Source: Mayamaea pseudoterrestris
Taxonomy: Eukaryota
Direction of reading: 5' to 3'
Assembly: GCA_027923505.1 (NCBI GenBank)
Contig: BROI01000022.1
Location: forward strand, 310,001-374,000
DNA length: 64,000 nucleotides
How positions within the stretch are numbered: position 1 is the stretch's first letter; every line of letters starts with the position of its first letter. Both the position numbers and the translations under genes were made by a program. Positions 1-64,000 of this stretch are shown one piece after another. The notes below the pieces were generated by a model, which made no database searches, was not told where the DNA came from, and saw only the letters and a list, made by a program, of their open reading frames with translations.

Positions 1-662
1 ATTGATCGATTTTACTATCAAGTGTGTACGGAATGCGAGTGGGGTTTTAGTGACTATGATGACAAGCGCCTGAATAGTCCGTTAGTTCATTTTAGAAACG
101 AGCCGTCTACTGGATACAAGCCTGGTGTATAGCGCCGGTCCAGGTCTTGCCCGTCTTGAAAATCCCAACTCGTTTAGCAAAGCAGCTTGAGAAATATTTT
201 AATCTCCAATGACGACCAGGGCATCTCCGAGGACCAGCACTAACTGTAAACGCTAAGGATGAATATGCTGGCTGGCTTGCTGCCAGCGGATGATAGTTGT
301 TCTTGTACTACCGCTGCTCTTTCCTAGCTAGTATATCTCAGAAAGAAGGAAAACTTTGCAATGTGTTGTCCACCGCGTGCAAGGCAACACTCAAATATCA
401 CATGATTTTATCGGGTAATCTCGTAATGTACTCGGTATACGAAGAGCATGTACTTTTCAAAACCAACAAAGCTGAAACTAATTTAATCTCCAGTGTGAGC
501 AACTCTAGTAGTAAACCACCACGACATTTCTTGGCGCATGACGGCTGCTCTCCATTTGTTGTGGATTGCTAAGACAGTGTCGACGCTTCAAATTCTTTTG
601 TTTTGGTCTAACTTTTTCATCGCTAAGAGTAAAGTCAACTGTAACACCAAACTGTATAATTA

Positions 663-3600
663 TTATGTCGCACTGTTTGCGGAATTAGCTTGGCTACCAT
701 TCTGCCTTTCGCGAATCACTCGCATGCGCTCCTGGTGCCTTTGCAAAGCAATCTCGTTACGCATCTGGAAAGATGCGGCTGACGACGCCCCTCCATATCG
801 TTGCGTCATCTTTTCTAACAGCAACGCCTCCTTTCCCTTGAATTTCTCCATGATAATGTCGATCCGGTCAACTTTGGCTTGGTCGTGCTGCTCCAGAAGT
901 GCCAGCACTTGCTCCCGAATCTTCAGCGTCTCATCTCTTTCAGACGCAGCAGTGTCAACTGGAGCTGCTGACTCGTTTGCTACCTTCGAACTAGACACTA
1001 ATGCGGCCGGTGTCTGCGCTCGCGTCGGGGTTGACATTGTGGGTCTTGGCCTTGAGCCAAGTACTTCATCGCGCCTTGCTCGCACGTTGGATGCAGCATG
1101 ACCAGTCCTCTCCTGACGCAGTTTCTTGCTGGCAGTATCCAGCTCGCTCTCCTTTTCTTCAAGCTTGCGCTCAAGCGTTCCAATCTTGCTCTTCATCTTG
1201 CCAACCTGTTGTTGCAGCGTACGCTGCTCTTGGCGAGCAGTTTCGAGTTCGTCCGCCACTGCCTCTCTTGCTGATTTCTCCTTCTGCCAGCGAGCAGCCA
1301 TGTCATCGTTATTCTTTCTTAGCATTTCAAGCGTCTTGCTGTCTGTCTTGCTCTGGGATCGCGTTGTAGATAGATTCTTTAGCTTGTCCTGCACTCGCGC
1401 ATTGTCGCGCTTAAGGCTGTGCAGCTGGGTCTCGCTGCGCTCTTTCGCGCGCGTTAACGCCTTCATCTCTTCTGTCAGAGCCTTGACAGTCTCTTCAAGG
1501 TTTTTGCTAGTAACATTTCGCTGAGCGGCGCCAATCTGGATGCGACGCACTCTGGTGGCAAACTGCAATGCGTGAACGGACTCATCATACGAATGGTCAT
1601 TCGGACAAATGGCAACAATCATCATTGTTCTGGAATTGCCACCAAGTGAATCTTGCAATAGGTACGTAAGTTTACTGTCTCGGAAAGGGATGTGCGAAGC
1701 CTTTCGGTCTAACGCTTCCATGACATTTCCAAGCGCTGAAAGACTCTTGTTGATGAAGCCAGCCTCTTTCAACTGATCGCCTGATACATTACTCTTGCGG
1801 ACACGCTCGGAACCCGCCAGATCCACTAGGTACAGCGTCCCATTATTCGATATTTCTTTTCCGGTTCCCGACGTGACCTGCACCATTAGAACCATGTGCG
1901 AGCGACTACTATGCTCATTGAGGTCTGTCGCTGCAGTGGCCCGATTGGAATTACCGCGCTTGAGAAGCTCCATTACCTCCTGAATGCTGTGCACTTTCTC
2001 CTTGGTCAAGTCTGGAACAACGACGCGCCCAGCGTCATCTCGACGAATCTCGAGCGATGTCTTTCCGCCCGCGCGTCTGGACTCTAGCTTCTTCTCCGCG
2101 GTTGATGATCCGTGACCAGTCAACAGGTCGTACACTTCTTCATTGTAAATTTCGAGCATGCCGAGATTGATCTCAAAATCGAATGTCACCGGCTCTTTAT
2201 CTCCATTGTCATCTTCGTCGCGCACAAACATATCTGCTGCTCGTTGCTGCTGGGCACGGAGGTTAAGAAGGTGGAAAATCTTCTGAATTGTCCTGTAACT
2301 GATACCATACTGATTGTCCTGTGACGATCCTTCCATTGTGAAAGTCTGTGAAGGGTGGATGCAGTGTGAGTGTGGCCATGATGCCTTATATGAATTGTGT
2401 TTGTACTAGTTACGTACTTTTCCACTGCCTGTCTGGCCATAGGCAAAGATGCATGCATTAAAGCCATCCACCACGCTTAATGCGAGTGGCTCCACGTCTT
2501 GGAAGACGCTGGTTTGTGACTGATCCGGTCCCCACACTCTGTCGAACGCAAAGCTCTTCCATTTGTTTGTTCGGGAATCAAAACATCCTACCTCCGTCTC
2601 GGTCAGCGACTCGACAATCTCCTTGTAACCCTTTTGAATCTCGTTTATCGTCATTGGGCGTACGCGACAATACACTTGAATGTTACCCTGGAGATGCAAC
2701 ATCTTGCTGAGTAGCTGGGCGTTATAGTCGCGTTGAGCATTGAACTTCTTCGACAAGTTACGCAATTCGTCGCCCATGAGTCGTGGGTCACGACTCTCGA
2801 TAATCTGCTGAACGTGCTTCGAGTCGTCTTCGTCGGCTTGGTTGATCAAGTTCACCTCCTTAAAATCTGACGATGCGAGCGAACTGAGACGGTTCATTTG
2901 CGTCACAACCGCAGTGTCTCCTCCGCGACCAAACAACTCCTTATGTAGAAGTTTCAAATCGTCCTCCAGGCGTTTGATGCGAACTTCACTCATGCGTTTC
3001 TGGTCCTGCAATTTTTTATAATCTTCCTCGAGACTATTAAATTTCTTTTGCTCTTCATCAAGCCTATATGTCAGCCGCATAACAGATGCTGGCGAGGTTG
3101 ACCGCGGACGATCACGGGCGGGCGTTCGCAAACGACGTGGTGAAGGACCTTCGTCCATAGACGAGAGCTCATCTCGGTCGTAAGACGATCGTCGCCCCAA
3201 AGACGGACTCGGCATGACATCGGCCGAGCCCACATTAACAGACGCCTTTCCTGCTCGTTTCGGCGAAGAAGGAGGGATATTGTTCTGTGCTTCTTCCTTT
3301 TCGCGACGCAAGACAATTACGCGGGCTTCTGTTTCTGCTAATTGCCCCTTGGCCAAGCGTAAATCACTTTCGAGGCGTGTCACCTTCTCTTCGGCTTCAT
3401 GCAGCCGCTCTTCCATGCTAGTTGTGATTGCCGCAATCTCTGACTCCTTCTTGTTAACCTCTTCCTTTGCCCGCTCTAGTTGAGACGTGAGCATTTTCAC
3501 CACTTCGCTCTGCACTTGCTCGCCGGCATCACGATCCTGTACGTCCTTCAAAGACGCCAGAGACATTTCAGTATCGTCCACCTTCTGCTGCAAAAGCGTG

Positions 3601-5083
3601 TTCTCTTCGTGCAATTTGTCCAATTGAGATTTCATGCTGTTAATTTCATGCTGCAAATCCGCCTGCATCCTCTCGCGCAACTCGCCAGCGGCTGCCTCAC
3701 GGCCCATTTGCTCCGCTTCTAGTCTTGCTTCGTCAAAGCGAGCATTTACAGCCTCAAGCTCGTCCAAAATGCCAGTGTAATCCTCCTTGGCATTTTGCAA
3801 AGCCGCTTCAAGTCGCAGAATTTCGTCCTGCAGCCGTTGATTCTCTTCTCCAGCTCCTTGGACGGCCTTGGCAATATTGGATGCATCCGACAACGACGAT
3901 TTGGATGCAATTTCGGCTTCTTTCATCGCAATCGATAAGCTCGTCACCTCCTCCCTATGTTGAGCTCGTTCTTCTTCCAAAGTAAGCATTAAATTCTTTC
4001 GATCTTCCTCCGCGGCTGCAAGCTCCTCTTGCGTCAATTGAATCTCCTCCTTTGCCAGTGTTAACTCCTCTCTAATAAGAACAATGTCTTCTCGTAAACG
4101 CTGTTCCCTATCCAAAAAGTCTGCATTCTCCGATTGTAAGCGACGGAGCTCCTCCTCTTCTTCGTCAACTCGTTGATGCGACTTGAGATCCTCAATTTCG
4201 TTTCGCAACGAGTCCATGGTTCCTTCAGTTTCACTAAGGCGATTCTCCGTCTCAATCAATTGTTCCGTCACCAACTCAAGCTCTTCCTCTAGTTTCTTGA
4301 CGTATGCTTCATCAACCGATGGTGCACTGTCGGCTGTATCCATCGACTTGACCATACCAACATTATTGTCCTCCGTCGCGTCATCCATGAGTGAGGTCTC
4401 CCTCGCAGCGTTGCGAGCTTCAGCCGTCGCCAAGCGCGCCTCGAGCTTTTGAATCTCATCCTCCATGCCTTGTTTGTCGACTTCCAATTCAAGTCTCGTC
4501 TCCTCCAGTTCATTCTCTTTGAAAGCCAGCTCTTCATGAACAGCATCAGCTTCCTCGCGAACATGCGCAACCGATTCCTCCAATTCGCGAATGCGTTGGT
4601 CTGCTTCATCCTGCGCTTGCTCGGCAGCCCGACGCAATTGCTGCTCCTCCTTGAGCTTGCGACGAGACTCTGTCAAGGACGCCTCCAGCGACGAAAGTTG
4701 AGGCGCAATGTTTTCAAGCTGAGCCGACAAGGCGCGGTTCGCCGCCGTTGATTCGGCCAGCTTTTCCTCTGTGAAATTTAAGGTGATAAATTTAAAGTGT
4801 GAGTAAACCAGTATTTGATACAACCAATTATGTACTCTCTTAAAGCAAAATGGCGTCGGTCTATTTAAGGAGCATGACTTCACTTGATAGTCCCTTCCCT
4901 CGCATCTACAAAGCTAACTTGTTCCTACATCAAAGTTACGCTATACTTACGCATTTTCGCAAGTTCCGCATCAAGTTCTTCCTCCAGCTCGCGACTGCTA
5001 GCAATATACTCGTCAAATGCCGACTGCAGCGCCAGCAGTTCGGCCTCTCGCTCCGCCACGGTGGCGCTAAAGACTTCCGGCAT
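663..5083 (-). CDS. Kinesin-14 family motor protein (C-terminal motor, long N-terminal coiled coil); 3 predicted exons 5083-4951, 4768-2418, 2345-663
   Basis: Neck motif LQGNIQVYCRVRP, P-loop AYGQTGSGK|TFTMEG rebuilt across a GT-AG intron (2417-2346), switch motifs NEHSSRSH and LVDLAGSER, HIPFRDSKLTYLLQDSLGG. Both splice junctions preserve frame. Confidence 0.93.
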
Positions 5084-5518
5084 AATGGTGCAGCAGTTTT
5101 GTTCTATCAAAAGCCTCCCCTAGCTTCCCAGTCTTCTTTGGTATAAATGCAACCTATAAGGCAATGACTATCGTTTCACAAAACAGCAAGAGCAGAAACA
5201 GTTGGTCGTCCCAACGAGCGGATGACCAATCCGTTGGATCAACGAGATGGCATCGTGACCTCTCGTGACGCAATGAGTGCCGGTCCGATAGCTAGCTATG
5301 TGTTAGCTGTCAATGGAGCTGATTTGTGGTTATTCAAGCTTCTGTACGGTAGTACTTGGACCGCTTGGACAACAATCTATAATATTTCTATCTCTAAGCC
5401 ACCAAAAGCTATAGACTTTCATACAATGTTTCTTTGGTTTTGATACACAGTGAATTCATTATAAATGGTACACGCAAGATACTCGGCCTAGCCTTTGTGG
5501 AAACACTCCCAGCTCACG

Positions 5519-6079
5519 TCATGGTCCATTATCAATGAACCCCATTGCCTTCAGTACGAGTCCACAGCATTTCCGTTGGGCGCAATCAACATTGTCTTCG
5601 CCTGCGACGCGTGACATTGCTGTGGCCGCATCCTTTGATGGCTCAAGCAATTGGAATCGGTCTTTCATATCCGTAATAAATATTTTAGCACATTTTGCCA
5701 CATCATTTTCACTGAACGCTTCGTAACGGTCTGCCTGAGCCATGAATGCAAGGACTTCGCTATAGCCACCAGAGCCGCCATCACTTCCATCCCACTTTGA
5801 TTTCTGCAGAAACAAGGCCAACGCTAGTTTCACTTCCTCAAAGTCGCTTGGTTCATTGTTTCCAGCCAGCAAGTTGTCAATCAATGCTTGTCTGGCTTGA
5901 CGAGTTGTGTAACGCTGTCTACTAATGCGTGCACAGTCGTGGCCGGTTCCGACTGCCGATCCCCAGTTCCAATGAGGCGATGTCCATCCAGAGTTTGGGA
6001 CGCCGTAAATTGCTTTGCTTGTACTGAACGATGAAGCGAGCGTTATGAGATAAGAGAGGAGGAGAATGGAAACAAACAT
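5519..6079 (-). CDS. Hypothetical protein with N-terminal signal peptide (possibly plastid-targeted)
   Basis: 186-aa ATG ORF; hydrophobic N-terminus ending LASSFS, resembling the diatom ASAF cleavage motif. Confidence 0.75.
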   Translation of the reverse strand: MFVSILLLSYLITLASSFSTSKAIYGVPNSGWTSPHWNWGSAVGTGHDCARISRQRYTTRQARQALIDNLLAGNNEPSDFEEVKLALALFLQKSKWDGSDGGSGGYSEVLAFMAQADRYEAFSENDVAKCAKIFITDMKDRFQLLEPSKDAATAMSRVAGEDNVDCAQRKCCGLVLKAMGFIDNGP

Positions 6080-6611
6080 TTATTGATGTAGAGTCCTACA
6101 ATGTGTTGCAGTATGCTGAACTGATCGGCGTTTTAGATGTCGGCTGTCAGATGTCATCGACCATCGACGGACGCCGTGCGACATTAGGCATGAGACTGTG
6201 AAAAAAATATGCACTAGCACTATTCCTACCGGGATACAAACAACGGAACACTTTTACGGACTTAAGATCATTCACGTAGTAACTAGGTCTCGTCCAGAAG
6301 TATGTGCTACTGTCTTTCCTGCGATTTCGTATATCCGCAATTTTCGCTGTGGTTGCTGTTGCTGAGTCATTTGTAAAAGTCCGTGCAACGAAATGCTATG
6401 CACAACTGACACTTTCTGGCATCAATAGAAATTTATATGATATGTTTGGAGAGTAAGCAGATAGTTAATTCACTTTCGCATAAGTTGGTCATCTTGATAG
6501 GCACATAGGCACCTCGTAAATTTCAGTATTCGTTCGTCGGACGTCGGACAACAGACGCCTCAGCCATTAGAATCGAAACGAAAGCCAAGCATAAGTAAAA
6601 GCATTAAATAT

Positions 6612-6974
6612 TTACTTTCCTCCGCGTTTTAGCAGTCCCTTTAAACCTCGTTCGCTCTTGGTCGCTTCTTGACGTGCGCGAAAGGAAGCAACGACATTTT
6701 TTTGTCGCTGCGATTCACTTGAAGCCGAGTCAGACGATGACGATGAGGACAGTGACGCTGTTGGTTCCATAGTTCGTAAACTGTTAAGCTTGGCAATGCG
6801 CTCCTGCCTGCTAGATGCCTTTGTGTTCAATTCGGATGATTGCTCCCGACGTTTTTGACCTCGCTCATGCTCCGTGGCTAATTCCTTGCCCTTCTGGACA
6901 GCCGCCTGTCCTCCCTTGTAGACTCCATATCCAGCAGCACCAATTGCAGCAGCTGTTAGTATTACCATGATCCC
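6612..6974 (-). CDS. Small hypothetical membrane-anchored protein
   Basis: ORF with hydrophobic N-terminal segment (MVILTAAAIGAAGYGVY) followed by a charged helical region. Start placed at the first ATG, near 6969. Confidence 0.6.
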   Translation of the reverse strand, partial: GIMVILTAAAIGAAGYGVYKGGQAAVQKGKELATEHERGQKRREQSSELNTKASSRQERIAKLNSLRTMEPTASLSSSSSSDSASSESQRQKNVVASFRARQEATKSERGLKGLLKRGGK

Positions 6975-7264
6975 AAAATTTGTCACTTGCTATGAACTTG
7001 ACGAGAGCGGAGAAACCTGGCGACAGGAGGTTCCGGTTGTGACTCTTGGGACGAGCGTGTGAATCGACGAACGATGAACGATAAAAACCGTCAACGACGA
7101 CGCCGGCCGGCGATGTCGCACCACAACTCACAACATTGTCCGTGAAATCATTTTCTTGAAATGACTCAACACTTGTTGGAATGATGACCCTTGGATCTTG
7201 GATCGGTCGCATAATCGACGCCTGCCAATGGCAACAGTCGAGAATATACATACCTCACTAAACC

Positions 7265-7990
7265 ATGAGGCTGTCCATCGTCTTGCAGCTACTCTATGCA
7301 ATTACTGCGTTTCGCCTGAACTCTTCGTCGCCGACTGGCGCGTCGGGTTGCGATGGCAACGGGCCAGCCGTTGGTGGCCCTCACCTCGACAATGATCCAA
7401 CCACTGGCAGCCTGGAAGGCTTTGGTCTCAAGGTTTCCCTCGAATCAGATGTCTTGCAAACAAGTGGAGCTCTTACAATACCTGCCAATCGTGACCATTT
7501 GCTGTACCTATACACGGAGCAAGTCGACGGCAGCAATGAGTTCCGAGGCTTTCTCTTTCGATTGGCAAATACCAATGGCGAATCAACTTTGGGATACTTG
7601 ACCATTCCAGAAAGTATTTTGGATGAAGCGCAGGTCGCAGACACATGTACAGACCTCAATATCACTGGTATCACTCATGTGAACAACGACTTGAAGTCCA
7701 ACATTGCAATCAACTTGAACATTCCTGAGAAAACGAATGGTTTATTGCTTGATGTTACGGCAGTTATTATGAATCGTTTGGTCAATAATACATGGACATC
7801 AGAGTACTACTCTAGCCAGTACCAGATTAATGTGGGTGGAGCCGAAGAAGAAACTGACATGCCAACGACGGCGCCGTTTGACTTTCCAGACGGACCAGCC
7901 GAAAGCACAGCTGTCTCAACCTTGCCGATGCAAGGTTATAGATTTGTCACACTCCTGCTTGCCATACTTGGATATTCACATATATTATAG
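7265..7990 (+). CDS. Secreted or GPI-anchored Reeler-like domain protein
   Basis: Signal peptide, SSPTGASGC N-terminus, FRGFLFRL and GITH motifs reminiscent of Reeler domains, PT-rich linker and hydrophobic C-terminus. Confidence 0.7.
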   Translation: MRLSIVLQLLYAITAFRLNSSSPTGASGCDGNGPAVGGPHLDNDPTTGSLEGFGLKVSLESDVLQTSGALTIPANRDHLLYLYTEQVDGSNEFRGFLFRLANTNGESTLGYLTIPESILDEAQVADTCTDLNITGITHVNNDLKSNIAINLNIPEKTNGLLLDVTAVIMNRLVNNTWTSEYYSSQYQINVGGAEEETDMPTTAPFDFPDGPAESTAVSTLPMQGYRFVTLLLAILGYSHIL

Positions 7991-8130
7991 CAAAATCAAC
8001 ATTTGGTCTGCGCATTTTCGTACATAGGTACTCGGTTTTGAACTGCTCGATTCCTCGGCAAAGTTCAAGATGTTTAGCACTAACACATATAGTACATGTA
8101 GCTGATGTTGACCGTTGCGTAGTAATGGAA

Positions 8131-11100
8131 AGTATGTGAAATTCAATTCTATGTACTGTTTGTTCTTACTATGTTTGTTTGTTGCAGACAGTAGCAGAAT
8201 GAAACATACTGCTAGCTACTCACTGTCAGTAGCCTGGAGCTGGGCATGTGCTATCTGACACGATTCACATGCACCGGCCCGTCCTCAACGGCGAGCCAGA
8301 CAGTCAACGGACACGCCCGTCGGGTATTAGCGAAGATGGGCGATCCTGTTGCGACATCTGCGATCCTCGCCAGTAAAAAGAGCGATGGCTCGCCATGGAG
8401 GCAATCTTCAATTGCAGTCCTTAAAATTAGCAGGTTGCACACGAAAAACAGCAACCAGAGCGATACCTTTACTTGTCATAGTGCATGGTGCCTTGTATGC
8501 AGCATATAGTACACTAGCAGACGGAAAAGTAGCAGCGTGTTTAGAGGTGATATAGCCGGTTATCCTTGGTTCGATTCCGAGGTGCGCTACTTTTAACGCA
8601 TAGTGATACTACTTTTCTGTTGCATACTGCTATGGTAGCGTCCCTATCGAGAGATCTGGACTGAGGCTGCTGGTTCGAGTTGCGATCGAATCAAGCGAAG
8701 AAAAAGCAAAAATTCACTGGTTGCACGGGTTTGTCACGAACGAACGATGGGGAGTCGCGGACCCTGGGGAGTGCACAAAGATGCGCCGAGCCCGAAACGC
8801 CGCAGGAAAAACTGAAAGTGACATTCCCCCCGCGAGACGAAAATGCCAGCTGAAACGGAAGACGAGTTAGCACTATGACGCGCAAAGCTAGGGGGAGTAG
8901 CAGGTTGCACACGAAAAACAGCAACCAGAGCGATACCTTTACTTGTCATAGTGCATGGTGCCTTGGATGCAGCATATAGTACACTAGCGGACGGAAAAGT
9001 AGCAGCGTGCTTAGAGGTGACATAGCCGGTTATCCTTGGTTCGATTCCGAGGTGCGCTACTTGTATCGGCATAGTGATACTACATTCTGTTGCATACCTG
9101 CTAAATACTCATCATAATTTTATTTACATATCCTACGATAGGTACTTCACTTTGAATCTAAAAATAGACAACTGTCTATCGGAAACGGAAACAAACAACA
9201 TGTTGATTGTCGTACTTTTTCAAAAAGCACAATGATTCCTCACGTCTCTGTCTTCATGTCGAGTGTTGTTCAATGAGCACCTTTGATGGACGAAGTCATA
9301 TTCGCCTTTGTCTCCTTGGGCGCCTCTGATATCTGGGACCATCTGTCTGAATTTGGCGTGTAGTCCCCTCAGCATTCCTCTCGGACTTATGGTGTTGACG
9401 CGATTTGCGTCGACAGAAAGTACCTCAGAACCTCAGTACTGCTCTTCTGATATTTGTTCGGATATTTTCGTTGATCTTATGCCGCAAGAAGACGAAGGTT
9501 TACCCGACGGACGTCGTTGGGATATCAGGATCCTTCCTACTTGATGGTTCCTACTTGGCTGCAAAGCAAGTTTGAAGAACAATCTTTGCGAGCCGTCTTG
9601 CAGACCTCTCTTTGATTCAGTTTGCCCGTTGGTTGGATAACATGATCAACTTAAAGGCAAGCAACAGGACTCGTCGACCCGACAAAGACCCATTCTCGTA
9701 AACCATGGGCAACAAAGAAGCTTAAAGCAAAACATGATCCAAGTGTGCAAATACCATGCGCCAACTTGGGGTGGTCGGCAACCCAGCCGCTCAAATATAA
9801 ATTGAAAAAGAAAAACAATGGAGACGGCAAAATGGAGGGGAGCCGCTCAAAAAACTAACGAAGACCAGCACATGATAGTGGATGTTACAACAGAGGAACC
9901 AGTGCAAGTACAGAGGCAACCAGCAATCGGAGTTGATTGGGATCAAACAATTGGATCTTTAAAGCGTATCACGAATCTTGTCGCGGTTAAACAACCTACT
10001 AGACAAATTACGGAACATTCCTGTTGTCTTTCTTGGTAAAGCTAATGCTCTTCTACGCTTACCGCCCCTTTGCGACTCAGGGCATCGACTTGGTGTAGCC
10101 AACGGCACTGGTTGCCTCGAGTGCAAACGCCGTTTAATATCACAAACTGCTTGGCCGCTGGACTCTACCAAGATTGATTTTGCGATCGTTCCTTCCGAGT
10201 TTAACTTCAAAAGGATCGACAACTTCCCGGTGAGTCTTCCAACAGGATATCATCGACATGCTGCTGGGGCGAGACGTCTTAACACTCTTGACCATTGACT
10301 TTGGAGACAAACAAACATTGGGGTAATCAATCGATCAATGGTGACGATGGAGGATTTGAGCAATCGGCCAAAAACAAATCAGAGACTCTTTGTTTGGCGG
10401 TTTGTTCTATTCTCTGATACTGAACCAGACCTGCATACACAAATTTATCAACTAGTATAACATTCGACAGGCGATTGCGATCAATCAACTCATTTAATGA
10501 ACATACCGATTTAAAGCGTCTCTTCTGACCTTTCCCGCTCTCTTTTCAGGCAAGCGGCAAATACCCACGAGCTAGTCGTGACATTGATCCACAAGCTAAA
10601 CCAGTTCATAAGACATTATCCAGTGCCTCGTGCCTGAGCAAACCTTCAAGAAGACTCGATCGACTTCGAACTCGGACTGACCTTCCCTGATGGCGCCCTT
10701 GTATACCAAAAAGACAAACTGGCACCTTTGTTTCTGACTTTCGGGCGTTGAATAAAGTGATAAAGGCTTTGAGCCGTATCCATGAACTCTGGCGCCATAT
10801 TCCACAAAGCTTGTTTCAATGCAGTATTATACCTTCCAGTTGGACAAACACTCTGCGCATCGTTGTTTTTCTTTCGTGCCTTGCCAATGGGCGTCAATCA
10901 AGCCCCGATATTGCTCAAGAGGTGATGGAGAAAGTTTTACAAGGATTGCGCGTTGAAAAGTACCTTGATGGATGTGGTTGCTTTGCAACTGAAACTTGAC
11001 TCTCTTAGAACGGTTTTAAAGCGTCTCGAGGAAGCGGCTTTACAATCAATCAAGCAAGTGCATGGGCGTCAAGGAAACACGACTGGCTTGGGTACTGGCT

Positions 11101-11808
11101 CACGCCACAGGACTCAAACCCTGGCCCCAAAAAGTCAAGCAATTGTGGATATGAACCTCCTACCATCTCACAGTTGCGCTCATTCCTTGGTCTTGTAACT
11201 TCTTGTGAACATGTGCCTCGTCTGCACATCTTGCTCCTTTGTCTCATTCGGCCAAATACTTTTCAATGGTGCGCCTCAACAAAAGAAAAAGTTCTGGCAT
11301 GTTCTTCGTTTTTATCCTGATCATAACAAACCATTCGTCATCAAGACAGTACCTCTGATTATCAACTCGGCGCGTCATCCTTCAGATGCTCGAATGCCTA
11401 ATTTCTCGCGCAAACTCAACAGCGCCCAATCAATTACACCATTGAAGGAATTGCTAAGTATTGTTGAAACGCTCGAAACGTTTCGTTCGGTGCTGCTTGG
11501 TGCGCGTTGCAAATCCATACGGACCATAAAAATCTCACCACGTTGACCCTTCCAAACAACGCGTCGGCGTTGGCGTCTGTACTTGGAGGTTGAAGTTCCT
11601 TTATCTCAAAGGGAGCTTAACACTTTGCAGATGCTCTTTCGGGTTCCACAAAACTGTGGGGGAGACCCTGTTGATGTTTAAAGCAACAACAGGATCAAAA
11701 GAACGCAAACAGGTCATCGCGACATACCCATCCGATGACAACTAACGGTGTCAAATTGGCCATCACGATGGCGCGTTCTTGCACATTCAATTGAATCAAC
11801 ATTGGCGG
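8131..11808 (+). repeat. Degraded tandem duplicate of host flank plus the 5' part of the Gypsy element (probable assembly artefact)
   Basis: Begins with the same sequence as 11809 onward (offset 3678), including 116 bp of flank, the 5' LTR and the nested TRIM. It then follows gag-pol up to about 16165 with many short deletions. Confidence 0.85.
8428..9103 (+). mobile_element. Second copy of the tRNA-like TRIM, inside the duplicated block
   Basis: Same LTR-PBS-internal-PPT-LTR layout as 12106-12781; its 3' LTR has about 7 substitutions. Confidence 0.75.
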
Positions 11809-12206
11809 AGTATGTGAAATTCAATTCTATGTACTGTTTGTTCTTACTATGTTTGTTTGTTGCAGACAGTAGCAGAATGAAACATACTGCTAGCTACTCA
11901 CTGTCAGTAGCCTGGAGCTGGGCATGTGCTATCTGACACGATTCACATGCACCGGCCCGTCCTCAACGGCGAGCCAGACAGTCAACGGACACGCCCGTCG
12001 GGTATTAGCGAAGATGGGCGATCCTGTTGCGACATCTGCGATCCTCGCCAGTAAAAAGAGCGATGGCTCGCCATGGAGGCAATCTTCAATTGCAGTCCTT
12101 AAAATTAGCAGGTTGCACACGAAAAACAGCAACCAGAGCGATACCTTTACTTGTCATAGTGCATGGTGCCTTGTATGCAGCATATAGTACACTAGCAGAC
12201 GGAAAA

Positions 12207-12272
12207 GTAGCAGCGTGTTTAGAGGTGATATAGCCGGTTATCCTTGGTTCGATTCCGAGGTGCGCTACTTTT
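12207..12272 (+). ncRNA. tRNA-like Pol III module in TRIM 5' LTR (anticodon arm apparently missing)
   Basis: Consensus B box and T-arm CCTTGGTTCGATTCCGAGG, A-box-like TGTTTAGAGG, closing stem GTAGC/GCTAC, followed by TTTT. Confidence 0.7.
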
Positions 12273-12676
12273 AACGGCATAGTGATACTACTTTCTGTTG
12301 CATACCTGCTATGGTAGCGTCCCTATCGAGAGATCTGGACTGAGGCTGCTGGTTCGAGTTGCGATCGAATCAAGCGAAGAAAAAGCAAAAATTCACTGGT
12401 TGCACGGGTTTGTCACGAACGAACGATGGGGAGTCGCGGACCCTGGGGAGTGCACAAAGATGCGCCGAGCCCGAAACGCCGCAGGAAAAACTGAAAAGTG
12501 ACATTCCCCCGCGAGACGAAAATGCCAGCTGAAACGGAAGACGAGTTAGCACTATGACGCGCAAAGCTAGGGGAGTAGCAGGTTGCACACGAAAAACAGC
12601 AACCAGAGCGATACCTTTACTTGTCATAGTGCATGGTGCCTTGTATGCAGCATATAGTACACTAGCAGACGGAAAA

Positions 12677-12742
12677 GTAGCAGCGTGTTTAGAGGTGATA
12701 TAGCCGGTTATCCTTGGTTCGATTCCGAGGTGCGCTACTTTT
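12677..12742 (+). ncRNA. tRNA-like Pol III module in TRIM 3' LTR
   Basis: Same sequence as 12207-12272. Confidence 0.7.
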
Positions 12743-12880
12743 AACGGCATAGTGATACTACTTTCTGTTGCATACCTGCTAAAATACCATCATAATTTCC
12801 ATTTACACATCATCCTACGATAGGTACTTCACTTTGAATTCAAAATAGACAACTGTCTATCGGAAACGGAAACAAACAAC

Positions 12881-13981
12881 ATGTTGATTAGAGGAGTCGA
12901 CGTCAAGATCCCTTTGGTGCCTCGCGTCAAGTTTGAGTCGCTACCGAAACAAGATCTCACGTTTACCAAGCAAGATGGATCCAAGCACAAGCGTAAGATT
13001 CAGATTGCCAGTGACGAAGACGTCGTCTCAGTCCTTCGAGTAATCGAGGAGGTGGTTGGTGCAATGGAGCAGCTCGCCTTTGATGGACCGGCAGCCCATC
13101 GCATGAGGGTCCGCAAGGAATCCTTTCGCCTTTGTCTCCTTGGAGCGCCTCGTGATATCTGGGACCAGTCTGTACTAGCAGACGATACAATTGTGGCGTG
13201 GAATCAGTCCCTCAAGGCATTCCTCTCGGAGCTCATGGTGGTTGACGACGATTTGCGTCGACAGAAAGAGTACCTCAAGAACCTCAAGTTGCCTGACGGC
13301 TATACGGTTACCCAATCGATTAGTTTGTTGCGCAATATGTTCAAGTTGATGGCTTATATGCCGCAAGAAGACGAAGGAGTTTACCCGACGGACGTCCAGT
13401 ATACGGACGAGGATATCAAGGATCTCCTACTCGCGATGGTTCCTACTTGGCTGCAAAGCAAGTTTGAAGAACAATCTTTAACGAGCCGTCTTGCAGACCT
13501 CTCTTTGATTCAGTTTGCCCGTTGGTTGGATAACATGATCAACTTAAAGGCAAGCAACAGGACTCCAGTCGACACGAACGAAGGAGGCAGCCGTCGGAGC
13601 GGCAAACGCTCGCGTCGCAACGGTGGCAACGGCGGCGGCCAAAACAACGACCATGGAGGCAACGGGAACGCACGCAAGAAGCTTAAAGCAAACAACGATG
13701 CCAACGTGTGCAAATACCATGGCGGCCACACTTGGGAGCAGTGTTTCGGCAACCCCAAGGGCCCGCGCTACAAGCCGGGATTCAAAATCGACAAGTCGAA
13801 ATTGAAAAAGAAAAACAATGGAGGCGGCAACAATGGAGGCGGAGCCGCTCAAGAAGCTGACGAAGACCAGCACATGATAGTGGATGTTACAACAGAGGAA
13901 CCAGTACAAGCTACAGAGGCAAACGACAGCGAGTCTGAGGTTGATTGGGATCAAGCAATTGGAGCGGTCTTTGAAGAATGA
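12881..13981 (+). CDS. gag: Gypsy Gag-like protein
   Basis: 366-aa ORF after the 5' LTR; basic Gly/Asn-rich region and CKYHGGHTWEQC (CHHC-type) zinc knuckle. Confidence 0.88.
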   Translation: MLIRGVDVKIPLVPRVKFESLPKQDLTFTKQDGSKHKRKIQIASDEDVVSVLRVIEEVVGAMEQLAFDGPAAHRMRVRKESFRLCLLGAPRDIWDQSVLADDTIVAWNQSLKAFLSELMVVDDDLRRQKEYLKNLKLPDGYTVTQSISLLRNMFKLMAYMPQEDEGVYPTDVQYTDEDIKDLLLAMVPTWLQSKFEEQSLTSRLADLSLIQFARWLDNMINLKASNRTPVDTNEGGSRRSGKRSRRNGGNGGGQNNDHGGNGNARKKLKANNDANVCKYHGGHTWEQCFGNPKGPRYKPGFKIDKSKLKKKNNGGGNNGGGAAQEADEDQHMIVDVTTEEPVQATEANDSESEVDWDQAIGAVFEE

Positions 13982-16900
13982 GATACGGCGGCGGTCTCAG
14001 CGGCAGCCAGTGCGACGGAAGACGCTCTTGTAGCGGACGAAGTTAAACAAGCTACTAGCGACAAAGTTACGGATTACATTCCTGTTGTACTTATTGTCGT
14101 TGGTAAAGCTAATGGCAGTCGTTGCAAACGCACGCTTACCGCCCTTTGCGACTCAGGAGCATCGACAAGTTGGATTAGCCAAAGAGCGGCACATGGATTG
14201 CCTCAGTGCAAAGCGCCACGTTTAATATCACAAACTGCAGTTGGCAAACTGGAAAGCTCTACCAAGATTGATTTTGCCGAGTCGTTCCTTCCCGAGTTTA
14301 GCACTTCAAAAAGGATCGGCAACTTCCCCGTTCGAGTCTTCCAACAGGATATCAGATACGACATGCTGCTGGGGCGAGACGTCTTAACGGCGCTCGGATT
14401 GACCATTGACTTTGGAGACAAACAAATCAATTGGGGTAATCAATCGACTCCAATGGTGACGATGGAGGATTTGAGCAATCGGCCAAAACAAATCAGAGAC
14501 TCTTTGATTGAGCGGTTTGTTCTATTCTCTGATACTGAACCAGACCTGCATACAAGCGAGGAGATTTTATCAGCTAAGTATAACAAAGTGTCGACAGACG
14601 AGGTTGCCGATCAATCAACTCATTTAAATGAGGAGCAACGTACCGATTTAAAACGTCTCTTACGACGCTTTCCCGCTCTCTTTTCAGGCAAGCTTGGCAA
14701 ATACCCACACGAGCTAGTCCACATTGACATTGATCCACAAGCTAAACCAGTTCATAAAAGACATTATCCAGTGCCTCGAGTGCATGAGCAAACCTTCAAG
14801 GAAGAGCTCGATCGACTCGTCGAACTCGGTGTACTTGAGCCTTGCGGCCGCAGCGAATGGGCGGCGCCCACCTTTATTATACCAAAGAAGGACAAGACTG
14901 TACGCTTTGTTTCTGACTTTCGGGCGTTGAATAAAGTGATTAAAAGGCGCACGTTCCCGATGCCGCGTATCCATGAGCTACTGGCGAGGCGCAGCGGGTA
15001 CAAGTTCTTCACAAAGCTTGATATTTCAATGCAGTATTATACCTTCCAGTTGGACAAGGAAAGCAGCGAGCTCTGTACAATTGCAACGCCGTTCGGTTTA
15101 TTCCGTTACTTGCGCTTGCCAATGGGCGTCAATCAAGCCCCCGATATTGCTCAAGAGGTGATGGAGAAGGTTTTACAAGGATTGCGCGACGTTGAAAAGT
15201 ACCTTGATGACGTCGGTTGCTTTAGCGACACTTGGAAGGAGCACTTGACTCTCTTAGAGGCAGTTTTAAAGCGTCTCGAGGATAGCGGCTTTACAATCAA
15301 TCCAAGCAAGTGCGAATGGGGCGTCAAGGAAACCGACTGGCTTGGGTACTGGCTCACGCCGACAGGACTCAAACCCTGGCCCAAGAAAGTCCAAGCAATT
15401 GTGGATATGAAGCCTCCTACCAATCTCAAGCAGTTGCGCTCATTCCTTGGTCTTGTAACTTACTATCGAACCATGTGGCCTCGTCGGTCGCACATGCTTG
15501 CTCCTTTGACGAATCTCGTCGGCAAAAAGTCTTTTCAATGGGGTGCGCCTCAACAAAAAGCATTCGAGGAAATGAAAGCAGTTGCAGCAAGCGATGTTCT
15601 TCTTCGTTATCCTGATCATAACAAGCCATTCGTCATCAAGACAGATGCCTCTGATTATCAACTCGGCGCCGTCATCCTTCAAGATGGCGTGCCGGTCGCC
15701 TATTTCTCGCGCAAACTCAACAGCGCCCAAGTCAATTACACAACCATTGAAAAGGAATTGCTAAGTATTGTTGAAACGCTCAAAACGTTTCGTTCGATGC
15801 TGCTTGGTGCGCGTTTGCAAATCCATACGGACCATAAAAATCTCACCCACGAGTTGACCGCCTTCCAAACGCAGCGCGTCCTTCGTTGGCGTCTGTACTT
15901 GGAGGAGTTCGGACCCGAGTTCCTTTATCTCAAAGGGGAGCTTAACACTGTTGCAGATGCTCTTTCAAGGGTTCCAACGGCAAGGGAAACCTCTCTAGTG
16001 GGGGAGAGCCCTGTTGATGTTTTAAAGCAACAACAGGATGCCCGACAAAAGGAAGCGCAAGAGGCAGCAGTGCCCATGCGACATACCCATCACGATGACA
16101 ACTTACACGGTGTCAACGATGGCCATCACGATGGCGGCGTTCTTGCACATTCAATTGAATCAACAACAAACGACCATGGGGAAAGGCAAATTGAAGAGCT
16201 ATCAATTGCTAATGAAGGTTACTGTCTCCTACGGGACGAACCAGAGCTTGCAGAGTGCCTGCTCCTCCATCCGGAGTTCGACGAACAAGGGCGATATCCC
16301 CTGTCGTATTCAACCATTGCCGAGTATCAACAAGAAGATGCAACGCTAATGGCCGCAGTCCAAAACCAAGACGCGACAACCATACAATACAAACAACTTG
16401 GAGACGTTCAGATTGTTGTATTCCAAGCAGACGAACGCTGGCGAATCTGCATCCCCAGTGCGATCCTCGATCGCTTGATTCTTTGGTACCACCTCTCAAT
16501 GGCCCACGCTGGAATGACTCGATTAACAACGAGCATCAAGCAACACTTTTACCATCCTAAGCTCAAGCAGCGCGTCGAGCATCTCGTTGGTGCCTGCGAT
16601 ACTTGCCAACGCAACAAAGGAGGCAGCCGTCAATATGGAGAGCTGCCAGCGAGAGACGTGCGCGTCGCTCCTTGGTATGAAGTCCACGTTGACCTCATCG
16701 GCCCATGGAAAGTATCAGTGAACGGCATTGACTGTTATTTCAGAGCGTTAACGATGATTGACCCAGTTACTAACCTTGTCGAAATTGTTCGCTATCAGGA
16801 CAAGTCGGCGTATCATATCGGCCGTCTCTTTGAAGACACCTGGCTCTCTCGTTACCCTCGACCAATGCGACTCATTGCAGACCAAGGCAGTGAGTTTAAA

Positions 16901-17464
16901 GGCGCATTTGGAACCATCCTTGAACACAATGGGATTGAATGGCATGCCGCTTCGGCCAAGACGCCCACTGCTAACAGCATTTGCGAGCGCTGTCACCTCG
17001 TTATTGGCAACGTGCTTCGTACACTTGTACACGCTCATCCGCCCGAGGATTTGATGGAAGCTGACGATATAATCGATCAATGCCTCGCGACAGCAATGCA
17101 TGCAACACGAGTTGTATCAAGTGGAGCTCTTGATAACCTCTCTCCCGGCGCCGTCGTCTTTCAACGCGACATGTTTCTGGATATACCTTTGGTTGCCGAC
17201 ATTCTAGCTATCTCTGTTAAACGAGAAGCGATTGTCAATGAACGTTTGCTCCAAGCGAACCGTTCGAGACTGACTCATGACTTTAAAGTTGACGAGCAGA
17301 TCCTCAAAAAGGTATACGACCCTAACAAGCTCGAAGAACAATGGATCGGTCCTTATTCAATTGAACAAGTCCACGTTAATGGAACGGTTACCATTCGCCT
17401 CTCGCCTATGGTGACTGACCGAGTTAATATTCGACGTATCAAGCCGTACCGGCAAGACGTTTAA
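13982..17464 (+). CDS. pol: Gypsy Pol (aspartic protease, RT, RNase H, integrase), in frame with gag after a TGA
   Basis: ALCDSGAS protease motif (upstream of the tracked ORF start), RT YLDD, RNase H TDASDYQLGAV and EKELL, integrase HHCC plus VHVDLIGP and ADQGSEF, C-terminal GPY module. Confidence 0.95.
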   Translation, partial: DTAAVSAAASATEDALVADEVKQATSDKVTDYIPVVLIVVGKANGSRCKRTLTALCDSGASTSWISQRAAHGLPQCKAPRLISQTAVGKLESSTKIDFAESFLPEFSTSKRIGNFPVRVFQQDIRYDMLLGRDVLTALGLTIDFGDKQINWGNQSTPMVTMEDLSNRPKQIRDSLIERFVLFSDTEPDLHTSEEILSAKYNKVSTDEVADQSTHLNEEQRTDLKRLLRRFPALFSGKLGKYPHELVHIDIDPQAKPVHKRHYPVPRVHEQTFKEELDRLVELGVLEPCGRSEWAAPTFIIPKKDKTVRFVSDFRALNKVIKRRTFPMPRIHELLARRSGYKFFTKLDISMQYYTFQLDKESSELCTIATPFGLFRYLRLPMGVNQAPDIAQEVMEKVLQGLRDVEKYLDDVGCFSDTWKEHLTLLEAVLKRLEDSGFTINPSKCEWGVKETDWLGYWLTPTGLKPWPKKVQAIVDMKPPTNLKQLRSFLGLVTYYRTMWPRRSHMLAPLTNLVGKKSFQWGAPQQKAFEEMKAVAASDVLLRYPDHNKPFVIKTDASDYQLGAVILQDGVPVAYFSRKLNSAQVNYTTIEKELLSIVETLKTFRSMLLGARLQIHTDHKNLTHELTAFQTQRVLRWRLYLEEFGPEFLYLKGELNTVADALSRVPTARETSLVGESPVDVLKQQQDARQKEAQEAAVPMRHTHHDDNLHGVNDGHHDGGVLAHSIESTTNDHGERQIEELSIANEGYCLLRDEPELAECLLLHPEFDEQGRYPLSYSTIAEYQQEDATLMAAVQNQDATTIQYKQLGDVQIVVFQADERWRICIPSAILDRLILWYHLSMAHAGMTRLTTSIKQHFYHPKLKQRVEHLVGACDTCQRNKGGSRQYGELPARDVRVAPWYEVHVDLIGPWKVSVNGIDCYFRALTMIDPVTNLVEIVRYQDKSAYHIGRLFEDTWLSRYPRPMRLIADQGSEFKGAFGTILEHNGIEWHAASAKTPTANSICERCHLVIGNVLRTLVHAHPPEDLMEADDIIDQCLATAMHATRVVSSGALDNLSPGAVVFQRDMFLDIPLVADILAISVKREAIVNERLLQANRSRLTHDFKVDEQILKKVYDPNKLEEQWIGPYSIEQVHVNGTVTIRLSPMVTDRVNIRRIKPYRQDV

Positions 17465-17609
17465 GGTTTGCGCAGCTCCCTTGTTCGATTCATCAAGATC
17501 GAGCTAAATTATGGCACCCTGTACGACAGGAAGGCCGCTGCCACTTTACAAACAAGAAGGACGACATTTTTCCCCAGCTACCCTCATGGTCGCTCTTAGT
17601 GTGGGAGAG

Positions 17610-17836
17610 TGTGCTATCTGACACGATTCACATGCACCGGCCCGTCCTCAACGGCGAGCCAGACAGTCAACGGACACGCCCGTCGGGTATTAGCGAAGAT
17701 GGGCGATCCTGTTGCGACATCTGCGATCCTCGCCAGTAAAAAGAGCGATGGCTCGCCATGGAGGCAATCTTCAATTGCAGTCCTTAAAATACCATCATAA
17801 TTTCCATTTACACATCATCCTACGATAGGTACTTCA
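17610..17836 (+). repeat. Gypsy 3' LTR (uninterrupted)
   Basis: TGTGCT...CTTCA, preceded by the PPT and followed by TSD GGGCA. Confidence 0.95.
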
Positions 17837-18043
17837 GGGCAAACGCCATTGGAGTTCATTGAAGTTGAAGTAGCGAACATGAGGCATTCGAAATTCAGAT
17901 CTCTGCGTGACCATGGCTTATCTTGTAATACAGCTGTCATGTTCTTCGTCGTCATTTTGAGGTTCGGTTTCGATGACGATCAACCACGCATCTGTTTTCC
18001 TCGTTCTTCGGCTCGATCGACGACTCCACCATGCGTCCACACC

Positions 18044-19519
18044 ATGACACGAAAACATTTACACCAACGAGCCAGCGTAATAGTTTCTAGCATGAACTTA
18101 CCCAATCATACCGAGGATGACGCAAAGGGTTTGCACCCGGGAGCCATTTTTGTCGGTGACTCTGTCGGACCAGCCTCGGCCATTTGCGGCAAGCTCAACA
18201 CTGACCAAGCGCCATCAAGAACTCGAGTCCAGCAAGACGCCACCATTCTTTTTGCCACGACGACGGACAAGAAGCGCGCCATGGCAAATGCAAAATTTCT
18301 GAGTGAGTGCTGCATGGGTGGCATTCCAACATCGGCTGCAACATCCGCTGCTTCCGAGGCACAGGAGCGATTCGACAAGTGGTGGGTGCAGCAGTGCGCA
18401 CCGGCCAGTGAACACGGAGCAGACAATATTCGACCAATTAAGAGGAAGAGAGAGTCTGAAAGGGAGGAGGAGCCATCTGGTGATTTCAAACAGGTCTTTG
18501 GCTTGACCGAAGCAGCTGAAGGAGTCTCTCCACCGCGAATCGTGCAACCCGATTGCGTGCGGACTGCAAAGAAAGCCATCAAGTTGGAACTTCGTAGGAC
18601 TGGGGGTGATACTACGACACCAGCTTTTCATCAATGCGTTGAAACACTTCATCAATGGTATGTTACGGCGGAAACAAAAGCTGCTGGGCTGAGTCTCATG
18701 TCTTTGGACGGGTCTTGGAAATCGTTGAATCGCCCATCGTTCACGGAATGCTTGGGACAGAATGACTCGGGCGACTTTATGTACACCCTTGGACGCATCG
18801 CATTTGACGCCTTTCGACCAACAAATCTCATATGTAGCATGAAAGGAAACTACAATCTGATCAAGCCAGTAAACGAGTACAATATGGAAAATAGTCGGCG
18901 ACCACGTTCCATTCCGCATCGCTTGTCAACACAGAGCAACGCGGAAGATATTCGAGTATACGAGTGAGTCGCATGGTCTGAGGTGTATCTTATACTACTT
19001 TGAAACCGTACCAAATTCACTTGCTCACCTTTCCTGCCTGCTTTTTTCAGTACCATTTCTCTCATTCAGATTGAAGCCGGTCAGACGAGAAGTGGCAGCA
19101 CTCCGGCTCCCAATAGTGCGTCAACAGAAGGCGACTACACCATTCAACAACCAATACAGGCTCGCATGACAAATCATGGCTTTTTACTTCCCGATCCAGA
19201 GGTTAAGAACCGTTGCACGATCCACTTTACGGGTGGCTCTTTGCGGCCCCGCGACAAGAATGACCTTGCCGTGTGGCGAGAGGTGTTTGACCCACAATTG
19301 GCACCGCCGTACAAGATCAGAGAACTGGCACACATGTTGGCTTCGAATATATATCTTGGAGCAGCTACCCAGGCCATGCAAGCGGATGGTTCGCTTCGGT
19401 ATAGCTTTAAACGACCCATTGGAGGTCGTGGGCAGGCATTTATCGACGTCTTGTACAACGACGACGATTTCCTGCTGATTCGGGGACATCATGGATCCCA
19501 CTTTTGTTTCTGTCGCTAG
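18044..19519 (+). CDS. Hypothetical protein, 2 exons (intron about 18964-19069); C-terminal beta-rich region reminiscent of PAP/fibrillin folds
   Basis: Two ORFs (17849-18967, 19166-19519) separated by a GTGAGT...TTCAG intron candidate; C-terminal FIDVLYNDDDFLLIRG motif. Start codon uncertain. Confidence 0.65.
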
Positions 19520-19997
19520 AATGGTCCAATTTATAAGTAACGACGAAAGGTGCATATTGCTTTACATGACTGTACTTTGTAAAATGATGCAATGGAGCAT
19601 TGTTTGCTACGTCTTGGCGCGACGTTCTGCAGTAAGTTCTGAATGAGCTACAGCCTCGTCCATCAAACTGTACACATTCTACCGTCCGATTGGAGGTGAA
19701 TCAGCTCAATACACCTATAGGCTGCATGTTTTTTGCAAAAGGCTCGTGGCTGTAGTATCTTGTTATAGTATGGCTATCATGTGGTTTTGTCGCCGGGATT
19801 GAGATGGAGGCCTTCTCAGGAATACAAGCTCTTGCAAAGTCTCAAGCATTGATTGCTACCCTATCATCAGCTTCAAAAAACTACCGGTAGTAGCAGCTGA
19901 TTATCCTTCTTTCTGCAGATGACGAAGGAGCTGCAATCCCATGTCGCCCAATCCTGGTTGCATCGACAAGGCATCTGCAGAATGCTTAAATCGTACC

Positions 19998-21353
19998 CTA
20001 CAAATCTTCGAAAAACTTCTCATTGTCAGTCTTTAGGCGACTTGGCCTGGCATTTTGGCCGCCACCATCTTCAGAGTCCGAGTCACTATCTGAATCCGAG
20101 GAATCTTTCATTTCCTCATCGGCAGCTGCAGATGCTTCGTCCATTTCGGACCATTCATCGTCACTCCCTTGACGCGCCGTTCCGGAAGTCGCTTGTAAAA
20201 TTGGCACAGTCTCCATTTGCTCGTCATTATCACGTACATTAGTGACGCCGTCTTCATTATTCTCGTCCTCCGCGCAGTCGTCTCGAAGTATGCGGGCATC
20301 GTAGCATCGGACCACGTTGTCATGCGTGACGCTTCCAACATAGTTGCCGCACGCAGACAAGCACAACTTTTCAATCGGAAAGGGACATTCGCCCAAAACA
20401 CCCAAAAATTTGTTTGGATGGATCGATACAACTCGGATCAAGCCGTCCGACGACCCAGTCAATAGAGTACTTTCGTCCACCTTCAGCAGAGCGTCAATGC
20501 TTTGCGGGTGACCTGGTAATCGATCGCTCACATCGCCCCAAACACCGTAGCTCCACATACACAAGACCCCTTCACCCGTTCCGCAAACGACTTTGCGCCC
20601 ATTTTTCATAATCTTGATTGATAGTAGCTCATCCTCTTGATCGTCGGATCGTCGCAAAAATCGATCGGCGTCAGAAAGTACACTTTCGGAACGAACATCG
20701 TATACTGACAGTGTGCAGTCTGCCGAACAAGCCAAAAGTGTGTTTCCATCGCTAGAACACTCCAAGCCGGAAACGTAGTCGTCGTGCTTCTTCCAAGAAT
20801 GAACGCATCCCGGAATAGTTGCATAAGACTTGGCACTGGTAGATGTGTTGCAGCACATCCTCACATCCCATATCCGCACACCGCCAGCTTCGTCCCCCGT
20901 GACAATGAGGTTTGGGTTAGGCATTTCTGTAATAATTTGAAGAGGTGAAGCTTGGTAGGACGCTTTTGGAATAGACCATTGCGTGGCAGTTTTGGCACTT
21001 TGGCTCGTTGTAAATGTCGAAAGACGATCCGCATTCAGACAGACCAAATCGCCTGCAGTGCCACCAGAGTAGATGTACTCGCCAGACGACGAAAATTGTA
21101 CACAGCGCGCAGCCGCTTGTTTACTACCTGATTCCGTAGTCTTCGAGGCAAGCAGTTGCGTATGAACATGTGTTGAGGAGATGAGACTGTCGGGCTCGTC
21201 GTCGTCGTTGTCGATGAGCTCTGCAAAATCATGAACCTCCAAAGTTCCATCGACCAGAGCTGCAACTAGCAGCGATCGGGAGGGATGAAATTCCAAATCC
21301 AAAGGCTGATCGGAGCATTCGATGGAAAGAGCCGCGGAGGATGAGGTCGCCAT
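19998..21353 (-). CDS. WDR55: WD40-repeat protein, WDR55/JIP5-like (ribosome biogenesis)
   Basis: WD repeats with family-typical segments HDDYVS, SDDQEDELLS, GVWGDVSDRLPGHP, TGSSDGLIR and terminal FFEDL after an acidic tail. Confidence 0.88.
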   Translation of the reverse strand: MATSSSAALSIECSDQPLDLEFHPSRSLLVAALVDGTLEVHDFAELIDNDDDEPDSLISSTHVHTQLLASKTTESGSKQAAARCVQFSSSGEYIYSGGTAGDLVCLNADRLSTFTTSQSAKTATQWSIPKASYQASPLQIITEMPNPNLIVTGDEAGGVRIWDVRMCCNTSTSAKSYATIPGCVHSWKKHDDYVSGLECSSDGNTLLACSADCTLSVYDVRSESVLSDADRFLRRSDDQEDELLSIKIMKNGRKVVCGTGEGVLCMWSYGVWGDVSDRLPGHPQSIDALLKVDESTLLTGSSDGLIRVVSIHPNKFLGVLGECPFPIEKLCLSACGNYVGSVTHDNVVRCYDARILRDDCAEDENNEDGVTNVRDNDEQMETVPILQATSGTARQGSDDEWSEMDEASAAADEEMKDSSDSDSDSDSEDGGGQNARPSRLKTDNEKFFEDL

Positions 21354-21835
21354 GGTGAGCAAGGATGGGTGTGACGAGATTGAAAGAATGGATGGATGGA
21401 GGTCGACGAAAATGTCGCACCACGAGACTTTACGTCCGACCGTCACTCACTTGGATTGTTAGCTTTTCTCACGATATCTCGGACAATCATCTCGCTGATA
21501 TGCAGCAACATAGAATAGCTTTGCAAAGAAAAAGAGAAAATGATGCTTATACGAGCTATCACATTCTATAAGTTACTCCAGACCATGTGCGACACAATTG
21601 GGTGCCGGATGTTTCAGTTTGCAGTGGCCAATGCTTCACTTAACGATCGACCGACTTGGCGGTTAACAGTGATTTTAGCAATTTGCAGAACATGCAGGAC
21701 CTATGGTTGTTCTGGCATTATGGTTGCTCTGGCAATGAAGTGTTTGTTGACGAATGAGCGGGGGGCATCAGCAGCAGTGCATAATGTTGTCGTGCTGAAA
21801 ATGCTATCAAAGAATGGAACTATTGGGAGTTAATG

Positions 21836-23617
21836 TTAGTTTCTTACTTTCCCTTGGTACATTATTATCCGGGCTAGCAAATCGGAAACATCCCTATCCA
21901 TAGACACGTCGTAAGCAGTCTGATTGTCGGCGTTCCGTGTGAACGCATCACACCCAGCTTGCGTCGCGAGCCAGTAGATCATTTCCATGTTAGCCATCCG
22001 TGTCGCCAGATGAAGGCAAGAATCGTCGTTATCATCAAAGCGGAGGGATTGAAGTGCTAGTGAATTGCTCATCAACCAAGATAACTCTCGGAGCAAGTCG
22101 AGGCGCTCGCCTCTGATAGCTCTCATTACCGCATCTTTCCAAGCCTTGTCAACAGTTAGCACATCTGATGACTCAATAGCTTGTACCACATTCATCTCTT
22201 CCAGTATTTCCTGGATTGTTACATCCAAGTTTGGTGTTGCGTTGGCGCTCACCTGTTTATTATGTAACTTACCCAAGAGTTCCTCCACTCTGTCGTTAGG
22301 CACACCCGCAAACGTATGCTCATCGCGCAACACCATGTCCGAGTGCCAATAATGTGCAGCAGTCCGACTCGCAGCCACAATTGGAGACGTCCGCTGCACG
22401 ACTTCCCGCATGCATCCTCGAAGCAACGCCAATGGGCTCGTGCACGCGCCCGATGCGGCAGAGGAAAACCATTTAGCCACAACAATGCCGTCGAGCAAAG
22501 CCTGGTTTGCTCCTTGCCCTTTGAAACAGGACATGGCATGTAGGGCATCGCCAATGACAACGACGCGATCGAAAAAAGATTGGTTGCTTGCACTGCCTTG
22601 CTGTTTCGCAATCTTTTTTAGCTGCAAGTCGTGGATTTGAGTGGGATCGCGGTCGCATAAATGTGTCGACCACACATCGTTCAATGGTGTAGATTGGATA
22701 AGTGGAAGGACTGGATTATGCCAGTCGCGACATCGATCAAGTGCTTCCTTTATGAGTTGCTCTGGGAGCTTTGGTGGAGCCGATGCTTCGTTAATGTCTT
22801 CGAGAAAGGATAGTTGCCACATGTATCGAGTGTGTTCGTCTGGGTGTAGCGGAGACGACGCACTATAAGGCATGACAAAGAGTCGATGTCCATTCGTTAA
22901 AGTGTAAAAGCCTCGCTCTCGCAGCAGGGGGTGGTTCAAATCCAGTTTGCTGTCGCTGCATTCCCTCGTGAGTCCAAGAATTAGTCGTACGCCCATGGGT
23001 TTAGGCTGGGGAGCGTGCGGAAGAATGCAGTCCACTGTGGCAGAGCGAATACCATCCGCTGCAATGATCCAATCAGCATCTACTGGTTTTGCTTCGTGTT
23101 CAAAGATCAAGCGCATTTTTGTACCGTTTGTTTCGCCTTTATCGGTATCAACTTTTATTGCTTCCACCTTGATGAGTTTGTGGTTCCATGCAATGCGAGT
23201 AACGCGCAAAGCTTTGACTAGAATTTCTCGTACCACCTGCCTTGGAACGCGCAAATTGCCTCGCTGTCCGAACCCTCCATGCTTGCTCTTGAAAGCATTT
23301 CCGTAGTAGCCTCGCACCTGCCCAGTTTCCGTGAGTAGATAGTGAGACCGACTCGGACAGTCAGCGAGCGCAATCTTCTCCAATACTCCAAGCTGCTGCA
23401 GGACCCCCTTTGGATCGTACTTGAGCGTGAGTCCATAACCTTCCCGTCGACTAATCAGTGAAGCGTCTCGCTCGTAGATGGTGATGCGGTTAAATCCAGC
23501 CTGCTCAAGACGAATGGCAGTTGAAAGTGCAGCCAATCCGGAACCAATAATAGCAATGAATAGAGCACCAACGCTTTGGGGAGCGGTGGTCCCTCCGGAA
23601 AAATCTTCTTGAAGCCA
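21836..23617 (-). CDS. FAD-dependent monooxygenase (UbiH/ZEP-like fold) with C-terminal ankyrin repeat; 5' end unresolved
   Basis: IAIIGSGLAA dinucleotide-binding motif, IYERD, IIAADGIRS, VVIGDALHAMSCFKGQGANQALLD; ankyrin-like SCLHLA...NQTAYD. In-frame TAA upstream near 23618 with no ATG between it and the motif. Confidence 0.85.
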   Translation of the reverse strand, partial: WLQEDFSGGTTAPQSVGALFIAIIGSGLAALSTAIRLEQAGFNRITIYERDASLISRREGYGLTLKYDPKGVLQQLGVLEKIALADCPSRSHYLLTETGQVRGYYGNAFKSKHGGFGQRGNLRVPRQVVREILVKALRVTRIAWNHKLIKVEAIKVDTDKGETNGTKMRLIFEHEAKPVDADWIIAADGIRSATVDCILPHAPQPKPMGVRLILGLTRECSDSKLDLNHPLLRERGFYTLTNGHRLFVMPYSASSPLHPDEHTRYMWQLSFLEDINEASAPPKLPEQLIKEALDRCRDWHNPVLPLIQSTPLNDVWSTHLCDRDPTQIHDLQLKKIAKQQGSASNQSFFDRVVVIGDALHAMSCFKGQGANQALLDGIVVAKWFSSAASGACTSPLALLRGCMREVVQRTSPIVAASRTAAHYWHSDMVLRDEHTFAGVPNDRVEELLGKLHNKQVSANATPNLDVTIQEILEEMNVVQAIESSDVLTVDKAWKDAVMRAIRGERLDLLRELSWLMSNSLALQSLRFDDNDDSCLHLATRMANMEMIYWLATQAGCDAFTRNADNQTAYDVSMDRDVSDLLARIIMYQGKVRN

Positions 23618-26600
23618 TTAAATGGTTTTTAGCATGTCGCAGAAGAAGGATGCCTGACAAACAGGATGACGCAAGCATTGCATAAAACAATTGGGCCACA
23701 TGGTGATTGCAGAACGGGCATCGATGAGCATGTTGTTTGCGCAGAAATCGTTGTTAATTGCTATCACAAACATGGGTTGGTGTTTCTCAAGCGACTAGTA
23801 AATGCAACGCCGGCCAAGTCTCTGCCATGCAGTTGGAATGACGAGTGTACCTGGAGCAGCCGGGCGGCGATAAATGCATCGTCAAACGTGTCGGGAGCGG
23901 GGATGTTGCAACTACACGCCAACCCAATTGTCCATCTTGCAATGACCAATACAAAGTGATATAATGACAATGGTAATAATGTGGCATTTTGCAACAGCCA
24001 GGAAGCGTCTATGTATTCTCATGAAAAAGATTGTCGGCTTGCATCAACCGCTTGCGCAGGTGGATCTGATGCGCTGACTTTTTGAGCAGTGCCCTTATTG
24101 TGATTTCAAGCCCATCTTTTACAAATTATAGTCTACTGGAGACATGCAGATGCAGAGGCCTTGTGCAGCTTGTGGAGGCTCATTGACACGACAACGATCA
24201 TGGAGCTGGAAGCTCATATCAGCCATAACCAACTTGGCCATCTAGATGAGCTTATTCAATCCGCCATTTGAAGACAAGACTGGAGAAGATTGCAAGTGCT
24301 TTAGAGGCTTCGTTCGACAAATGGAATAATGCACATGGAACTCCCGACCAATAATCTCAGCTGCATCTTCTCGATTAGTCATTGAGAAAGCTCCTCAAAG
24401 TGCTTTAAATTGCAAAAGTCTCTGATGTATGAGGATTGCGCCAGGCGAGACGCTAGCTATTACGATGACTTGCAGTCGATTTGTAACAACGCTAGGAGGC
24501 CAAATGGCGCATGCACCATCAAGTTTGATGATTGGTTCTTTGAAATACGGTAATATATAATGTTAAGATGTGGTAATATAATGACAAACTAACATGAATA
24601 CTGACCATCCAACAACATGGACTTGTGCTCTCTTCTTTTAGTCGACCACAATTTACCTATTGGCGTTTTGATAGAAATGACATTTCTTGGCGGTTATGCT
24701 TGTTGTTTGTGCGATGGCATCGCCATTCACCTCTGGTTGTTGTTATCGTTCGATGGTGTTGCCATTCGACAGGTGATTTGTTTTTGTTCAGTGGTGTCAC
24801 CTTGTACATTCACTTTATACGTCGTGTGCATTCCTCATACACAGTCGCACATTGTTCATGTACAATGGCCTCACCAGTCTTTTTGTTCCATGGTTCTATT
24901 TGTATACTCTTTGATTCAAGGCATTGCCATTGTCAGTCGTTGTTTGTTTTCATTATGAATTGGCGTAACCATGGTCGGTTAGCACATACGGCAGGTTTGT
25001 AAGGAGCAACCCAAGCTCCAGTCCTTGTTGTGTTGTTCTTGTGCAAGTACGGTGTGTTGTTGCTGTTTGGGGTGGCATCTACGGCTGGAATTGTTGAGAC
25101 GATGAAAGCTCCCTTGCGCTCACTGTGACTCAAGCTCTAGTCATGTTATTCGTTGTCCGTTCTGTACGTCTGTACATGACGTCATTAATTACTTGTTCTT
25201 GGATGATCAATGGCATTGCCATTGTTGGTCGTTGTTTTGTATGGTGTGTGCCTTTGCATCCTTGATTAGACCGTCGATCCTTTGCTGCTCATCTGTAGCA
25301 ATGCTCCTGTTGTTAATGAATGAGATAGTGGGTAAGTAGAAAGGGTTTGCAATCGCATGTTGTTTGTATGTATTGGGAGCTTCGCAAGTTAACGTTTTGA
25401 TGTCAGCGTCGGTTGAGTGGATTCATTAATTGAGGTGCTAGTTTTTTTTGTCCTTTTACTTGGACGTTTGCTTTGATTATTTGATTGGTTTTCAGCCGAT
25501 TTGTTGTTAGCACAGTGTGAAGAGATACTCTTGTGCTTGTTGACCTCTAACCCGACTCTGGTTCTGAATTCAGAAGACATCAAGATGATGAATGATGTTG
25601 ATAAAAAAATTATAATGATGATTTACCCGAGGCCAGCTATGCTACTAAATCTGAGCTACAGCTCTCAAGTATCTCTTGGAGTTGTAGAGAGCTTACCTGA
25701 GCATGCAAACAGTCCTCTGTCGCTACCTTTTGCCATAAATTTGACGTTCTGCACTGCCAGCACCGCTTCAACCACCAGCTGCTTGCGCTGCAGCCACGCA
25801 AGAGCCTTTGATGGCACAAACTTGTAAACAATGGTTTCGGAATCAATCTCCATCGAGTCGTACCATGCGAGTGCCTGCGACTGGCGCTGCATCATGATTG
25901 CTTCCAGTGAAAATGTTGTCATTGTTGTTTGTACTTGACAGTGGTGCCCACAGCTGGTCCAGTGAATGCCATGGCTGCGATGCTGCACCTGCTGCTGTAG
26001 TAGGAGATGGACAGCATTGCGCAAGTAGGAAATAGAGCGGATCCATGGGTGTCATGCACCAAAGATTTGATTGTCATCCAACGACCAAAGATGATGACGA
26101 TTCATCGTCCGTGCCACCACCAGGAATCAAGTAGGAGGCGTAGTCACTTACAAAGGATTGAATCTCACAAACTACAGCACATGGCGCTGTCGTTTCACTG
26201 TTATGCTCTTGGTGCTGCAACGATTGATGTATCAGGTAAGGTCGTTCCATGCCCGAGTGAGGATCCTGCCATTGCACCGCTTCAAAGGAAGCATCTGATG
26301 GCAAGGAAGGATCCAGTAGCAGTACAACTGTCAACTTGGAGTCTTGGACAAGAGCGTGCGGATTGAACATGGCTTATAACTGTTCGGTCTGACTCGAGTC
26401 AGATCAGTCCCTTACCCCTGCCGCAAGGTAAAAATTCCGGCGCGCAAAACACGTTTTTGGTACAAGGCCTACACAAATATCTACGCGGACTATGTGTCTC
26501 AGGACTCGATAACGGTCAACGGATTACATCGGCATTGGACAAAGCACGACGCGCCAGTACTCCCGCAAGGAACGACATGGCAGGTGCTACAAACTAACTG

Positions 26601-26749
26601 GGCATTATTGCATACTAGCTAACAAGCAGGCTTATAAGCATATAAAACACCATATTAGGCAGCTCAATTGGCATGCCATTTAATTGCACCTACCTTCAAA
26701 TCCATGAAGTATGGTTCAACTCCTCATCACCAGCTTGGCATCCTCTGAG

Positions 26750-27485
26750 GCTCCCAGTCTGTCTTTCAAAATGACCAAGCAGCAGCTTGCCATCAAGTGT
26801 GCCATCATGTGATCCAAGCAGCAAGCCCAGTGACTCACCTAGCGCAGAACCCAGTCTGTTTCACAGCCCAGCACCAAGCTTGTCACCTTCTGTTCCTCCC
26901 AGTTAGTCTCCCAGCAACATACCAAACAGCTTGCCATCAAGTGTGCCATCAAGTGGTCCAAGCGCCAAGCCCAGTGTCTCACCTAGCGCAGGACCCAGTC
27001 TCCTTCCCAGTGCAGCTTCAAGCTTGTCACCCTCTGTGGCTCCCAGTTGCTCTCCCAGCAGCCCTCCCAACAGCTTGCCATCAAGTGTGCCATCAAGTAC
27101 AAGCGCCAGACTCAAGGTCTCACCTAGCACAGGACCCAGTCACCTTCCCAGTGCAGCTTCAAGTTTGTCACCCTCTGTGGCTCTCAGTTTGTCTCCAGGC
27201 TAAACCCAGCAGCTTGCCATCAAGTGTGCCGTCATGTGATCCAAGCGGCAAGCCCAGTGACTCACCTAGAGCAGGACCCAGTCTCCTTCCCAGTGCAGCT
27301 GCAAGCTTGTCACCCTCTGTAGCTCCTAGTTGGTCTCCCAGCACCCAAACCAGCAGCTTGCCATCAAGTGTGCCATAATGTGATCCAAGTGCCTAGCCCA
27401 GTGATTCCCCTAATGCAGGACTCAGTCTCTTTCCAGTGCAGCACCAACTTGTCACCCTCTGTAGCTCCCAGTTTATCTCCAAGCA
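26750..27485 (+). repeat. About five copies of a ~144-bp tandem repeat encoding a decayed Pro/Ser-rich (PSxxPS) mucin-like protein
   Basis: GCTTGCCATCAAGTGTGCC recurs at 26785, 26929, 27073, 27212, 27356; the SSLPSSVPS frame is broken by stops and a short deletion. Confidence 0.85.
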
Positions 27486-28243
27486 CTTAAAACTATGCAT
27501 TCAGTTGGAGCAAGCAGTCAGCATTTGTAATGAATACACTTCTACATACCAAATGAAGTACCAAGCTGCCGCACATACGGGTGTACCGCATGGGCTTATG
27601 GAAAGTGCCACGCAGTAAGGTCAGACCCCGGTCCCTCGGTGCAATGAAAATGAGGGTTGTAAGGTGAAGCTATATGAGGGATTTTGTGGTTGTCCATGGC
27701 TGCCGAAGAAACGTGAAAGCCAATAATCTTGAGTCCTACACTGGTACTGAACATTTTGACGATCAATTCAACCATGGCGACCATCGATCCGTTGCTGACT
27801 TGCTTCACTGAAACTCTCTGCCTGGGCTTTTTTTGATCGTAACACTCAGTAATTATAACAATTGATTGATATGGAGGCAAATGGACTAAATCAGCAAGTT
27901 GACTCCAAACCAACTCACTCACGCACCCTGGACGACTTTTGGGATGATTACTACACCAATGACAATAATGAGGCTGGAGAAGTTTTCCAGGATACGGAAT
28001 GGATTTGACGCAATGTAGCGGATTGGTAGCCTGCGTCCTAGGTGACATGGAGCGGTATTGAATGGAGTGTATGACGAGAAGCTGTGGAAGTTGAAGGAGC
28101 TACAGGGGCGTCCGGTAAAATGACTTTTCGTAACTAAATGTCATACTGGCACTCAAGTTTCCGTTGACGCTTCGAAGATCAGTTGAAGGCAATGCCGGCG
28201 CGGCGCGCCAGCCCGTCCAGCTGTTTCAGAGTCTGCGATTTGC

Positions 28244-28358
28244 TACTTTCAGACAATGTCTGAAAGTATCTTTCTGATTCAGACAATGTCTGAAAGTATC
28301 TGGCTTAATCAGACAATGTCTGAAAGTACTTTTTACTTTCAGACAGAATCTGAAAGTA
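28244..28358. repeat. Four palindromic units at 30-bp period (TACTTTCAGACA-A-TGTCTGAAAGTA)
   Basis: Read directly: CAGACA.....CTGAAAGTA at exact 30-nt spacing. Confidence 0.92.
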
Positions 28359-28930
28359 TGTGACTATTACGTTTAAAGTACTTTTTGCAGATGCTGTAAA
28401 TATCAATGGTCAAAAAAGTCATTTTTATTATGTGCAGCCATCCATGACGGTGAACTTGATGCCTTCGACAACGCTCGTTGCCGTGCATACGCTTACAAGC
28501 ACTACCACTGTCAGCTCAAGCTATAGAAGGCCAATTCTAATAATTTCATCTTCAAAATAGACTAAATAATATATGGCGATTGGATCTGTCAAGTTGGTTT
28601 GGTCGTGAGGGGCCTGTGGAGCTCACGACGACACGATTTGTGTTCATGGGGGCCCAGGCGCCAGTTCCGCTTCATGCAGCCAACACATCATCCTTTTCCT
28701 GGGAAACCATTACTATATTGCCAGGTTCTTGACACGAATGACCATTTATAACACGTATTGCAACAAGCTGTATGGCTAGTCAGTGCTTGTCGAAGGTGCC
28801 ATGGTCGTCGTCGTCGAAAACTTGGTGGTGGCAGTCATACCATCGAGACATTTCAATGGAAACAGCTGCCTCCACGACCAATCATAAGCTATAAAATATC
28901 ATTGACTTCGCTTTCAGAAAAATTAGGCTT

Positions 28931-29042
28931 AATCAGATAGAATCTGAAAGTATCTTTCACTTTCAGACAGTGTCTGAAAGTAATTTTCTGATTCAGACAA
29001 TGTCTGAAAGTATCTTTCTGATTCAGACAACGTCTGAAAGTA
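28931..29042. repeat. Four palindromic units at 30-bp period (right subterminal array)
   Basis: Same motif and spacing as 28244-28358. Confidence 0.92.
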
Positions 29043-29419
29043 AATTCGGCGATCCGTTGGCGCGCAAGCATAGACTGGATTGGCACGCGCGCATTTTCAC
29101 CAATCAAATCTTATCCACGACTAAAATTTAGAAGCGGTGCGACATTTTCGGCGAAAATGACGTTTTACCGGACGCTCCAGCATATGTGTGTTTAATTAAC
29201 AAGATGACCCAAATGACCATTGAAGTTGAGGTTCGGGTAGTTTAAACCAAGACCAGACCACGAATAGCGAGGCTGGTCGCTTTGCGCTTGATTGCAGTTG
29301 ACTAGCAATTGGTTTTGTTGTTGTTGCTCTTGCTCTTTACTGTAGAGGTTGATCGCTCTTAGGTATTGTAGCTGGAGACTAGTTGACGCGGTGTATTGCT
29401 ACATCTTATCAGGATTGTT

Positions 29420-30247
29420 CACCCCAATGAGTTACTCTTTGATCAGCTTCTTCCGCATATTCCGCTGCTTATGAATGATAGCGCCACAAGCATTGGAACT
29501 TCGTCATCCAACATTTTGGAGATTGGATGCGGCACATTAACGCTGGCATGAGACTTGCTCTTGTTTCTCACAAAACCACAAACATCTTCTTCATGCTCCA
29601 TTTCCTTGACTGCCACGGATGTGAGTGAACATGCCATTTTGCAGAACCAGCGACGCAACAGTTCCATGCAATCGTGCACTGCAGCCAATGGCAATCAACA
29701 TCCTACCGTCCACTACCAAATTTGGAACGTTGTTGCGGATACGCCTGCAGTAGTCTTTGACAAGGATCGAGCAGTCTTTGACGTGTTACTGGACAAGGGA
29801 TGTTTCGATACCATTTTGTTTCGCACCGACAAGCGTTATTTGGAGGAAGCGGCAGCCTCCTTTTTGAACCACGTGTTCCAAGCCAAGGCCGACGGTGTCT
29901 ACCTGATTGTGACACCGCGTCGCAAGCACACGTTGCTGCAGTCGTTTCAGGGGTTTCGTAGCGTGGAGCGGCACAAGCTTGACAGTTCCAGCAGCGCGGA
30001 GCTCTACAAGGCTGACAAACATAAACAGTCCTACTTGTATATCTGTCGCAAGCGCCACGACTTTCAGCCGTTTATTGACAATGCGTTTGTGATGCGTCGA
30101 ACCAGCAAACGCTCGCAGCATGTCCATCCTGTGGAATCATGGAGCGAGACTTTGTCGTCAAAAGCAAGGATCCACAGGGAGAATGGAACGGACATTGCAA
30201 GCACTGCAAGGAGCAGCCAAAAGTATATTGATGAGTATAAATGGTGA
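29420..30247 (+). pseudogene. Class I SAM-dependent methyltransferase pseudogene (METTL13/EEF1AKMT4-like)
   Basis: ILEIGCG motif I, LTATDVS, FDVLLDKGCFDTIL; in-frame TGA at 29549-29551 just after motif I. Confidence 0.75.
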
Positions 30248-30422
30248 ATATGCTTAAATGTTTGACTTAATCCACCAGTGTATGTATCCTATACACACGC
30301 CTAGTAGCTAGGAGGGCCATTGTTGTGTCATTGCTGCGCCCGTCACGATCAGTCATTTCCTTTGAGCAAGCCTTGAAGGATGACTTGTCGCTATCAAAGT
30401 CACCGACTCCATCGACGGCATC

Positions 30423-30458
30423 CAGCAGCAGCAGCAGTAGCAGTAGTAGCGACTCTGA

Positions 30459-30491
<33 letters not shown>
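30423..30491 (+). repeat. AGC/CAG trinucleotide microsatellite (poly-Ser then poly-Gln remnant)
   Basis: Read directly from the sequence. Confidence 0.8.
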
Positions 30492-31318
30492 CGTACATTT
30501 AGTCGAAGTTGAAGGTGTATCCTACCTTCCTACCGAGGAGCAATGCACCTATCTTACTATATGTGTATGTTGACGCCCCAACGGCATCGTGGAAGAGCAA
30601 TCGTGATTGCCCACGATGGGCGAGCGAGGTTAATTTTGTAGCAACTAATTAAATCCTCTCAGTTAATCACCAACGCCTTCGTTGTTGTAGCAGTTGCAAT
30701 TACACGAGTCCTTTGCTCTTGTTGTTGCTCTTAATAACAGTCTCCATTCAACCTATTGAGTGAGAAGCATTTGCTTGTGCAGTTTCTAGAAACAGAGCGC
30801 AAGGTATCGGCAGAAAGGTTGAACTGTTGTTCGTCTGTCGTCTAGCGTGTCGTCTGTTGCAGGATGCGAACGAAAACAGCGAAAATCGGGCAAGTCACAC
30901 CGAATGTCCGATAGGGTGACACAGCGGCACTCGCGGCTCACCACAGCCTCACGATCGCGTGATGCGTGGCAGCGACGGCTTCGAAGCGATTCAACAAGTA
31001 TATTGCTGAAACTAGTGCGATATAGAGTAGAAACAAGCAGACTTACTAAGCTTGAAGAGTTAAGAAAGCGATTTATTCGTCTCTCGTATTGTAGCAACTG
31101 CAAGCTTGGATTGGCCATCCAAGGACAGCTACAAGCGAAAGGTGCAACGATTTGATTTACAAGTTACAAGATTAACACTGTCTTGAGACTCATTGCCTCG
31201 GCATAGAGACTTTATCGACGAAGAGTACTATTGATTTACGAAGTAACGTGGACGCACGTTGGTTCTTGGCCCGGAAAGTTCCGCAGGTGATAGCAAGAAC
31301 ATTGTCACGACGACAACG

Positions 31319-34300
31319 ATGGCGGAAACTCGCGCGCAGAAAGACGCGGCGTTTGCGCATGTTTACGAAGAGAACGTAGGCGTTTTCCAAGATCCTCAGT
31401 TCAAGGAGTTATTCGACGAACTCGGAGTAGAATCGCTTACGCAACTGATCGAGATGGAGTACGACGATTTCGCGACGAAGTGGAACGTCACGACGACGAC
31501 AACGACGACGACTGACGATGGCGACAATGTCACGCAGGAAACGAGCGAACACTCGCTAACGAAGATGAAACAACGCACGATCACGAACGCGATCGAATGG
31601 TATTTGGCGCAAGAGTCGCCGGACATCAAGACATGGTCGCAACTGACCACCGAAACGCTGGCGACGTTCGTCACAGCACGAGCGAAGGAACGAGTCCAAG
31701 CGCGCAACATTGCGAGCGTGGGCAGCGGAAGCGGAGCGAAACCTCCAGCGAAGGAAAGCGAAACGGAATCCAAGAAGGACGAATCCAAGGACTCCACGCT
31801 AACGAACGAAGGCAACGAGTCGAAGCCTGACTCGGCCGACAAGGTGCCACCGACGAGTGTGGACGTGGACCGAAGCAGTCACCGACATCCGTACTGGACC
31901 TCGGCGACGACGAAGACGACGAGAAGTATTCAGACCAATTTACGAAGTCTATCAAGTTCTCGGCGAGGGATTGTAAAGAAATGAAGCTGGATTCCTCGTG
32001 GAAACAGTGGATTTCCGAGTTGAAAGTCATCGCTACATTGCATGACTTCCACGAAGTCTTTGACGACGATTATGACCCGAAGGAAAAGGGACCGAAAGAA
32101 CAGAAGGCGTATGCAAAGAAGAATGTGTTTGTATACAGGATCTTTCTCACGCACTGTCGAACTCCGTCTGCATCACTCGCAGTACAGCAGTTCAAGAAGA
32201 CGATGGACGGACGCGAAGTCTACCAACGATTGCGAACGCGATACGAAGAAGGCGCTACTGCTCACATCGAGAAGGAACGCGCGCGAACGGAACTGCAGGG
32301 AATGCGGCTGACCGAGAAGTGGTCACGGCCGACGATCGAATTTCTCGCACTGTTCTACAAGAAAGTCATCTGGCTGCTCGAAATGGACGCAGAAGCTCTG
32401 ACAGGTTTACAACGATACGACATGCTACGCGACGCTTTCTCCGAGCACACAGGATTCAGCGCATCACTAGCAGGTTTTGACGGAATGATTGCCATCAAGA
32501 AACACATGGGGCAACACGACTCGGAAGACAATTTCGCGCAGTTGTACGCGCACTTAGAAGAGTGCTGCATCAAGTATGACAAGAAACACCCATCGACGAC
32601 GAAGACTAAGCGCACAATCAATCAAGCGCAGTCTAGTGGAACGAAAGGAGGCGGCGGCGGCAATGGCGGCGCGACTCCAAGCGGCTTATCGGCGGAACGA
32701 TTTGCAGCGATCATGAAGAAACCTCACGCGAGCGTGAAGGATGAAGTCTGGTTGGAGATGAAGTTTGATCAGCGAAAGCAGTTGAAGGACAAGCGTGCGA
32801 CGGCGCCCAAGACACCCGAAAACGGATGGCGACCGCGCAACCAACGAGGCACGGCTACGACGCAGACGCAAGTCAACGCGGCGCATCAAGAGCGTCACGC
32901 GACGGAATCTGTAGCGAACGATCACGCAAGCGTTCCTGGCACGATTAATATTCAGCCCGGCAATAGTGGAATGTCAGTCCAAACGGCTGCACGATCGGTT
33001 CTGCAAGCGAACAATGCGAGTACTACAACTCAGCAAGTGACAGGATCGTTGACGACTGATAACACCGGACGAGGTACATTCAGCTTCAACATGCATCGTC
33101 GTATGCGCGTCAATCGCGCACACTACGAGCGGATCAACGAAGGCGCGCTCATCGACAGCGGCGCGAACGGAGGCTTATGCGGAGGAGACATGCTCGTCGT
33201 TTCGGAAACGAACGCCGAGGTGGATGTGACTGGTATTGACGATCATATTGTCCCAGCTCTCAAGATTGGCACTGCAGCTGGACTGGCAAAGACCCTTAGT
33301 GGCGAAACCATTCTGCTTCTGTGTCACCAGTATGCTTTAAAGCGAGACGGACCGACGATTCATTGCCCGAATCAATTGCGCGCAATGGGACATCGCGTCG
33401 ACGATATTCCGACCATGTTTGGCGGAACGCAACGAATTACGACGAACATTGAGGCTACGTTTTGCCATTGGCAATTCGCGATGGCCTGGTGTACTTGGAC
33501 GTGACGAAACCCACGTTCGATGATTTGGATAAGTATCCGACTGTCATCATGACGTCGGACGTGCCGTGGGACTCGACTGTTTACGATGTCGAGCACGCGC
33601 ACGACGATTTCGACGAACGAGATCATGATTATGGATCTTTCGACGAACGATTCGATGATGACGGTATCACGCACCGCAATCGTCACACGCCGACACGCAC
33701 TGGCGACGAACTTGACGTACTGATCAATCGGTGCGTGCGACACGCTCAGTTTTCACGCGTTAATTTGCGGAAGCTAAGAAGCAAGGAACCGGACTATAAT
33801 GCTCTTCGGCCGTACCTCGGATGGGTCCCGACTGAGCGCGTTCAACAGACTTTACGTCACACGGAAGCATGGTATCATCTCAGCGCACACCCGCGATTAC
33901 CATTTCGACACCTCACGAAATCACGATTTCCGGCCGCGAACGTTCAGCGGTTGCGCGAACTATTCGCCACGGACACGATACACTCTGACACGCCAGCTTT
34001 GGATGATGGAATTTAGGGCATGGGGAGCTACTAAGATGCAGCTCTTTGTTGGACGAGAAAGTTTTTACACGCGCGGCTACCCGATGAAGTCGGAGAGCGA
34101 AATGTCAAACGCGTTAGAGGATTTTATCCGCGAAGTGGGCGCTCCTAACGGACTGCTCAGCGACAATGCCAAGTCGGAGACTGGCAAGGCTGTGAGGGAT
34201 CTCTGTCGGATGTACAATATTCCTCAAGTGACCACAGAACCGGGTCATCCAGAATAAAATCCATGCGAACGTCACACGTCGCACATTAAGCCAATGATGG

Positions 34301-34770
34301 AGAACCTCCAACGAGATTCGGGTTCGCCAGGCCATTGCTGGGTTTTGCTGATTAAATTCGTAATCATGATACTGAACGTCCTCGCGACGAAATCGCTGGG
34401 ATGGCGCACGCCAACGGAAGTTGCGTTCGGAAATCTGCCGGATATTTCGCCTTTGTTACATTTCAAGTGGTGGGAACCGGTCACGTTTGAGGCGCAGGGG
34501 AGCTTTCCCTCGGCGGTACGATCTGGCAACGGCCGATTCGTGGGCATCGCAGAGAATAGCGGTCCGCACATGACTTTTCTCGTTCTGACGGACGACACGC
34601 TTCAGGCGATTCCGCGCTCCAACGTGGTCTCGCGCAGCTACTTGTTACCACGAGAGTTGCCTTCCTTCCCTGAGTCTGGAGGGAGATTTCTGAAGAAGCT
34701 ACACGCGCAAGCGAGCGAAATTTTGAAACTCCAGATCTCGCGACAGGACGCTACCATAGCACGCATGTGA
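31319..34770 (+). pseudogene. Copia gag-protease-integrase region, fragmented
   Basis: Consecutive ORF pieces in changing frames; integrase motifs FATDTI, LLSDNAKSE, TEPGHPE*NPCER with premature TAA at 34255-34257. Confidence 0.85.
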
Positions 34771-37106
34771 CAGAAAGTAGTCACGACAACTACGAAGGAA
34801 ACGACGACGAAACAATTCCGATGGCGAACCACGCCAACGTACCAGCGAAGTTCTTCAGAAGGGCTGAGCAAGAATCAGGGAATAAATGCCCTCTGTTCTC
34901 TCCAAGCGAACTCATCGGACGCACGTTCGTAAGGGAACACGAAAACGGTCAGAAAATGCGAGCGACTGTATGCGAATATATCGAAGTACGCGATAACGAG
35001 CTACTCGAAACGACGAAAGGTTTCCTAATCCAAATGGGAGAGGAGCCAGCGAAAGACTTAATAAGTTACAACGAACTGTCGGATTTAATCGAACGACAGA
35101 TGGACGAAGATATACGAAACGATCCGGCGACTCAGTGGGTATTCACGAAGGTAATCGGACACGAGCTTAATTTGAAACCGAACGATCCGACATACAAAGG
35201 AAGTTCAAGTAACGTTCTCGTCGAATGGACTGACGGAACGACGACGTGGGAGCCTCTCGCGATCATGAAGAAGGACGATCCGATAACGATCGCAGAGTAT
35301 GGACTCAAGCACGGCTTACTCGACAAGCCAGGATGGAAGCAGCTGGAGCATTACACTCGGAAGCGAAAGAAGTTTCGACAGATGGTAACAGCGGCGAAAC
35401 GAAAATCGAAAGCAAACGGCGTACGCTACAAATTCGGCGTAAGGTTGCCGCGCAATTATAAAGATGCGAAAGCTCTCGACGAGATCAACGGCAACACGCT
35501 GTGGACGGATGCGATTCGAACGGAATTAAATCAGATAAATGATTACGACACGTTCGCAGATCAAGGAGTCGGTAAGGTTATGCCGGCGCCGTGGAAACGA
35601 ATAAACGTGCACATGATATTCGATGTCAAGCACGATTTGCGACGGAAAGCACGACTCGTTGCAGGAGGACATATGACAGAGCCGCCGAAGGATTCAGTTT
35701 ACTCGGGCGTTGTGTCATTGCGAAGTCTACGAATGGTAGCGATGTTAGCGGAACTCAACGGTCTGGAACTGTGGGCAGCTGACGTCGGCAACGCATACTT
35801 GGAAGCGAAAACGAAAGAGAAGGTTTATATCGTGGCAGGTCCGGAGTTCGGGGAGCTCGAGGGTCACACGCTCACGATCGTGAAGGCATTATACGGTCTT
35901 CGCACGTCAGGCGCACGCTGGCACGAGCACTTTGCAGACACGCTCCGCGACATTGGCTTCATGCCGTGTATCGCAGAACCGGACGTGTGGATGCGCGATA
36001 AAGGCACGCACTACGAATACGTTTGTGTGTATGTCGACGATTTAGCGATAGCGATGAAGAATCCGAAGGAACTAACGAATCTTTTAATTGAGAACTACAA
36101 CTACAAGTTGAAGGGCGTCGGTCCATTGGCATATCATTTGGGCGCAGACGTTTGGCGAGACGACGACGGCGTACTCTGCTTCGGAGCGAAGAAGTACGTC
36201 ACAAGACTACTAGCGAACTACAAAGAAATGTTCGGCGAGGAACCGCGACCGCAGACAAGTCCACTACGCGACGGCGATCATCCGGAACTCGACGAAACGA
36301 AAGAACTTGACGACGACGGAATTGCGAAGTATCAATCGATAATTGGTGCGTTGCAATGGGCAGTAAGTTTATGTCGATTCGACATTCACTGTGCTGTCAT
36401 GACTATGGGGAGATTCCGAGCTGCGCCACGAGCGGGGCACTTGGAACGGTTGAAGCATATTTGCGGATACTTACGAAGATACCCGGATGGAGCGATTCGA
36501 TTCAACGTTTCGATTCCAACGGACGAGCGATACGCGACAGTTGACAAGATGGATTGGGATTACAGTGTGTACGGCAAGATCTGCGAAGAGCTTCCGTGGA
36601 ACATGCCCACGCCGCGCGGCAAGGCGGTGCGAATGTCAACGTTCGAAGATGCGAACCTGTACCACGATTACACGACGGGACGGGCAGCGATGGGCATGCT
36701 ACACATGTTGAATGGAACAGTCGTTGATTGGTTTTCGAAACGCCAAGCGACGGTCGAGACGGCGACGTACGGCTCGGAGTTTGTAGCAGCGAGAGTGAGC
36801 ACGGAGCAGATCATGGATCTTCGCTTCACGCTACGCATGTTGGGAGTTCCGCTCGACGGACCTTCATGGATGTTTGGAGACAACAAGTCGGTAACGCAAA
36901 GCAGCAACCTACCGCACTCTAGTCTGACGAAGCGACACAATGCACTGGCATTTCACCGTGTACGCGAAGCGATTGCGGCGGGAATTATTAATTTCAACCA
37001 CATCATGGGAACGACAAACCCGGCGGATGTACTTACCAAGTTTCTTCCACGGGCTACGGCAAGCAAGCACTTAAAGAACCTGCTCTTCAAGGAATCTAAC
37101 TATTAG
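34767..37106 (+). CDS. Copia Pol C-terminal part: chromodomain-like segment, reverse transcriptase, RNase H
   Basis: KARLVAGG, ADVGNAYL, KALYGL, YVDD, ETATYGSEFVA, GDNKSV, NPADVLTK; upstream VLVEWTDGTTTWEPL. Confidence 0.9.
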   Translation: MTESSHDNYEGNDDETIPMANHANVPAKFFRRAEQESGNKCPLFSPSELIGRTFVREHENGQKMRATVCEYIEVRDNELLETTKGFLIQMGEEPAKDLISYNELSDLIERQMDEDIRNDPATQWVFTKVIGHELNLKPNDPTYKGSSSNVLVEWTDGTTTWEPLAIMKKDDPITIAEYGLKHGLLDKPGWKQLEHYTRKRKKFRQMVTAAKRKSKANGVRYKFGVRLPRNYKDAKALDEINGNTLWTDAIRTELNQINDYDTFADQGVGKVMPAPWKRINVHMIFDVKHDLRRKARLVAGGHMTEPPKDSVYSGVVSLRSLRMVAMLAELNGLELWAADVGNAYLEAKTKEKVYIVAGPEFGELEGHTLTIVKALYGLRTSGARWHEHFADTLRDIGFMPCIAEPDVWMRDKGTHYEYVCVYVDDLAIAMKNPKELTNLLIENYNYKLKGVGPLAYHLGADVWRDDDGVLCFGAKKYVTRLLANYKEMFGEEPRPQTSPLRDGDHPELDETKELDDDGIAKYQSIIGALQWAVSLCRFDIHCAVMTMGRFRAAPRAGHLERLKHICGYLRRYPDGAIRFNVSIPTDERYATVDKMDWDYSVYGKICEELPWNMPTPRGKAVRMSTFEDANLYHDYTTGRAAMGMLHMLNGTVVDWFSKRQATVETATYGSEFVAARVSTEQIMDLRFTLRMLGVPLDGPSWMFGDNKSVTQSSNLPHSSLTKRHNALAFHRVREAIAAGIINFNHIMGTTNPADVLTKFLPRATASKHLKNLLFKESNY

Positions 37107-38511
37107 GTATGACTTGAGGGGAGTTGCAGGATGCGAACGAAAACAGCGAAAATCGGGCAAGTCACACCGAATGTCCGATAGGGTGACACAGCGGCACTCG
37201 CGGCTCACCACAGCCTCACGATCGCGTGATGCGTGGCAGCGACGGCTTCGAAGCGATTCAACAAGTATATTGCTGAAACTAGTGCGATATAGAGTAGAAA
37301 CAAGCAGACTTACTAAGCTTGAAGAGTTAAGAAAGCGATTTATTCGTCTCTCGTATTGTAGCAACTGCAAGCTTGGATTGGCCATCCAAGGACAGCTACA
37401 AGCGAAAGGTGCAACGATTTGATTTACAAGTTACAATCTGTCGCCCTCTCAGCGTTTGCCACGATTGCTCCTTTCGCCTAGTCGTCAATGGTTTCAATTC
37501 CTATCTCGAGCGTCCACCGTGGGCGGGCGGAATCTCCTCGAGCGTCCTCCTTCACCATGGGCGGGCGGGCAGGTGAGCAGGTGATGCTGCCTCGAATCTC
37601 GAACGAGGCGAGGCGCGTCACGCGAGGCGCGTCACCGAATTTTTCAAAACGTCGAAATTCTGCCAAGATTCGTCGCTTTTGCACTGACGTTGCACTTTCG
37701 CCGCCGCTTGCTCGATCGATCTAAAACACAAAAAATATTCTCTCGTGGATCTTCATCTTCGTCTCGAATAGATTCGACCATGCCGCCAAAGAAGAAGAAA
37801 GGAGACAAGGAAGGAGGTGAACAGCCACCAAACGATGAAGAAAACGTTGAAACACCAAAGTTGAAAGCCAAACGGAAAGGTAAGAGTGCAATCTTCGTGT
37901 ATGGCTGATAAATTGTCACGTGCGTTCTATGCATTCTCATCTTTTTTCCTTGCTTGTACATGAATAGGGCGTTCCAAATCATCACCTCCTGCATTATGCC
38001 CACCTCTTAAAGTGCATGAGCCGGAAGGGTTAGAGGACTCGAGAATCATTGACTGATGAACGAAAGGGACCGCGACAGTGCAGAACGTATTGCCGCAAAA
38101 GCAGCCGAAGACCAAAGGCTCTGGGATGCAGCTGCAAGGGCACACAATCCACATGCAGATCAAGAGGCTCTCCATGCTCAACATTGGGCTGAGATTGATA
38201 ACATGACCATGGACGAAATTGAAGAAGACGTGCAGCATATTACTGGTAATCCATTGCGTGTCACGTATCGCACCATTGCTGGCCAACGTCTGACATCACC
38301 TGCTGGCATTCAAAGTCCTCCCATGAGGCAGCGGCGGCAGCCACCGATACCACGCCCAGTCTTTGCAGAAGCTGGCCAAGGCCCCCCGGATGAGCCGCCT
38401 GCAGGAGGGGCAGCTGCACTCGTTGCCGGTAACGCTGGAGCTGCTTCTTCACGTATGTCTGACAGCTCTTCACAGTCAGATGCAAGAACTGAGTCATCGG
38501 TAGAGACTGTT

Positions 38512-38691
38512 GACGGCAGCAATGAAGGTCAAGGCCCTCCAGACGAGCCGCCTGCGGACGGTGGCAATGATGGTCAAGGCCCTTTGGACGAGCCGCCTGC
38601 GGATGGCAGCAATGAAGGTCAAGGCCCTCCGGACGAGCCGCCTGCGGACGGTGGCAATGATGGTCAAGGCCCTTTGGACGAGCCGCCTGCT
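38512..38691 (+). repeat. Four 45-bp coding repeats, alternating A/B (DGSNEGQGPPDEPPA / DGGNDGQGPLDEPPA)
   Basis: Visible in DNA and translation. Confidence 0.88.
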
Positions 38692-39248
38692 TGGGGAGCC
38701 AGTAACGAAATGGCGGAAGAGGAGACAGTTGATGGCGGCAACAATGGCCCATACGTCATGGAGGGTTACAGCACTCCTGCCCACCCAGTTCGACCTCAAC
38801 CAGTTGCACACCCATCCTTGCCAAGTCAGCCAAGTGAAAGGCGACACCACAAGTTGGGCAGCAAGATGTCGAAATCTGCTTTTGAGGCAATGAAGGCAAA
38901 TGTAGCTCAGCGTCCGCCATCATTTCCCAAGCAAATCAAGGATTGCAATGCTGTCCTCTCACCAAATTCAGATATTTCAGAGTCACCTGGGCTCCCGTCA
39001 CCAGGAACTCCTCCTAGCTGGCACAGCCCATCCATTCAAGAGGAAATGAAGGTATCAGATGATGATGAGGACGATCTTTCCTATAAGTCCTATAATTACA
39101 AGAATGCTGAAATGGATGATGGACTTGAGCAAATGTGAGTCTGCCATAAGGTGTCTGCTTGTTTTCCAATGTATAATGTTCCTCATAAAGCTTGTTTGCC
39201 TTTCAAAACCTAACTTACAGGTTGGCTGATTTATCTGATGACTCTGTG

Positions 39249-39383
39249 TCTGCTCCCCAAGGCTTGCCTTCTCCGCCAACCGGGCCCCGTCCATCTGCTC
39301 CCCAAGGCTTGCCTTCTCCGCCAACCGGGCCCCGTCCATCTGCTCCCCAAGGCTTGCCCTCTCTGCCAATCGGGCCCCATCCA
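39249..39383 (+). repeat. Three 45-bp coding repeats (SAPQGLPSPPTGPRP)
   Basis: Visible in DNA and translation. Confidence 0.88.
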
Positions 39384-41489
39384 TTTGTCAACACATGTGG
39401 TATCAATTTTCCAGTCCAAGATGCAGATGGTTCTGGTGTTAGCACCCCGGTGTCGGTTGGTCCTTCTGGTTCTAGCAGCCCGCCTCCAGTCGCTGCATCC
39501 GGAACTAGTGAGCCGTTTCTAGTCGCAGTTTCCAGTGCAAGGCGCAGGTGCCCCTGAATCCACTACTAGTGATGATAGGTTGGCGTTGGCTGAACTAGGT
39601 AATCAAGGTTGCTGCCAATGGTTCGTCCAAAGAATCCGTCACTTTTTTGGCTTTCTTTAGAGAAGAAAAAAACATAAACGTTATCACCTGGCAAGAAGAA
39701 GCAATCCCAACCATATCAATATTCCATGGCAAACATTTTAGTGCATGTAGTAAGTTTTAGTTATCATATTTGTAAAGAAGCTTGTCAATTGCCTCAGATG
39801 TGTAGCAATGTAGCAGTAGCATCCTTACGTGAATGAGTGATTGACGTGTCTGACCACCGATGAGCGTCTCGCCGCACCTCATCCCTTGATGCAAACGCTG
39901 TTCAGCCATTTGGATTTGGATCCTTCAAAGCGAGTCGTCCATCAAAAGTCCATCATCGGACTACTGGTAGCTTATCACAATTACTGTATATAGAATCAGT
40001 TAAAGAAGACTCTCATCGCTACAGTCATCAAGTCATTGCCGAATTGATTATTTTACACCCAGTCTTGTACCTCTAGCTGCCGCCAACCAATCTGCCATCA
40101 GCATCATGACAGCAGCAGTCCTTTCACAGCCGTTGAGGCAATGGCTATGCATTCTACCAGTCACATGTCTACAAGTCAAGCCTTTGGAACGAGCTGCGGC
40201 AGCCTTTGGTTCCATTTCTTACTTAAATCAATTAGAATCGAGCGCTAGCTGCAGCAACAGCAACAGTCAATCATCGTTGTTTGCTCCTGCTCCTCCTGCT
40301 GCATCCGGCGTTTCCAATTCACAGCGTTAAATGACGGCTCGAAATGTGACGAGGAACGATTGCCATTGGCTCGTCATTCGTTCGCCAAACATGGGGATGA
40401 GTTAGCTAACGATGAGTGGACAGAGGTAGCCCGCAAGAAGCCAAAATGGTCCAAAGAATGCAACCAAGTGCGATTTAAGTTAGGTTGCAAGAAGAGCTTG
40501 CGTCAGTCTGCAAGCTTACGTGGTGAAGTGCAAACGTCAGCCTGAATGGCTTCTATGCTCTATATTGAGGGCAACTTGAGGGATGTAGCCTAAGAGACAT
40601 CTTGCAGATGTGAGTGGAGCGAGTTTAGATTGCAGCAGAATAAGATCATAATATTGAGTATCGTTAGCAATTGCCGAGTCTTTACTTGTTATCGTACATC
40701 CATACTTTCTAACAACTCTGACCAGTAGCAGAACTCATGCAGTTAACCATCGCCGACCGTGCCACGCCACACAAACCCTTTCGGTATTATATTCCATTTA
40801 TACGCAAGCTGCTAGTAGCCCATCAAAGCATCAAAGTCCATCACTCAACTCTATTACGGTAGTGTATTGCATTGGATGCTGCTGCAAGAGTGGTTGGTTT
40901 TGTTAAAGGGCTGCAAGGTACACAGAATTGCCCTCTTATACTGTAGATGCAAGGAATCAGCTATGAATGTTTTTTTGCACCAATTTTACCACAAGGTTGT
41001 ACCTAAGCACAGTCAAACTGGATTGGTGGAACAATTGTGGTAGGTTTGGAAGGCCTTGCACTGTAGCATCATAGAGTAGGTTCCTGCGTGGATGTCTGAA
41101 CTACCCTCCCATACCGTAGCTGCTTGGAATCGAATACGGGCGATTTTTTGCATCTAACTCACCGCAAGAATGTCTTCAAGCATAGTCAAACAGGATTAAT
41201 GAAACAAGACTCATTTACCGACTGCTGCACCAAAAAGCCCCTTTGCCGATTTAACAGTGCCGCTATCCACGTTTTCTATCGGCAACCAAAGCTCTTCACT
41301 CCCGCAATGGGCATACCGACACCAACTCCCGCTCGCACCGCTCAGGCACAATCGCTGTTATTTAGACGCCATGCTTTGTTTTCTACGTTCAGGCTGTATC
41401 CACGTTTGGGCCAACCACCATGCATCACTTATCACTTCGCCCAGCTCATGGTCATTGTCGGCAACATAAATGCTATAAAGTCGTCGACA

Positions 41490-41760
41490 TTTTGAAGACA
41501 TTTTTCGCCATTTGCGGCCGTTTGCACGGAATTGCTCTCAGCATACTCTTTCTTCATGGCAACACCATCGCTGCCCTATGCAACACTGTGTTGATCAGCT
41601 CACATTTGAAACACGCAAGAGTCTTATCCATAACATTTGGTGCGCCTCTTTCTCGCAATTTGTGCTTTACTGCTTTGCATTAACCAGCTAAAAAACCCGT
41701 GTTGATTTACTTTGATGTCTGCGGATGATTTATCAATAATATTTATATGCTGTTTCGCTG
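41490..41760 (+). pseudogene. Possible class 3 lipase remnant
   Basis: ILFLHG..TIAALC...VLSITFGAPLSRN..F resembles the Lipase_3 TFGAP motif; the GHSxG nucleophile motif is not intact. Confidence 0.4.
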
Positions 41761-44299
41761 CGGCGAGATCTTGTCGCTTGGTCTATCCACATGCGCATTG
41801 AGAGTCTTATATTAGTTTATGCTTGCTATTAAATTTTTCCGCTTCAGATCAGGAGCCCTCGCTCATTGCCGACAGCGGCATCGGTTATTGTGTTTTAAGC
41901 GACAGCTACCAGGGACAACAAAGAATCTTCGGTGCAAGTTGTGACGCTTGTGCCTGTAGTGGCATGCTTGGAATGATGCGCGTTAATCTCGTAAAGTGCT
42001 TTTAACAGATATCCCATTGTCGAGAAATATTTTCAATAAGGTTTTATGCGCGCTGACACGCGATGGAGCCTGCCCTGAGTGTCCGAAATGTTTTGTAGGC
42101 TGGTAGAGCCAGTAATGTATCTATGGCAGCGAGAGGAACGTGATTCTACAATACTGAAGATGTTGCAAAGCTTCCATAATTAATTGCACGTCGGCCCTTG
42201 GGCCACCTTTCCCGCTAACCCACTATTCGTTTCATTATTTTTGTCCACCATCCACACAGGAACCGGCTCCATGGTGCTACATTGTATGGCAGCGAATCTT
42301 TCCATCCTGATTGTCTGTGCTTGAAACATACTTGCGGTTAAGATTGGTGCAATAAACTGGACTCATAGCAGCCACAGTCGAGGAAAAAGAGCAGACATCC
42401 ACGCAAGAACCAGCTTCATGGTGCAACAGTTCATGGCCTACAAACCTATTCCAATTGATTGCGTGGGGCAAAGGAGAGGGCAACTGTTAGAACAAAGACG
42501 ACAAATTTTACCGCGGGTGCTTTGGGTGGTTAAAGTGAGACTGTTGCCGGAAGAGCAAGCTAAAACCACAGCCGCGGCAGTGGGAAGGTTCCCAACGACA
42601 GCCGACGTGAAATAGAAATCACAGAAGCGTAAAGCTTAGAGGCGATGGTGGCGTCAGTGTACTCGCCGACGCAAAGGAGAAAACCGTGTGCCAGCAGGTA
42701 GTTTGCAGTGGCCTGACATGCGCGCACAACAGAACTTGGAATTTAACGAGATACCCCCGGGGGGTGGCTTCGTACGAAGCCACCCAGTCGTCTCTCAATT
42801 TGTGGTACAACACATTCGTCGGGCTGTTCCAATTGCACTGATGGCGGGAGCGACTATAAAGCCTCTTAGGCTGCTCTGTAGATAACTACCTAGTAAATCA
42901 TTGAGTTATTTTATTTTTATATTTCGGCAGAGGGTTGACGCAATTCGGTGGATCGGCGCGACCAAAGTATTTGCGTAGTCGTTGGAGCCATATGACGATC
43001 TCGACCACGGCCTTGTAGGGATGTCACTGGCCGAACAAAGTACACGCAGATTTCCCGAAGGGCGTCATCCCGGTGTGCTAGCCATGAAGGGTCGATTAAC
43101 GCAAGGCGATTTCGCTGGTAGATTATGTGCGAAGAACAGATATGGTTTGGAATGGGTAGACGCATTCATAGCGGGTTTTATCGTCATTACATCATTGTAA
43201 ACGCTGGTTAAGCCCGACTGTTGCCATTGTCAATAAACGAGTTACTGTAAGGGGAGCTAGAATTTGATATCTCTGTGCAGACGATCAACTTATCCCAATT
43301 AAAATGAAAGTTACCATCGGCGTGCTATATAGAGAGCCCAGCGCTGGTTTATGAAACGCACAATGACATCTTCCATGTTCAAGGTCCTCGTTTTATTATT
43401 GCATGGTTTGCTTGTAGCAATACCCTCCTCCAACTTAAATTGCGGCTTTCGGCGTGTCTTGTGCCGTGCACAGTTGACAATCCGAAATTTGGCGGCCGCG
43501 GAGAAGTCTATATTAGCCAAGGCCGCACTAGCCCACGTTGGATGCGGCTCGGCGTGTTCTATATTTGCGTGCGCACGGCGCAAAGCTCACACATGCATTG
43601 CAACCCTACTGATGCGTTACTCATCTCCTTGGCGACAAGAACGGAGAGATTACAGATCACCCGCACCCATGCACTTTAGTGCCATTGTGTTTGTCCACAA
43701 TGGTTCAAATAACATTGATTGTCGGGTGGAAGGAGGTGGCGTTGGATTGTGCTCGTCGACCAACAATAAACATCACCAAGACAGACGACCAACACACGCT
43801 CTCTCCAAGCAAAAGAGCCACGGTGGATCTTACAACCTTTGTAGGCAAATAGCCCTGATTGTAAAGCTGTGCGTGCATCTTTGATGCAGTTTTGCGCGAA
43901 AGTATGGGTCGTCGGTCGTCTTCCATTGAGCTTGTCGCCATATGCGTTTCACCAAAGGTCAATAAACCCATTTCAGTGCACCATGCCGTCTAATACGCGT
44001 CTAAGATTCTTTGTTTAAGATGCGCTGGCAGATGGTAGCCTCAAAGGATGGCTTTGGAGTCAAGAGAGCAACGACAGTCGACGAGCAGCCTCGAGCGGCC
44101 TCGAGCATCGCTCGACTCTCCAACGGTCAGTTGCAAACGTTTCAACCGCTCCATTCGCTACATAGCTTCCATAATAATGATCATGTGTGTATTGTTAGCA
44201 TATAAGGGACCAGTGCAAGTATTTGGAGGGAATGTGCGAAGATAAAAGGAGAAGCCACGGCGATGGTGCATGGTTCCCCGAGTCGGTCGTACGTCGTAG

Positions 44300-44731
44300 G
44301 TGTTGCATGCGTTGCCGGTGCGACGTTTATTTCTGCGTCCATTTGCGACTCTCGCCTCATTATTTCCAGCGTCGTGCGTCGTGCGGCAACGGAGTGTTTC
44401 GTACATGTCAAAGAACGAGTCGTCGTCGATGTCAGAATCGGGAGAAGCCATTGGAATAGTCCTGAATGATGCGGGTGGACTCTGTATCGCCGTCGAGGGC
44501 GATGGATTCGATCCGACAAAAAGCTCTGGCGTTTATACCAATCTTCTTCGCCTCGCTTCGCAGCTGGAGAGTAGTGGAAATTCTTCAAATGCGACTCCCA
44601 TAGTAACGATCGAGATGGACGAGTCTATGATACTTTGCAAGGAGTTTCATGGGCATGGTGTTGCCGCTGCGTTTGCTTTGGCACAACAACAATCGTTGTC
44701 GAAAGAAAGTACTAATTCATCTGCAACGTAA
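44300..44731 (+). CDS. Small hypothetical protein or gene fragment
   Basis: 143-aa ORF with protein-like composition (GIVLNDAGGLCIAVEG); true start unclear, possibly ATG 44405. Confidence 0.4.
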   Translation: MLHALPVRRLFLRPFATLASLFPASCVVRQRSVSYMSKNESSSMSESGEAIGIVLNDAGGLCIAVEGDGFDPTKSSGVYTNLLRLASQLESSGNSSNATPIVTIEMDESMILCKEFHGHGVAAAFALAQQQSLSKESTNSSAT

Positions 44732-44769
44732 TAATAACAATGTTGTTGATATAATAGTCAAATTATGAT

Positions 44770-45710
44770 TCAGATATTACATACGCTAGGCAATATCGGC
44801 AAAAGAAACCATAGCCACCTGCAGCGCAAGGAGTACCAAACAAAGATCTTGTTCGGTCATCAGGCCTAGCAACCGGTGGCACAGACAATAACTGTCATAT
44901 TAGGGGCGTCCGTGTCGTCTGCATGTCGTTAAACCAAATGTACGGCTTGCATTTGAATGTGCTTGCGCTCATTTTGCCAGTCGACGGATTAAATGAGGCA
45001 GTCGGTGCCTCGGACATGGGACTGTGAACCAATTGTGGGACGGAATACAGGAAATTGGCTATACGGGGGATAAAGAAGAGCAGCAGCATCTTGGTAAGAT
45101 GTCCCAGAATAGCAACAACTGCAAAAGTCATGCCGTGTGTTGCCAACGAACACCGATGCGGGGTACCAATTGTGCCAAAGTAAACCAGCCGTCACACCAA
45201 CAAATGATAGCATCATTATTGTAGAGAACAAGTGATTTTCAGGCATATGTCCAGTATGTAATTCAATGAGATTGTGCACCAAAATGGCGACTCTATCCAG
45301 CTTCCAACCCATTAAAAATTCCCGCGTAAATGTTGATTGCATGGTGCAAAAGACAGCCAGCATTCCCATGTACATGAAGTAGTCAAGATATCGAAGATCA
45401 ACAAGCGCGCCATCGGCATTGGCATCAATCACTATCATATGTCAACCAAGCACAACCCCAAGTGCTGTAGCGCCCCCATCCTTCCACAGCATTTGGAACT
45501 GTGTAACAAGCGACGTGCTTCCCGTATAGCCGCATGCCGCATAGTAGAGGTAAAGATGCAACAATTGGAAGTTGGACGAAACAACTTGTATTGCGTATTG
45601 CCGTGGCCAGTCCAATACGTCACCAGTGAATCCAAGGAAGTGCATGAAGCAAATTCACCATCTCATAAAACCAGGCAATTCTTTCTACAAAAACAGAAGT
45701 AACATGCCAC
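44770..45710 (-). pseudogene. DPAGT1: UDP-GlcNAc:dolichyl-phosphate GlcNAc-1-phosphate transferase (DPAGT1/ALG7) pseudogene
   Basis: Fragments YMGMLAVFCT, HNWYPASVFVG and GMTFAVVAILGHLTKMLLLFFIP.IANFLYSVPQL in different frames, with deletions. Confidence 0.85.
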
Positions 45711-46135
45711 ATTACGTGCCACTTCACGCCTACTTTATCGTAGGATTGACTCGCGAGAATCGCTGTGAGATGTGACAATGGACAGCACCGCCTGGTTGAT
45801 CGTGTCATCACGCCACGCCGTGACATTTTAGGCGTCATATTCCGAGGGCAATATTATTATGTTCGGAGAATGTCTTAGGGTAAAGCTTCTTGACATTCTC
45901 GAAGTATCGATATAATAGCCTTCGTCATTTACGATTAGATTTGGCCCTAACGAATGACTGTATAAAAATTCCAGTCAGCAAGCGCCGCGCTTTCGCGGTC
46001 TCGGAAGCTTGCCAAACCAGAGAGAGACCTTTTGTCCCTTGATCCATTGCTCCTTCTTCCATTACAAGCTTGTGCATATAGCAAGTCACAGCAGGAAAGC
46101 AGCAACTACATAAAACGTAGAATTTAATATCAGTC

Positions 46136-47134
46136 ATGCCGTTTCATGGCAACAGCAACAAGCATTCACACCAGGATCCACCTCGCCTTCAACTTCTGCT
46201 TCAGTCGCCGGCAGCTGATATTTCAGTAAATTCTCCGAAGAAGCAATCATCAAGCAAGAGTGTAACCTCTAAGCATGCACAGGAGCAGCAGCAAAAACAA
46301 GCAGATGATTCCAATAACATTGACGGTTTGCAAAAGACTAAAAAGTCAGTTTCGTTTCCATCCAATCACGAACACTTGCACGTTATCGTATGTTTGATAG
46401 AAACACGCGAGGAACTTGATTTGGAAGACTTGTACTTTACCCGGACCGACTACCACTCGAGTCGAACGGCCGCCAAGCTCACGAGCCGCGAAGCCGAACG
46501 ATGCGGCTACAGCAAGAACCTGAATGAAACCTTTGACGCTCAAAAGTCGGCTGAAATACAAGACAAACTCAACCTTTGGTGCGTCCACGGACATTCGCGA
46601 CGCGGCCTTGAAAGGTGGGCCAACTCCAAGCATGGCGAGGAGCGACAAGCCGATCAGTTCCAAGCAACAATGGCAGTACTGCGGGCGCAGGATGATATGC
46701 TTTGCAGTGGCAAGCGGCGTGTTGACTTGGAAAAGCTCCGGCGAGTTAGTCACAAGGCTACTAAAACGAGTAGGCAATTTGCTCGAATGATGGGCAAGGC
46801 TGACTCCTATGCCATGGCGCAGCAGCTGCAGCAAGAGCAACTTGATGAAAGCGGTTGCAGCATTAGCGGTTTGGATGATGAGTCGGTAGCATCGCGGCGA
46901 GCGTCAGCGGAACATGCTACGGATGCATTGAATAAAAATGACGACGTCGTTTCGACGGCAAGTAGTTCAATCGTAGACATTATTAGTATGCCAGGAGGCG
47001 AGCTGAAAGATACAATGCATGGTAATGAAAGGACGATTGGAAGCAGCCAGCATGGTATGTCGCAACGATTTAAGCGTTTTGGGTTTGGACGCGGCAACAA
47101 GAAGGTTGAGGAGCGAGTGTCAAGGGTAGCCTGA
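46136..47134 (+). CDS. Hypothetical protein of a diatom-style family (KSVSF ... RGLE motif)
   Basis: 332-aa ATG ORF with KKSVSF, LYFTRTDY, RRGLERW and SRQFARMMG motifs. Confidence 0.8.
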   Translation: MPFHGNSNKHSHQDPPRLQLLLQSPAADISVNSPKKQSSSKSVTSKHAQEQQQKQADDSNNIDGLQKTKKSVSFPSNHEHLHVIVCLIETREELDLEDLYFTRTDYHSSRTAAKLTSREAERCGYSKNLNETFDAQKSAEIQDKLNLWCVHGHSRRGLERWANSKHGEERQADQFQATMAVLRAQDDMLCSGKRRVDLEKLRRVSHKATKTSRQFARMMGKADSYAMAQQLQQEQLDESGCSISGLDDESVASRRASAEHATDALNKNDDVVSTASSSIVDIISMPGGELKDTMHGNERTIGSSQHGMSQRFKRFGFGRGNKKVEERVSRVA

Positions 47135-47299
47135 ATTTGTGCGTTTAATCTCATTATAATTAATGCACTATAATTTAACCTACGATCGCAATTCATAGTC
47201 AAAGGATGTGGCGATCCCTCGTGAACACTTTTGCATATACAAGGGGAGAGTACTTGATAAAGCAACATGATACATATGCAGTGCTCAACTTGCTCCGAT

Positions 47300-48587
47300 G
47301 CTTGGCGGACTCTCGTGTGCTATCATCTTAGTTCTCCTGACTTGCAGATACATCTCAAGTTGCAGAGGGTTGTGTGCTGGCTTCGTTGATGTTGTTGGTA
47401 CTATTGCTCGAGCTGCCCCTTATCTTGATACCGTCACCTACGCATGCTTCCATTACAATGTTTTCCCAACATCCGGCGCACGCTTCTTCGTTCTGTAAAC
47501 CTTTGGTTGCCTTGAGACCAACTCCTGCTAACTGCCCACCCAAAGATAACGGAGTGTCACCGACAAGGCAGTCTCCTATGCGAGAAAAAGGGAAGCTGTC
47601 GAATTTTCTGTGGTTTCCGTCGATGTACTTGTACCAATCTCATACGTTTGAATAGCTTCGGATGTACCAGTATCATCAGGTGCATCGATGGGTGCGGCAA
47701 AGATGCCTGCATCGTCATGTTCAGTGTCGGGATCTTTCGAATTGGTGAGGCGAACATCAGCTGTGCAACTACCGGTAGACTCTGTCGCATCTTCTGAACC
47801 TTCCGGCGAGATCTCAGAATCGGCAAACTTCAATTTTCGTATCAGTGCTGTCAACCATCGAGACACCTTCTGGACGCTGCTAAATTGTTCCCATCTCTCC
47901 CAGCGGTTGCTATCGCTGCCGCTGCCTACAATCTTGTCAACTTGATCAACTAAATCCTTGGCATCTACACGCAGCTTGAGACTTTGGATGACATCGACAG
48001 TAGAGTTGCGCTCGTTGGGAAAGAAGACGTGTCCTTCCAGCCGATTCATTACCCGCTCAAAGTGTGACCGGGAAAGGTTGACAAGTGCTGTTGACAGCGC
48101 TTCTGCGGGCGAGAAACGCAAGAGGGAACTAAAGTAAGTAAAGAACGTATCGCCATTGCTTGGCAAACAAAAAGGAAAAATGGTAACTACGATCCGCAGC
48201 AGCAGCAAGTTATAGGACGCCTGTCACAAACAAAGCGGCGCCGGATGCAACTGTCACCCAGCAGAAACAGTAAACTTACCTTTTGATTCCTCCACTTGCT
48301 CCGTCGGCGTCTCCATGGTTAATCAATAAAAATGTTTGTGAGATGTCGATTGCACATTCGCGGTAAAATGGGTGCAGCTATTGCCGCGCACTGCAAATGA
48401 ATGTCATCTCTATGACGAAGAAAAATGCTCGCTAAAAGCTGGGTCCCGGATGCGAATGCAAAACTCACCCTGTTCGAGGTTTTCACTGTCATCTCGTCCT
48501 CCTCTATTGGAGTATTATTATATGCTTTGTTTTCTTTATCATCATCCGAAACTGGATGGTTGCTCGTGATCGATTTAGTCATCATTA
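47300..48587 (-). CDS. Hypothetical multi-exon protein (boundaries approximate)
   Basis: Protein-like segments MMTKSITSNHPV..., METPTEQVEESK and the 47576-48208 ORF; GT donors near 48467 and 48279. Confidence 0.5.
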
Positions 48588-48968
48588 TTGGAGAGTACTG
48601 CAGGCATACTAGGGATACTGTCGAACAGTCTCTTTTGCAGCACGGAGAAGCTGGCCCCTCACTCTTATTTTTGGAGCCATGGCGCGCGCCTCGTAATCGC
48701 GGCGAGCGAGCGAGCCGTATAGTGTGTATTTGAATTGTCGCATCGAAGATGGCAGGCGGTGGACTGTTTGATGCAATGTCATTTGAACGTAAAATGTGAC
48801 TTGACAAGATACATACGGTACAGTTCAAAAGAAGAAGCGATTTTGTGTACACCTTTATGATACAACACCGGTAAGCAAACTGATGATAGACGAGCAACGC
48901 ATTCGCACAGTAGCTACCAGATGTAGTAAACTTTCAAAGCAAGCATAGTTGTTACTTTCACATACTGT

Positions 48969-49760
48969 TCACAGTCCCTCGAAACAAGCGACAACTTCCT
49001 GATACACTTGCTCCACCGGTTTATCAGTGGCCACGCTCTTGAGCTTTCCCATGCGCTTGTACTCCTGAATAATAGGAGCAGTGTCCTTTGTGTGCGACTC
49101 GAACCGTCGAGCAATTACTTGAGGAGTATCGTCCACACGTCCCGATGAGCCTTCCTTAGCTCGTTCCAGCAGTCTTCCGACCAACACTTCTTGAGGACAC
49201 TCAAAGTCCAAACAAAAGACAACATCATGCTTCGATGCCGTCGGCGAGTTGTTCCAGGCCTGCAGATTCTCAAGCGAGCGAGGAAATCCATCAATCAAAA
49301 AATTGGTGTTTCCTGTGCTTTCATAGGCTCGCAGCATTCCAGCTTCAATCAGCTGACATGTAACATGTGATGGAACAAGTTTCCCTGCTGCCATGCATGC
49401 TTGAATCGTTTCTCGGAGTGCACTCGTTGTGCTTGGGTCAGTATTGTTGCGTTCGGCCCGGAGCAAGTCGCCAGCCGAAAGGTGAGACCAACCGCCAAGA
49501 CGCTCCACTAATAGTTGACACTGCGTGCCCTTGCCGGAACCAGGAGCTCCCAAGACAAAGACAACTTTACAATTAGGAGGAAGATTGTTATTCGTCGTTG
49601 TTGTTGGACTACTCTTGGTGGTGCTGCTGGTTGATGACGAGCATTCCGACGACGACCGCTGCTTTCGTAGCGTCACAGCCAAGGCAGTCGCTACAAAGAG
49701 GGCAACGGAAAATGGACAAAGACCAAAGGTAGACGGCGAGTAACGATGAGGAGAAGACAT
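48969..49760 (-). CDS. UMP-CMP kinase (adenylate kinase family) with N-terminal hydrophobic anchor
   Basis: P-loop FVLGAPGSGKGTQC, HLSAGDLLRAE, FLIDGFPRS, GRVDD. Confidence 0.93.
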   Translation of the reverse strand: MSSPHRYSPSTFGLCPFSVALFVATALAVTLRKQRSSSECSSSTSSTTKSSPTTTTNNNLPPNCKVVFVLGAPGSGKGTQCQLLVERLGGWSHLSAGDLLRAERNNTDPSTTSALRETIQACMAAGKLVPSHVTCQLIEAGMLRAYESTGNTNFLIDGFPRSLENLQAWNNSPTASKHDVVFCLDFECPQEVLVGRLLERAKEGSSGRVDDTPQVIARRFESHTKDTAPIIQEYKRMGKLKSVATDKPVEQVYQEVVACFEGL

Positions 49761-49928
49761 GATGCAAGCAATCGAGTCGTTATGCTCTCTGCTCTAGATA
49801 TTCGATTGTGGTCCAATCGAATTGTGCGCGCTTCGTCAGCGCGCGACCCGTGTCGCACCGGTGAAATGGCGCGCCATGTTGTGAGGACCGCAACAAGACG
49901 CAAACGACCAACATTCCGACCTCCGACC

Positions 49929-50699
49929 ATGAACTTAACTGCATGTCGGATTCTGTTCAGCAAGCGACAAAACTATTTTCCATTGATCAAATGTTTCACT
50001 ACGGCTTCTATACCTGATGGGGCATTTGCTAGGCTGCAACGAGGATTTGATCACGCCATTCGAAACACTTCCGACGGAAGCTTTCCCTTGCTCACGCCAA
50101 AGCAAACAGAAATTTATACAAACAAATACGACTGGAACTATTCTACTGAACGGGAAGCATCAGTATTGGTGTTACTGTGTTGTGTGGAAGGCTCCATATC
50201 AATTCTCTTTACGAAGCGTGCCGCTCATTTAAACTTGCATGCATCCGAAATATCCTTTCCAGGTGGGCATTATCAGCCCAACGAGGACGATTCATTGCAG
50301 CATACGGCACTTCGAGAAGCAAGGGAAGAACTATGTGCAAGACCAGATGGACTTGTGGCAACCGAAAATATTACAATCTTTGGTCAGGCCAGTCGAATAC
50401 CGTCCTTGAAAGGCACTCCCGTCACGCCTATTCTCGCATGCTTACCAAACGTGAATCTAATGCATCCACTATCCAGTACATTCCCCGGCGATCCATCCGA
50501 GGTTGAATTGGTCTTTGCAGTGTCAGTTCTCGAGTTGCTGCAGAGTGAAACGTCGGAAGCCTTGCCGGAGAATCGCTTTGGCATGACGCTCGCACCCGTC
50601 TTTCCGTCGGAGCACGGCAAGATTTGGGGGCTGACGGCGCTCATTCTAAGGCCACTTTTGCATCGATGGCTACGTCCAATACTATTTCCGCAGAAATGA
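49929..50699 (+). CDS. Nudix hydrolase, CoA pyrophosphatase type (NUDT7/NUDT8-like)
   Basis: ILFTKRAAHLNLHASEISFPGG, Nudix box ALREAREEL, IWGLTA. Confidence 0.9.
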   Translation: MNLTACRILFSKRQNYFPLIKCFTTASIPDGAFARLQRGFDHAIRNTSDGSFPLLTPKQTEIYTNKYDWNYSTEREASVLVLLCCVEGSISILFTKRAAHLNLHASEISFPGGHYQPNEDDSLQHTALREAREELCARPDGLVATENITIFGQASRIPSLKGTPVTPILACLPNVNLMHPLSSTFPGDPSEVELVFAVSVLELLQSETSEALPENRFGMTLAPVFPSEHGKIWGLTALILRPLLHRWLRPILFPQK

Positions 50700-50860
50700 A
50701 TATTGCAATTGTGATGCAATGTTGCTGCTCGAGTCACGATACGTATGGACCATCAAGCTATGAAGGTCGTTGATCACGCTGAGTCTTGCGGTTTGACCTC
50801 GACAACTCATAGTCGCCAACAATTGTGAAAGATAGCAGCAACTGTATTAAAATGTCTAAG

Positions 50861-51913
50861 TTAAAGTATAATACATCGATCAATTCCGGAAGAATTTATG
50901 TCCGAGCCACAAACAAGCAAGCCACCGTCGCACATGATACCCGGCCTAGATGGTGCAATATTAGAGTCTTTATCCGTCACAGCATCATCTTCCTTCTTCT
51001 CATCAGCATGATGCGTACTGTTGCTGGGACTGATACTGCTTGATGTTGCATTTGCATTGCTTAGCAGCGCACCGTCACTCACGCCTCGTTGATTCAATCT
51101 TGGTCGGCCAGAACCACCTGCGGTACCCGAGTTGTTGGCTGGTGGACTGAGCGAGCGCATGCGACGAGGCGACCTTGGTAATTGCATATTCGCTCCCATG
51201 GTCACTGCAATTTGCTTTACGCGGCTTCCAGCAGCGGCATCCTGCTGTTGCCTTTGCAAAACTTGCTCTGCCGTTTGATAAAAGACACCAGATACATTTC
51301 TATCAGTTTTTGCCGATGTAGACACATGCAACGCACCATAATCCAAAGCCAACTGCTTGGCGTCCTCCTCCAATCCAGGAATAGCTGCCAGATCCGTTTT
51401 GCAGGCAGCGACGCATACAATATACGACTGAGAGCCCATATTTTGTTGCACTTGTGTCAGCCAATGTTGAAGTCGCTCCAATGAATCTGCTTTTGTAACA
51501 TCATAACATATAATTACAGCAGCCGCTTGCTTGTAGTAAGTGACTGCTAATTTCTGAAATGGCTCCTGCCCTGCCGTATCCCAAAGCAACAGTTTGCAAA
51601 TCATCGTGTCAATGGTGAGCCGCTTGGTGAGGAAAAAGGCTCCAATGGTTGCGGATCGGCCATCGCGGTAAAAACCTTCCACGAAACGAAGAACCAAGGA
51701 GGTTTTGCCAGAATTCGAATCGCCAAGTAAAGCAATCTGAATAAAGGTATATAGTGAGACATTCATTAATGATGAGAGACAACTATGACTGCCTCTGTCG
51801 ATGAATTAGCAACTACCGGTAGTTGTGCGCAACCTTCGCGTTGCAAGCGCCTCATGCGCTCCTCTCAAGAACCATACCTTGAACTCTGCTTGCGGTAGTT
51901 CTACGTGCGGCAT
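50861..51913 (-). CDS. Rab family small GTPase (Rab5/Rab21-like); exons 51913-51878 and 51737-50861
   Basis: GDSNSGKTS, ATIGAFF, WDTAGQE, CKTDL, TSAK; C-terminal CIIL prenylation motif; exon 1 MPHVELPQAEFK joined by a GT-AG intron. Confidence 0.9.
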
Positions 51914-52228
51914 TGCTTTGTAAACAGGTAAGTTGTAAGGTACTGTGCCGATGATGCGTCTTGACCTCTTGGATGCTTGGATGCCGTCGTGGATTCGGCG
52001 AGACGCGTTTCCGTTCACTCACCGATTGTGTGCCGAGCGAGCACGCCGGCCTACTTACGTCCGTCGTCTGTACAACATCCGAGAGTGTCGTAGCGTGACA
52101 AACCTCGACCGCGCCACATGGAAGGCGAACGAAGCTAGCCGAACAAGTCCATCTGCGAGACTGCGAGAGTGACCTTCACAATCACAAGCAGACCCTCAGA
52201 CCCTCATACAATACATTAATCGAATTCA

Positions 52229-52771
52229 ATGCCAGTGATTCCTGTTCAAAGCGGCCAAGACTGGGCTCCCGTTAATGCCGGCAACAGCGGCGCTTCCCAT
52301 GCTATCAAAGTGCCAGTCGGCGGCCAGCAGCTCCGCATCGCCAAGGCGGCTGGCTTGGTGAGCACGGAGAAGCGGATCGGAGCTGGCGGAAACAAGAGTG
52401 CTCATTCTGGCGCTGGTATGAGTGCACGTAAAATTGAGGAAGCCACCGAGGTTGGAACATTGGCGCGTGTCGACAAGGACTTGGCCAAGGCAATCATGCA
52501 GGCTCGAACAGCGAAGAAAATGACTCAAAAGGATTTAGCTACGGCTATCAATGAAAAGCCTCAAGTTGTTGGAGAATATGAATCCGGCAAGGCCATTCCA
52601 AATCCAGCCATTATCAGTAAATTGGAGCGAAAGTTGGGAGTAAAATTGCCAAGACCTGGAAAGACAAAGGTGCCAGCGTCGAGTGGTGGTGCTGGTGGAG
52701 CAAATGCTCCAACTGCAGCGGCCAGCAAGGCGGCGGCTGTAACACGAGGTGGACCTCCCAAGCGGCGGTAA
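52229..52771 (+). CDS. MBF1: Multiprotein bridging factor 1 (transcriptional coactivator)
   Basis: QDWAPV N-terminus; HTH segment AIMQARTAKKMTQKDLATAINEKPQVVGEYESGKAIPN. Confidence 0.95.
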   Translation: MPVIPVQSGQDWAPVNAGNSGASHAIKVPVGGQQLRIAKAAGLVSTEKRIGAGGNKSAHSGAGMSARKIEEATEVGTLARVDKDLAKAIMQARTAKKMTQKDLATAINEKPQVVGEYESGKAIPNPAIISKLERKLGVKLPRPGKTKVPASSGGAGGANAPTAAASKAAAVTRGGPPKRR

Positions 52772-53717
52772 ATGCAATTTGCTATGGTAGTAGGTCGCTT
52801 GTTTCCATGTGGTTGCGAGTGGAGAGTGGAGACTATCAACCCGTTGACGTGGAGCTTTTCCTTTTTCAATAAGCGTTAATGAGACGATCGATTATGCGAC
52901 TACTAGATTAAGCCTTTTATATCATGCATTATAAACTAATGACGATGCAGTACTGTTGCTGAAGATGTCGCTCATGGCGTCGTATCCGAATATTGTTCCA
53001 CGACTTAGTAAGACATGGACAGTCGCGAGGGTGCGCTCCCATAAAAAAGTCACCATAAGGTCCTGTCTTTCACTTTGTCCCATAATTTTTATGTCCACGC
53101 CATGGTGTGTCATATTTACGTCTGTTGCAACATCATATATGACCCATTTAATGACGACGAATAAATGCGCTAAATATATGGCATTGCATTCCTCTTCTTG
53201 ACCGCATTGGCGACGACATTGGTAGTAGGACGAAACTGCCTTCGCAGTCAGTTTCGAGTTGCCATTTTTGACAGCCTGCCAGAAAATGCCATAATGGAAG
53301 AAGAGGAAGTTAAAGTGTCGGATCGGCATGACCGCCAATGCAGAGGATCGCTAGCAGTGCAAGTGTTGTATAATTGCTACGGCCCAAATTGCTTGTGTTG
53401 TATCGTCTTGCATATTCTCGTGCTATGGTTTCGCTTGATTTTGGCTTTATACGTCCAAACTGATGTCCAAGGCACAGGTAGGAACAGCACCGGTAGATGT
53501 TGTTGCTAATCTGATCGCCGATTTTGCGGGACATACAGCGCAAAACCAGTGAGACGTTTGTGACGTCATAATAGCGCTGCCGCGCCGCGCGGAGCCATCC
53601 TTTCGTTCCAATTCATTATTCCAAATCCGGACATTCTTCTTGCTCGCCCACCTCTTACTTGTACATACTTCACTGTAACATGCCCACCTAAGGTTTTTCA
53701 AAAGGGGACGGATCGAC

Positions 53718-55523
53718 ATGTCGGCAGTCTTGGAGCGCGAGCGCCGCGCGACGGCGGGCAAACGTATGACGAGTCTGGTTGGTGAAGCACAGCAGCAGGA
53801 CGACGAGTTTTGGGGGCACGATACGTGGCAGGAAGACTCGGAAAGCTACCATAGTAGTTCCGAGGAAGAAGAAAAGGATGAGTTTGATTCTGATTTTGAT
53901 GAAAGTGAAAGCGACAACGATGAAGAAGAGTTGGAACAAGGCGCTAGTGAGGAACGGCAGCTGCAGTTGGAGATTAAGAACCAAAAAAAGCGATCATCGG
54001 CGTACGTCGAGACGGCTCGAGCATTGCACAAGCCGAAAAAGAAACTAAAAGGCAAGCAACTGGTAACTGGAGATGGTTTGAATGCTGGTATAGTCTTAAA
54101 CTTACCAAGTACGGCAGCTCCGCTACCACCACTTCCGGCGCAGCACACAGCATTGCAGGTTCCTTCAGCTTCAGTATCGCTGGCCAAGACTCCAGTCGTG
54201 TTGCCATCACCTGCGCAATCTTTTGGAGTTAAGAAAAATTCAGCTGTTAAAAGCTCTTCGACGGCTATGGCTACTCGGGAACGTCGGGCCACTGCATCGC
54301 GCAGCAAGACTGCTTTAGTAAAGCAGTCGTTAGTCACAGCTGACGAAATAACAAGCGATGGTAAAACAGCGACTGCCAAGGATGACATTATTGATGCGGC
54401 TCATGTTGCAAAGAAACGAAAAGCGTCACAAACTCATCGATTTACGCAGGAGGAACTGCTATTGGAGGCTGCCAATGTGACGGAATCGGAGAATGCCAGA
54501 TGGCTGCTCGCTCGCAAGCGCCATCAGGAGGACATGCAGGAATTTCACAAAGAACAGGCTGCTGCTAGCTCTCGACTTGGATCATCTCAAATCGTTTCGA
54601 GTTACTTATCTAAACGAGGACAACTGAACGTCGTGAAATTTTTTGATATGGGCAGTGTCCCGGATATTTTTAAGAGCCAATTGCTTCCAGTTGCACCTGA
54701 AGTGCACTTATGCGCTATAACTGGCAAACCTGCCAGATATAAAGATCCAAAGACTATGCTCTACTATTCTGATGTTGACGCTTTCAAAGAGCTCAGAAGG
54801 AAGATGGAGGCGGGCGAAATTCCAGTACATCGACTGAAGTCTGTTCCAACACAAGAATCAGCGTCGAGACAGTCCACTGACGATAAATTAGAGGCTACTC
54901 CTACAGTTCCCATGAATGGGTCTAATGCGGTAGGTGTTCGTCTACTGAAAGCAAAGAAAGATGCTTCTAGAATTGGTGGGGAGCAAAAACCATTGCGAAA
55001 GAAGAAAGCAAAGATTGCTGCATCGAGCGACGGCCTCTTAGCAACCTTTGATCCAAATGTTACAAAAGGCTTGAATAGTGCGTCTTTGCTCAAGCCTGCA
55101 TCTTCGTCATTTAAGGAGGCTAGTTTGTCAGTCCCGAGTGGCAAGACGCAGGCTACTGTTTGTCCAACTCTTGAGCCTATTCTTTTGGTTCAGTCTATCT
55201 CGCATAATGGCTCGCATAACGCAATCATGGATACAGACACTCATCAGACAGTACATTTTTCAGCCACGTCTGCGGTCGTCGGTACGCCATTGTCGCCCTC
55301 GTCTGAGCAATCTTTACATCATCTTGACAATGCAGCAGATTTGGCTTTGGCCGACTCTCAACGTTCCGTCGCGTCAAATTCTTCCTCCGGCTCGCGTCGG
55401 GCATCTCCACGTCGACGAAAGCCAAGCAACAAGATATTGCAGAACATTGAGGATACTGGTGCAACTGGCATTCCGTTTTTGGCTGATGCCGATGCCTCGT
55501 CCAACGGAGATGGTGGAGTTTGA
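53718..55523 (+). CDS. VPS72: YL1/Vps72 (SWR1 complex H2A.Z chaperone subunit)
   Basis: RRATAGKRM N-terminus, acidic DEFDSDF, TQEELLLEA..TE.EN, YL1-C motif CAITGKPARYKDPKT. Confidence 0.9.
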   Translation: MSAVLERERRATAGKRMTSLVGEAQQQDDEFWGHDTWQEDSESYHSSSEEEEKDEFDSDFDESESDNDEEELEQGASEERQLQLEIKNQKKRSSAYVETARALHKPKKKLKGKQLVTGDGLNAGIVLNLPSTAAPLPPLPAQHTALQVPSASVSLAKTPVVLPSPAQSFGVKKNSAVKSSSTAMATRERRATASRSKTALVKQSLVTADEITSDGKTATAKDDIIDAAHVAKKRKASQTHRFTQEELLLEAANVTESENARWLLARKRHQEDMQEFHKEQAAASSRLGSSQIVSSYLSKRGQLNVVKFFDMGSVPDIFKSQLLPVAPEVHLCAITGKPARYKDPKTMLYYSDVDAFKELRRKMEAGEIPVHRLKSVPTQESASRQSTDDKLEATPTVPMNGSNAVGVRLLKAKKDASRIGGEQKPLRKKKAKIAASSDGLLATFDPNVTKGLNSASLLKPASSSFKEASLSVPSGKTQATVCPTLEPILLVQSISHNGSHNAIMDTDTHQTVHFSATSAVVGTPLSPSSEQSLHHLDNAADLALADSQRSVASNSSSGSRRASPRRRKPSNKILQNIEDTGATGIPFLADADASSNGDGGV

Positions 55524-55624
55524 ACGCCAAAGGCAACTAATTTACGTCGCTACAGCTACGATACAGTACAAAATAAAACATAGAAATGTATTTCATTTAT
55601 CTCAAGTTCATCATCATCAAATTA

Positions 55625-56344
55625 TTATGCTACTGCTGGGTTAATGTCCTCCTCGGTGACAGTCCAACTCTTTCCATCCTTGTCGACGAATAGTTTGCCT
55701 CTTGCCACGGACTTTTTGGCGCCCGACCAGTCGTCAAGCGCTGGCTGCTCGCTTGGAATGCCAATCACAGTCGCCGTCACAATGTCTTCCGGAAAGTCGT
55801 CGTGACTCACGCTAGAGAATGTAACCTTGGCCTTGGTTTTGACATCCAGCGTCAAAACCATGTGCTCGGCTGCCTTGAGCACTTCATTCAATATCAAGTT
55901 GCCGCCCAAAAAGTTAATTTGAATCTGTTCATAGTCCATGGCGCTTCCTGCACTGTTCAGTGCATCCTTGACTGCCTCCATTGGGCCGTAGTAAATGGCT
56001 TTCTGCAATGTTTCTCCAGGATCGACATAATTTTCTTTGCCAAATCCTTTCGCGATTATCTTGACGTCTCCGACATCTGAAACTGGAGTCACTTTAAAGT
56101 ACCTAGTCAAACTTTTCAATGATGCTTGCGCTTCGCCAGGCTTGTGCTTCACTGTCCCAGACAGCTCCAAGTAGCTTGAATGTGCGAGCAAAACGCCTCC
56201 TTCCAGTGGATCGACGACAAAGTCCGTTTCTTCTGCCCGAATGATCTCGTAGATTGCAGTGGATCGCCGAGACCGGCTGGAAATTATAGAGAATGCATCG
56301 CCCGATTGAAGCGCTAGTAGCAACAAGAGAGTAAGGAGCAACAT
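55625..56344 (-). CDS. Hypothetical protein with bipartite plastid-targeting-like presequence
   Basis: Signal peptide ending GDA-FS, then an S/R-rich transit-like stretch; 239-aa ORF. Confidence 0.75.
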   Translation of the reverse strand: MLLLTLLLLLALQSGDAFSIISSRSRRSTAIYEIIRAEETDFVVDPLEGGVLLAHSSYLELSGTVKHKPGEAQASLKSLTRYFKVTPVSDVGDVKIIAKGFGKENYVDPGETLQKAIYYGPMEAVKDALNSAGSAMDYEQIQINFLGGNLILNEVLKAAEHMVLTLDVKTKAKVTFSSVSHDDFPEDIVTATVIGIPSEQPALDDWSGAKKSVARGKLFVDKDGKSWTVTEEDINPAVA

Positions 56345-56605
56345 GGCGGTGTGGAAGAAAAGGAGTGATGTTTCGTGTTGATGAAAGCAACGCGCGTTTT
56401 GTGGTCGTCATCTCATCGGCACGTCAAAAAACGTCGCACCGGTAATGACACGATTCCGGCGCGAACGCGCGATGATCGAAATTGGCGAGAAGCAGCAACG
56501 GTCGTTTCGCAAAAGTTTGAGACAGCAGAGGGAGAGTTTCAGCCTAGCCAAGACTATTGCAGCATACATTGCGACTAAATCATTGGAGAGACGCCTGTCG
56601 CAGTC

Positions 56606-59600
56606 ATGATAACGCGCAGCAAGGAGCAGAAGCAAGGCGCCGGCCACGACCGAGCCGGAAATGACAACACCAATTTATTCATCAATGCCAACAACAGCAG
56701 CACGTCTAGTACTTTGCAGCCGATTCCATTCAGTTGTATTGCTTCCACTAACTCATTTGGAGGAGATGTACTTAATTTTGCTTCGAGCGACGCTGGAAAG
56801 ATACGCGGCGGTCTTGGCGGCGGCGGCGGCCGCAAAGGCGTGATCAATGCGTTCGGGTCGGCGGCCAGTCCAAGCATATCTGCACGTCTGCAGTCAACTA
56901 CTTTTGACTCATTTCCACCCAAGCCGCCTGCTTCTGGAGGATTTTCCTATCATCAGTACACTGCCAGCGGCGGCGGCGCTTTCTCTTTTGCTTCGGGCAA
57001 GACTGATCCGAACGAACGTTATGCAGCCACGAACGACGCCACTACTTCTTCACCCGCGCTTCGAGATCGGCTTCGCAGCCGCCGTCGCGCCAGTGCTGCT
57101 GCTGCTGTTCATGCAAGCCATGACGGATTCACGACGAGTGCTCAGGGACGCGATGGCAATGCTTTTGTGGGAAAGACTGATCCAAACGAGCGAGGAGCAA
57201 CACCGTCGCTTGTTGAAGAGTTTACTAGTAGTGGATTTGCTTTCTACAATGGAAGCGCAACAAGTAACGCAACTAATGCATCAACTTTTGGGCAAGGAAG
57301 CATTACAGTGGCGCCGATAGCTGCGTGGACAGTGCCGACGCGACAAAGCCAATTGCAAGTTGACGCTGACTTCAAGTACGCCTTGGAACAGCAAGAGCAG
57401 GAGCCAAAGGACGCAAAGAAACGCAAGCAAGCCTTGGAAGAGCAAGAACGCAAGGCGATGACATCAAGCAACACTGGAAAAGCATTTTTGTTTGTCGCCG
57501 ACTTGTTGAAACAGATTGAACAATTCAACAAGCAATATCCCGAATCAAAAATTTCGCCATTGGCTCGCGATGATATGATTCCTCTGCTCGAGCGATTCCT
57601 TTCAAAGCAAGAGGAGCTTCGCGTAGCAGGTTTGAGTACCGAGGTATGCTACGGATATCATTACACAAAAGAGGAGAATCTTTCTCGCATTCAAACGGAC
57701 GGACTTTTGACGCAGCATGAACGCGCATCCAAAAAAATAAAGTCGAATTTCAACGGCGCATTGCATGGAGACGGCATATACACGAGCGATCGTCCCGACA
57801 CTCACCGTGGCCACCCGTATGGTAACATTGGCTTGTTTGTTGCTCGGTTGAAAGGACAGATCTCGGGGGAATCGTCTACTAGTACATTCGTCAGTGGTCA
57901 TGTCGTCGTCTTGCGAAAATCGGACCAATGCGTTCCACTTTTCAAGTATTCCGGCGAGCCCGAACATGTCATTCGCATGTGCCATCAAACTCTCCAGCCC
58001 TTTTTCGATTCGTGGTTTAACAAGGATGCGAATTATCGGTTCGACGCCAATGCTCGCTTGAATTCAGCTGCGTTGACATGGAATTCCTATCAACCTCCAG
58101 CCGCCCCGTTGACTTTTGGGTCGACATTTAGCAGTCAAGCTCAAACGGCTGCCAGTAATTCATCCTCGTACATTCATCACTTGTTTGGTGGTTTTGCGAA
58201 CAATTCAGGAAACGCGAAACCAAGTGCGCCCACCACGTCGGTCCCTTTGTTTGCTACGGGTTCCACCACTCCTTTCGGGGGAAGATCTGCTTATGATACA
58301 ATTGCTGCGAGCAACGCCGCCGGCCGAGGTCCCACCACTTCGGTCCCTTTGTTTGCTACAAGCTCCACCGCTCCTTTCGGAGGAGGATCAGCTTATGATA
58401 CAATTGCTGCGAAAAACGTCGCCGGCCGAGGTCCCACCACTTCGGTCCCTTTGTTTGCTATGGGTTCCACCGCTCCTTCCGGAGGAGTATCTGCTTACGA
58501 TACAATTGCTGCGAAAAACGCCGCCGGCCAAGGCTGGCAACCTGGCGGTTCTTTTGGAGCATCACCTTCCGTCAGTCTATCTACATCGTCACTGTTTGGC
58601 ACATTTGCGTCATCGGCTATAGCGCCTTTTGGGTCAGCTGCCGGATCTGCGAACGTGGTTTCTTTACCTGCAAACGGCGACTCTTACGTTGGAACGTCGT
58701 GTGTCACGACTTCGGCTACGGCTATCAGTGCATCTCGTTTTAAACTATTGTCTGCGACAACGTCCACCGCAGCTGCCCCTGGCTTTGCCTTCAGTGCACA
58801 GTCTTCACCCGCGGCTACAATTTCAACTGCCGCTTTCAGTGGATTCGGCGCACCGGCTTCATATAATTCCGCAGTGCCTGCAATCATTGCAAGCCGCGCC
58901 TTTGGTTTCGGAGCACCATCTGCGACGATTGGTGGTGTTGGCTTCGGCGTTCCGCTTGCTGCGTCTTCCAGCTTGAATGGTACTGATGCGATCCGAACCA
59001 TTCGCTACAACGCGCCCGATCAGCTGAACAATGATGCCAAACAAAACATTGTACCCAGTGTGAGCCCAGTAGGATCTCCCAGCGATGTATGTGTCATCTG
59101 TCTTTATTCACTGGCATCTAAACCGCTTGGAAAGAGTGCTACCTGTGGACACATGTTTCATCATGCCTGCATTTTAGAATCGTTGTCTCATTCGAGTCGA
59201 TGCCCGCTTTGCCAGAAGAACATCGGGACACCGCAAGGCACAATGCCATCTGGCAGCATGACAGTTTCGTTTGACCCGTCGTTGACCTGCAGCGGTCATG
59301 GTCCTGGAACGATCCAAATTGTTTATTCCTTTTCTGATGGAACGCAGAAGTCATATCACGGCAACCCTGGTGTGTCATTTAATGCTACGTCTCGCCTCGC
59401 ATACCTTCCGGACAATGTGCAAGGTCGCGACCTGTTGAAGCGCCTGGAATATGCCTTTTCCCACGGACTCACCTTTACCGTGGGCACCTCGCTGACCAGC
59501 AATGCTCCCAACCAAATCACGTGGGCGTCAATCCATCACAAGACTGACACTTCTGGCGGTGTTCATGGGTATCCGGATGCAAATTTTGATGCCAATTGCA

Positions 59601-59647
59601 ACGGTGAGCTTGATGTGTTGGGCGTTCCGGCTGCCAGCGACTTGTAA
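56606..59647 (+). CDS. Deltex-type RING-DTC E3 ligase with internal PARP/ART-like domain and FG-rich low-complexity regions
   Basis: RING-H2 CVIC...CGHMFHHAC...CPLC, DTC motifs GTMPSGSM, RLAYLPDN, ITWASIHHKT, HGYPD; central YGYHYT...GALHGDGIY motif. Confidence 0.85.
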   Translation: MITRSKEQKQGAGHDRAGNDNTNLFINANNSSTSSTLQPIPFSCIASTNSFGGDVLNFASSDAGKIRGGLGGGGGRKGVINAFGSAASPSISARLQSTTFDSFPPKPPASGGFSYHQYTASGGGAFSFASGKTDPNERYAATNDATTSSPALRDRLRSRRRASAAAAVHASHDGFTTSAQGRDGNAFVGKTDPNERGATPSLVEEFTSSGFAFYNGSATSNATNASTFGQGSITVAPIAAWTVPTRQSQLQVDADFKYALEQQEQEPKDAKKRKQALEEQERKAMTSSNTGKAFLFVADLLKQIEQFNKQYPESKISPLARDDMIPLLERFLSKQEELRVAGLSTEVCYGYHYTKEENLSRIQTDGLLTQHERASKKIKSNFNGALHGDGIYTSDRPDTHRGHPYGNIGLFVARLKGQISGESSTSTFVSGHVVVLRKSDQCVPLFKYSGEPEHVIRMCHQTLQPFFDSWFNKDANYRFDANARLNSAALTWNSYQPPAAPLTFGSTFSSQAQTAASNSSSYIHHLFGGFANNSGNAKPSAPTTSVPLFATGSTTPFGGRSAYDTIAASNAAGRGPTTSVPLFATSSTAPFGGGSAYDTIAAKNVAGRGPTTSVPLFAMGSTAPSGGVSAYDTIAAKNAAGQGWQPGGSFGASPSVSLSTSSLFGTFASSAIAPFGSAAGSANVVSLPANGDSYVGTSCVTTSATAISASRFKLLSATTSTAAAPGFAFSAQSSPAATISTAAFSGFGAPASYNSAVPAIIASRAFGFGAPSATIGGVGFGVPLAASSSLNGTDAIRTIRYNAPDQLNNDAKQNIVPSVSPVGSPSDVCVICLYSLASKPLGKSATCGHMFHHACILESLSHSSRCPLCQKNIGTPQGTMPSGSMTVSFDPSLTCSGHGPGTIQIVYSFSDGTQKSYHGNPGVSFNATSRLAYLPDNVQGRDLLKRLEYAFSHGLTFTVGTSLTSNAPNQITWASIHHKTDTSGGVHGYPDANFDANCNGELDVLGVPAASDL
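58229..58534 (+). repeat. Three 102-bp (34-aa) in-frame tandem repeats inside the Deltex-like gene
   Basis: PTTSVPLFA...SAYDTIAA.N.AG units start at 58229, 58331, 58433. Confidence 0.9.
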
Positions 59648-59884
59648 AAAAGTTTTCCCGGCATAATGTGCAATGTGCGTTGTTCGCAAACAGTAGACAC
59701 GACAATGGCATTCTTTTACTAATAGTAATAATACTCACGATACTAATAAACTGGTTTGAGCTTGAAAATCGGTTTTACATTAAGCATAAGGTGAGGAGTG
59801 GGCCTGCCACATATGACAGATCATGGCTACCATGAACTCAATACTTCTGTTAATTCACTTCAAAACGATATGCGAACGTAGACT

Positions 59885-61311
59885 TTACATTGTGTAAAAG
59901 GCAAGCTCCTTTTCGCGGTTGTTGACCGCCTTCTTGTATGCCGCGTCAAAGTCCTTTGCCAAAACTACGTACCGATTCTCACGGACAGCCTGCAAGCCTG
60001 CTTCGGCGCAGATGGATGAAATGTCTGCGGAAGAAATCTTTTCAGATCTATTAATGTAGTCTTCCAAATCAAGCTCCTCCGAAAGGTTCATTTTCGACGT
60101 GGCAGCCTGAAAGACAAGTCGTTTTTGACGACGATCTGGAACAGGAAACTCAATCTTTCGGTCCAAACGACCAGGACGAAGCAACGCTGGGTCTAATGTA
60201 TCCGCACGATTTGTCGCCATGATCACCTTGACGTTTGTCTGCTGGTCAAAGCCATCCAACTGTGTAAGTAGCTCGAGCAAGATGCGCTGCACCTCGCGGT
60301 CAGCGCCAGTCTGTGCATCAAATCGTTTCGTCGCAATGGCGTCAATCTGAAACAAGCCAATCACGTTAGTTAGGCCCGACGCATTTGTAGCAACCAACCT
60401 TCATACCATGCACGCAAACGTACCTCATCAATGAAAACCACGCAGGGACTGTTTTCTCGCGCCAGGCGGAAAACATCTCGCACCATACGAGGGCCTTCTC
60501 CCAAGTACTTTTGCACAAACTCACTTCCAACCATGGAAATAAAGGTCGCAGATGTTGCATTCGCCACAGCCTTGGCCATCATTGTCTTGCCTGTACCTGG
60601 CGGTCCATACAGCAAGACGCCACGCGGCGGGTCAATACCAATCTGCGTGTACAAATGATGCTGCAGGAGCGGAAGCTCAATTGCTTCGCGAACCTCTTGC
60701 TTCTGCATATCCATTCCTCCAATATCCTTGTAGGTAACATTCGGCTTTTCCGTCATGAGCTTGACGGTCGAGTCTGACTCTGGCGGCAAGATATCCACAA
60801 CCGAGTGCGAGTGGCGGTGCAAGGCAATCGAAGTGTTTGGCTTCAAGAGCTCGCGATCCAAGGTGGAAAGGATGCGAACGTAGTAATTGGACCCAGCCGT
60901 TGACGAAATGATGCCATAATTGGCGTCGATCATTTCATTAAATTGGCCAATGACCAGCGGAACGCTTTGAATGCGGCGTATCTCTTCCTTGGCGCGAAGG
61001 AGCTCTCGCTGCAAGTGGCGCATCTCGTCCTTTAGATATTCCTCCTGCAGTTCGACAAACTCAACCTGACCTTCGAGGCGCTTGAGCTCCTGATAGAGGT
61101 CGAGTTCAGCTTCCTGTCCAGCTTTACTGTCCTTGCTATCTGTCGCAACAGCCGTCTTGATTTTAGTCTAACGAGACGATTCAAAAAGCGTGAGAGACGA
61201 AAGCACCAGCATCGAAAAGTCGGGCATGCACCCGCCTCGCCTTTGCCTCGCCTCATTCTTCTCTGGTCTTACCATTCCATCGTAAGCGGAAAGAACAGCC
61301 GCAGATGCCAT
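59885..61311 (-). CDS. RPT3: 26S proteasome AAA-ATPase subunit RPT3 (PSMC4); 3 exons
   Basis: [68 protein letters not shown] introns about 61272-61168 and 60424-60347. Confidence 0.96.
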
Positions 61312-61639
61312 ATTTGTCACTCTTTAGTGGTGATAGATAAAAGAGACGAAGCTACGGTAGCGATGTGATGATGCCTTTTCCGCCATTGTCGATCCGGACG
61401 GATGTCCAACGAAGTTGGATCTCACAGGGTGTCTTTTCATTGCCGCAGCGATGCCGGTCTCTATGCGACACGGCCTCTTGCGTCGCATGCGGCCTATCGC
61501 AGTTCATTTGCACCATTGCAATCACTCCAAACCATTTGGTAAATAAACAAACGAAGAGATTATGAGTACCTCAAAAAGGCCAGTCCTTACTACTTCAAGT
61601 CACCATAAAGAACCATCAAATCCACAACAATCCGTCGTC

Positions 61640-64000
61640 ATGCAAACGCCGCACACGATGCGCCTACTCAAACTCGTCCAGGACGGAACGTACGAACATG
61701 CCCAGCAGGCGACGCAAATCTTGGTGCGCCAAGTGGGTCCTACACTGTCGCCAACACTGCTGTGGGACTTGATTGGTCGACTGGCCGAGTGCTGCATCTT
61801 TCATAGCGACTGGAAGTCGCGAGTGAATGCTAGCTACGGAGTGCAGCAAATGGTCATGTTGACGTGCAGCAGCAGCGACAGCAACGACGCGAGTGATACT
61901 GACGAATCGTCTATCAATATTATCGACCACCAAATGGAGGAGTTGTTTGAAAAACAAGACAATTCGTTGACGGTAGAATCCATTTTGGAGTGCTTGGGAC
62001 AAATATTGGCGGAAGGTACACCACTCTACTCCAAGAGTGAGCACGACGATTCCGTCAATATGAGTCAAGACGACGCTGAACTGCTTGCCTTTGACGAAGA
62101 GCGATTGAACAACAATGTCGACAATGAAGAATCAGCAGCGACCAACGATCAAACCGACTCGTTCCTGCAGCAGCGAGTGCGAATGCAGCAAAGTATACTG
62201 CAACGGCGCTTAGGATTGATGGGGTTTGGACGTATCGGCATTGACACGGACGACTTGATCGCGAATGTTGTCACGAGTCGTGACTTGCTGCCGCCGGACG
62301 CGAAAGGTACAGACGAGCCAGTCGCCAAGCGCCGACGACGAATAGCCGACAACAACAAGTTTGATCCCAAGCTACGAGTCTTGCTGGTTTTGGAAATGGA
62401 GGAACAGTTACGGCGTCGTGGTCGCGAAGAGTCTGACATTCAATCCATACGCAGCAATCAACTAAATGATACTAGCAGTGACATTAGCAATCCACAATCT
62501 CTCTTGGCATCCGAAGTCATTTACCGCATGCTCGACCCCAAGTGGGAAATTCGACACGGCGCAGCACTGGCGTGCCTTGGCTTGGTGCGGGCGTGGTACG
62601 TGCAGCAGCAGCAGCAGCAGCAGCACGAAGCGGCGCCATTAACGTTTGGAGCATGGTTGCAGCAAGTCATGGCGCGGTGCTTGTGCGTTTTGGCGCTGGA
62701 CCGGTTTGGCGACTTTGGTTTGGGTGGTGTTGTGGCGCCGGTGCGAGAGTCGGTGGGGCAGCTACTGAGCGTACTGGTAGCAATGGCTCCCAGAAATGTG
62801 CAGGAATGTACGTTTCATGTGTTATTTCGACTCGTTGAGTATCATGAAGACTGGGAGGTTAGGTTTGGAGCTTTGATTGCGTTCAAGTACATTGTTGTAC
62901 TGTATCTGAAAGAGTCGATGACTCCAACAAGTAATACAAATGTATCAGATTCGAGCTGTTCCGACGCAGTTTGGTGTAGCGTACTTGTTGAACGAATAGC
63001 AAGAAAGGCGAGTGACTGCTTAAAGGATAAAAGTGATGACGTGAAAGGCATTGCAGCAATAATTCTTGTCGAGTACATACTGCAATCGCCTGCAGTGCCG
63101 GATGTGGCATTTCAAGCTGCTGGCCCGCTTTGGAGGGCATTGCGAAGCGTTGATAATCTGAGCTCATGTTTATCAGATTTATCAATACTGTTGTCACTTC
63201 TGATCGAACATGATATAGAAAGGGTGTTGCACGAACTGCAGACTGGAAAGGGATTGGAAGGGTTGGCGATTGAGGAGGAATCACTCGACGCGGTTTCGCG
63301 ATTCATTCTACGACTGCTCGACTCATCAATGGCGTCGGTGAAACATTCCGGAATGCGGTGCATAAACGCCTTGGCGAGACCACTCAGCGATAGAATCAAC
63401 CAGACAATTTTGCACTCTGAGGATGTCGTTGCTCAAATAGGCGTTTATACAGCAGTGCTGTACCGAGTGTTTGAGACCTTTTTTGACAATGATTGTGAGA
63501 CAACGCCGAATGGTTATGAGTGTGCGCAGACATACAACGAATTGAGAGATCGAGCTTGGACGCGTTTGTCTTCTGGGAGCATTAATCTGTTGCAGCATTC
63601 CGGAGCGCAGCGATCGATTGAACTGGGTCTCGTGATGCGGTACTTTGGTGTAAAGTCGTCTCGCAGTCGAGTTAGCGACTCGTTCGTTGAAAGCACTCGA
63701 GCTGCAGGAGCTTTCAGCAGCTTTCTTCGAGCAGCTTGGAAGATGAATGAGCCAGTTCTCGCTCCTGTATTGAAGCTTGCGCTCATCGTTTTTCTACGGT
63801 CGCCCTGGCTCAATCATTTTGAAGCAGCCTGTCATCTTATCGCAGACATAGCACCTATTTTCACTGCCACAAAGGCTTTCTGGAATATTATGGATGAGCT
63901 CACCGATTACCTGGTCTCAAGGCACCCAAACTGTTTACTATATGACACATTTGCGAGCGCGGAGAATCTAAATACTCTCGAAGATGCTGCCATTATTAAA
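61640..64000 (+). CDS. BTAF1: BTAF1/MOT1 (TBP-associated SNF2 ATPase) N-terminal HEAT region; runs off the window
   Basis: Manual translation gives MQTPHTMRLLKLVQDG, SDWKSRVNA, DPKWEIRHGA, LCVLALDRFGDF, VVAPVRESVGQLL and WEVRFGALIAFKY, which match Mot1 N-terminal motifs. The ATPase domain is outside the window. Confidence 0.85.
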   Translation, partial: MQTPHTMRLLKLVQDGTYEHAQQATQILVRQVGPTLSPTLLWDLIGRLAECCIFHSDWKSRVNASYGVQQMVMLTCSSSDSNDASDTDESSINIIDHQMEELFEKQDNSLTVESILECLGQILAEGTPLYSKSEHDDSVNMSQDDAELLAFDEERLNNNVDNEESAATNDQTDSFLQQRVRMQQSILQRRLGLMGFGRIGIDTDDLIANVVTSRDLLPPDAKGTDEPVAKRRRRIADNNKFDPKLRVLLVLEMEEQLRRRGREESDIQSIRSNQLNDTSSDISNPQSLLASEVIYRMLDPKWEIRHGAALACLGLVRAWYVQQQQQQQHEAAPLTFGAWLQQVMARCLCVLALDRFGDFGLGGVVAPVRESVGQLLSVLVAMAPRNVQECTFHVLFRLVEYHEDWEVRFGALIAFKYIVVLYLKESMTPTSNTNVSDSSCSDAVWCSVLVERIARKASDCLKDKSDDVKGIAAIILVEYILQSPAVPDVAFQAAGPLWRALRSVDNLSSCLSDLSILLSLLIEHDIERVLHELQTGKGLEGLAIEEESLDAVSRFILRLLDSSMASVKHSGMRCINALARPLSDRINQTILHSEDVVAQIGVYTAVLYRVFETFFDNDCETTPNGYECAQTYNELRDRAWTRLSSGSINLLQHSGAQRSIELGLVMRYFGVKSSRSRVSDSFVESTRAAGAFSSFLRAAWKMNEPVLAPVLKLALIVFLRSPWLNHFEAACHLIADIAPIFTATKAFWNIMDELTDYLVSRHPNCLLYDTFASAENLNTLEDAAIIK

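What the first reader, a model, noticed from the sequence alone, without database searches (positions are those of the whole stretch)
12106..12781. Miniature LTR element whose LTRs carry a tRNA-like Pol III gene (TRIMp3/Helenus-like) in a probable diatom
Seen: comparing the two Gypsy LTRs isolates a 676-bp insert made of two 206-bp repeats, a TGG-starting PBS, a 264-bp non-coding interior and a PPT, with a target duplication. Each repeat has a TATA-like TATAGTA about 25 nt upstream of a ~60-nt tRNA mimic (A-box-like segment, consensus B box GGTTCGATTCC in a T-arm, acceptor-like stem) followed by TTTT. Known: Cassandra (5S) and Helenus (tRNA-like) TRIMs carry Pol III-derived modules; from memory they are described in plants, fungi and animals, not stramenopiles. 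Inference: a new small-RNA-bearing TRIM lineage with non-canonical TA...TA LTR ends.
Basis: partly seen in the sequence, partly recalled or inferred. Interest (0 to 1): 0.88.

Follow-up and report, generated by a model that had tools for sequence, protein, structure and literature searches.

The report
Miniature LTR retrotransposon with tRNA-like LTRs
A 676-base non-coding jumping gene in a diatom genome carries a decayed tRNA-like gene in each of its two terminal repeats, a design so far described only from fungi, animals and one plant.

Summary
Window 12106-12781 is a terminal-repeat retrotransposon in miniature (TRIM). It has two identical 206-bp LTRs with an 8-bp terminal inverted repeat, a PBS (TGGTAGCGTCC), a 264-bp interior and a short PPT. 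It sits in the 5' LTR of a Ty3/Gypsy element whose 3' LTR keeps the empty site, giving a 4-bp TSD AAAT (5 or 6 bp by ambiguity).

Each LTR holds an exact B box, an A-box-like TAGCAGACGG and a TTTT. At that cut-off 1 of 2000 LTR shuffles is called. Default ARAGORN and Rfam's tRNA model do not call it.

The second window copy (8428-9103) lies at the same site in a duplicated flank, so it is not independent. Contigs of public runs show another 5' flank and diverged LTR copies.

Host genes are diatom-like. The paper that defines this kind (Helenus/TRIMp3) lists fungi, animals and Selaginella only.

Pol III transcription is untested. PPT, LTR start and TSD length resemble a Copia element in the window.

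Verdict: a probable first diatom member of a known kind.

The parts
12102..12105 (+). Left target-site duplication AAAT (4-bp reading)
   Evidence: the empty site at 17787-17790 in the host 3' LTR has one AAAT.
12106..12311 (+). 5' LTR, 206 bp, TAGCAGGT...ACCTGCTA
   Evidence: 100% identical to 12576-12781. The terminal inverted repeat is read.
12183..12189 (+). TATA-like TATAGTA, overlapping the start of the cloverleaf
   Evidence: Its function is not tested.
12186..12268 (+). tRNA-like module: 83-nt cloverleaf with a long variable arm and an 8-nt anticodon loop
   Evidence: ARAGORN calls it from -ps98 down. At -ps98, 1 of 2000 LTR shuffles and 0 calls in 1.28 Mb of shuffled window. Not called at default or by Rfam.
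12193..12202 (+). A-box-like TAGCAGACGG at cloverleaf positions 8-17
   Evidence: Against Kojima's TRGCY...YGG (PMC10886601, section 3.5) it matches 4 of 5 and 3 of 3.
12246..12256 (+). B box GGTTCGATTCC in the T arm (CTTGG / CCGAG stem)
   Evidence: 4 of 4 window matches lie in TRIM LTRs, against 0.07 expected.
12269..12272 (+). TTTT directly behind the tRNA-like module (possible Pol III terminator). It also pairs with AAAA at 12203-12206 in the MFE fold.
   Evidence: the only T4 runs of the element. for the fold.
12312..12322 (+). Primer-binding site TGGTAGCGTCC
12312..12575 (+). Non-coding interior, 264 bp, purine-rich
   Evidence: The longest sense ORF is 49 aa. A 126-aa antisense ORF (12370-12750) has no Pfam hit at E<=1.
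12569..12575 (+). Polypurine tract AGGGGAG
   Evidence: the same GGGGAG is followed by a similar LTR start in the Copia element.
12576..12781 (+). 3' LTR (tRNA-like module 12656-12738, B box 12716-12726, TTTT 12739-12742)
12782..12785 (+). Right target-site duplication AAAT
8428..9103 (+). Second TRIM copy, 98.1% identical, its own LTRs 95.2% alike. It has the same insertion site in a duplicated flank (8131-9208 ~ 11809-12889).
   Evidence: 13 differences.
11925..17836 (+). Host Ty3/Gypsy element. LTRs are 11925-12105 plus 12782-12831, and 17610-17836 (TG...CA, 227 bp). TSD is GGGCA. The empty TRIM site is at 17787-17790.
30857..37436 (+). Ty1/Copia element (LTRs of 313 bp, TSD TCTG). Its PPT and LTR start resemble the TRIM's. 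It is a candidate relative of the helper.
   Evidence: RVT_2; rve.
34730..34781 (-). Antisense stretch inside the Copia element, 87% like the TRIM's LTR end plus PBS plus the next 17 nt
   Evidence: (53 nt, E 8.5e-10). It is carried in 5.5-6.3-kb contigs of runs X1, X3 and X4.

Best explanation
[quoted passage not shown] It is copied by the usual LTR-element route.
- An RNA running from the 5' LTR to the 3' LTR is reverse-transcribed from a tRNA annealed to the PBS TGGTAGCGTCC.
- Plus-strand synthesis starts at the AGGGGAG tract.
- A helper's integrase inserts the DNA with a 4-bp duplication.
- All proteins come in trans. The most likely source is a Ty1/Copia relative of the element at 30857-37436.

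Each LTR contains a decayed tRNA-derived unit: a long-variable-arm cloverleaf with an A-box-like and a consensus B box, followed by TTTT. That places it in the structural class called Helenus/TRIMp3.

Shown: the anatomy, the insertion event, the tRNA-like cloverleaf at near-default stringency, and presence in several public runs with at least one other flank.

Inferred: the helper, the tRNA origin, and above all that the boxes act as a Pol III promoter. I put about 0.35 on that last point on its own.
For: Anatomy and empty site. Contigs of X1 and X5 bridge the empty site.

Recent insertion: 0 of 206 LTR positions differ.

tRNA-likeness:
- ARAGORN at -ps90 makes 5 calls in the 64-kb window. 4 are the four TRIM LTRs and 1 is in a tandem repeat at 28593-28686.
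- The call persists up to -ps98.
- Controls: 4 of 2000 LTR shuffles and 21 calls in 1.28 Mb of shuffled window at -ps90; 1 of 2000 and 0 at -ps98.
- The B box occurs only in the TRIM LTRs (4 of 4, 0.07 expected).
- In a diverged LTR contig (X1 record 3, 14 changes in 127 nt), 6 of the 9 listed changes fall in the cloverleaf. Of those 6, 5 are compatible with it (U.G to U-A, G-C to G.U, R57, two loop positions) and 1 breaks a pair.

Family:
- 8 of 8 listed runs, from 2 studies, hold half or more of the sampled words.
- X3 has a different 5' flank at 12105.
- X1 has two diverged copies.
- TRIM contig depth against Gypsy-LTR contig depth is 38.8 to 7.05 (X1), 15.6 to 4.46 (X3) and 871 to 38.5 (X5). 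The tool warns that depth is no copy number.

Helper: GGGGAG plus LTR start is 84% alike over 32 nt with the Copia element. Both have 4-bp TSDs, whereas the Gypsy host makes 5 bp.
Against: - Default ARAGORN finds no tRNA.
- Rfam's tRNA model gives no match at E<=10, even on 105 nt.
- The cloverleaf stretch folds no better than shuffles: z +0.89, and 166 of 200 shuffles fold at least as well. The MFE prefers a 9-bp AAAAGUAGC/GCUACUUUU stem (z -2.24).
- The anticodon loop has 8 nt, and the A box matches only in part.
- TTTT right behind the module would stop Pol III before the PBS. It is lost in 1 of the 4 window LTRs and in the diverged contig.
- The two window copies are one insertion event. 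The other loci rest on single short contigs of depth 2.5-3.6.
- The Copia element's own PBS region is unlike the TRIM's.
Confidence: 0.68

Rival explanations
1. It is an ordinary Pol II-transcribed TRIM. The tRNA-likeness is either chance plus a structured R/U5 hairpin, or a dead relic without promoter function.
For: - No call by default ARAGORN or by Rfam.
- The MFE fold is a long hairpin closed by AAAAGUAGC/GCUACUUUU (z -2.24, 2 of 200 shuffles), not a cloverleaf.
- TATAGTA at 12183-12189 could serve Pol II.
- TTTT is not kept in c1_3LTR or in the diverged contig.
Against: - The shuffle controls (1 of 2000 at -ps98) argue against pure chance.
- The exact B box sits in a 5-bp T stem.
- Relic status cannot be excluded.
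Confidence: 0.22
2. The LTR-borne tRNA-like RNA is itself the primer. It would be made by Pol III, trimmed and CCA-tailed, and its 3' end would then anneal to the element's own PBS.
For: The genomic 3' end of the module (…GCGCTAC, 12262-12268) shares CGCTAC with the reverse complement of the PBS (…GGGACGCTACCA). With a CCA tail the last 8 nt would match. The cloverleaf has an A1-T72 pair.
Against: - The match is only 5-6 encoded letters, seen post hoc.
- A cellular tRNA probably matches the PBS over more positions. By recall, TGGTAGC is the usual initiator-tRNA type of PBS.
- Kojima found no such complementarity in Helenus (PMC10886601, section 3.6).
- The module is degenerate.
Confidence: 0.06
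3. It is not a mobile family but a one-off: a local duplication or an assembly artefact that happens to look like LTR-PBS-PPT.
For: Both window copies share one site and flank. No relatives turned up in the metagenome, prokaryote-genome or viral collections.
Against: - A clean empty site with a TSD.
- A terminal inverted repeat, a PBS and a PPT in the right places.
- Another flank and diverged copies in public runs.
- The collections searched hold hardly any diatom DNA.
Confidence: 0.03

Closest known systems
Helenus (TRIMp3), Kojima 2024, PMC10886601 (abstract and sections 2.1, 3 and 4 read; one supplement searched)
   Same: - A TRIM under 1000 bp with PBS, PPT and a 4-6-bp TSD.
- A tRNA-like sequence with A and B boxes (GGTTC) inside each LTR, unlikely to encode a working tRNA.
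- A PBS of the tRNA 3'-end type.
- A helper inferred from PBS or terminal similarity.
   Different: - The host is a diatom. Helenus is listed from fungi, six animal phyla and Selaginella.
- No sequence comparison with Helenus consensus sequences was possible here.
- The TSD is 4 bp although the likeliest helper is Copia. Kojima pairs 4 bp with Gypsy in animals and 5 bp with Copia in fungi.
- The LTR ends are TA...TA.
- The module has a long variable arm.
- Its 3' end resembles the primer implied by the PBS.
Cassandra (plant TRIM with 5S rRNA in the LTRs; PMC7215508 and PMC10853983 seen as search listing and abstract start only; transcription details recalled)
   Same: A TRIM whose LTRs hold a small-RNA gene with an internal Pol III promoter and a terminator.
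   Different: The module here is tRNA-like, not 5S. There was no 5S match in the Rfam scans. Cassandra is confined to green plants.
tRNA-derived SINEs (SINE2)
   Same: A short non-coding retroelement with a tRNA-derived head bearing A and B boxes. Kojima proposes that a SINE2 inserted in a TRIM LTR gave rise to Helenus.
   Different: This element has LTRs, a PBS and a PPT. It has no LINE-derived tail or A-rich end. No free-standing copy of the module is in the window.
Retrozymes (TRIM-like elements with hammerhead ribozymes; PMC5680766, listing and abstract start only)
   Same: A small non-autonomous LTR element with a functional RNA motif in the LTRs.
   Different: No hammerhead match in the Rfam scans at E<=10.

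Membership tests
TRIM (terminal-repeat retrotransposon in miniature) | Two short direct LTRs flanking a short non-coding interior, total under about 1 kb | tested here: met
   206 + 264 + 206 = 676 bp. No sense ORF above 49 aa. The antisense 126-aa ORF has no Pfam hit.
TRIM (terminal-repeat retrotransposon in miniature) | PBS next to the 5' LTR and PPT next to the 3' LTR | tested here: met
   TGGTAGCGTCC at 12312 and AGGGGAG at 12569-12575.
TRIM (terminal-repeat retrotransposon in miniature) | Target-site duplication of 4-6 bp with a demonstrable empty site | tested here: met
   Empty site in the host 3' LTR and in contigs of X1 and X5. AAAT, or 5-6 bp by ambiguity.
TRIM (terminal-repeat retrotransposon in miniature) | A dispersed multi-copy family | tested here: inconclusive
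   No genome is held. The window holds one event in two copies. Public-run contigs give one other 5' flank (X3), two diverged copies (X1) and higher contig depth than the host LTR.
Helenus / TRIMp3 (PMC10886601) | A tRNA-derived sequence inside the LTR (found there by Censor against Repbase tRNA/SINE2, and by tRNAscan-SE) | tested here: inconclusive
   ARAGORN cloverleaf at 98% of the default threshold, with shuffle controls of 1 in 2000. No call at default or by Rfam's tRNA model. Censor, Repbase and tRNAscan-SE are not on hand.
Helenus / TRIMp3 (PMC10886601) | Box B with GGTTC conserved | tested here: met
   GGTTCGATTCC in 4 of 4 window LTRs. GGTTCAATTCT in the diverged contig.
Helenus / TRIMp3 (PMC10886601) | Box A with TRGCY ... 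YGG | tested here: inconclusive
   TAGCA...CGG at cloverleaf positions 8-17: 4 of 5 and 3 of 3.
Helenus / TRIMp3 (PMC10886601) | Transcription by RNA polymerase III from the LTR | not testable with these tools
   No RNA holder is listed. This is also unproven for Helenus itself (section 4.1).
Cassandra / Ajax | A 5S rRNA-derived sequence in the LTR | tested here: not met
   No 5S rRNA match at E<=10.
Retrozyme | A hammerhead ribozyme in the LTR | tested here: not met
   No hammerhead match at E<=10.

The most novel reading that the evidence does not exclude
The element carries its own primer gene. The LTR module would be transcribed by Pol III, matured like a tRNA and CCA-tailed. It would then anneal through its CGCUACCA end to the PBS of the element's RNA. 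A 53-nt stretch of the Copia helper RNA complementary to the TRIM's U5-PBS region would help both RNAs enter the same particle. That would be a parasitic retroelement supplying its own priming and packaging handles.
Probability: 0.06. Interest if true: 0.8.

Novelty: new member of a known kind. Interest (0 to 1): 0.45.

Why it matters
- If the family is confirmed genome-wide, it extends small-RNA-bearing TRIMs (TRIMp3) from plants, fungi and animals to diatoms, and so to the stramenopile-alveolate-rhizarian branch of eukaryotes. That would support repeated, independent birth of this design.
- It warns that tRNA predictions in diatom genomes may include LTR-borne pseudo-tRNAs.
- With identical LTRs and different abundance in different public runs, it may be a recently active element. 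That would make it usable as a marker or as a tool for studying retrotransposition in diatoms.
- It offers a compact case for asking whether Pol III can make a retrotransposon template.

Tried and rejected
- Whole-genome search: no genome is held for this window.
- Earlier findings of the scan: nothing by sequence or by genome; by words only unrelated Ty3 and HERV-L notes.
- Exact-pattern scans with the LTR-end/PBS junction and with the tRNA-like core found 0 loci in metagenome contigs, genome contigs and viral contigs. These collections hold little diatom DNA, so this says nothing about the family.
- RNA: no RNA holder is listed among the 8 runs.
- No contig covers 11600-11905.
- The protein-atlas search on the FAD-binding ORF gave no usable hit.
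- Nested element inside the Copia element: no LTR-like direct repeats at 33000-35800. The antisense PBS-like stretch lies between the integrase core (rve, 33778-34257) and RVT_2. Residues 1-160 of that ORF have no homologues at E<=0.001. A coding versus inserted origin stays open.
- ARAGORN in mitochondrial modes: 0 calls at default (-mt, -mtmam); at -mt -ps90, 3 calls, one of them (mtRNA-Tyr, LTR positions 88-163) overlapping the module; these were not followed up.
- The antisense 126-aa ORF has no Pfam hit. I read it as a by-product of the purine-rich sense strand.
- Literature searches for TRIM, TRIMp3 or non-autonomous LTR elements with tRNA in diatoms (passages) found no such report.
- Comparison with Helenus consensus sequences was left out, because those sequences are not held by the session's tools.

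Full report
**1. What is there**

Window 12106-12311 and 12576-12781 are 206-nt direct repeats, 100% identical. Read:
- Each repeat begins TAGCAGGT and ends ACCTGCTA, an 8-bp terminal inverted repeat.
- The 5' repeat is followed at once by TGGTAGCGTCC (12312-12322).
- The 3' repeat is preceded at once by AGGGGAG (12569-12575).
- The 264 nt between them are purine-rich, with no sense ORF above 49 aa.
- A 126-aa antisense ORF (12370-12750) has no Pfam match at E<=1. I take it for a by-product of the strand's composition.

**2. It is an insertion**

The element lies in the 5' LTR of a Ty3/Gypsy element at 11925-17836.
- The pol ORF 13982-17464 carries Asp_protease_2, RVT_1, RT_RNaseH, Integrase_H2C2 and rve.
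- The LTRs run TG...CA, 227 bp, with 5-bp TSD GGGCA.
- The 3' LTR is uninterrupted. 17610-17790 equals 11925-12105, and 17785-17836 equals 12780-12831, both at 100%.
- The 6-nt overlap TAAAAT leaves the TSD as AAAT (4 bp) if the LTR keeps its symmetric TA end, or 5-6 bp otherwise.
- Contigs of public runs X1 and X5 also join 12099/12100 to 12780 in diverged copies of the Gypsy LTR.

**3. The second copy in the window is not independent**

8428-9103 is 98.1% identical to the element (13 differences). It lies at the same site inside a duplicated block, 8131-9208 ~ 11809-12889 at 98%. That block includes 116 bp of flank outside the Gypsy LTR. The interiors that follow are only about 82% alike. 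So the window documents one insertion event.

**4. The tRNA-like module**

Against a tRNA reading:
- Default ARAGORN finds nothing in the window.
- Rfam gives no tRNA, 5S or hammerhead match at E<=10, on 1101 nt or on 105 nt.

For a tRNA reading:
- With ARAGORN's threshold lowered, an 83-nt cloverleaf appears at 12186-12268. It has a 7-pair acceptor stem with one mismatch, a D arm, an anticodon arm with an 8-nt loop, a 4-bp variable arm, and a T arm CTTGG/TTCGATT/CCGAG.
- It is called from -ps98 downwards.
- At -ps90 the whole window gives 5 calls. 4 are the four TRIM LTRs; one of them, at 8978-9060, is called tRNA-Ser(GCT). 1 is in a tandem repeat at 28593-28686.
- Shuffle controls: 4 of 2000 LTR shuffles and 21 calls in 1.28 Mb of shuffled window at -ps90. 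At -ps95 the figures are 1 of 2000 and 2. At -ps98 they are 1 of 2000 and 0.
- The B-box pattern GGTTCGANTCC (a recalled consensus) occurs 4 times in the window, all in the TRIM LTRs, against 0.07 expected.
- Cloverleaf positions 8-17 read TAGCAGACGG. This fits Kojima's TRGCY...YGG in 4 of 5 and 3 of 3 letters (section 3.5 of PMC10886601).
- TTTT follows one base after the discriminator. With its twin in the 3' LTR it is the only T4 run in the element.

Also against:
- The cloverleaf stretch folds no better than shuffles (z +0.89; 166 of 200 shuffles fold at least as well).
- The MFE closes a 70-nt structure with AAAAGUAGC/GCUACUUUU (z -2.24; 2 of 200).
The TATAGTA it placed 25 nt upstream overlaps position 1 of the cloverleaf.

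**5. Variation**
- The four window LTRs keep the B box. One of them (8898-9103) has TTGT in place of TTTT.
- A diverged contig (X1 record 3, depth 2.5, 14 changes in 127 nt) lists 9 changes away from its ends. 6 of them lie in the cloverleaf.
- Of those 6, 5 fit it: 12225 turns U.G into U-A; 12256 turns G-C into G.U; 12251 keeps a purine at T-loop position 57; 12218 and 12235 lie in loops.
- 1 of the 6 (12260) breaks a C-G pair, unless its partner, which is hidden near the contig end, changed too.
- 12269 and 12271 destroy the T4.
- This is one low-depth contig, and the tool warns that such differences may be errors.

**6. Is it a family?**
- No genome is held.
- 8 of 8 listed public runs, from 2 studies and five organism codes, hold at least half of the sampled words. 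4 of them may be the source of the assembly.
- I laid 4 of the 8: X1, X3, X4 and X5.
- X3 has a contig that enters the LTR at 12105 from a different flank.
- X1 has two diverged LTR pieces, one of them followed by sequence unlike the PBS.
- The TRIM contigs have mean word depth 38.8, 15.6, 17.2 and 871.1. Gypsy-LTR contigs have 7.05, 4.46, none and 38.5.
- The tool states that depth is no copy number, so I take this only as a hint of several copies and of differences between samples.
- 8 further pieces were not shown.

**7. Helper**

A Ty1/Copia element lies at 30857-37436.
- Its LTRs are identical over 314 nt. It has RVT_2 and rve.
- Its TSD is TCTG, read.
- It has the same GGGGAG tract followed by a similar LTR start: 84% over 32 nt, E 0.017 (alignment).
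- It also makes a 4-bp TSD, unlike the Gypsy host.
- Its LTR end and the sequence after it are unlike the TRIM's.
- Unexpectedly, its interior holds on the antisense strand (34781-34730) a 53-nt stretch 87% like the TRIM's LTR end, PBS and next 17 nt (E 8.5e-10).
- Contigs of 5.5-6.3 kb in X1, X3 and X4 carry this stretch, so it belongs to the Copia family.
- It lies between the integrase core and RT. Residues 1-160 of that ORF have no homologues at E<=0.001, and no nested LTRs were found.
- I cannot explain it. One idea is RNA-RNA pairing between helper and TRIM.

**8. Mechanism**
- Shown: the structure of an LTR retroelement, and one clean integration.
- Inferred from established knowledge of LTR elements: tRNA-primed reverse transcription from the PBS, plus-strand priming at the PPT, and integration by a helper's integrase.
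- By recall, TGGTAGC is the initiator-tRNA type of PBS common in Copia elements. This was not tested, because no tRNA set is on hand.
- If Pol III starts at about 12186 it must read through the first TTTT and stop at the second. R would then equal the tRNA-like module, U3 would be 80 nt and U5 39 nt. This is speculation.
- The alternative is Pol II from TATAGTA.

**9. A further observation**

The module's encoded 3' end (…GCGCTAC) shares CGCTAC with the reverse complement of the PBS. After CCA addition its last 8 nt would match the PBS. Kojima looked for such complementarity in Helenus and found none (section 3.6). I rate self-priming at about 0.06.

**10. Organism and literature**
- A WDR55-like ORF (19998-21446, minus strand) has unnamed best hits at 77% and 68%.
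- 7 of its 120 listed hits carry a recognisable organism name and all are diatoms, at 43-50%: Epithemia, Fistulifera, Nitzschia sp., Fragilaria, Cylindrotheca, Nitzschia inconspicua and a MMETSP entry whose name is cut off.
- PMC10886601 defines Helenus as TRIMs with tRNA-derived LTR sequences. It lists fungi, six animal phyla and Selaginella. I read the abstract and sections 2.1, 3 and 4.
- The words diatom, stramenopil-, oomycet- and three diatom names do not occur in its text.
- 6 stramenopile genus names (four diatoms, Phytophthora and Ectocarpus) do not occur in the one supplement held as text. Other supplements may exist that I could not see.
- Searches for TRIMp3 (6 papers, 1 relevant) and for diatom with TRIM, LARD or non-autonomous LTR gave no report of such an element in diatoms. 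Passages checked in two diatom papers gave none either.
- Repbase and Dfam could not be searched.

**11. Verdict**

This is a real TRIM with a probably tRNA-derived, Pol III-type module in its LTRs. By structure it is a Helenus-type element, and apparently the first from a diatom. Its promoter function, copy number and helper remain to be shown.

Noticed in passing
window 8131-11808 versus 11809-17836: A block made of 116 bp of flank, the Gypsy 5' LTR and the nested TRIM is duplicated 3.7 kb upstream at 98-100% identity. The Gypsy interiors that follow are only about 82% alike, and the first one stops at 11801. This could be a mosaic from gene conversion, unequal recombination or assembly.
   Followed up: partly
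window 34730-34781, minus strand: The Copia element's interior carries, in antisense, a 53-nt stretch 87% like the TRIM's LTR end plus PBS. Copia RNA would thus be complementary to the TRIM's U5-PBS region. Its origin and meaning are unexplained.
   Followed up: partly
window 30857-37436: A Ty1/Copia element with identical 313-bp LTRs ending TT...AA and a 4-bp TSD TCTG. Its gag and integrase region is split over several frames, and only weak Pfam hits lie outside RVT_2.
   Followed up: partly
window 663-4913, minus strand: A kinesin gene whose motor domain is split at profile position 88/89 between two adjoining stop-to-stop ORFs in one frame. This is probably a short intron that holds a stop.
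   Followed up: no
window 28219-29102; 38507-38686; 58229-58534: Tandem repeats of 30-nt, 45-nt and 102-nt period. The 102-nt array lies inside the Deltex-like ORF 56579-59647. The relaxed ARAGORN call at 28593-28686 lies between the two blocks of 30-nt repeats listed (28219-28388 and 28903-29102).
   Followed up: no
window 12377-12391, in runs X5-X8: In run X5 the A-rich stretch of the TRIM interior is replaced by a longer A run (loose ends of 15-23 A). The TRIM contig there has 22 times the depth of the Gypsy LTR contig, against 3.5 to 5.5 times in X1 and X3.
   Followed up: no

Follow-up and report, generated by a model that had tools for sequence, protein, structure and literature searches.

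How mono-ADP-ribosylation and Deltex-type ubiquitination interact has been studied for only a short time and almost exclusively in vertebrates; according to a 2026 preprint the link between the two systems arose in the course of metazoan evolution (10.64898/2026.04.23.720386). In animals, the DTX3L–PARP9 pair, together with PARP14, brings a RING-DTC module and a PARP-fold ADP-ribosyltransferase (ART) domain together and links ADP-ribosylation to ubiquitination; in agreement with the original prediction for the locus described here, these are separate proteins, the DTX3L and PARP9 polypeptides being described as joined by KH domains (PMC13224862). The DTC pocket residues of DTX2, H582, H594 and E608, are reported to bind ADP-ribose and to catalyse ubiquitination at the ribose 3′-OH (PMC11460948), and RING-DTC alone is described as sufficient for formation of ubiquitin-ADP-ribose (Ub-ADPr) in vitro (PMC11460948, PMC13224862). 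Through the same pocket and residues, DTX3L RING-DTC ubiquitinates the 3′ ends of ssDNA and ssRNA, ssDNA being ubiquitinated in that study only by DTX3L and DTX3 (PMC11460948).

A PARP domain shares a single chain with an E2-like or RING-like module in PARP6/8-like proteins from fungi, moss and green algae, which carry UBCc, and in the U-box-macro-PARP of Dictyostelium (PMC4245714, PMC2964712). Their PARP domain is a canonical PF00644 one and they lack DTC, the part that works on ADP-ribose itself, whereas the protein described here has a DTC; the word Deltex does not occur in the main text of either survey. In the SidE family of Legionella, one polypeptide uses an ART and NAD+ to make a non-canonical ubiquitin linkage by phosphoribosyl ubiquitination (PMC11668277), but these proteins are bacterial, their chemistry is unrelated and they have no RING or DTC, the likeness being one of functional analogy only. 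Human PARP10, which is an H-Y-I mono-ART and carries ubiquitin-interaction motifs, is one of the best structural matches to the present protein, but its motif 1 is H-G-T and it lacks an E3 ligase module; the ubiquitin-binding-like motif in our protein is of a degenerate MIU type, and sequence similarity between the two is below detection.

Here we describe a eukaryotic protein of diatom type in which a PARP-fold ART-like domain and a RING-DTC module occupy one chain. We incline to the view that it is a single-chain mono-ADP-ribose writer and ubiquitin-ADP-ribose ligase, catalytic activities that we infer.

One gene encodes one protein

The window, that is, the whole 64,000-nucleotide stretch of DNA that was analysed, contains on its forward strand an uninterrupted open reading frame (ORF; 56606..59647) of 1013 codons plus stop, which encodes the 1013-aa protein P0001. 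A single protein had been predicted with exactly this ORF. If 3/64 of codons are stops, a run of 1013 codons stays open by chance with a probability of 7.6e-22. The strings quoted in that prediction also lie where it placed them: YGYHYT begins at Y349 (nt 57650), GDGIY runs up to Y392, GHVVVLRKSDQCVPLF extends to nt 57943 and DADFKYALEQQEQE begins at D253 (nt 57362). The features of the ORF are:

56606..57355, forward strand: N-terminal low-complexity region, residues 1–250, rich in S/A/G/T by composition
57368..57403, forward strand: MIU/UIM-like helix motif D255-F-K-Y-A259-L-E-Q262-Q263-E-Q-E266, from its register with the family motif
57416..57427, forward strand: basic patch K271-K-R-K274, between the MIU-like motif and the ART-like domain, read from the sequence
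57440..58033, forward strand: PARP-fold ART-like domain, residues 279–476, from AF2, Foldseek, VIA and conservation
58046..58990, forward strand: low-charge linker rich in A/S/G/T, residues 481–795, by composition
58229..58533, forward strand: three tandem 102-nt (34-aa) repeats within the linker, residues 542–643, from TRF and peptide repeats
59000..59017, forward strand: pre-RING motif I799-R-Y801-N-A803-P804 (I-x-Y-x-A-P), from conservation
59087..59215, forward strand: RING-H2 finger, residues 828–870 (Pfam zf-RING_2, E=2e-8)
59234..59626, forward strand: DTC domain, residues 877–1007 (Pfam PF18102, E=7e-36)

The locus is thus one gene for one protein, in which N-terminus, MIU-type helix, ART-like domain, FG-rich linker and RING-H2 plus DTC follow each other in that order; the N-terminus and the linker are disordered. 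The linker contains 11 FG dipeptides, as compared with 2.5 expected (11 or more in 0 of 2000 shuffles), and 5% charged residues, and matches no Pfam family above noise; its repeats are recorded by TRF with period 102, 3.0 copies and 89% matches.

A gene-model artefact would place the ART-like and Deltex parts in different products, either because two adjacent genes are read through or because the linker is an unspliced intron. The linker is 315 residues long and has no homologues, and assembled contigs cover the ORF as fragments, none of them spanning its full length and no run being recorded as RNA. Nevertheless, a frame of this length is improbable by chance, the linker is in frame with a repeat length divisible by three, and read joints inside the ORF number zero in three runs, one of which has spliced joints in the neighbouring gene. 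Furthermore, many relatives, predicted independently, have both halves on the same polypeptide: of 150 family representatives, 48 contain a DTC (31/75, 16/74 and P0002), with the same order of ART-like domain, RING and DTC and in some cases with short linkers, as in the 420-aa P0051. An artefact is therefore very improbable and close to refuted already. Fusion of the ART-like domain, to DTC or in one member to an E2, is the rule, not an accident.

The RING-H2 and DTC module

The C-terminal RING-H2 and DTC that had been predicted are both recovered by Pfam at the E-values given above. Both exceed the Pfam cut-offs; the DTC, with a score of 123.8 bits where the cut-off is 25, covers model positions 1–133 of 133, and the RING, ending at residue 870, lies directly N-terminal to it. 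All eight RING zinc ligands are present (C829, C832, C847, H849, H852, C855, C866 and C869); among 34 full-length family members seven of the eight are invariant, and H852 is His in 32. In the same 34 sequences the pre-RING motif retains Y801 in all, P804 in 32 and A803 in 31, and the segment that matches it in the model of relative P0051 is a confident β-strand.

In a phmmer search the best matches for RING-DTC were DTX2 (6y22, E=2.1e-32) and DTX1 (1.2e-29), with DTX3L at 8.4e-25. At their N-terminus DTX1, DTX2 and DTX4 have WWE domains, which are readers of ADP-ribose; in our protein that place is taken by a putative writer domain. The HMMER alignment to 6y22 equates H977 (nt 59534–59536), H987 (nt 59564–59566) and E1001 (nt 59606–59608) with DTX2 H582, H594 and E608, so the His-His-Glu set is shared with DTX2; these residues are kept in 28, 28 and 29 of the 34 full-length relatives, respectively. 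DTX3L has Tyr719 where our protein has the DTX2-type His987, the DTC active-site residues being otherwise conserved. The Pfam scan of the protein gave nothing besides RING-type fingers and DTC, and no KH, RRM, macro or WWE domain. Judged by sequence, the ubiquitin-ligase module is complete and its active-site residues are intact.

The central domain is predicted to have a PARP fold

The AF2 model of residues 279–476 (pLDDT 88.6, pTM 0.84) consists of three N-terminal helices followed by a β core. A Foldseek search with this model gave 175 PDB matches at E<=1e-3 (best E=8.7e-6), and among the matches listed 36 of 36 were of PARP type, namely PARP12, 13, 10, 14 and 15, tankyrases, TASOR and PARP1. 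In a comparison by VIA, which is independent of Foldseek, PARP15 ranked first among 48,161 chains with Z 12.2 (142 aligned, rmsd 3.4), followed by PARP13 (Z 11.8) and PARP10 (Z 11.7); the top 17 rows, from Z 12.2 to 7.7, were PARP-type throughout. These results bear out the ART fold that had been proposed, and the model shows the central domain to be a divergent ART-like domain with a PARP fold.

Sequence searches with the central region against Pfam, PDB sequences, PADLOC and NCBIfam returned nothing meaningful; PF00644, whose gathering score is 26.7 bits, was not matched by the query even at E<=10. Among relatives, 14 of 30 gave sub-threshold matches to PF00644 at E<=1 (best 1.4e-4), and 2 of 75 matched it at E<=1e-3. 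The other recurrent or notable weak matches of relatives were to ART-superfamily models only (Tox-ART-HYD1, Tpt1/KptA and DarT). P0073 and P0014, which have weak Pfam PARP matches, gave no PARP alignment when searched against PDB sequences, and hence no residue-level map. The first match in the ESM Atlas was a PARP cluster, with a score of 0.91 and 155 shared features, which is below the tool's reliability mark.

The sole sequence link in the significant range to a solved structure is that of the family profile to DarT1, an ART acting on thymidine in ssDNA, at motif 1 (E=0.01), and one member matches Pfam DarT at 0.0024. These matches raise the alternative that the ART-like domain ADP-ribosylates nucleic acids, like DarT or the human PARPs 10, 11 and 15 that carry an ‘R’ target mark (table, PMC7955679), and that the DTC ubiquitylates ADP-ribosylated or free 3′ ends, as DTX3L RING-DTC can, so that DNA or RNA would be marked instead of proteins. 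However, the domain model is much closer to PARPs (Z ∼12) than to DarT1 (Z 5.2), Pfam identified no nucleic-acid-binding domain in the protein, and the DTC has His987 like DTX2, whereas DTX3L, which with DTX3 accounts for the reported ssDNA activity, has Tyr. We regard marking of nucleic acids as improbable.

Active-site motifs of the ART-like domain

The putative triad positions are H352 (nt 57659–57661), Y392 (nt 57779–57781) and V433 (nt 57902–57904), with Y405 as second aromatic. Motif 1, a His with Ser or Thr two residues on, is present as H352 and T354, and reads H-Y-T; the residue that follows the His is Tyr353 and not Gly. The Tyr of motif 2 (Y-[FL]-[AST]) is found in Y392-T-S. Across 151 family sequences His352, Thr354, Gly388 and Tyr392 are each kept in 150 and Gly390 in 151, and position 405 is Tyr or Phe in 142. 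The residue after the motif 1 His is Tyr in 123 of the 151, Trp in 12, His in seven, Phe in six and Asn in three, and is never Gly.

The motif 3 Glu is absent from the query. Because the family Glu lies at −8 from the invariant Gln441, Val433 is the residue in its register, an equivalence with the PARP Glu position that is given by motif order, spacing and strand order and not by residue-level structural alignment. The original prediction of His and Tyr without a catalytic Glu is thereby upheld; the neighbouring His432 is rejected by this register as the residue in place of the Glu. Glu occurs at this position in 46 of 145 relatives and the residue is mostly hydrophobic in the rest, the same split as in PARPs, and it has changed only five times on a tree of 144 rows. 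Active human mono-ARTs read H-Y-I/L/Y (table, PMC7955679), and PARP14 is described as restricted to mono-ADP-ribosylation by Leu at the Glu position (PMC13224862); a missing Glu is normal for mono-ART PARPs.

All active human PARPs listed have H-G-[ST] at motif 1 (table, PMC7955679), and PARP10-G888W, in which the Gly after the motif 1 His is changed to Trp, is described as a standard catalytically dead mutant (PMC9959937). The aromatic residue at this position, with the absence of Glu, could mark the PARP-fold domain as a pseudo-enzyme that reads NAD+ or ADP-ribose or serves for protein docking like PARP9, PARP13, TASOR and plant RCD1, and could mean that the RING-DTC does all of the chemistry, of which it is capable by itself in vitro, on ADP-ribose from other enzymes, on free NAD+ or ADP-ribose, or on nucleic-acid 3′ ends. 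PARP9, with which DTX3L pairs in animals, is an ART described as inactive (PMC11460948, PMC13224862), and in the fold search the scores of PARP-like domains without catalysis come close to those of active ones (VIA: PARP13 above, RCD1 10.9, TASOR 10.6, SRO1 10.6). Nevertheless, the listed human pseudo-PARPs lack the His or the Tyr (PARP13 Y-Y-V, PARP9 Q-Y-T, TASOR L-Y-Q; table, PMC7955679), whereas both are retained here and, with Thr354 and the two Gly residues, are almost invariant in the family, one third of which also retains the Glu. DarT1, crystallised with NAD+, reads H-F-T at motif 1, and by this precedent an aromatic residue after the His may be compatible with NAD+ binding, which would mitigate the objection. 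We consider a pseudo-enzyme rather unlikely.

The MIU-like helix

The MIU is a helical motif with a central Ala, a Leu-Gln pair and acidic flanks. In the ART-like family a motif D-x-x-Φ-A-x-x-Φ-Q-x-x-E precedes the ART-like domain in 70 of 119 members, with 106 copies upstream as compared with five downstream, and relative P0002 has three copies. In alignment register, D255, Y258, A259, Q263 and E266 of the query fit this motif, but Q262 stands where the family has Leu, Ile, Met or Val; among 34 full-length members position 262 is L/I/M/V in 29 and a gap in three. The Leu/Gln pair is described as highly conserved and as the core of the MIU (PMC5824887), and Pfam UIM found no match in the 1013-aa protein. 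The original suggestion of an MIU is right in that the string aligns with a genuine motif of the family; for want of the Leu the query helix is a degenerate copy of it.

Extent of the family

The ART-like family comprises at least 526 clusters. It is large and mostly unannotated, and is not annotated as ADP-ribosyltransferase; those of its members that have names come from diatoms and bear the labels ‘dtx3l’, ‘deltex-like’ or ‘hypothetical’. When a profile was searched against a set of 5.8 billion proteins, 50 of the 50 matches listed were family members and none was a PF00644 protein. In relative P0176 the ART-like domain is fused to an E2 domain, a combination akin to the PARP6/8–UBCc chains. 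The compact full-length relative P0051 folded with mean pLDDT 90.6 and pTM 0.57, its domains being confident and their mutual arrangement not.

Proposed function

The single-chain writer and ligase that we favour would bind NAD+ in the PARP-fold domain through His352, Tyr392 and Tyr405 and would ADP-ribosylate a target or itself, like the human H-Y-I/L mono-ARTs. Since Val433 replaces the chain-elongating Glu, a single ADP-ribose should be transferred. The DTC pocket (H977/H987/E1001) would then take up that ADP-ribose while the RING holds E2∼ubiquitin, and ubiquitin would be esterified to the ribose 3′-hydroxyl, yielding a ubiquitin-ADP-ribose mark made by one polypeptide. The long linker could tether both activities to the same substrate or neighbourhood, and in relatives with an intact upstream MIU-type helix the helix may hold ubiquitin or ubiquitylated products. 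Of the self-contained ADP-ribosylation and ubiquitylation module originally proposed, the fold, the single chain and the RING-DTC are upheld; the replacement of the motif 1 Gly by Tyr counts against it, and the transferase activity is putative. The analysis yielded no finding in support of the role in defence or stress signalling suggested at the same time.

The recurrence of a PARP-fold and RING-DTC fusion in diatom-type eukaryotes suggests, by the ‘Rosetta stone’ argument, that writer and ligase share substrates and that the two systems are coupled outside animals. The family is a PARP-like group missed by Pfam's PARP model, and Phaeodactylum and Thalassiosira pseudonana are scored as without PARP in surveys (PMC2964712, PMC4245714). 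We tentatively suggest, with more doubt than confidence, that diatoms, scored as without or nearly without PARPs, hold a large hidden radiation of PARP-fold enzymes tied to RING-DTC, E2 and MIU, that the protein described here is a natural write-then-ubiquitylate enzyme, and that hybrid signalling is ancient or convergent and not a metazoan invention. If so, it would provide a minimal one-protein system for the study of ubiquitin-ADP-ribose signalling, and the whole reaction could be reconstituted with a single recombinant protein.

Two minor features lie outside the domains discussed above. The N-terminal region (residues 1–250), in which no Pfam family was found, contains the octapeptide GKTDPNER twice, at residues 131 and 189, and the basic patch K271-K-R-K274 may be NLS-like.

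A single open reading frame and its probable transcript

The gene for P0001, the protein under study, runs from 56606 to 59647 on the forward strand as a single open frame of 1013 codons without interruption, as the original prediction had claimed; at 3/64 stops per codon, so long a frame has a chance of 7.6e-22. The sequence strings quoted in that prediction were each found in place. The neighbours are ordinary eukaryotic genes: the upstream one encodes a YL1-type nuclear protein and the downstream one, on the opposite strand, a proteasomal AAA-ATPase. No second copy of the ART-like or the Deltex domain was found in the 64-kb window.

The AAA-ATPase gene (59885-61273, reverse strand) has two short introns of 77 and 105 nt, GT..AG on that strand. 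Three small sequencing runs, X1-X3, none of them recorded as RNA, were compared with the window; joints in X3 at 60346>60424 and 61167>61273 confirm both introns, and X3 therefore holds spliced RNA. This run includes low-depth pieces of the P0001 frame (56526-56764, 58799-59033 and 59062-59365). No contig covers the entire frame, and no joint falls inside it in X1-X3, a pattern compatible with one mRNA, short of proof. The stronger argument for one transcript is that the same architecture recurs in relatives, and a gene-model artefact is very unlikely.

Across 53500-62500, the P0001 frame included, the contigs of X1-X3 differ from the window at many sites, by ~1-5%, which indicates that they come from a different allele or strain of this organism. 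A divergently oriented frame of 239 aa (55625-56344, reverse strand) lies 262 nt upstream of the P0001 gene. Its product, which opens with a hydrophobic leader (MLLLTLLLLLALQSG...), has no match in Pfam and may be secreted or plastid-targeted.

The Deltex half

The RING-H2 and DTC predicted at the C-terminus were both recovered by Pfam:
Residues 828-870, forward strand: RING finger (zf-RING_2, E=2e-8)
Residues 877-1007, forward strand: complete Deltex C-terminal domain, DTC (E=7e-36; 123.8 bits against a cut-off of 25)

All eight RING-H2 ligands are present. Against solved structures, the RING-DTC matched DTX2 (E=2.1e-32), DTX1 (1.2e-29) and DTX3L (8.4e-25). In the available text of PMC11460948, DTX2 uses His582 and Glu608 as catalytic residues for ADP-ribose ubiquitination and His594 as an ADP-ribose contact (His707, Glu733 and Tyr719, respectively, in DTX3L); ubiquitin is attached to the ribose 3'-hydroxyl, and the smallest fragment with activity is RING-DTC. 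By HMMER alignment, P0001 keeps all the DTX2 active-site equivalents, as His977, His987 and Glu1001. Among the 34 full-length relatives aligned in A2, these are retained in 28, 28 and 29, respectively, and P0001 belongs to the majority with intact DTC residues. Six relatives (P0016, P0020, P0034, P0038, P0044 and P0045) carry Pro for the first catalytic DTC His (IPHK rather than IHHK). In five of the six the catalytic Glu is gone too, which looks as though ADP-ribose ubiquitination had been abandoned jointly within a single sub-group.

Shortly before the RING comes an I-x-Y-x-A-P motif (I799-P804; 59000-59017, forward strand), conserved in the full-length relatives at Tyr (34/34), Pro (32/34) and Ala (31/34). 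In the compact relative P0051 the equivalent segment is modelled with confidence as a beta-strand; the motif is not known to have a described role in Deltex proteins.

The central domain has a PARP-type fold

Taken alone, residues 251-500 gave nothing above noise in Pfam or among PDB sequences. When residues 279-500 were searched exhaustively with HMMER, 526 representative clusters came back at E<=1e-3 (352 at E<=1e-10), so the central domain (residues 279-476) belongs to a large family and is no orphan. Its AlphaFold2 model, made from A1, an alignment of 30 short family members, has a mean pLDDT of 88.6 and a pTM of 0.84, with disorder confined to the region after residue ~478. Foldseek gave 175 PDB matches at E<=1e-3, and the 36 of these that were listed are all PARP-type domains: PARP12 (best, 8.7e-6), PARP13, PARP10, PARP14, PARP15, tankyrases, the TASOR pseudo-PARP and PARP1. 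VIA-align, a structure search independent of Foldseek over 48,161 chains, ranked PARP15 first (Z 12.2; 142 residues aligned, rmsd 3.4), then PARP13 (Z 11.8) and PARP10 (Z 11.7), followed by plant RCD1 and SRO1, TASOR, tankyrases, PARP1-4 and PARP16. Its top 17 rows were PARP-type throughout (Z 12.2 to 7.7), while DarT1 reached Z 5.2 and bacterial ART toxins ~4.

The sequence evidence converges on the same PARP-type ART fold. Scanned singly, 14 of the 30 A1 members gave sub-threshold matches to Pfam PARP, the best at 1.4e-4; every other weak match that recurred or stood out was to an ART-superfamily model (Tox-ART-HYD1, Tpt1/KptA or DarT), and the A1 profile matched DarT1 at motif 1 with E=0.01. 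The predicted ART fold therefore stands.

Signature residues and possible activity

The mapping of residues to PARP motifs proposed here follows the order and spacing of the motifs and the succession of strands in the AlphaFold2 model. Over 151 family sequences, His352, Thr354, Gly388 and Tyr392 are each kept in 150, Gly390 in all 151 and Gln441 in 143; the second aromatic, at 405, is Tyr in 102 and Phe in 40. The catalytic-Glu position of PARPs was set by a fixed register, eight residues before the invariant Gln. Of the 145 members that could be scored, 46 have Glu there and most others Met, Leu, Val, Ile or Phe. In P0001 it is Val433; the adjacent His432 was rejected by this register. His and Tyr without the catalytic Glu is what the original prediction described. 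A FastTree was built on 144 domains, after removal of six of the 151 rows for lacking the Gln column and a seventh for being under 150 aa; its alignment retained the column of the Glu trait itself. On this tree the Glu/non-Glu state required only five changes (shuffled mean 39.2; 0/500 shuffles as low), and P0001 was sister to P0003 in the non-Glu part.

According to the available text of PMC7955679, active human mono-ARTs carry H-Y-I, H-Y-L or H-Y-Y, and inactive ones lack His or Tyr (PARP13 Y-Y-V, PARP9 Q-Y-T, TASOR L-Y-Q); PARP14 is restricted to mono-ADP-ribosylation by a Leu at the Glu position (PMC13224862, in part). By this human yardstick, H352-Y392-V433 looks like a mono-ART. Judging from the parts and their intact signature residues, we lean modestly towards P0001 coupling mono-ADP-ribosylation to ubiquitin-ADP-ribose ligation. 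The PARP-fold domain would mono-ADP-ribosylate a substrate or P0001 itself; the DTC would then bind the attached ADP-ribose and, with RING-bound E2~ubiquitin, esterify ubiquitin to the ribose 3'-OH.

A serious point against catalysis is motif 1, which is H-G-[ST] in all active human PARPs (PMC7955679, same text). In the 151 sequences the residue after the His is Tyr (123), Trp (12), His (7), Phe (6) or Asn (3), and never Gly; the standard catalytically inactive PARP10 is Gly888-to-Trp (PMC9959937, in part). The main rival, a non-catalytic reader or scaffold such as PARP9 is for DTX3L, is a possible though less probable role for the PARP-fold domain. DarT1, for which a structure with NAD+ has been solved, reads H-F-T at the corresponding position, so an aromatic after the His need not preclude NAD+ binding; the NAD+ site of the family must nonetheless differ from the canonical PARP site. 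The DarT link, together with DTX3L activity on ssDNA/RNA, suggests a nucleic-acid-directed version of the mechanism, which we consider improbable.

The N-terminus and the linker

The core of D-x-x-Phi-A-x-x-Phi-Q-x-x-E occurs upstream of the ART-like domain in 70 of the 119 members with at least 40 residues there, with 106 copies among the 23,064 residues upstream, compared with 5 among the 19,969 downstream; the last copy lies, at the median, 19 residues ahead of the domain, and P0002 has three perfect copies. The MIU-like helix predicted for P0001 (D255-E266) is thus a real, homologous element, in register with the family in A2, but it is weakened by Gln262 at a position that is Leu, Ile, Met or Val in 29 of 34 relatives (3 gaps). 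The highly conserved core of canonical MIUs is a Leu-Gln pair (PMC5824887, in part), and the P0001 copy should not be relied on to bind ubiquitin.

A basic KKRK patch between motif and domain (K271-K274, 57416-57427) could be a nuclear localisation signal. In the disordered N-terminus the octapeptide GKTDPNER occurs twice, at residues 131-138 (56996-57019) and 189-196 (57170-57193), each time preceded by a Gly/Ala/Phe-rich stretch.

The ART-like domain and the RING are separated by 315 residues (481-795; 58046-58990), rich in A/S/G/T and only 5% charged, with 11 FG dipeptides against 2.5 expected (0/2000 shuffles as high). Repeat detection found within it:
58229-58533, forward strand: three 34-aa tandem repeats

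This composition suggests a flexible tether between the halves. It is also nucleoporin-like; the P0002 linker is Pro-rich instead, so the FG-rich form looks lineage-specific. The full-length model of P0051 has a mean pLDDT of 90.6 and a pTM of 0.57, and we therefore claim no fixed domain arrangement.

The fusion in the family and in known systems

Of 75 representatives scanned at E<=1e-3, 31 carry a DTC, as do 16 of another 74 scanned at E<=1e-5 and, by its precomputed Pfam record, P0002, which makes 48 among the 150 representatives listed. Another 11 have a RING but no DTC, and many of the remainder are short fragments on contigs of 1-3 kb. The fusion of ART-like domain and Deltex half is a family trait. 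The organisms named on members are diatoms only, Mayamaea pseudoterrestris ('E3 ubiquitin-protein ligase dtx3l') and Epithemia clementina ('hypothetical'), and the window itself probably derives from a diatom or something closely related. Further members are called 'deltex-like protein' or 'hypothetical protein' at source, and no source name of a member mentions ADP-ribosyltransferase.

The closest system, animal DTX3L-PARP9/PARP14, has ligase and ART as separate proteins joined through KH domains (PMC13224862, in part). PARP10 resembles the N-terminal half of P0001 in pairing ubiquitin-binding motifs with an H-Y-I ART. Fusions of a PARP with an E2-like or U-box domain have been described in fungi, a moss, a green alga and Dictyostelium, none with a DTC, unlike P0001, in the available text of PMC4245714 and PMC2964712. 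The same texts report no PARP by BLAST in Phaeodactylum and T. pseudonana (PMC2964712) and call both 'seemingly PARPless' (PMC4245714). We found no description of a PARP-Deltex fusion in the main texts of open-access literature on diatoms, stramenopiles, algae or Phaeodactylum; 'fusion' and 'fused' have 0 occurrences in the main texts of a 2026 preprint on DTX3L-PARP9 co-evolution (10.64898/2026.04.23.720386) and of a PARP14 Perspective (PMC13224862).

Elsewhere in the family the ART-like domain is joined to an E2 ubiquitin-conjugating domain (P0176), TAZ zinc fingers (P0008, P0118 and P0137), a Pfam UIM (P0135) or MORN repeats (P0131), partners that likewise point to the ubiquitin system or the nucleus.
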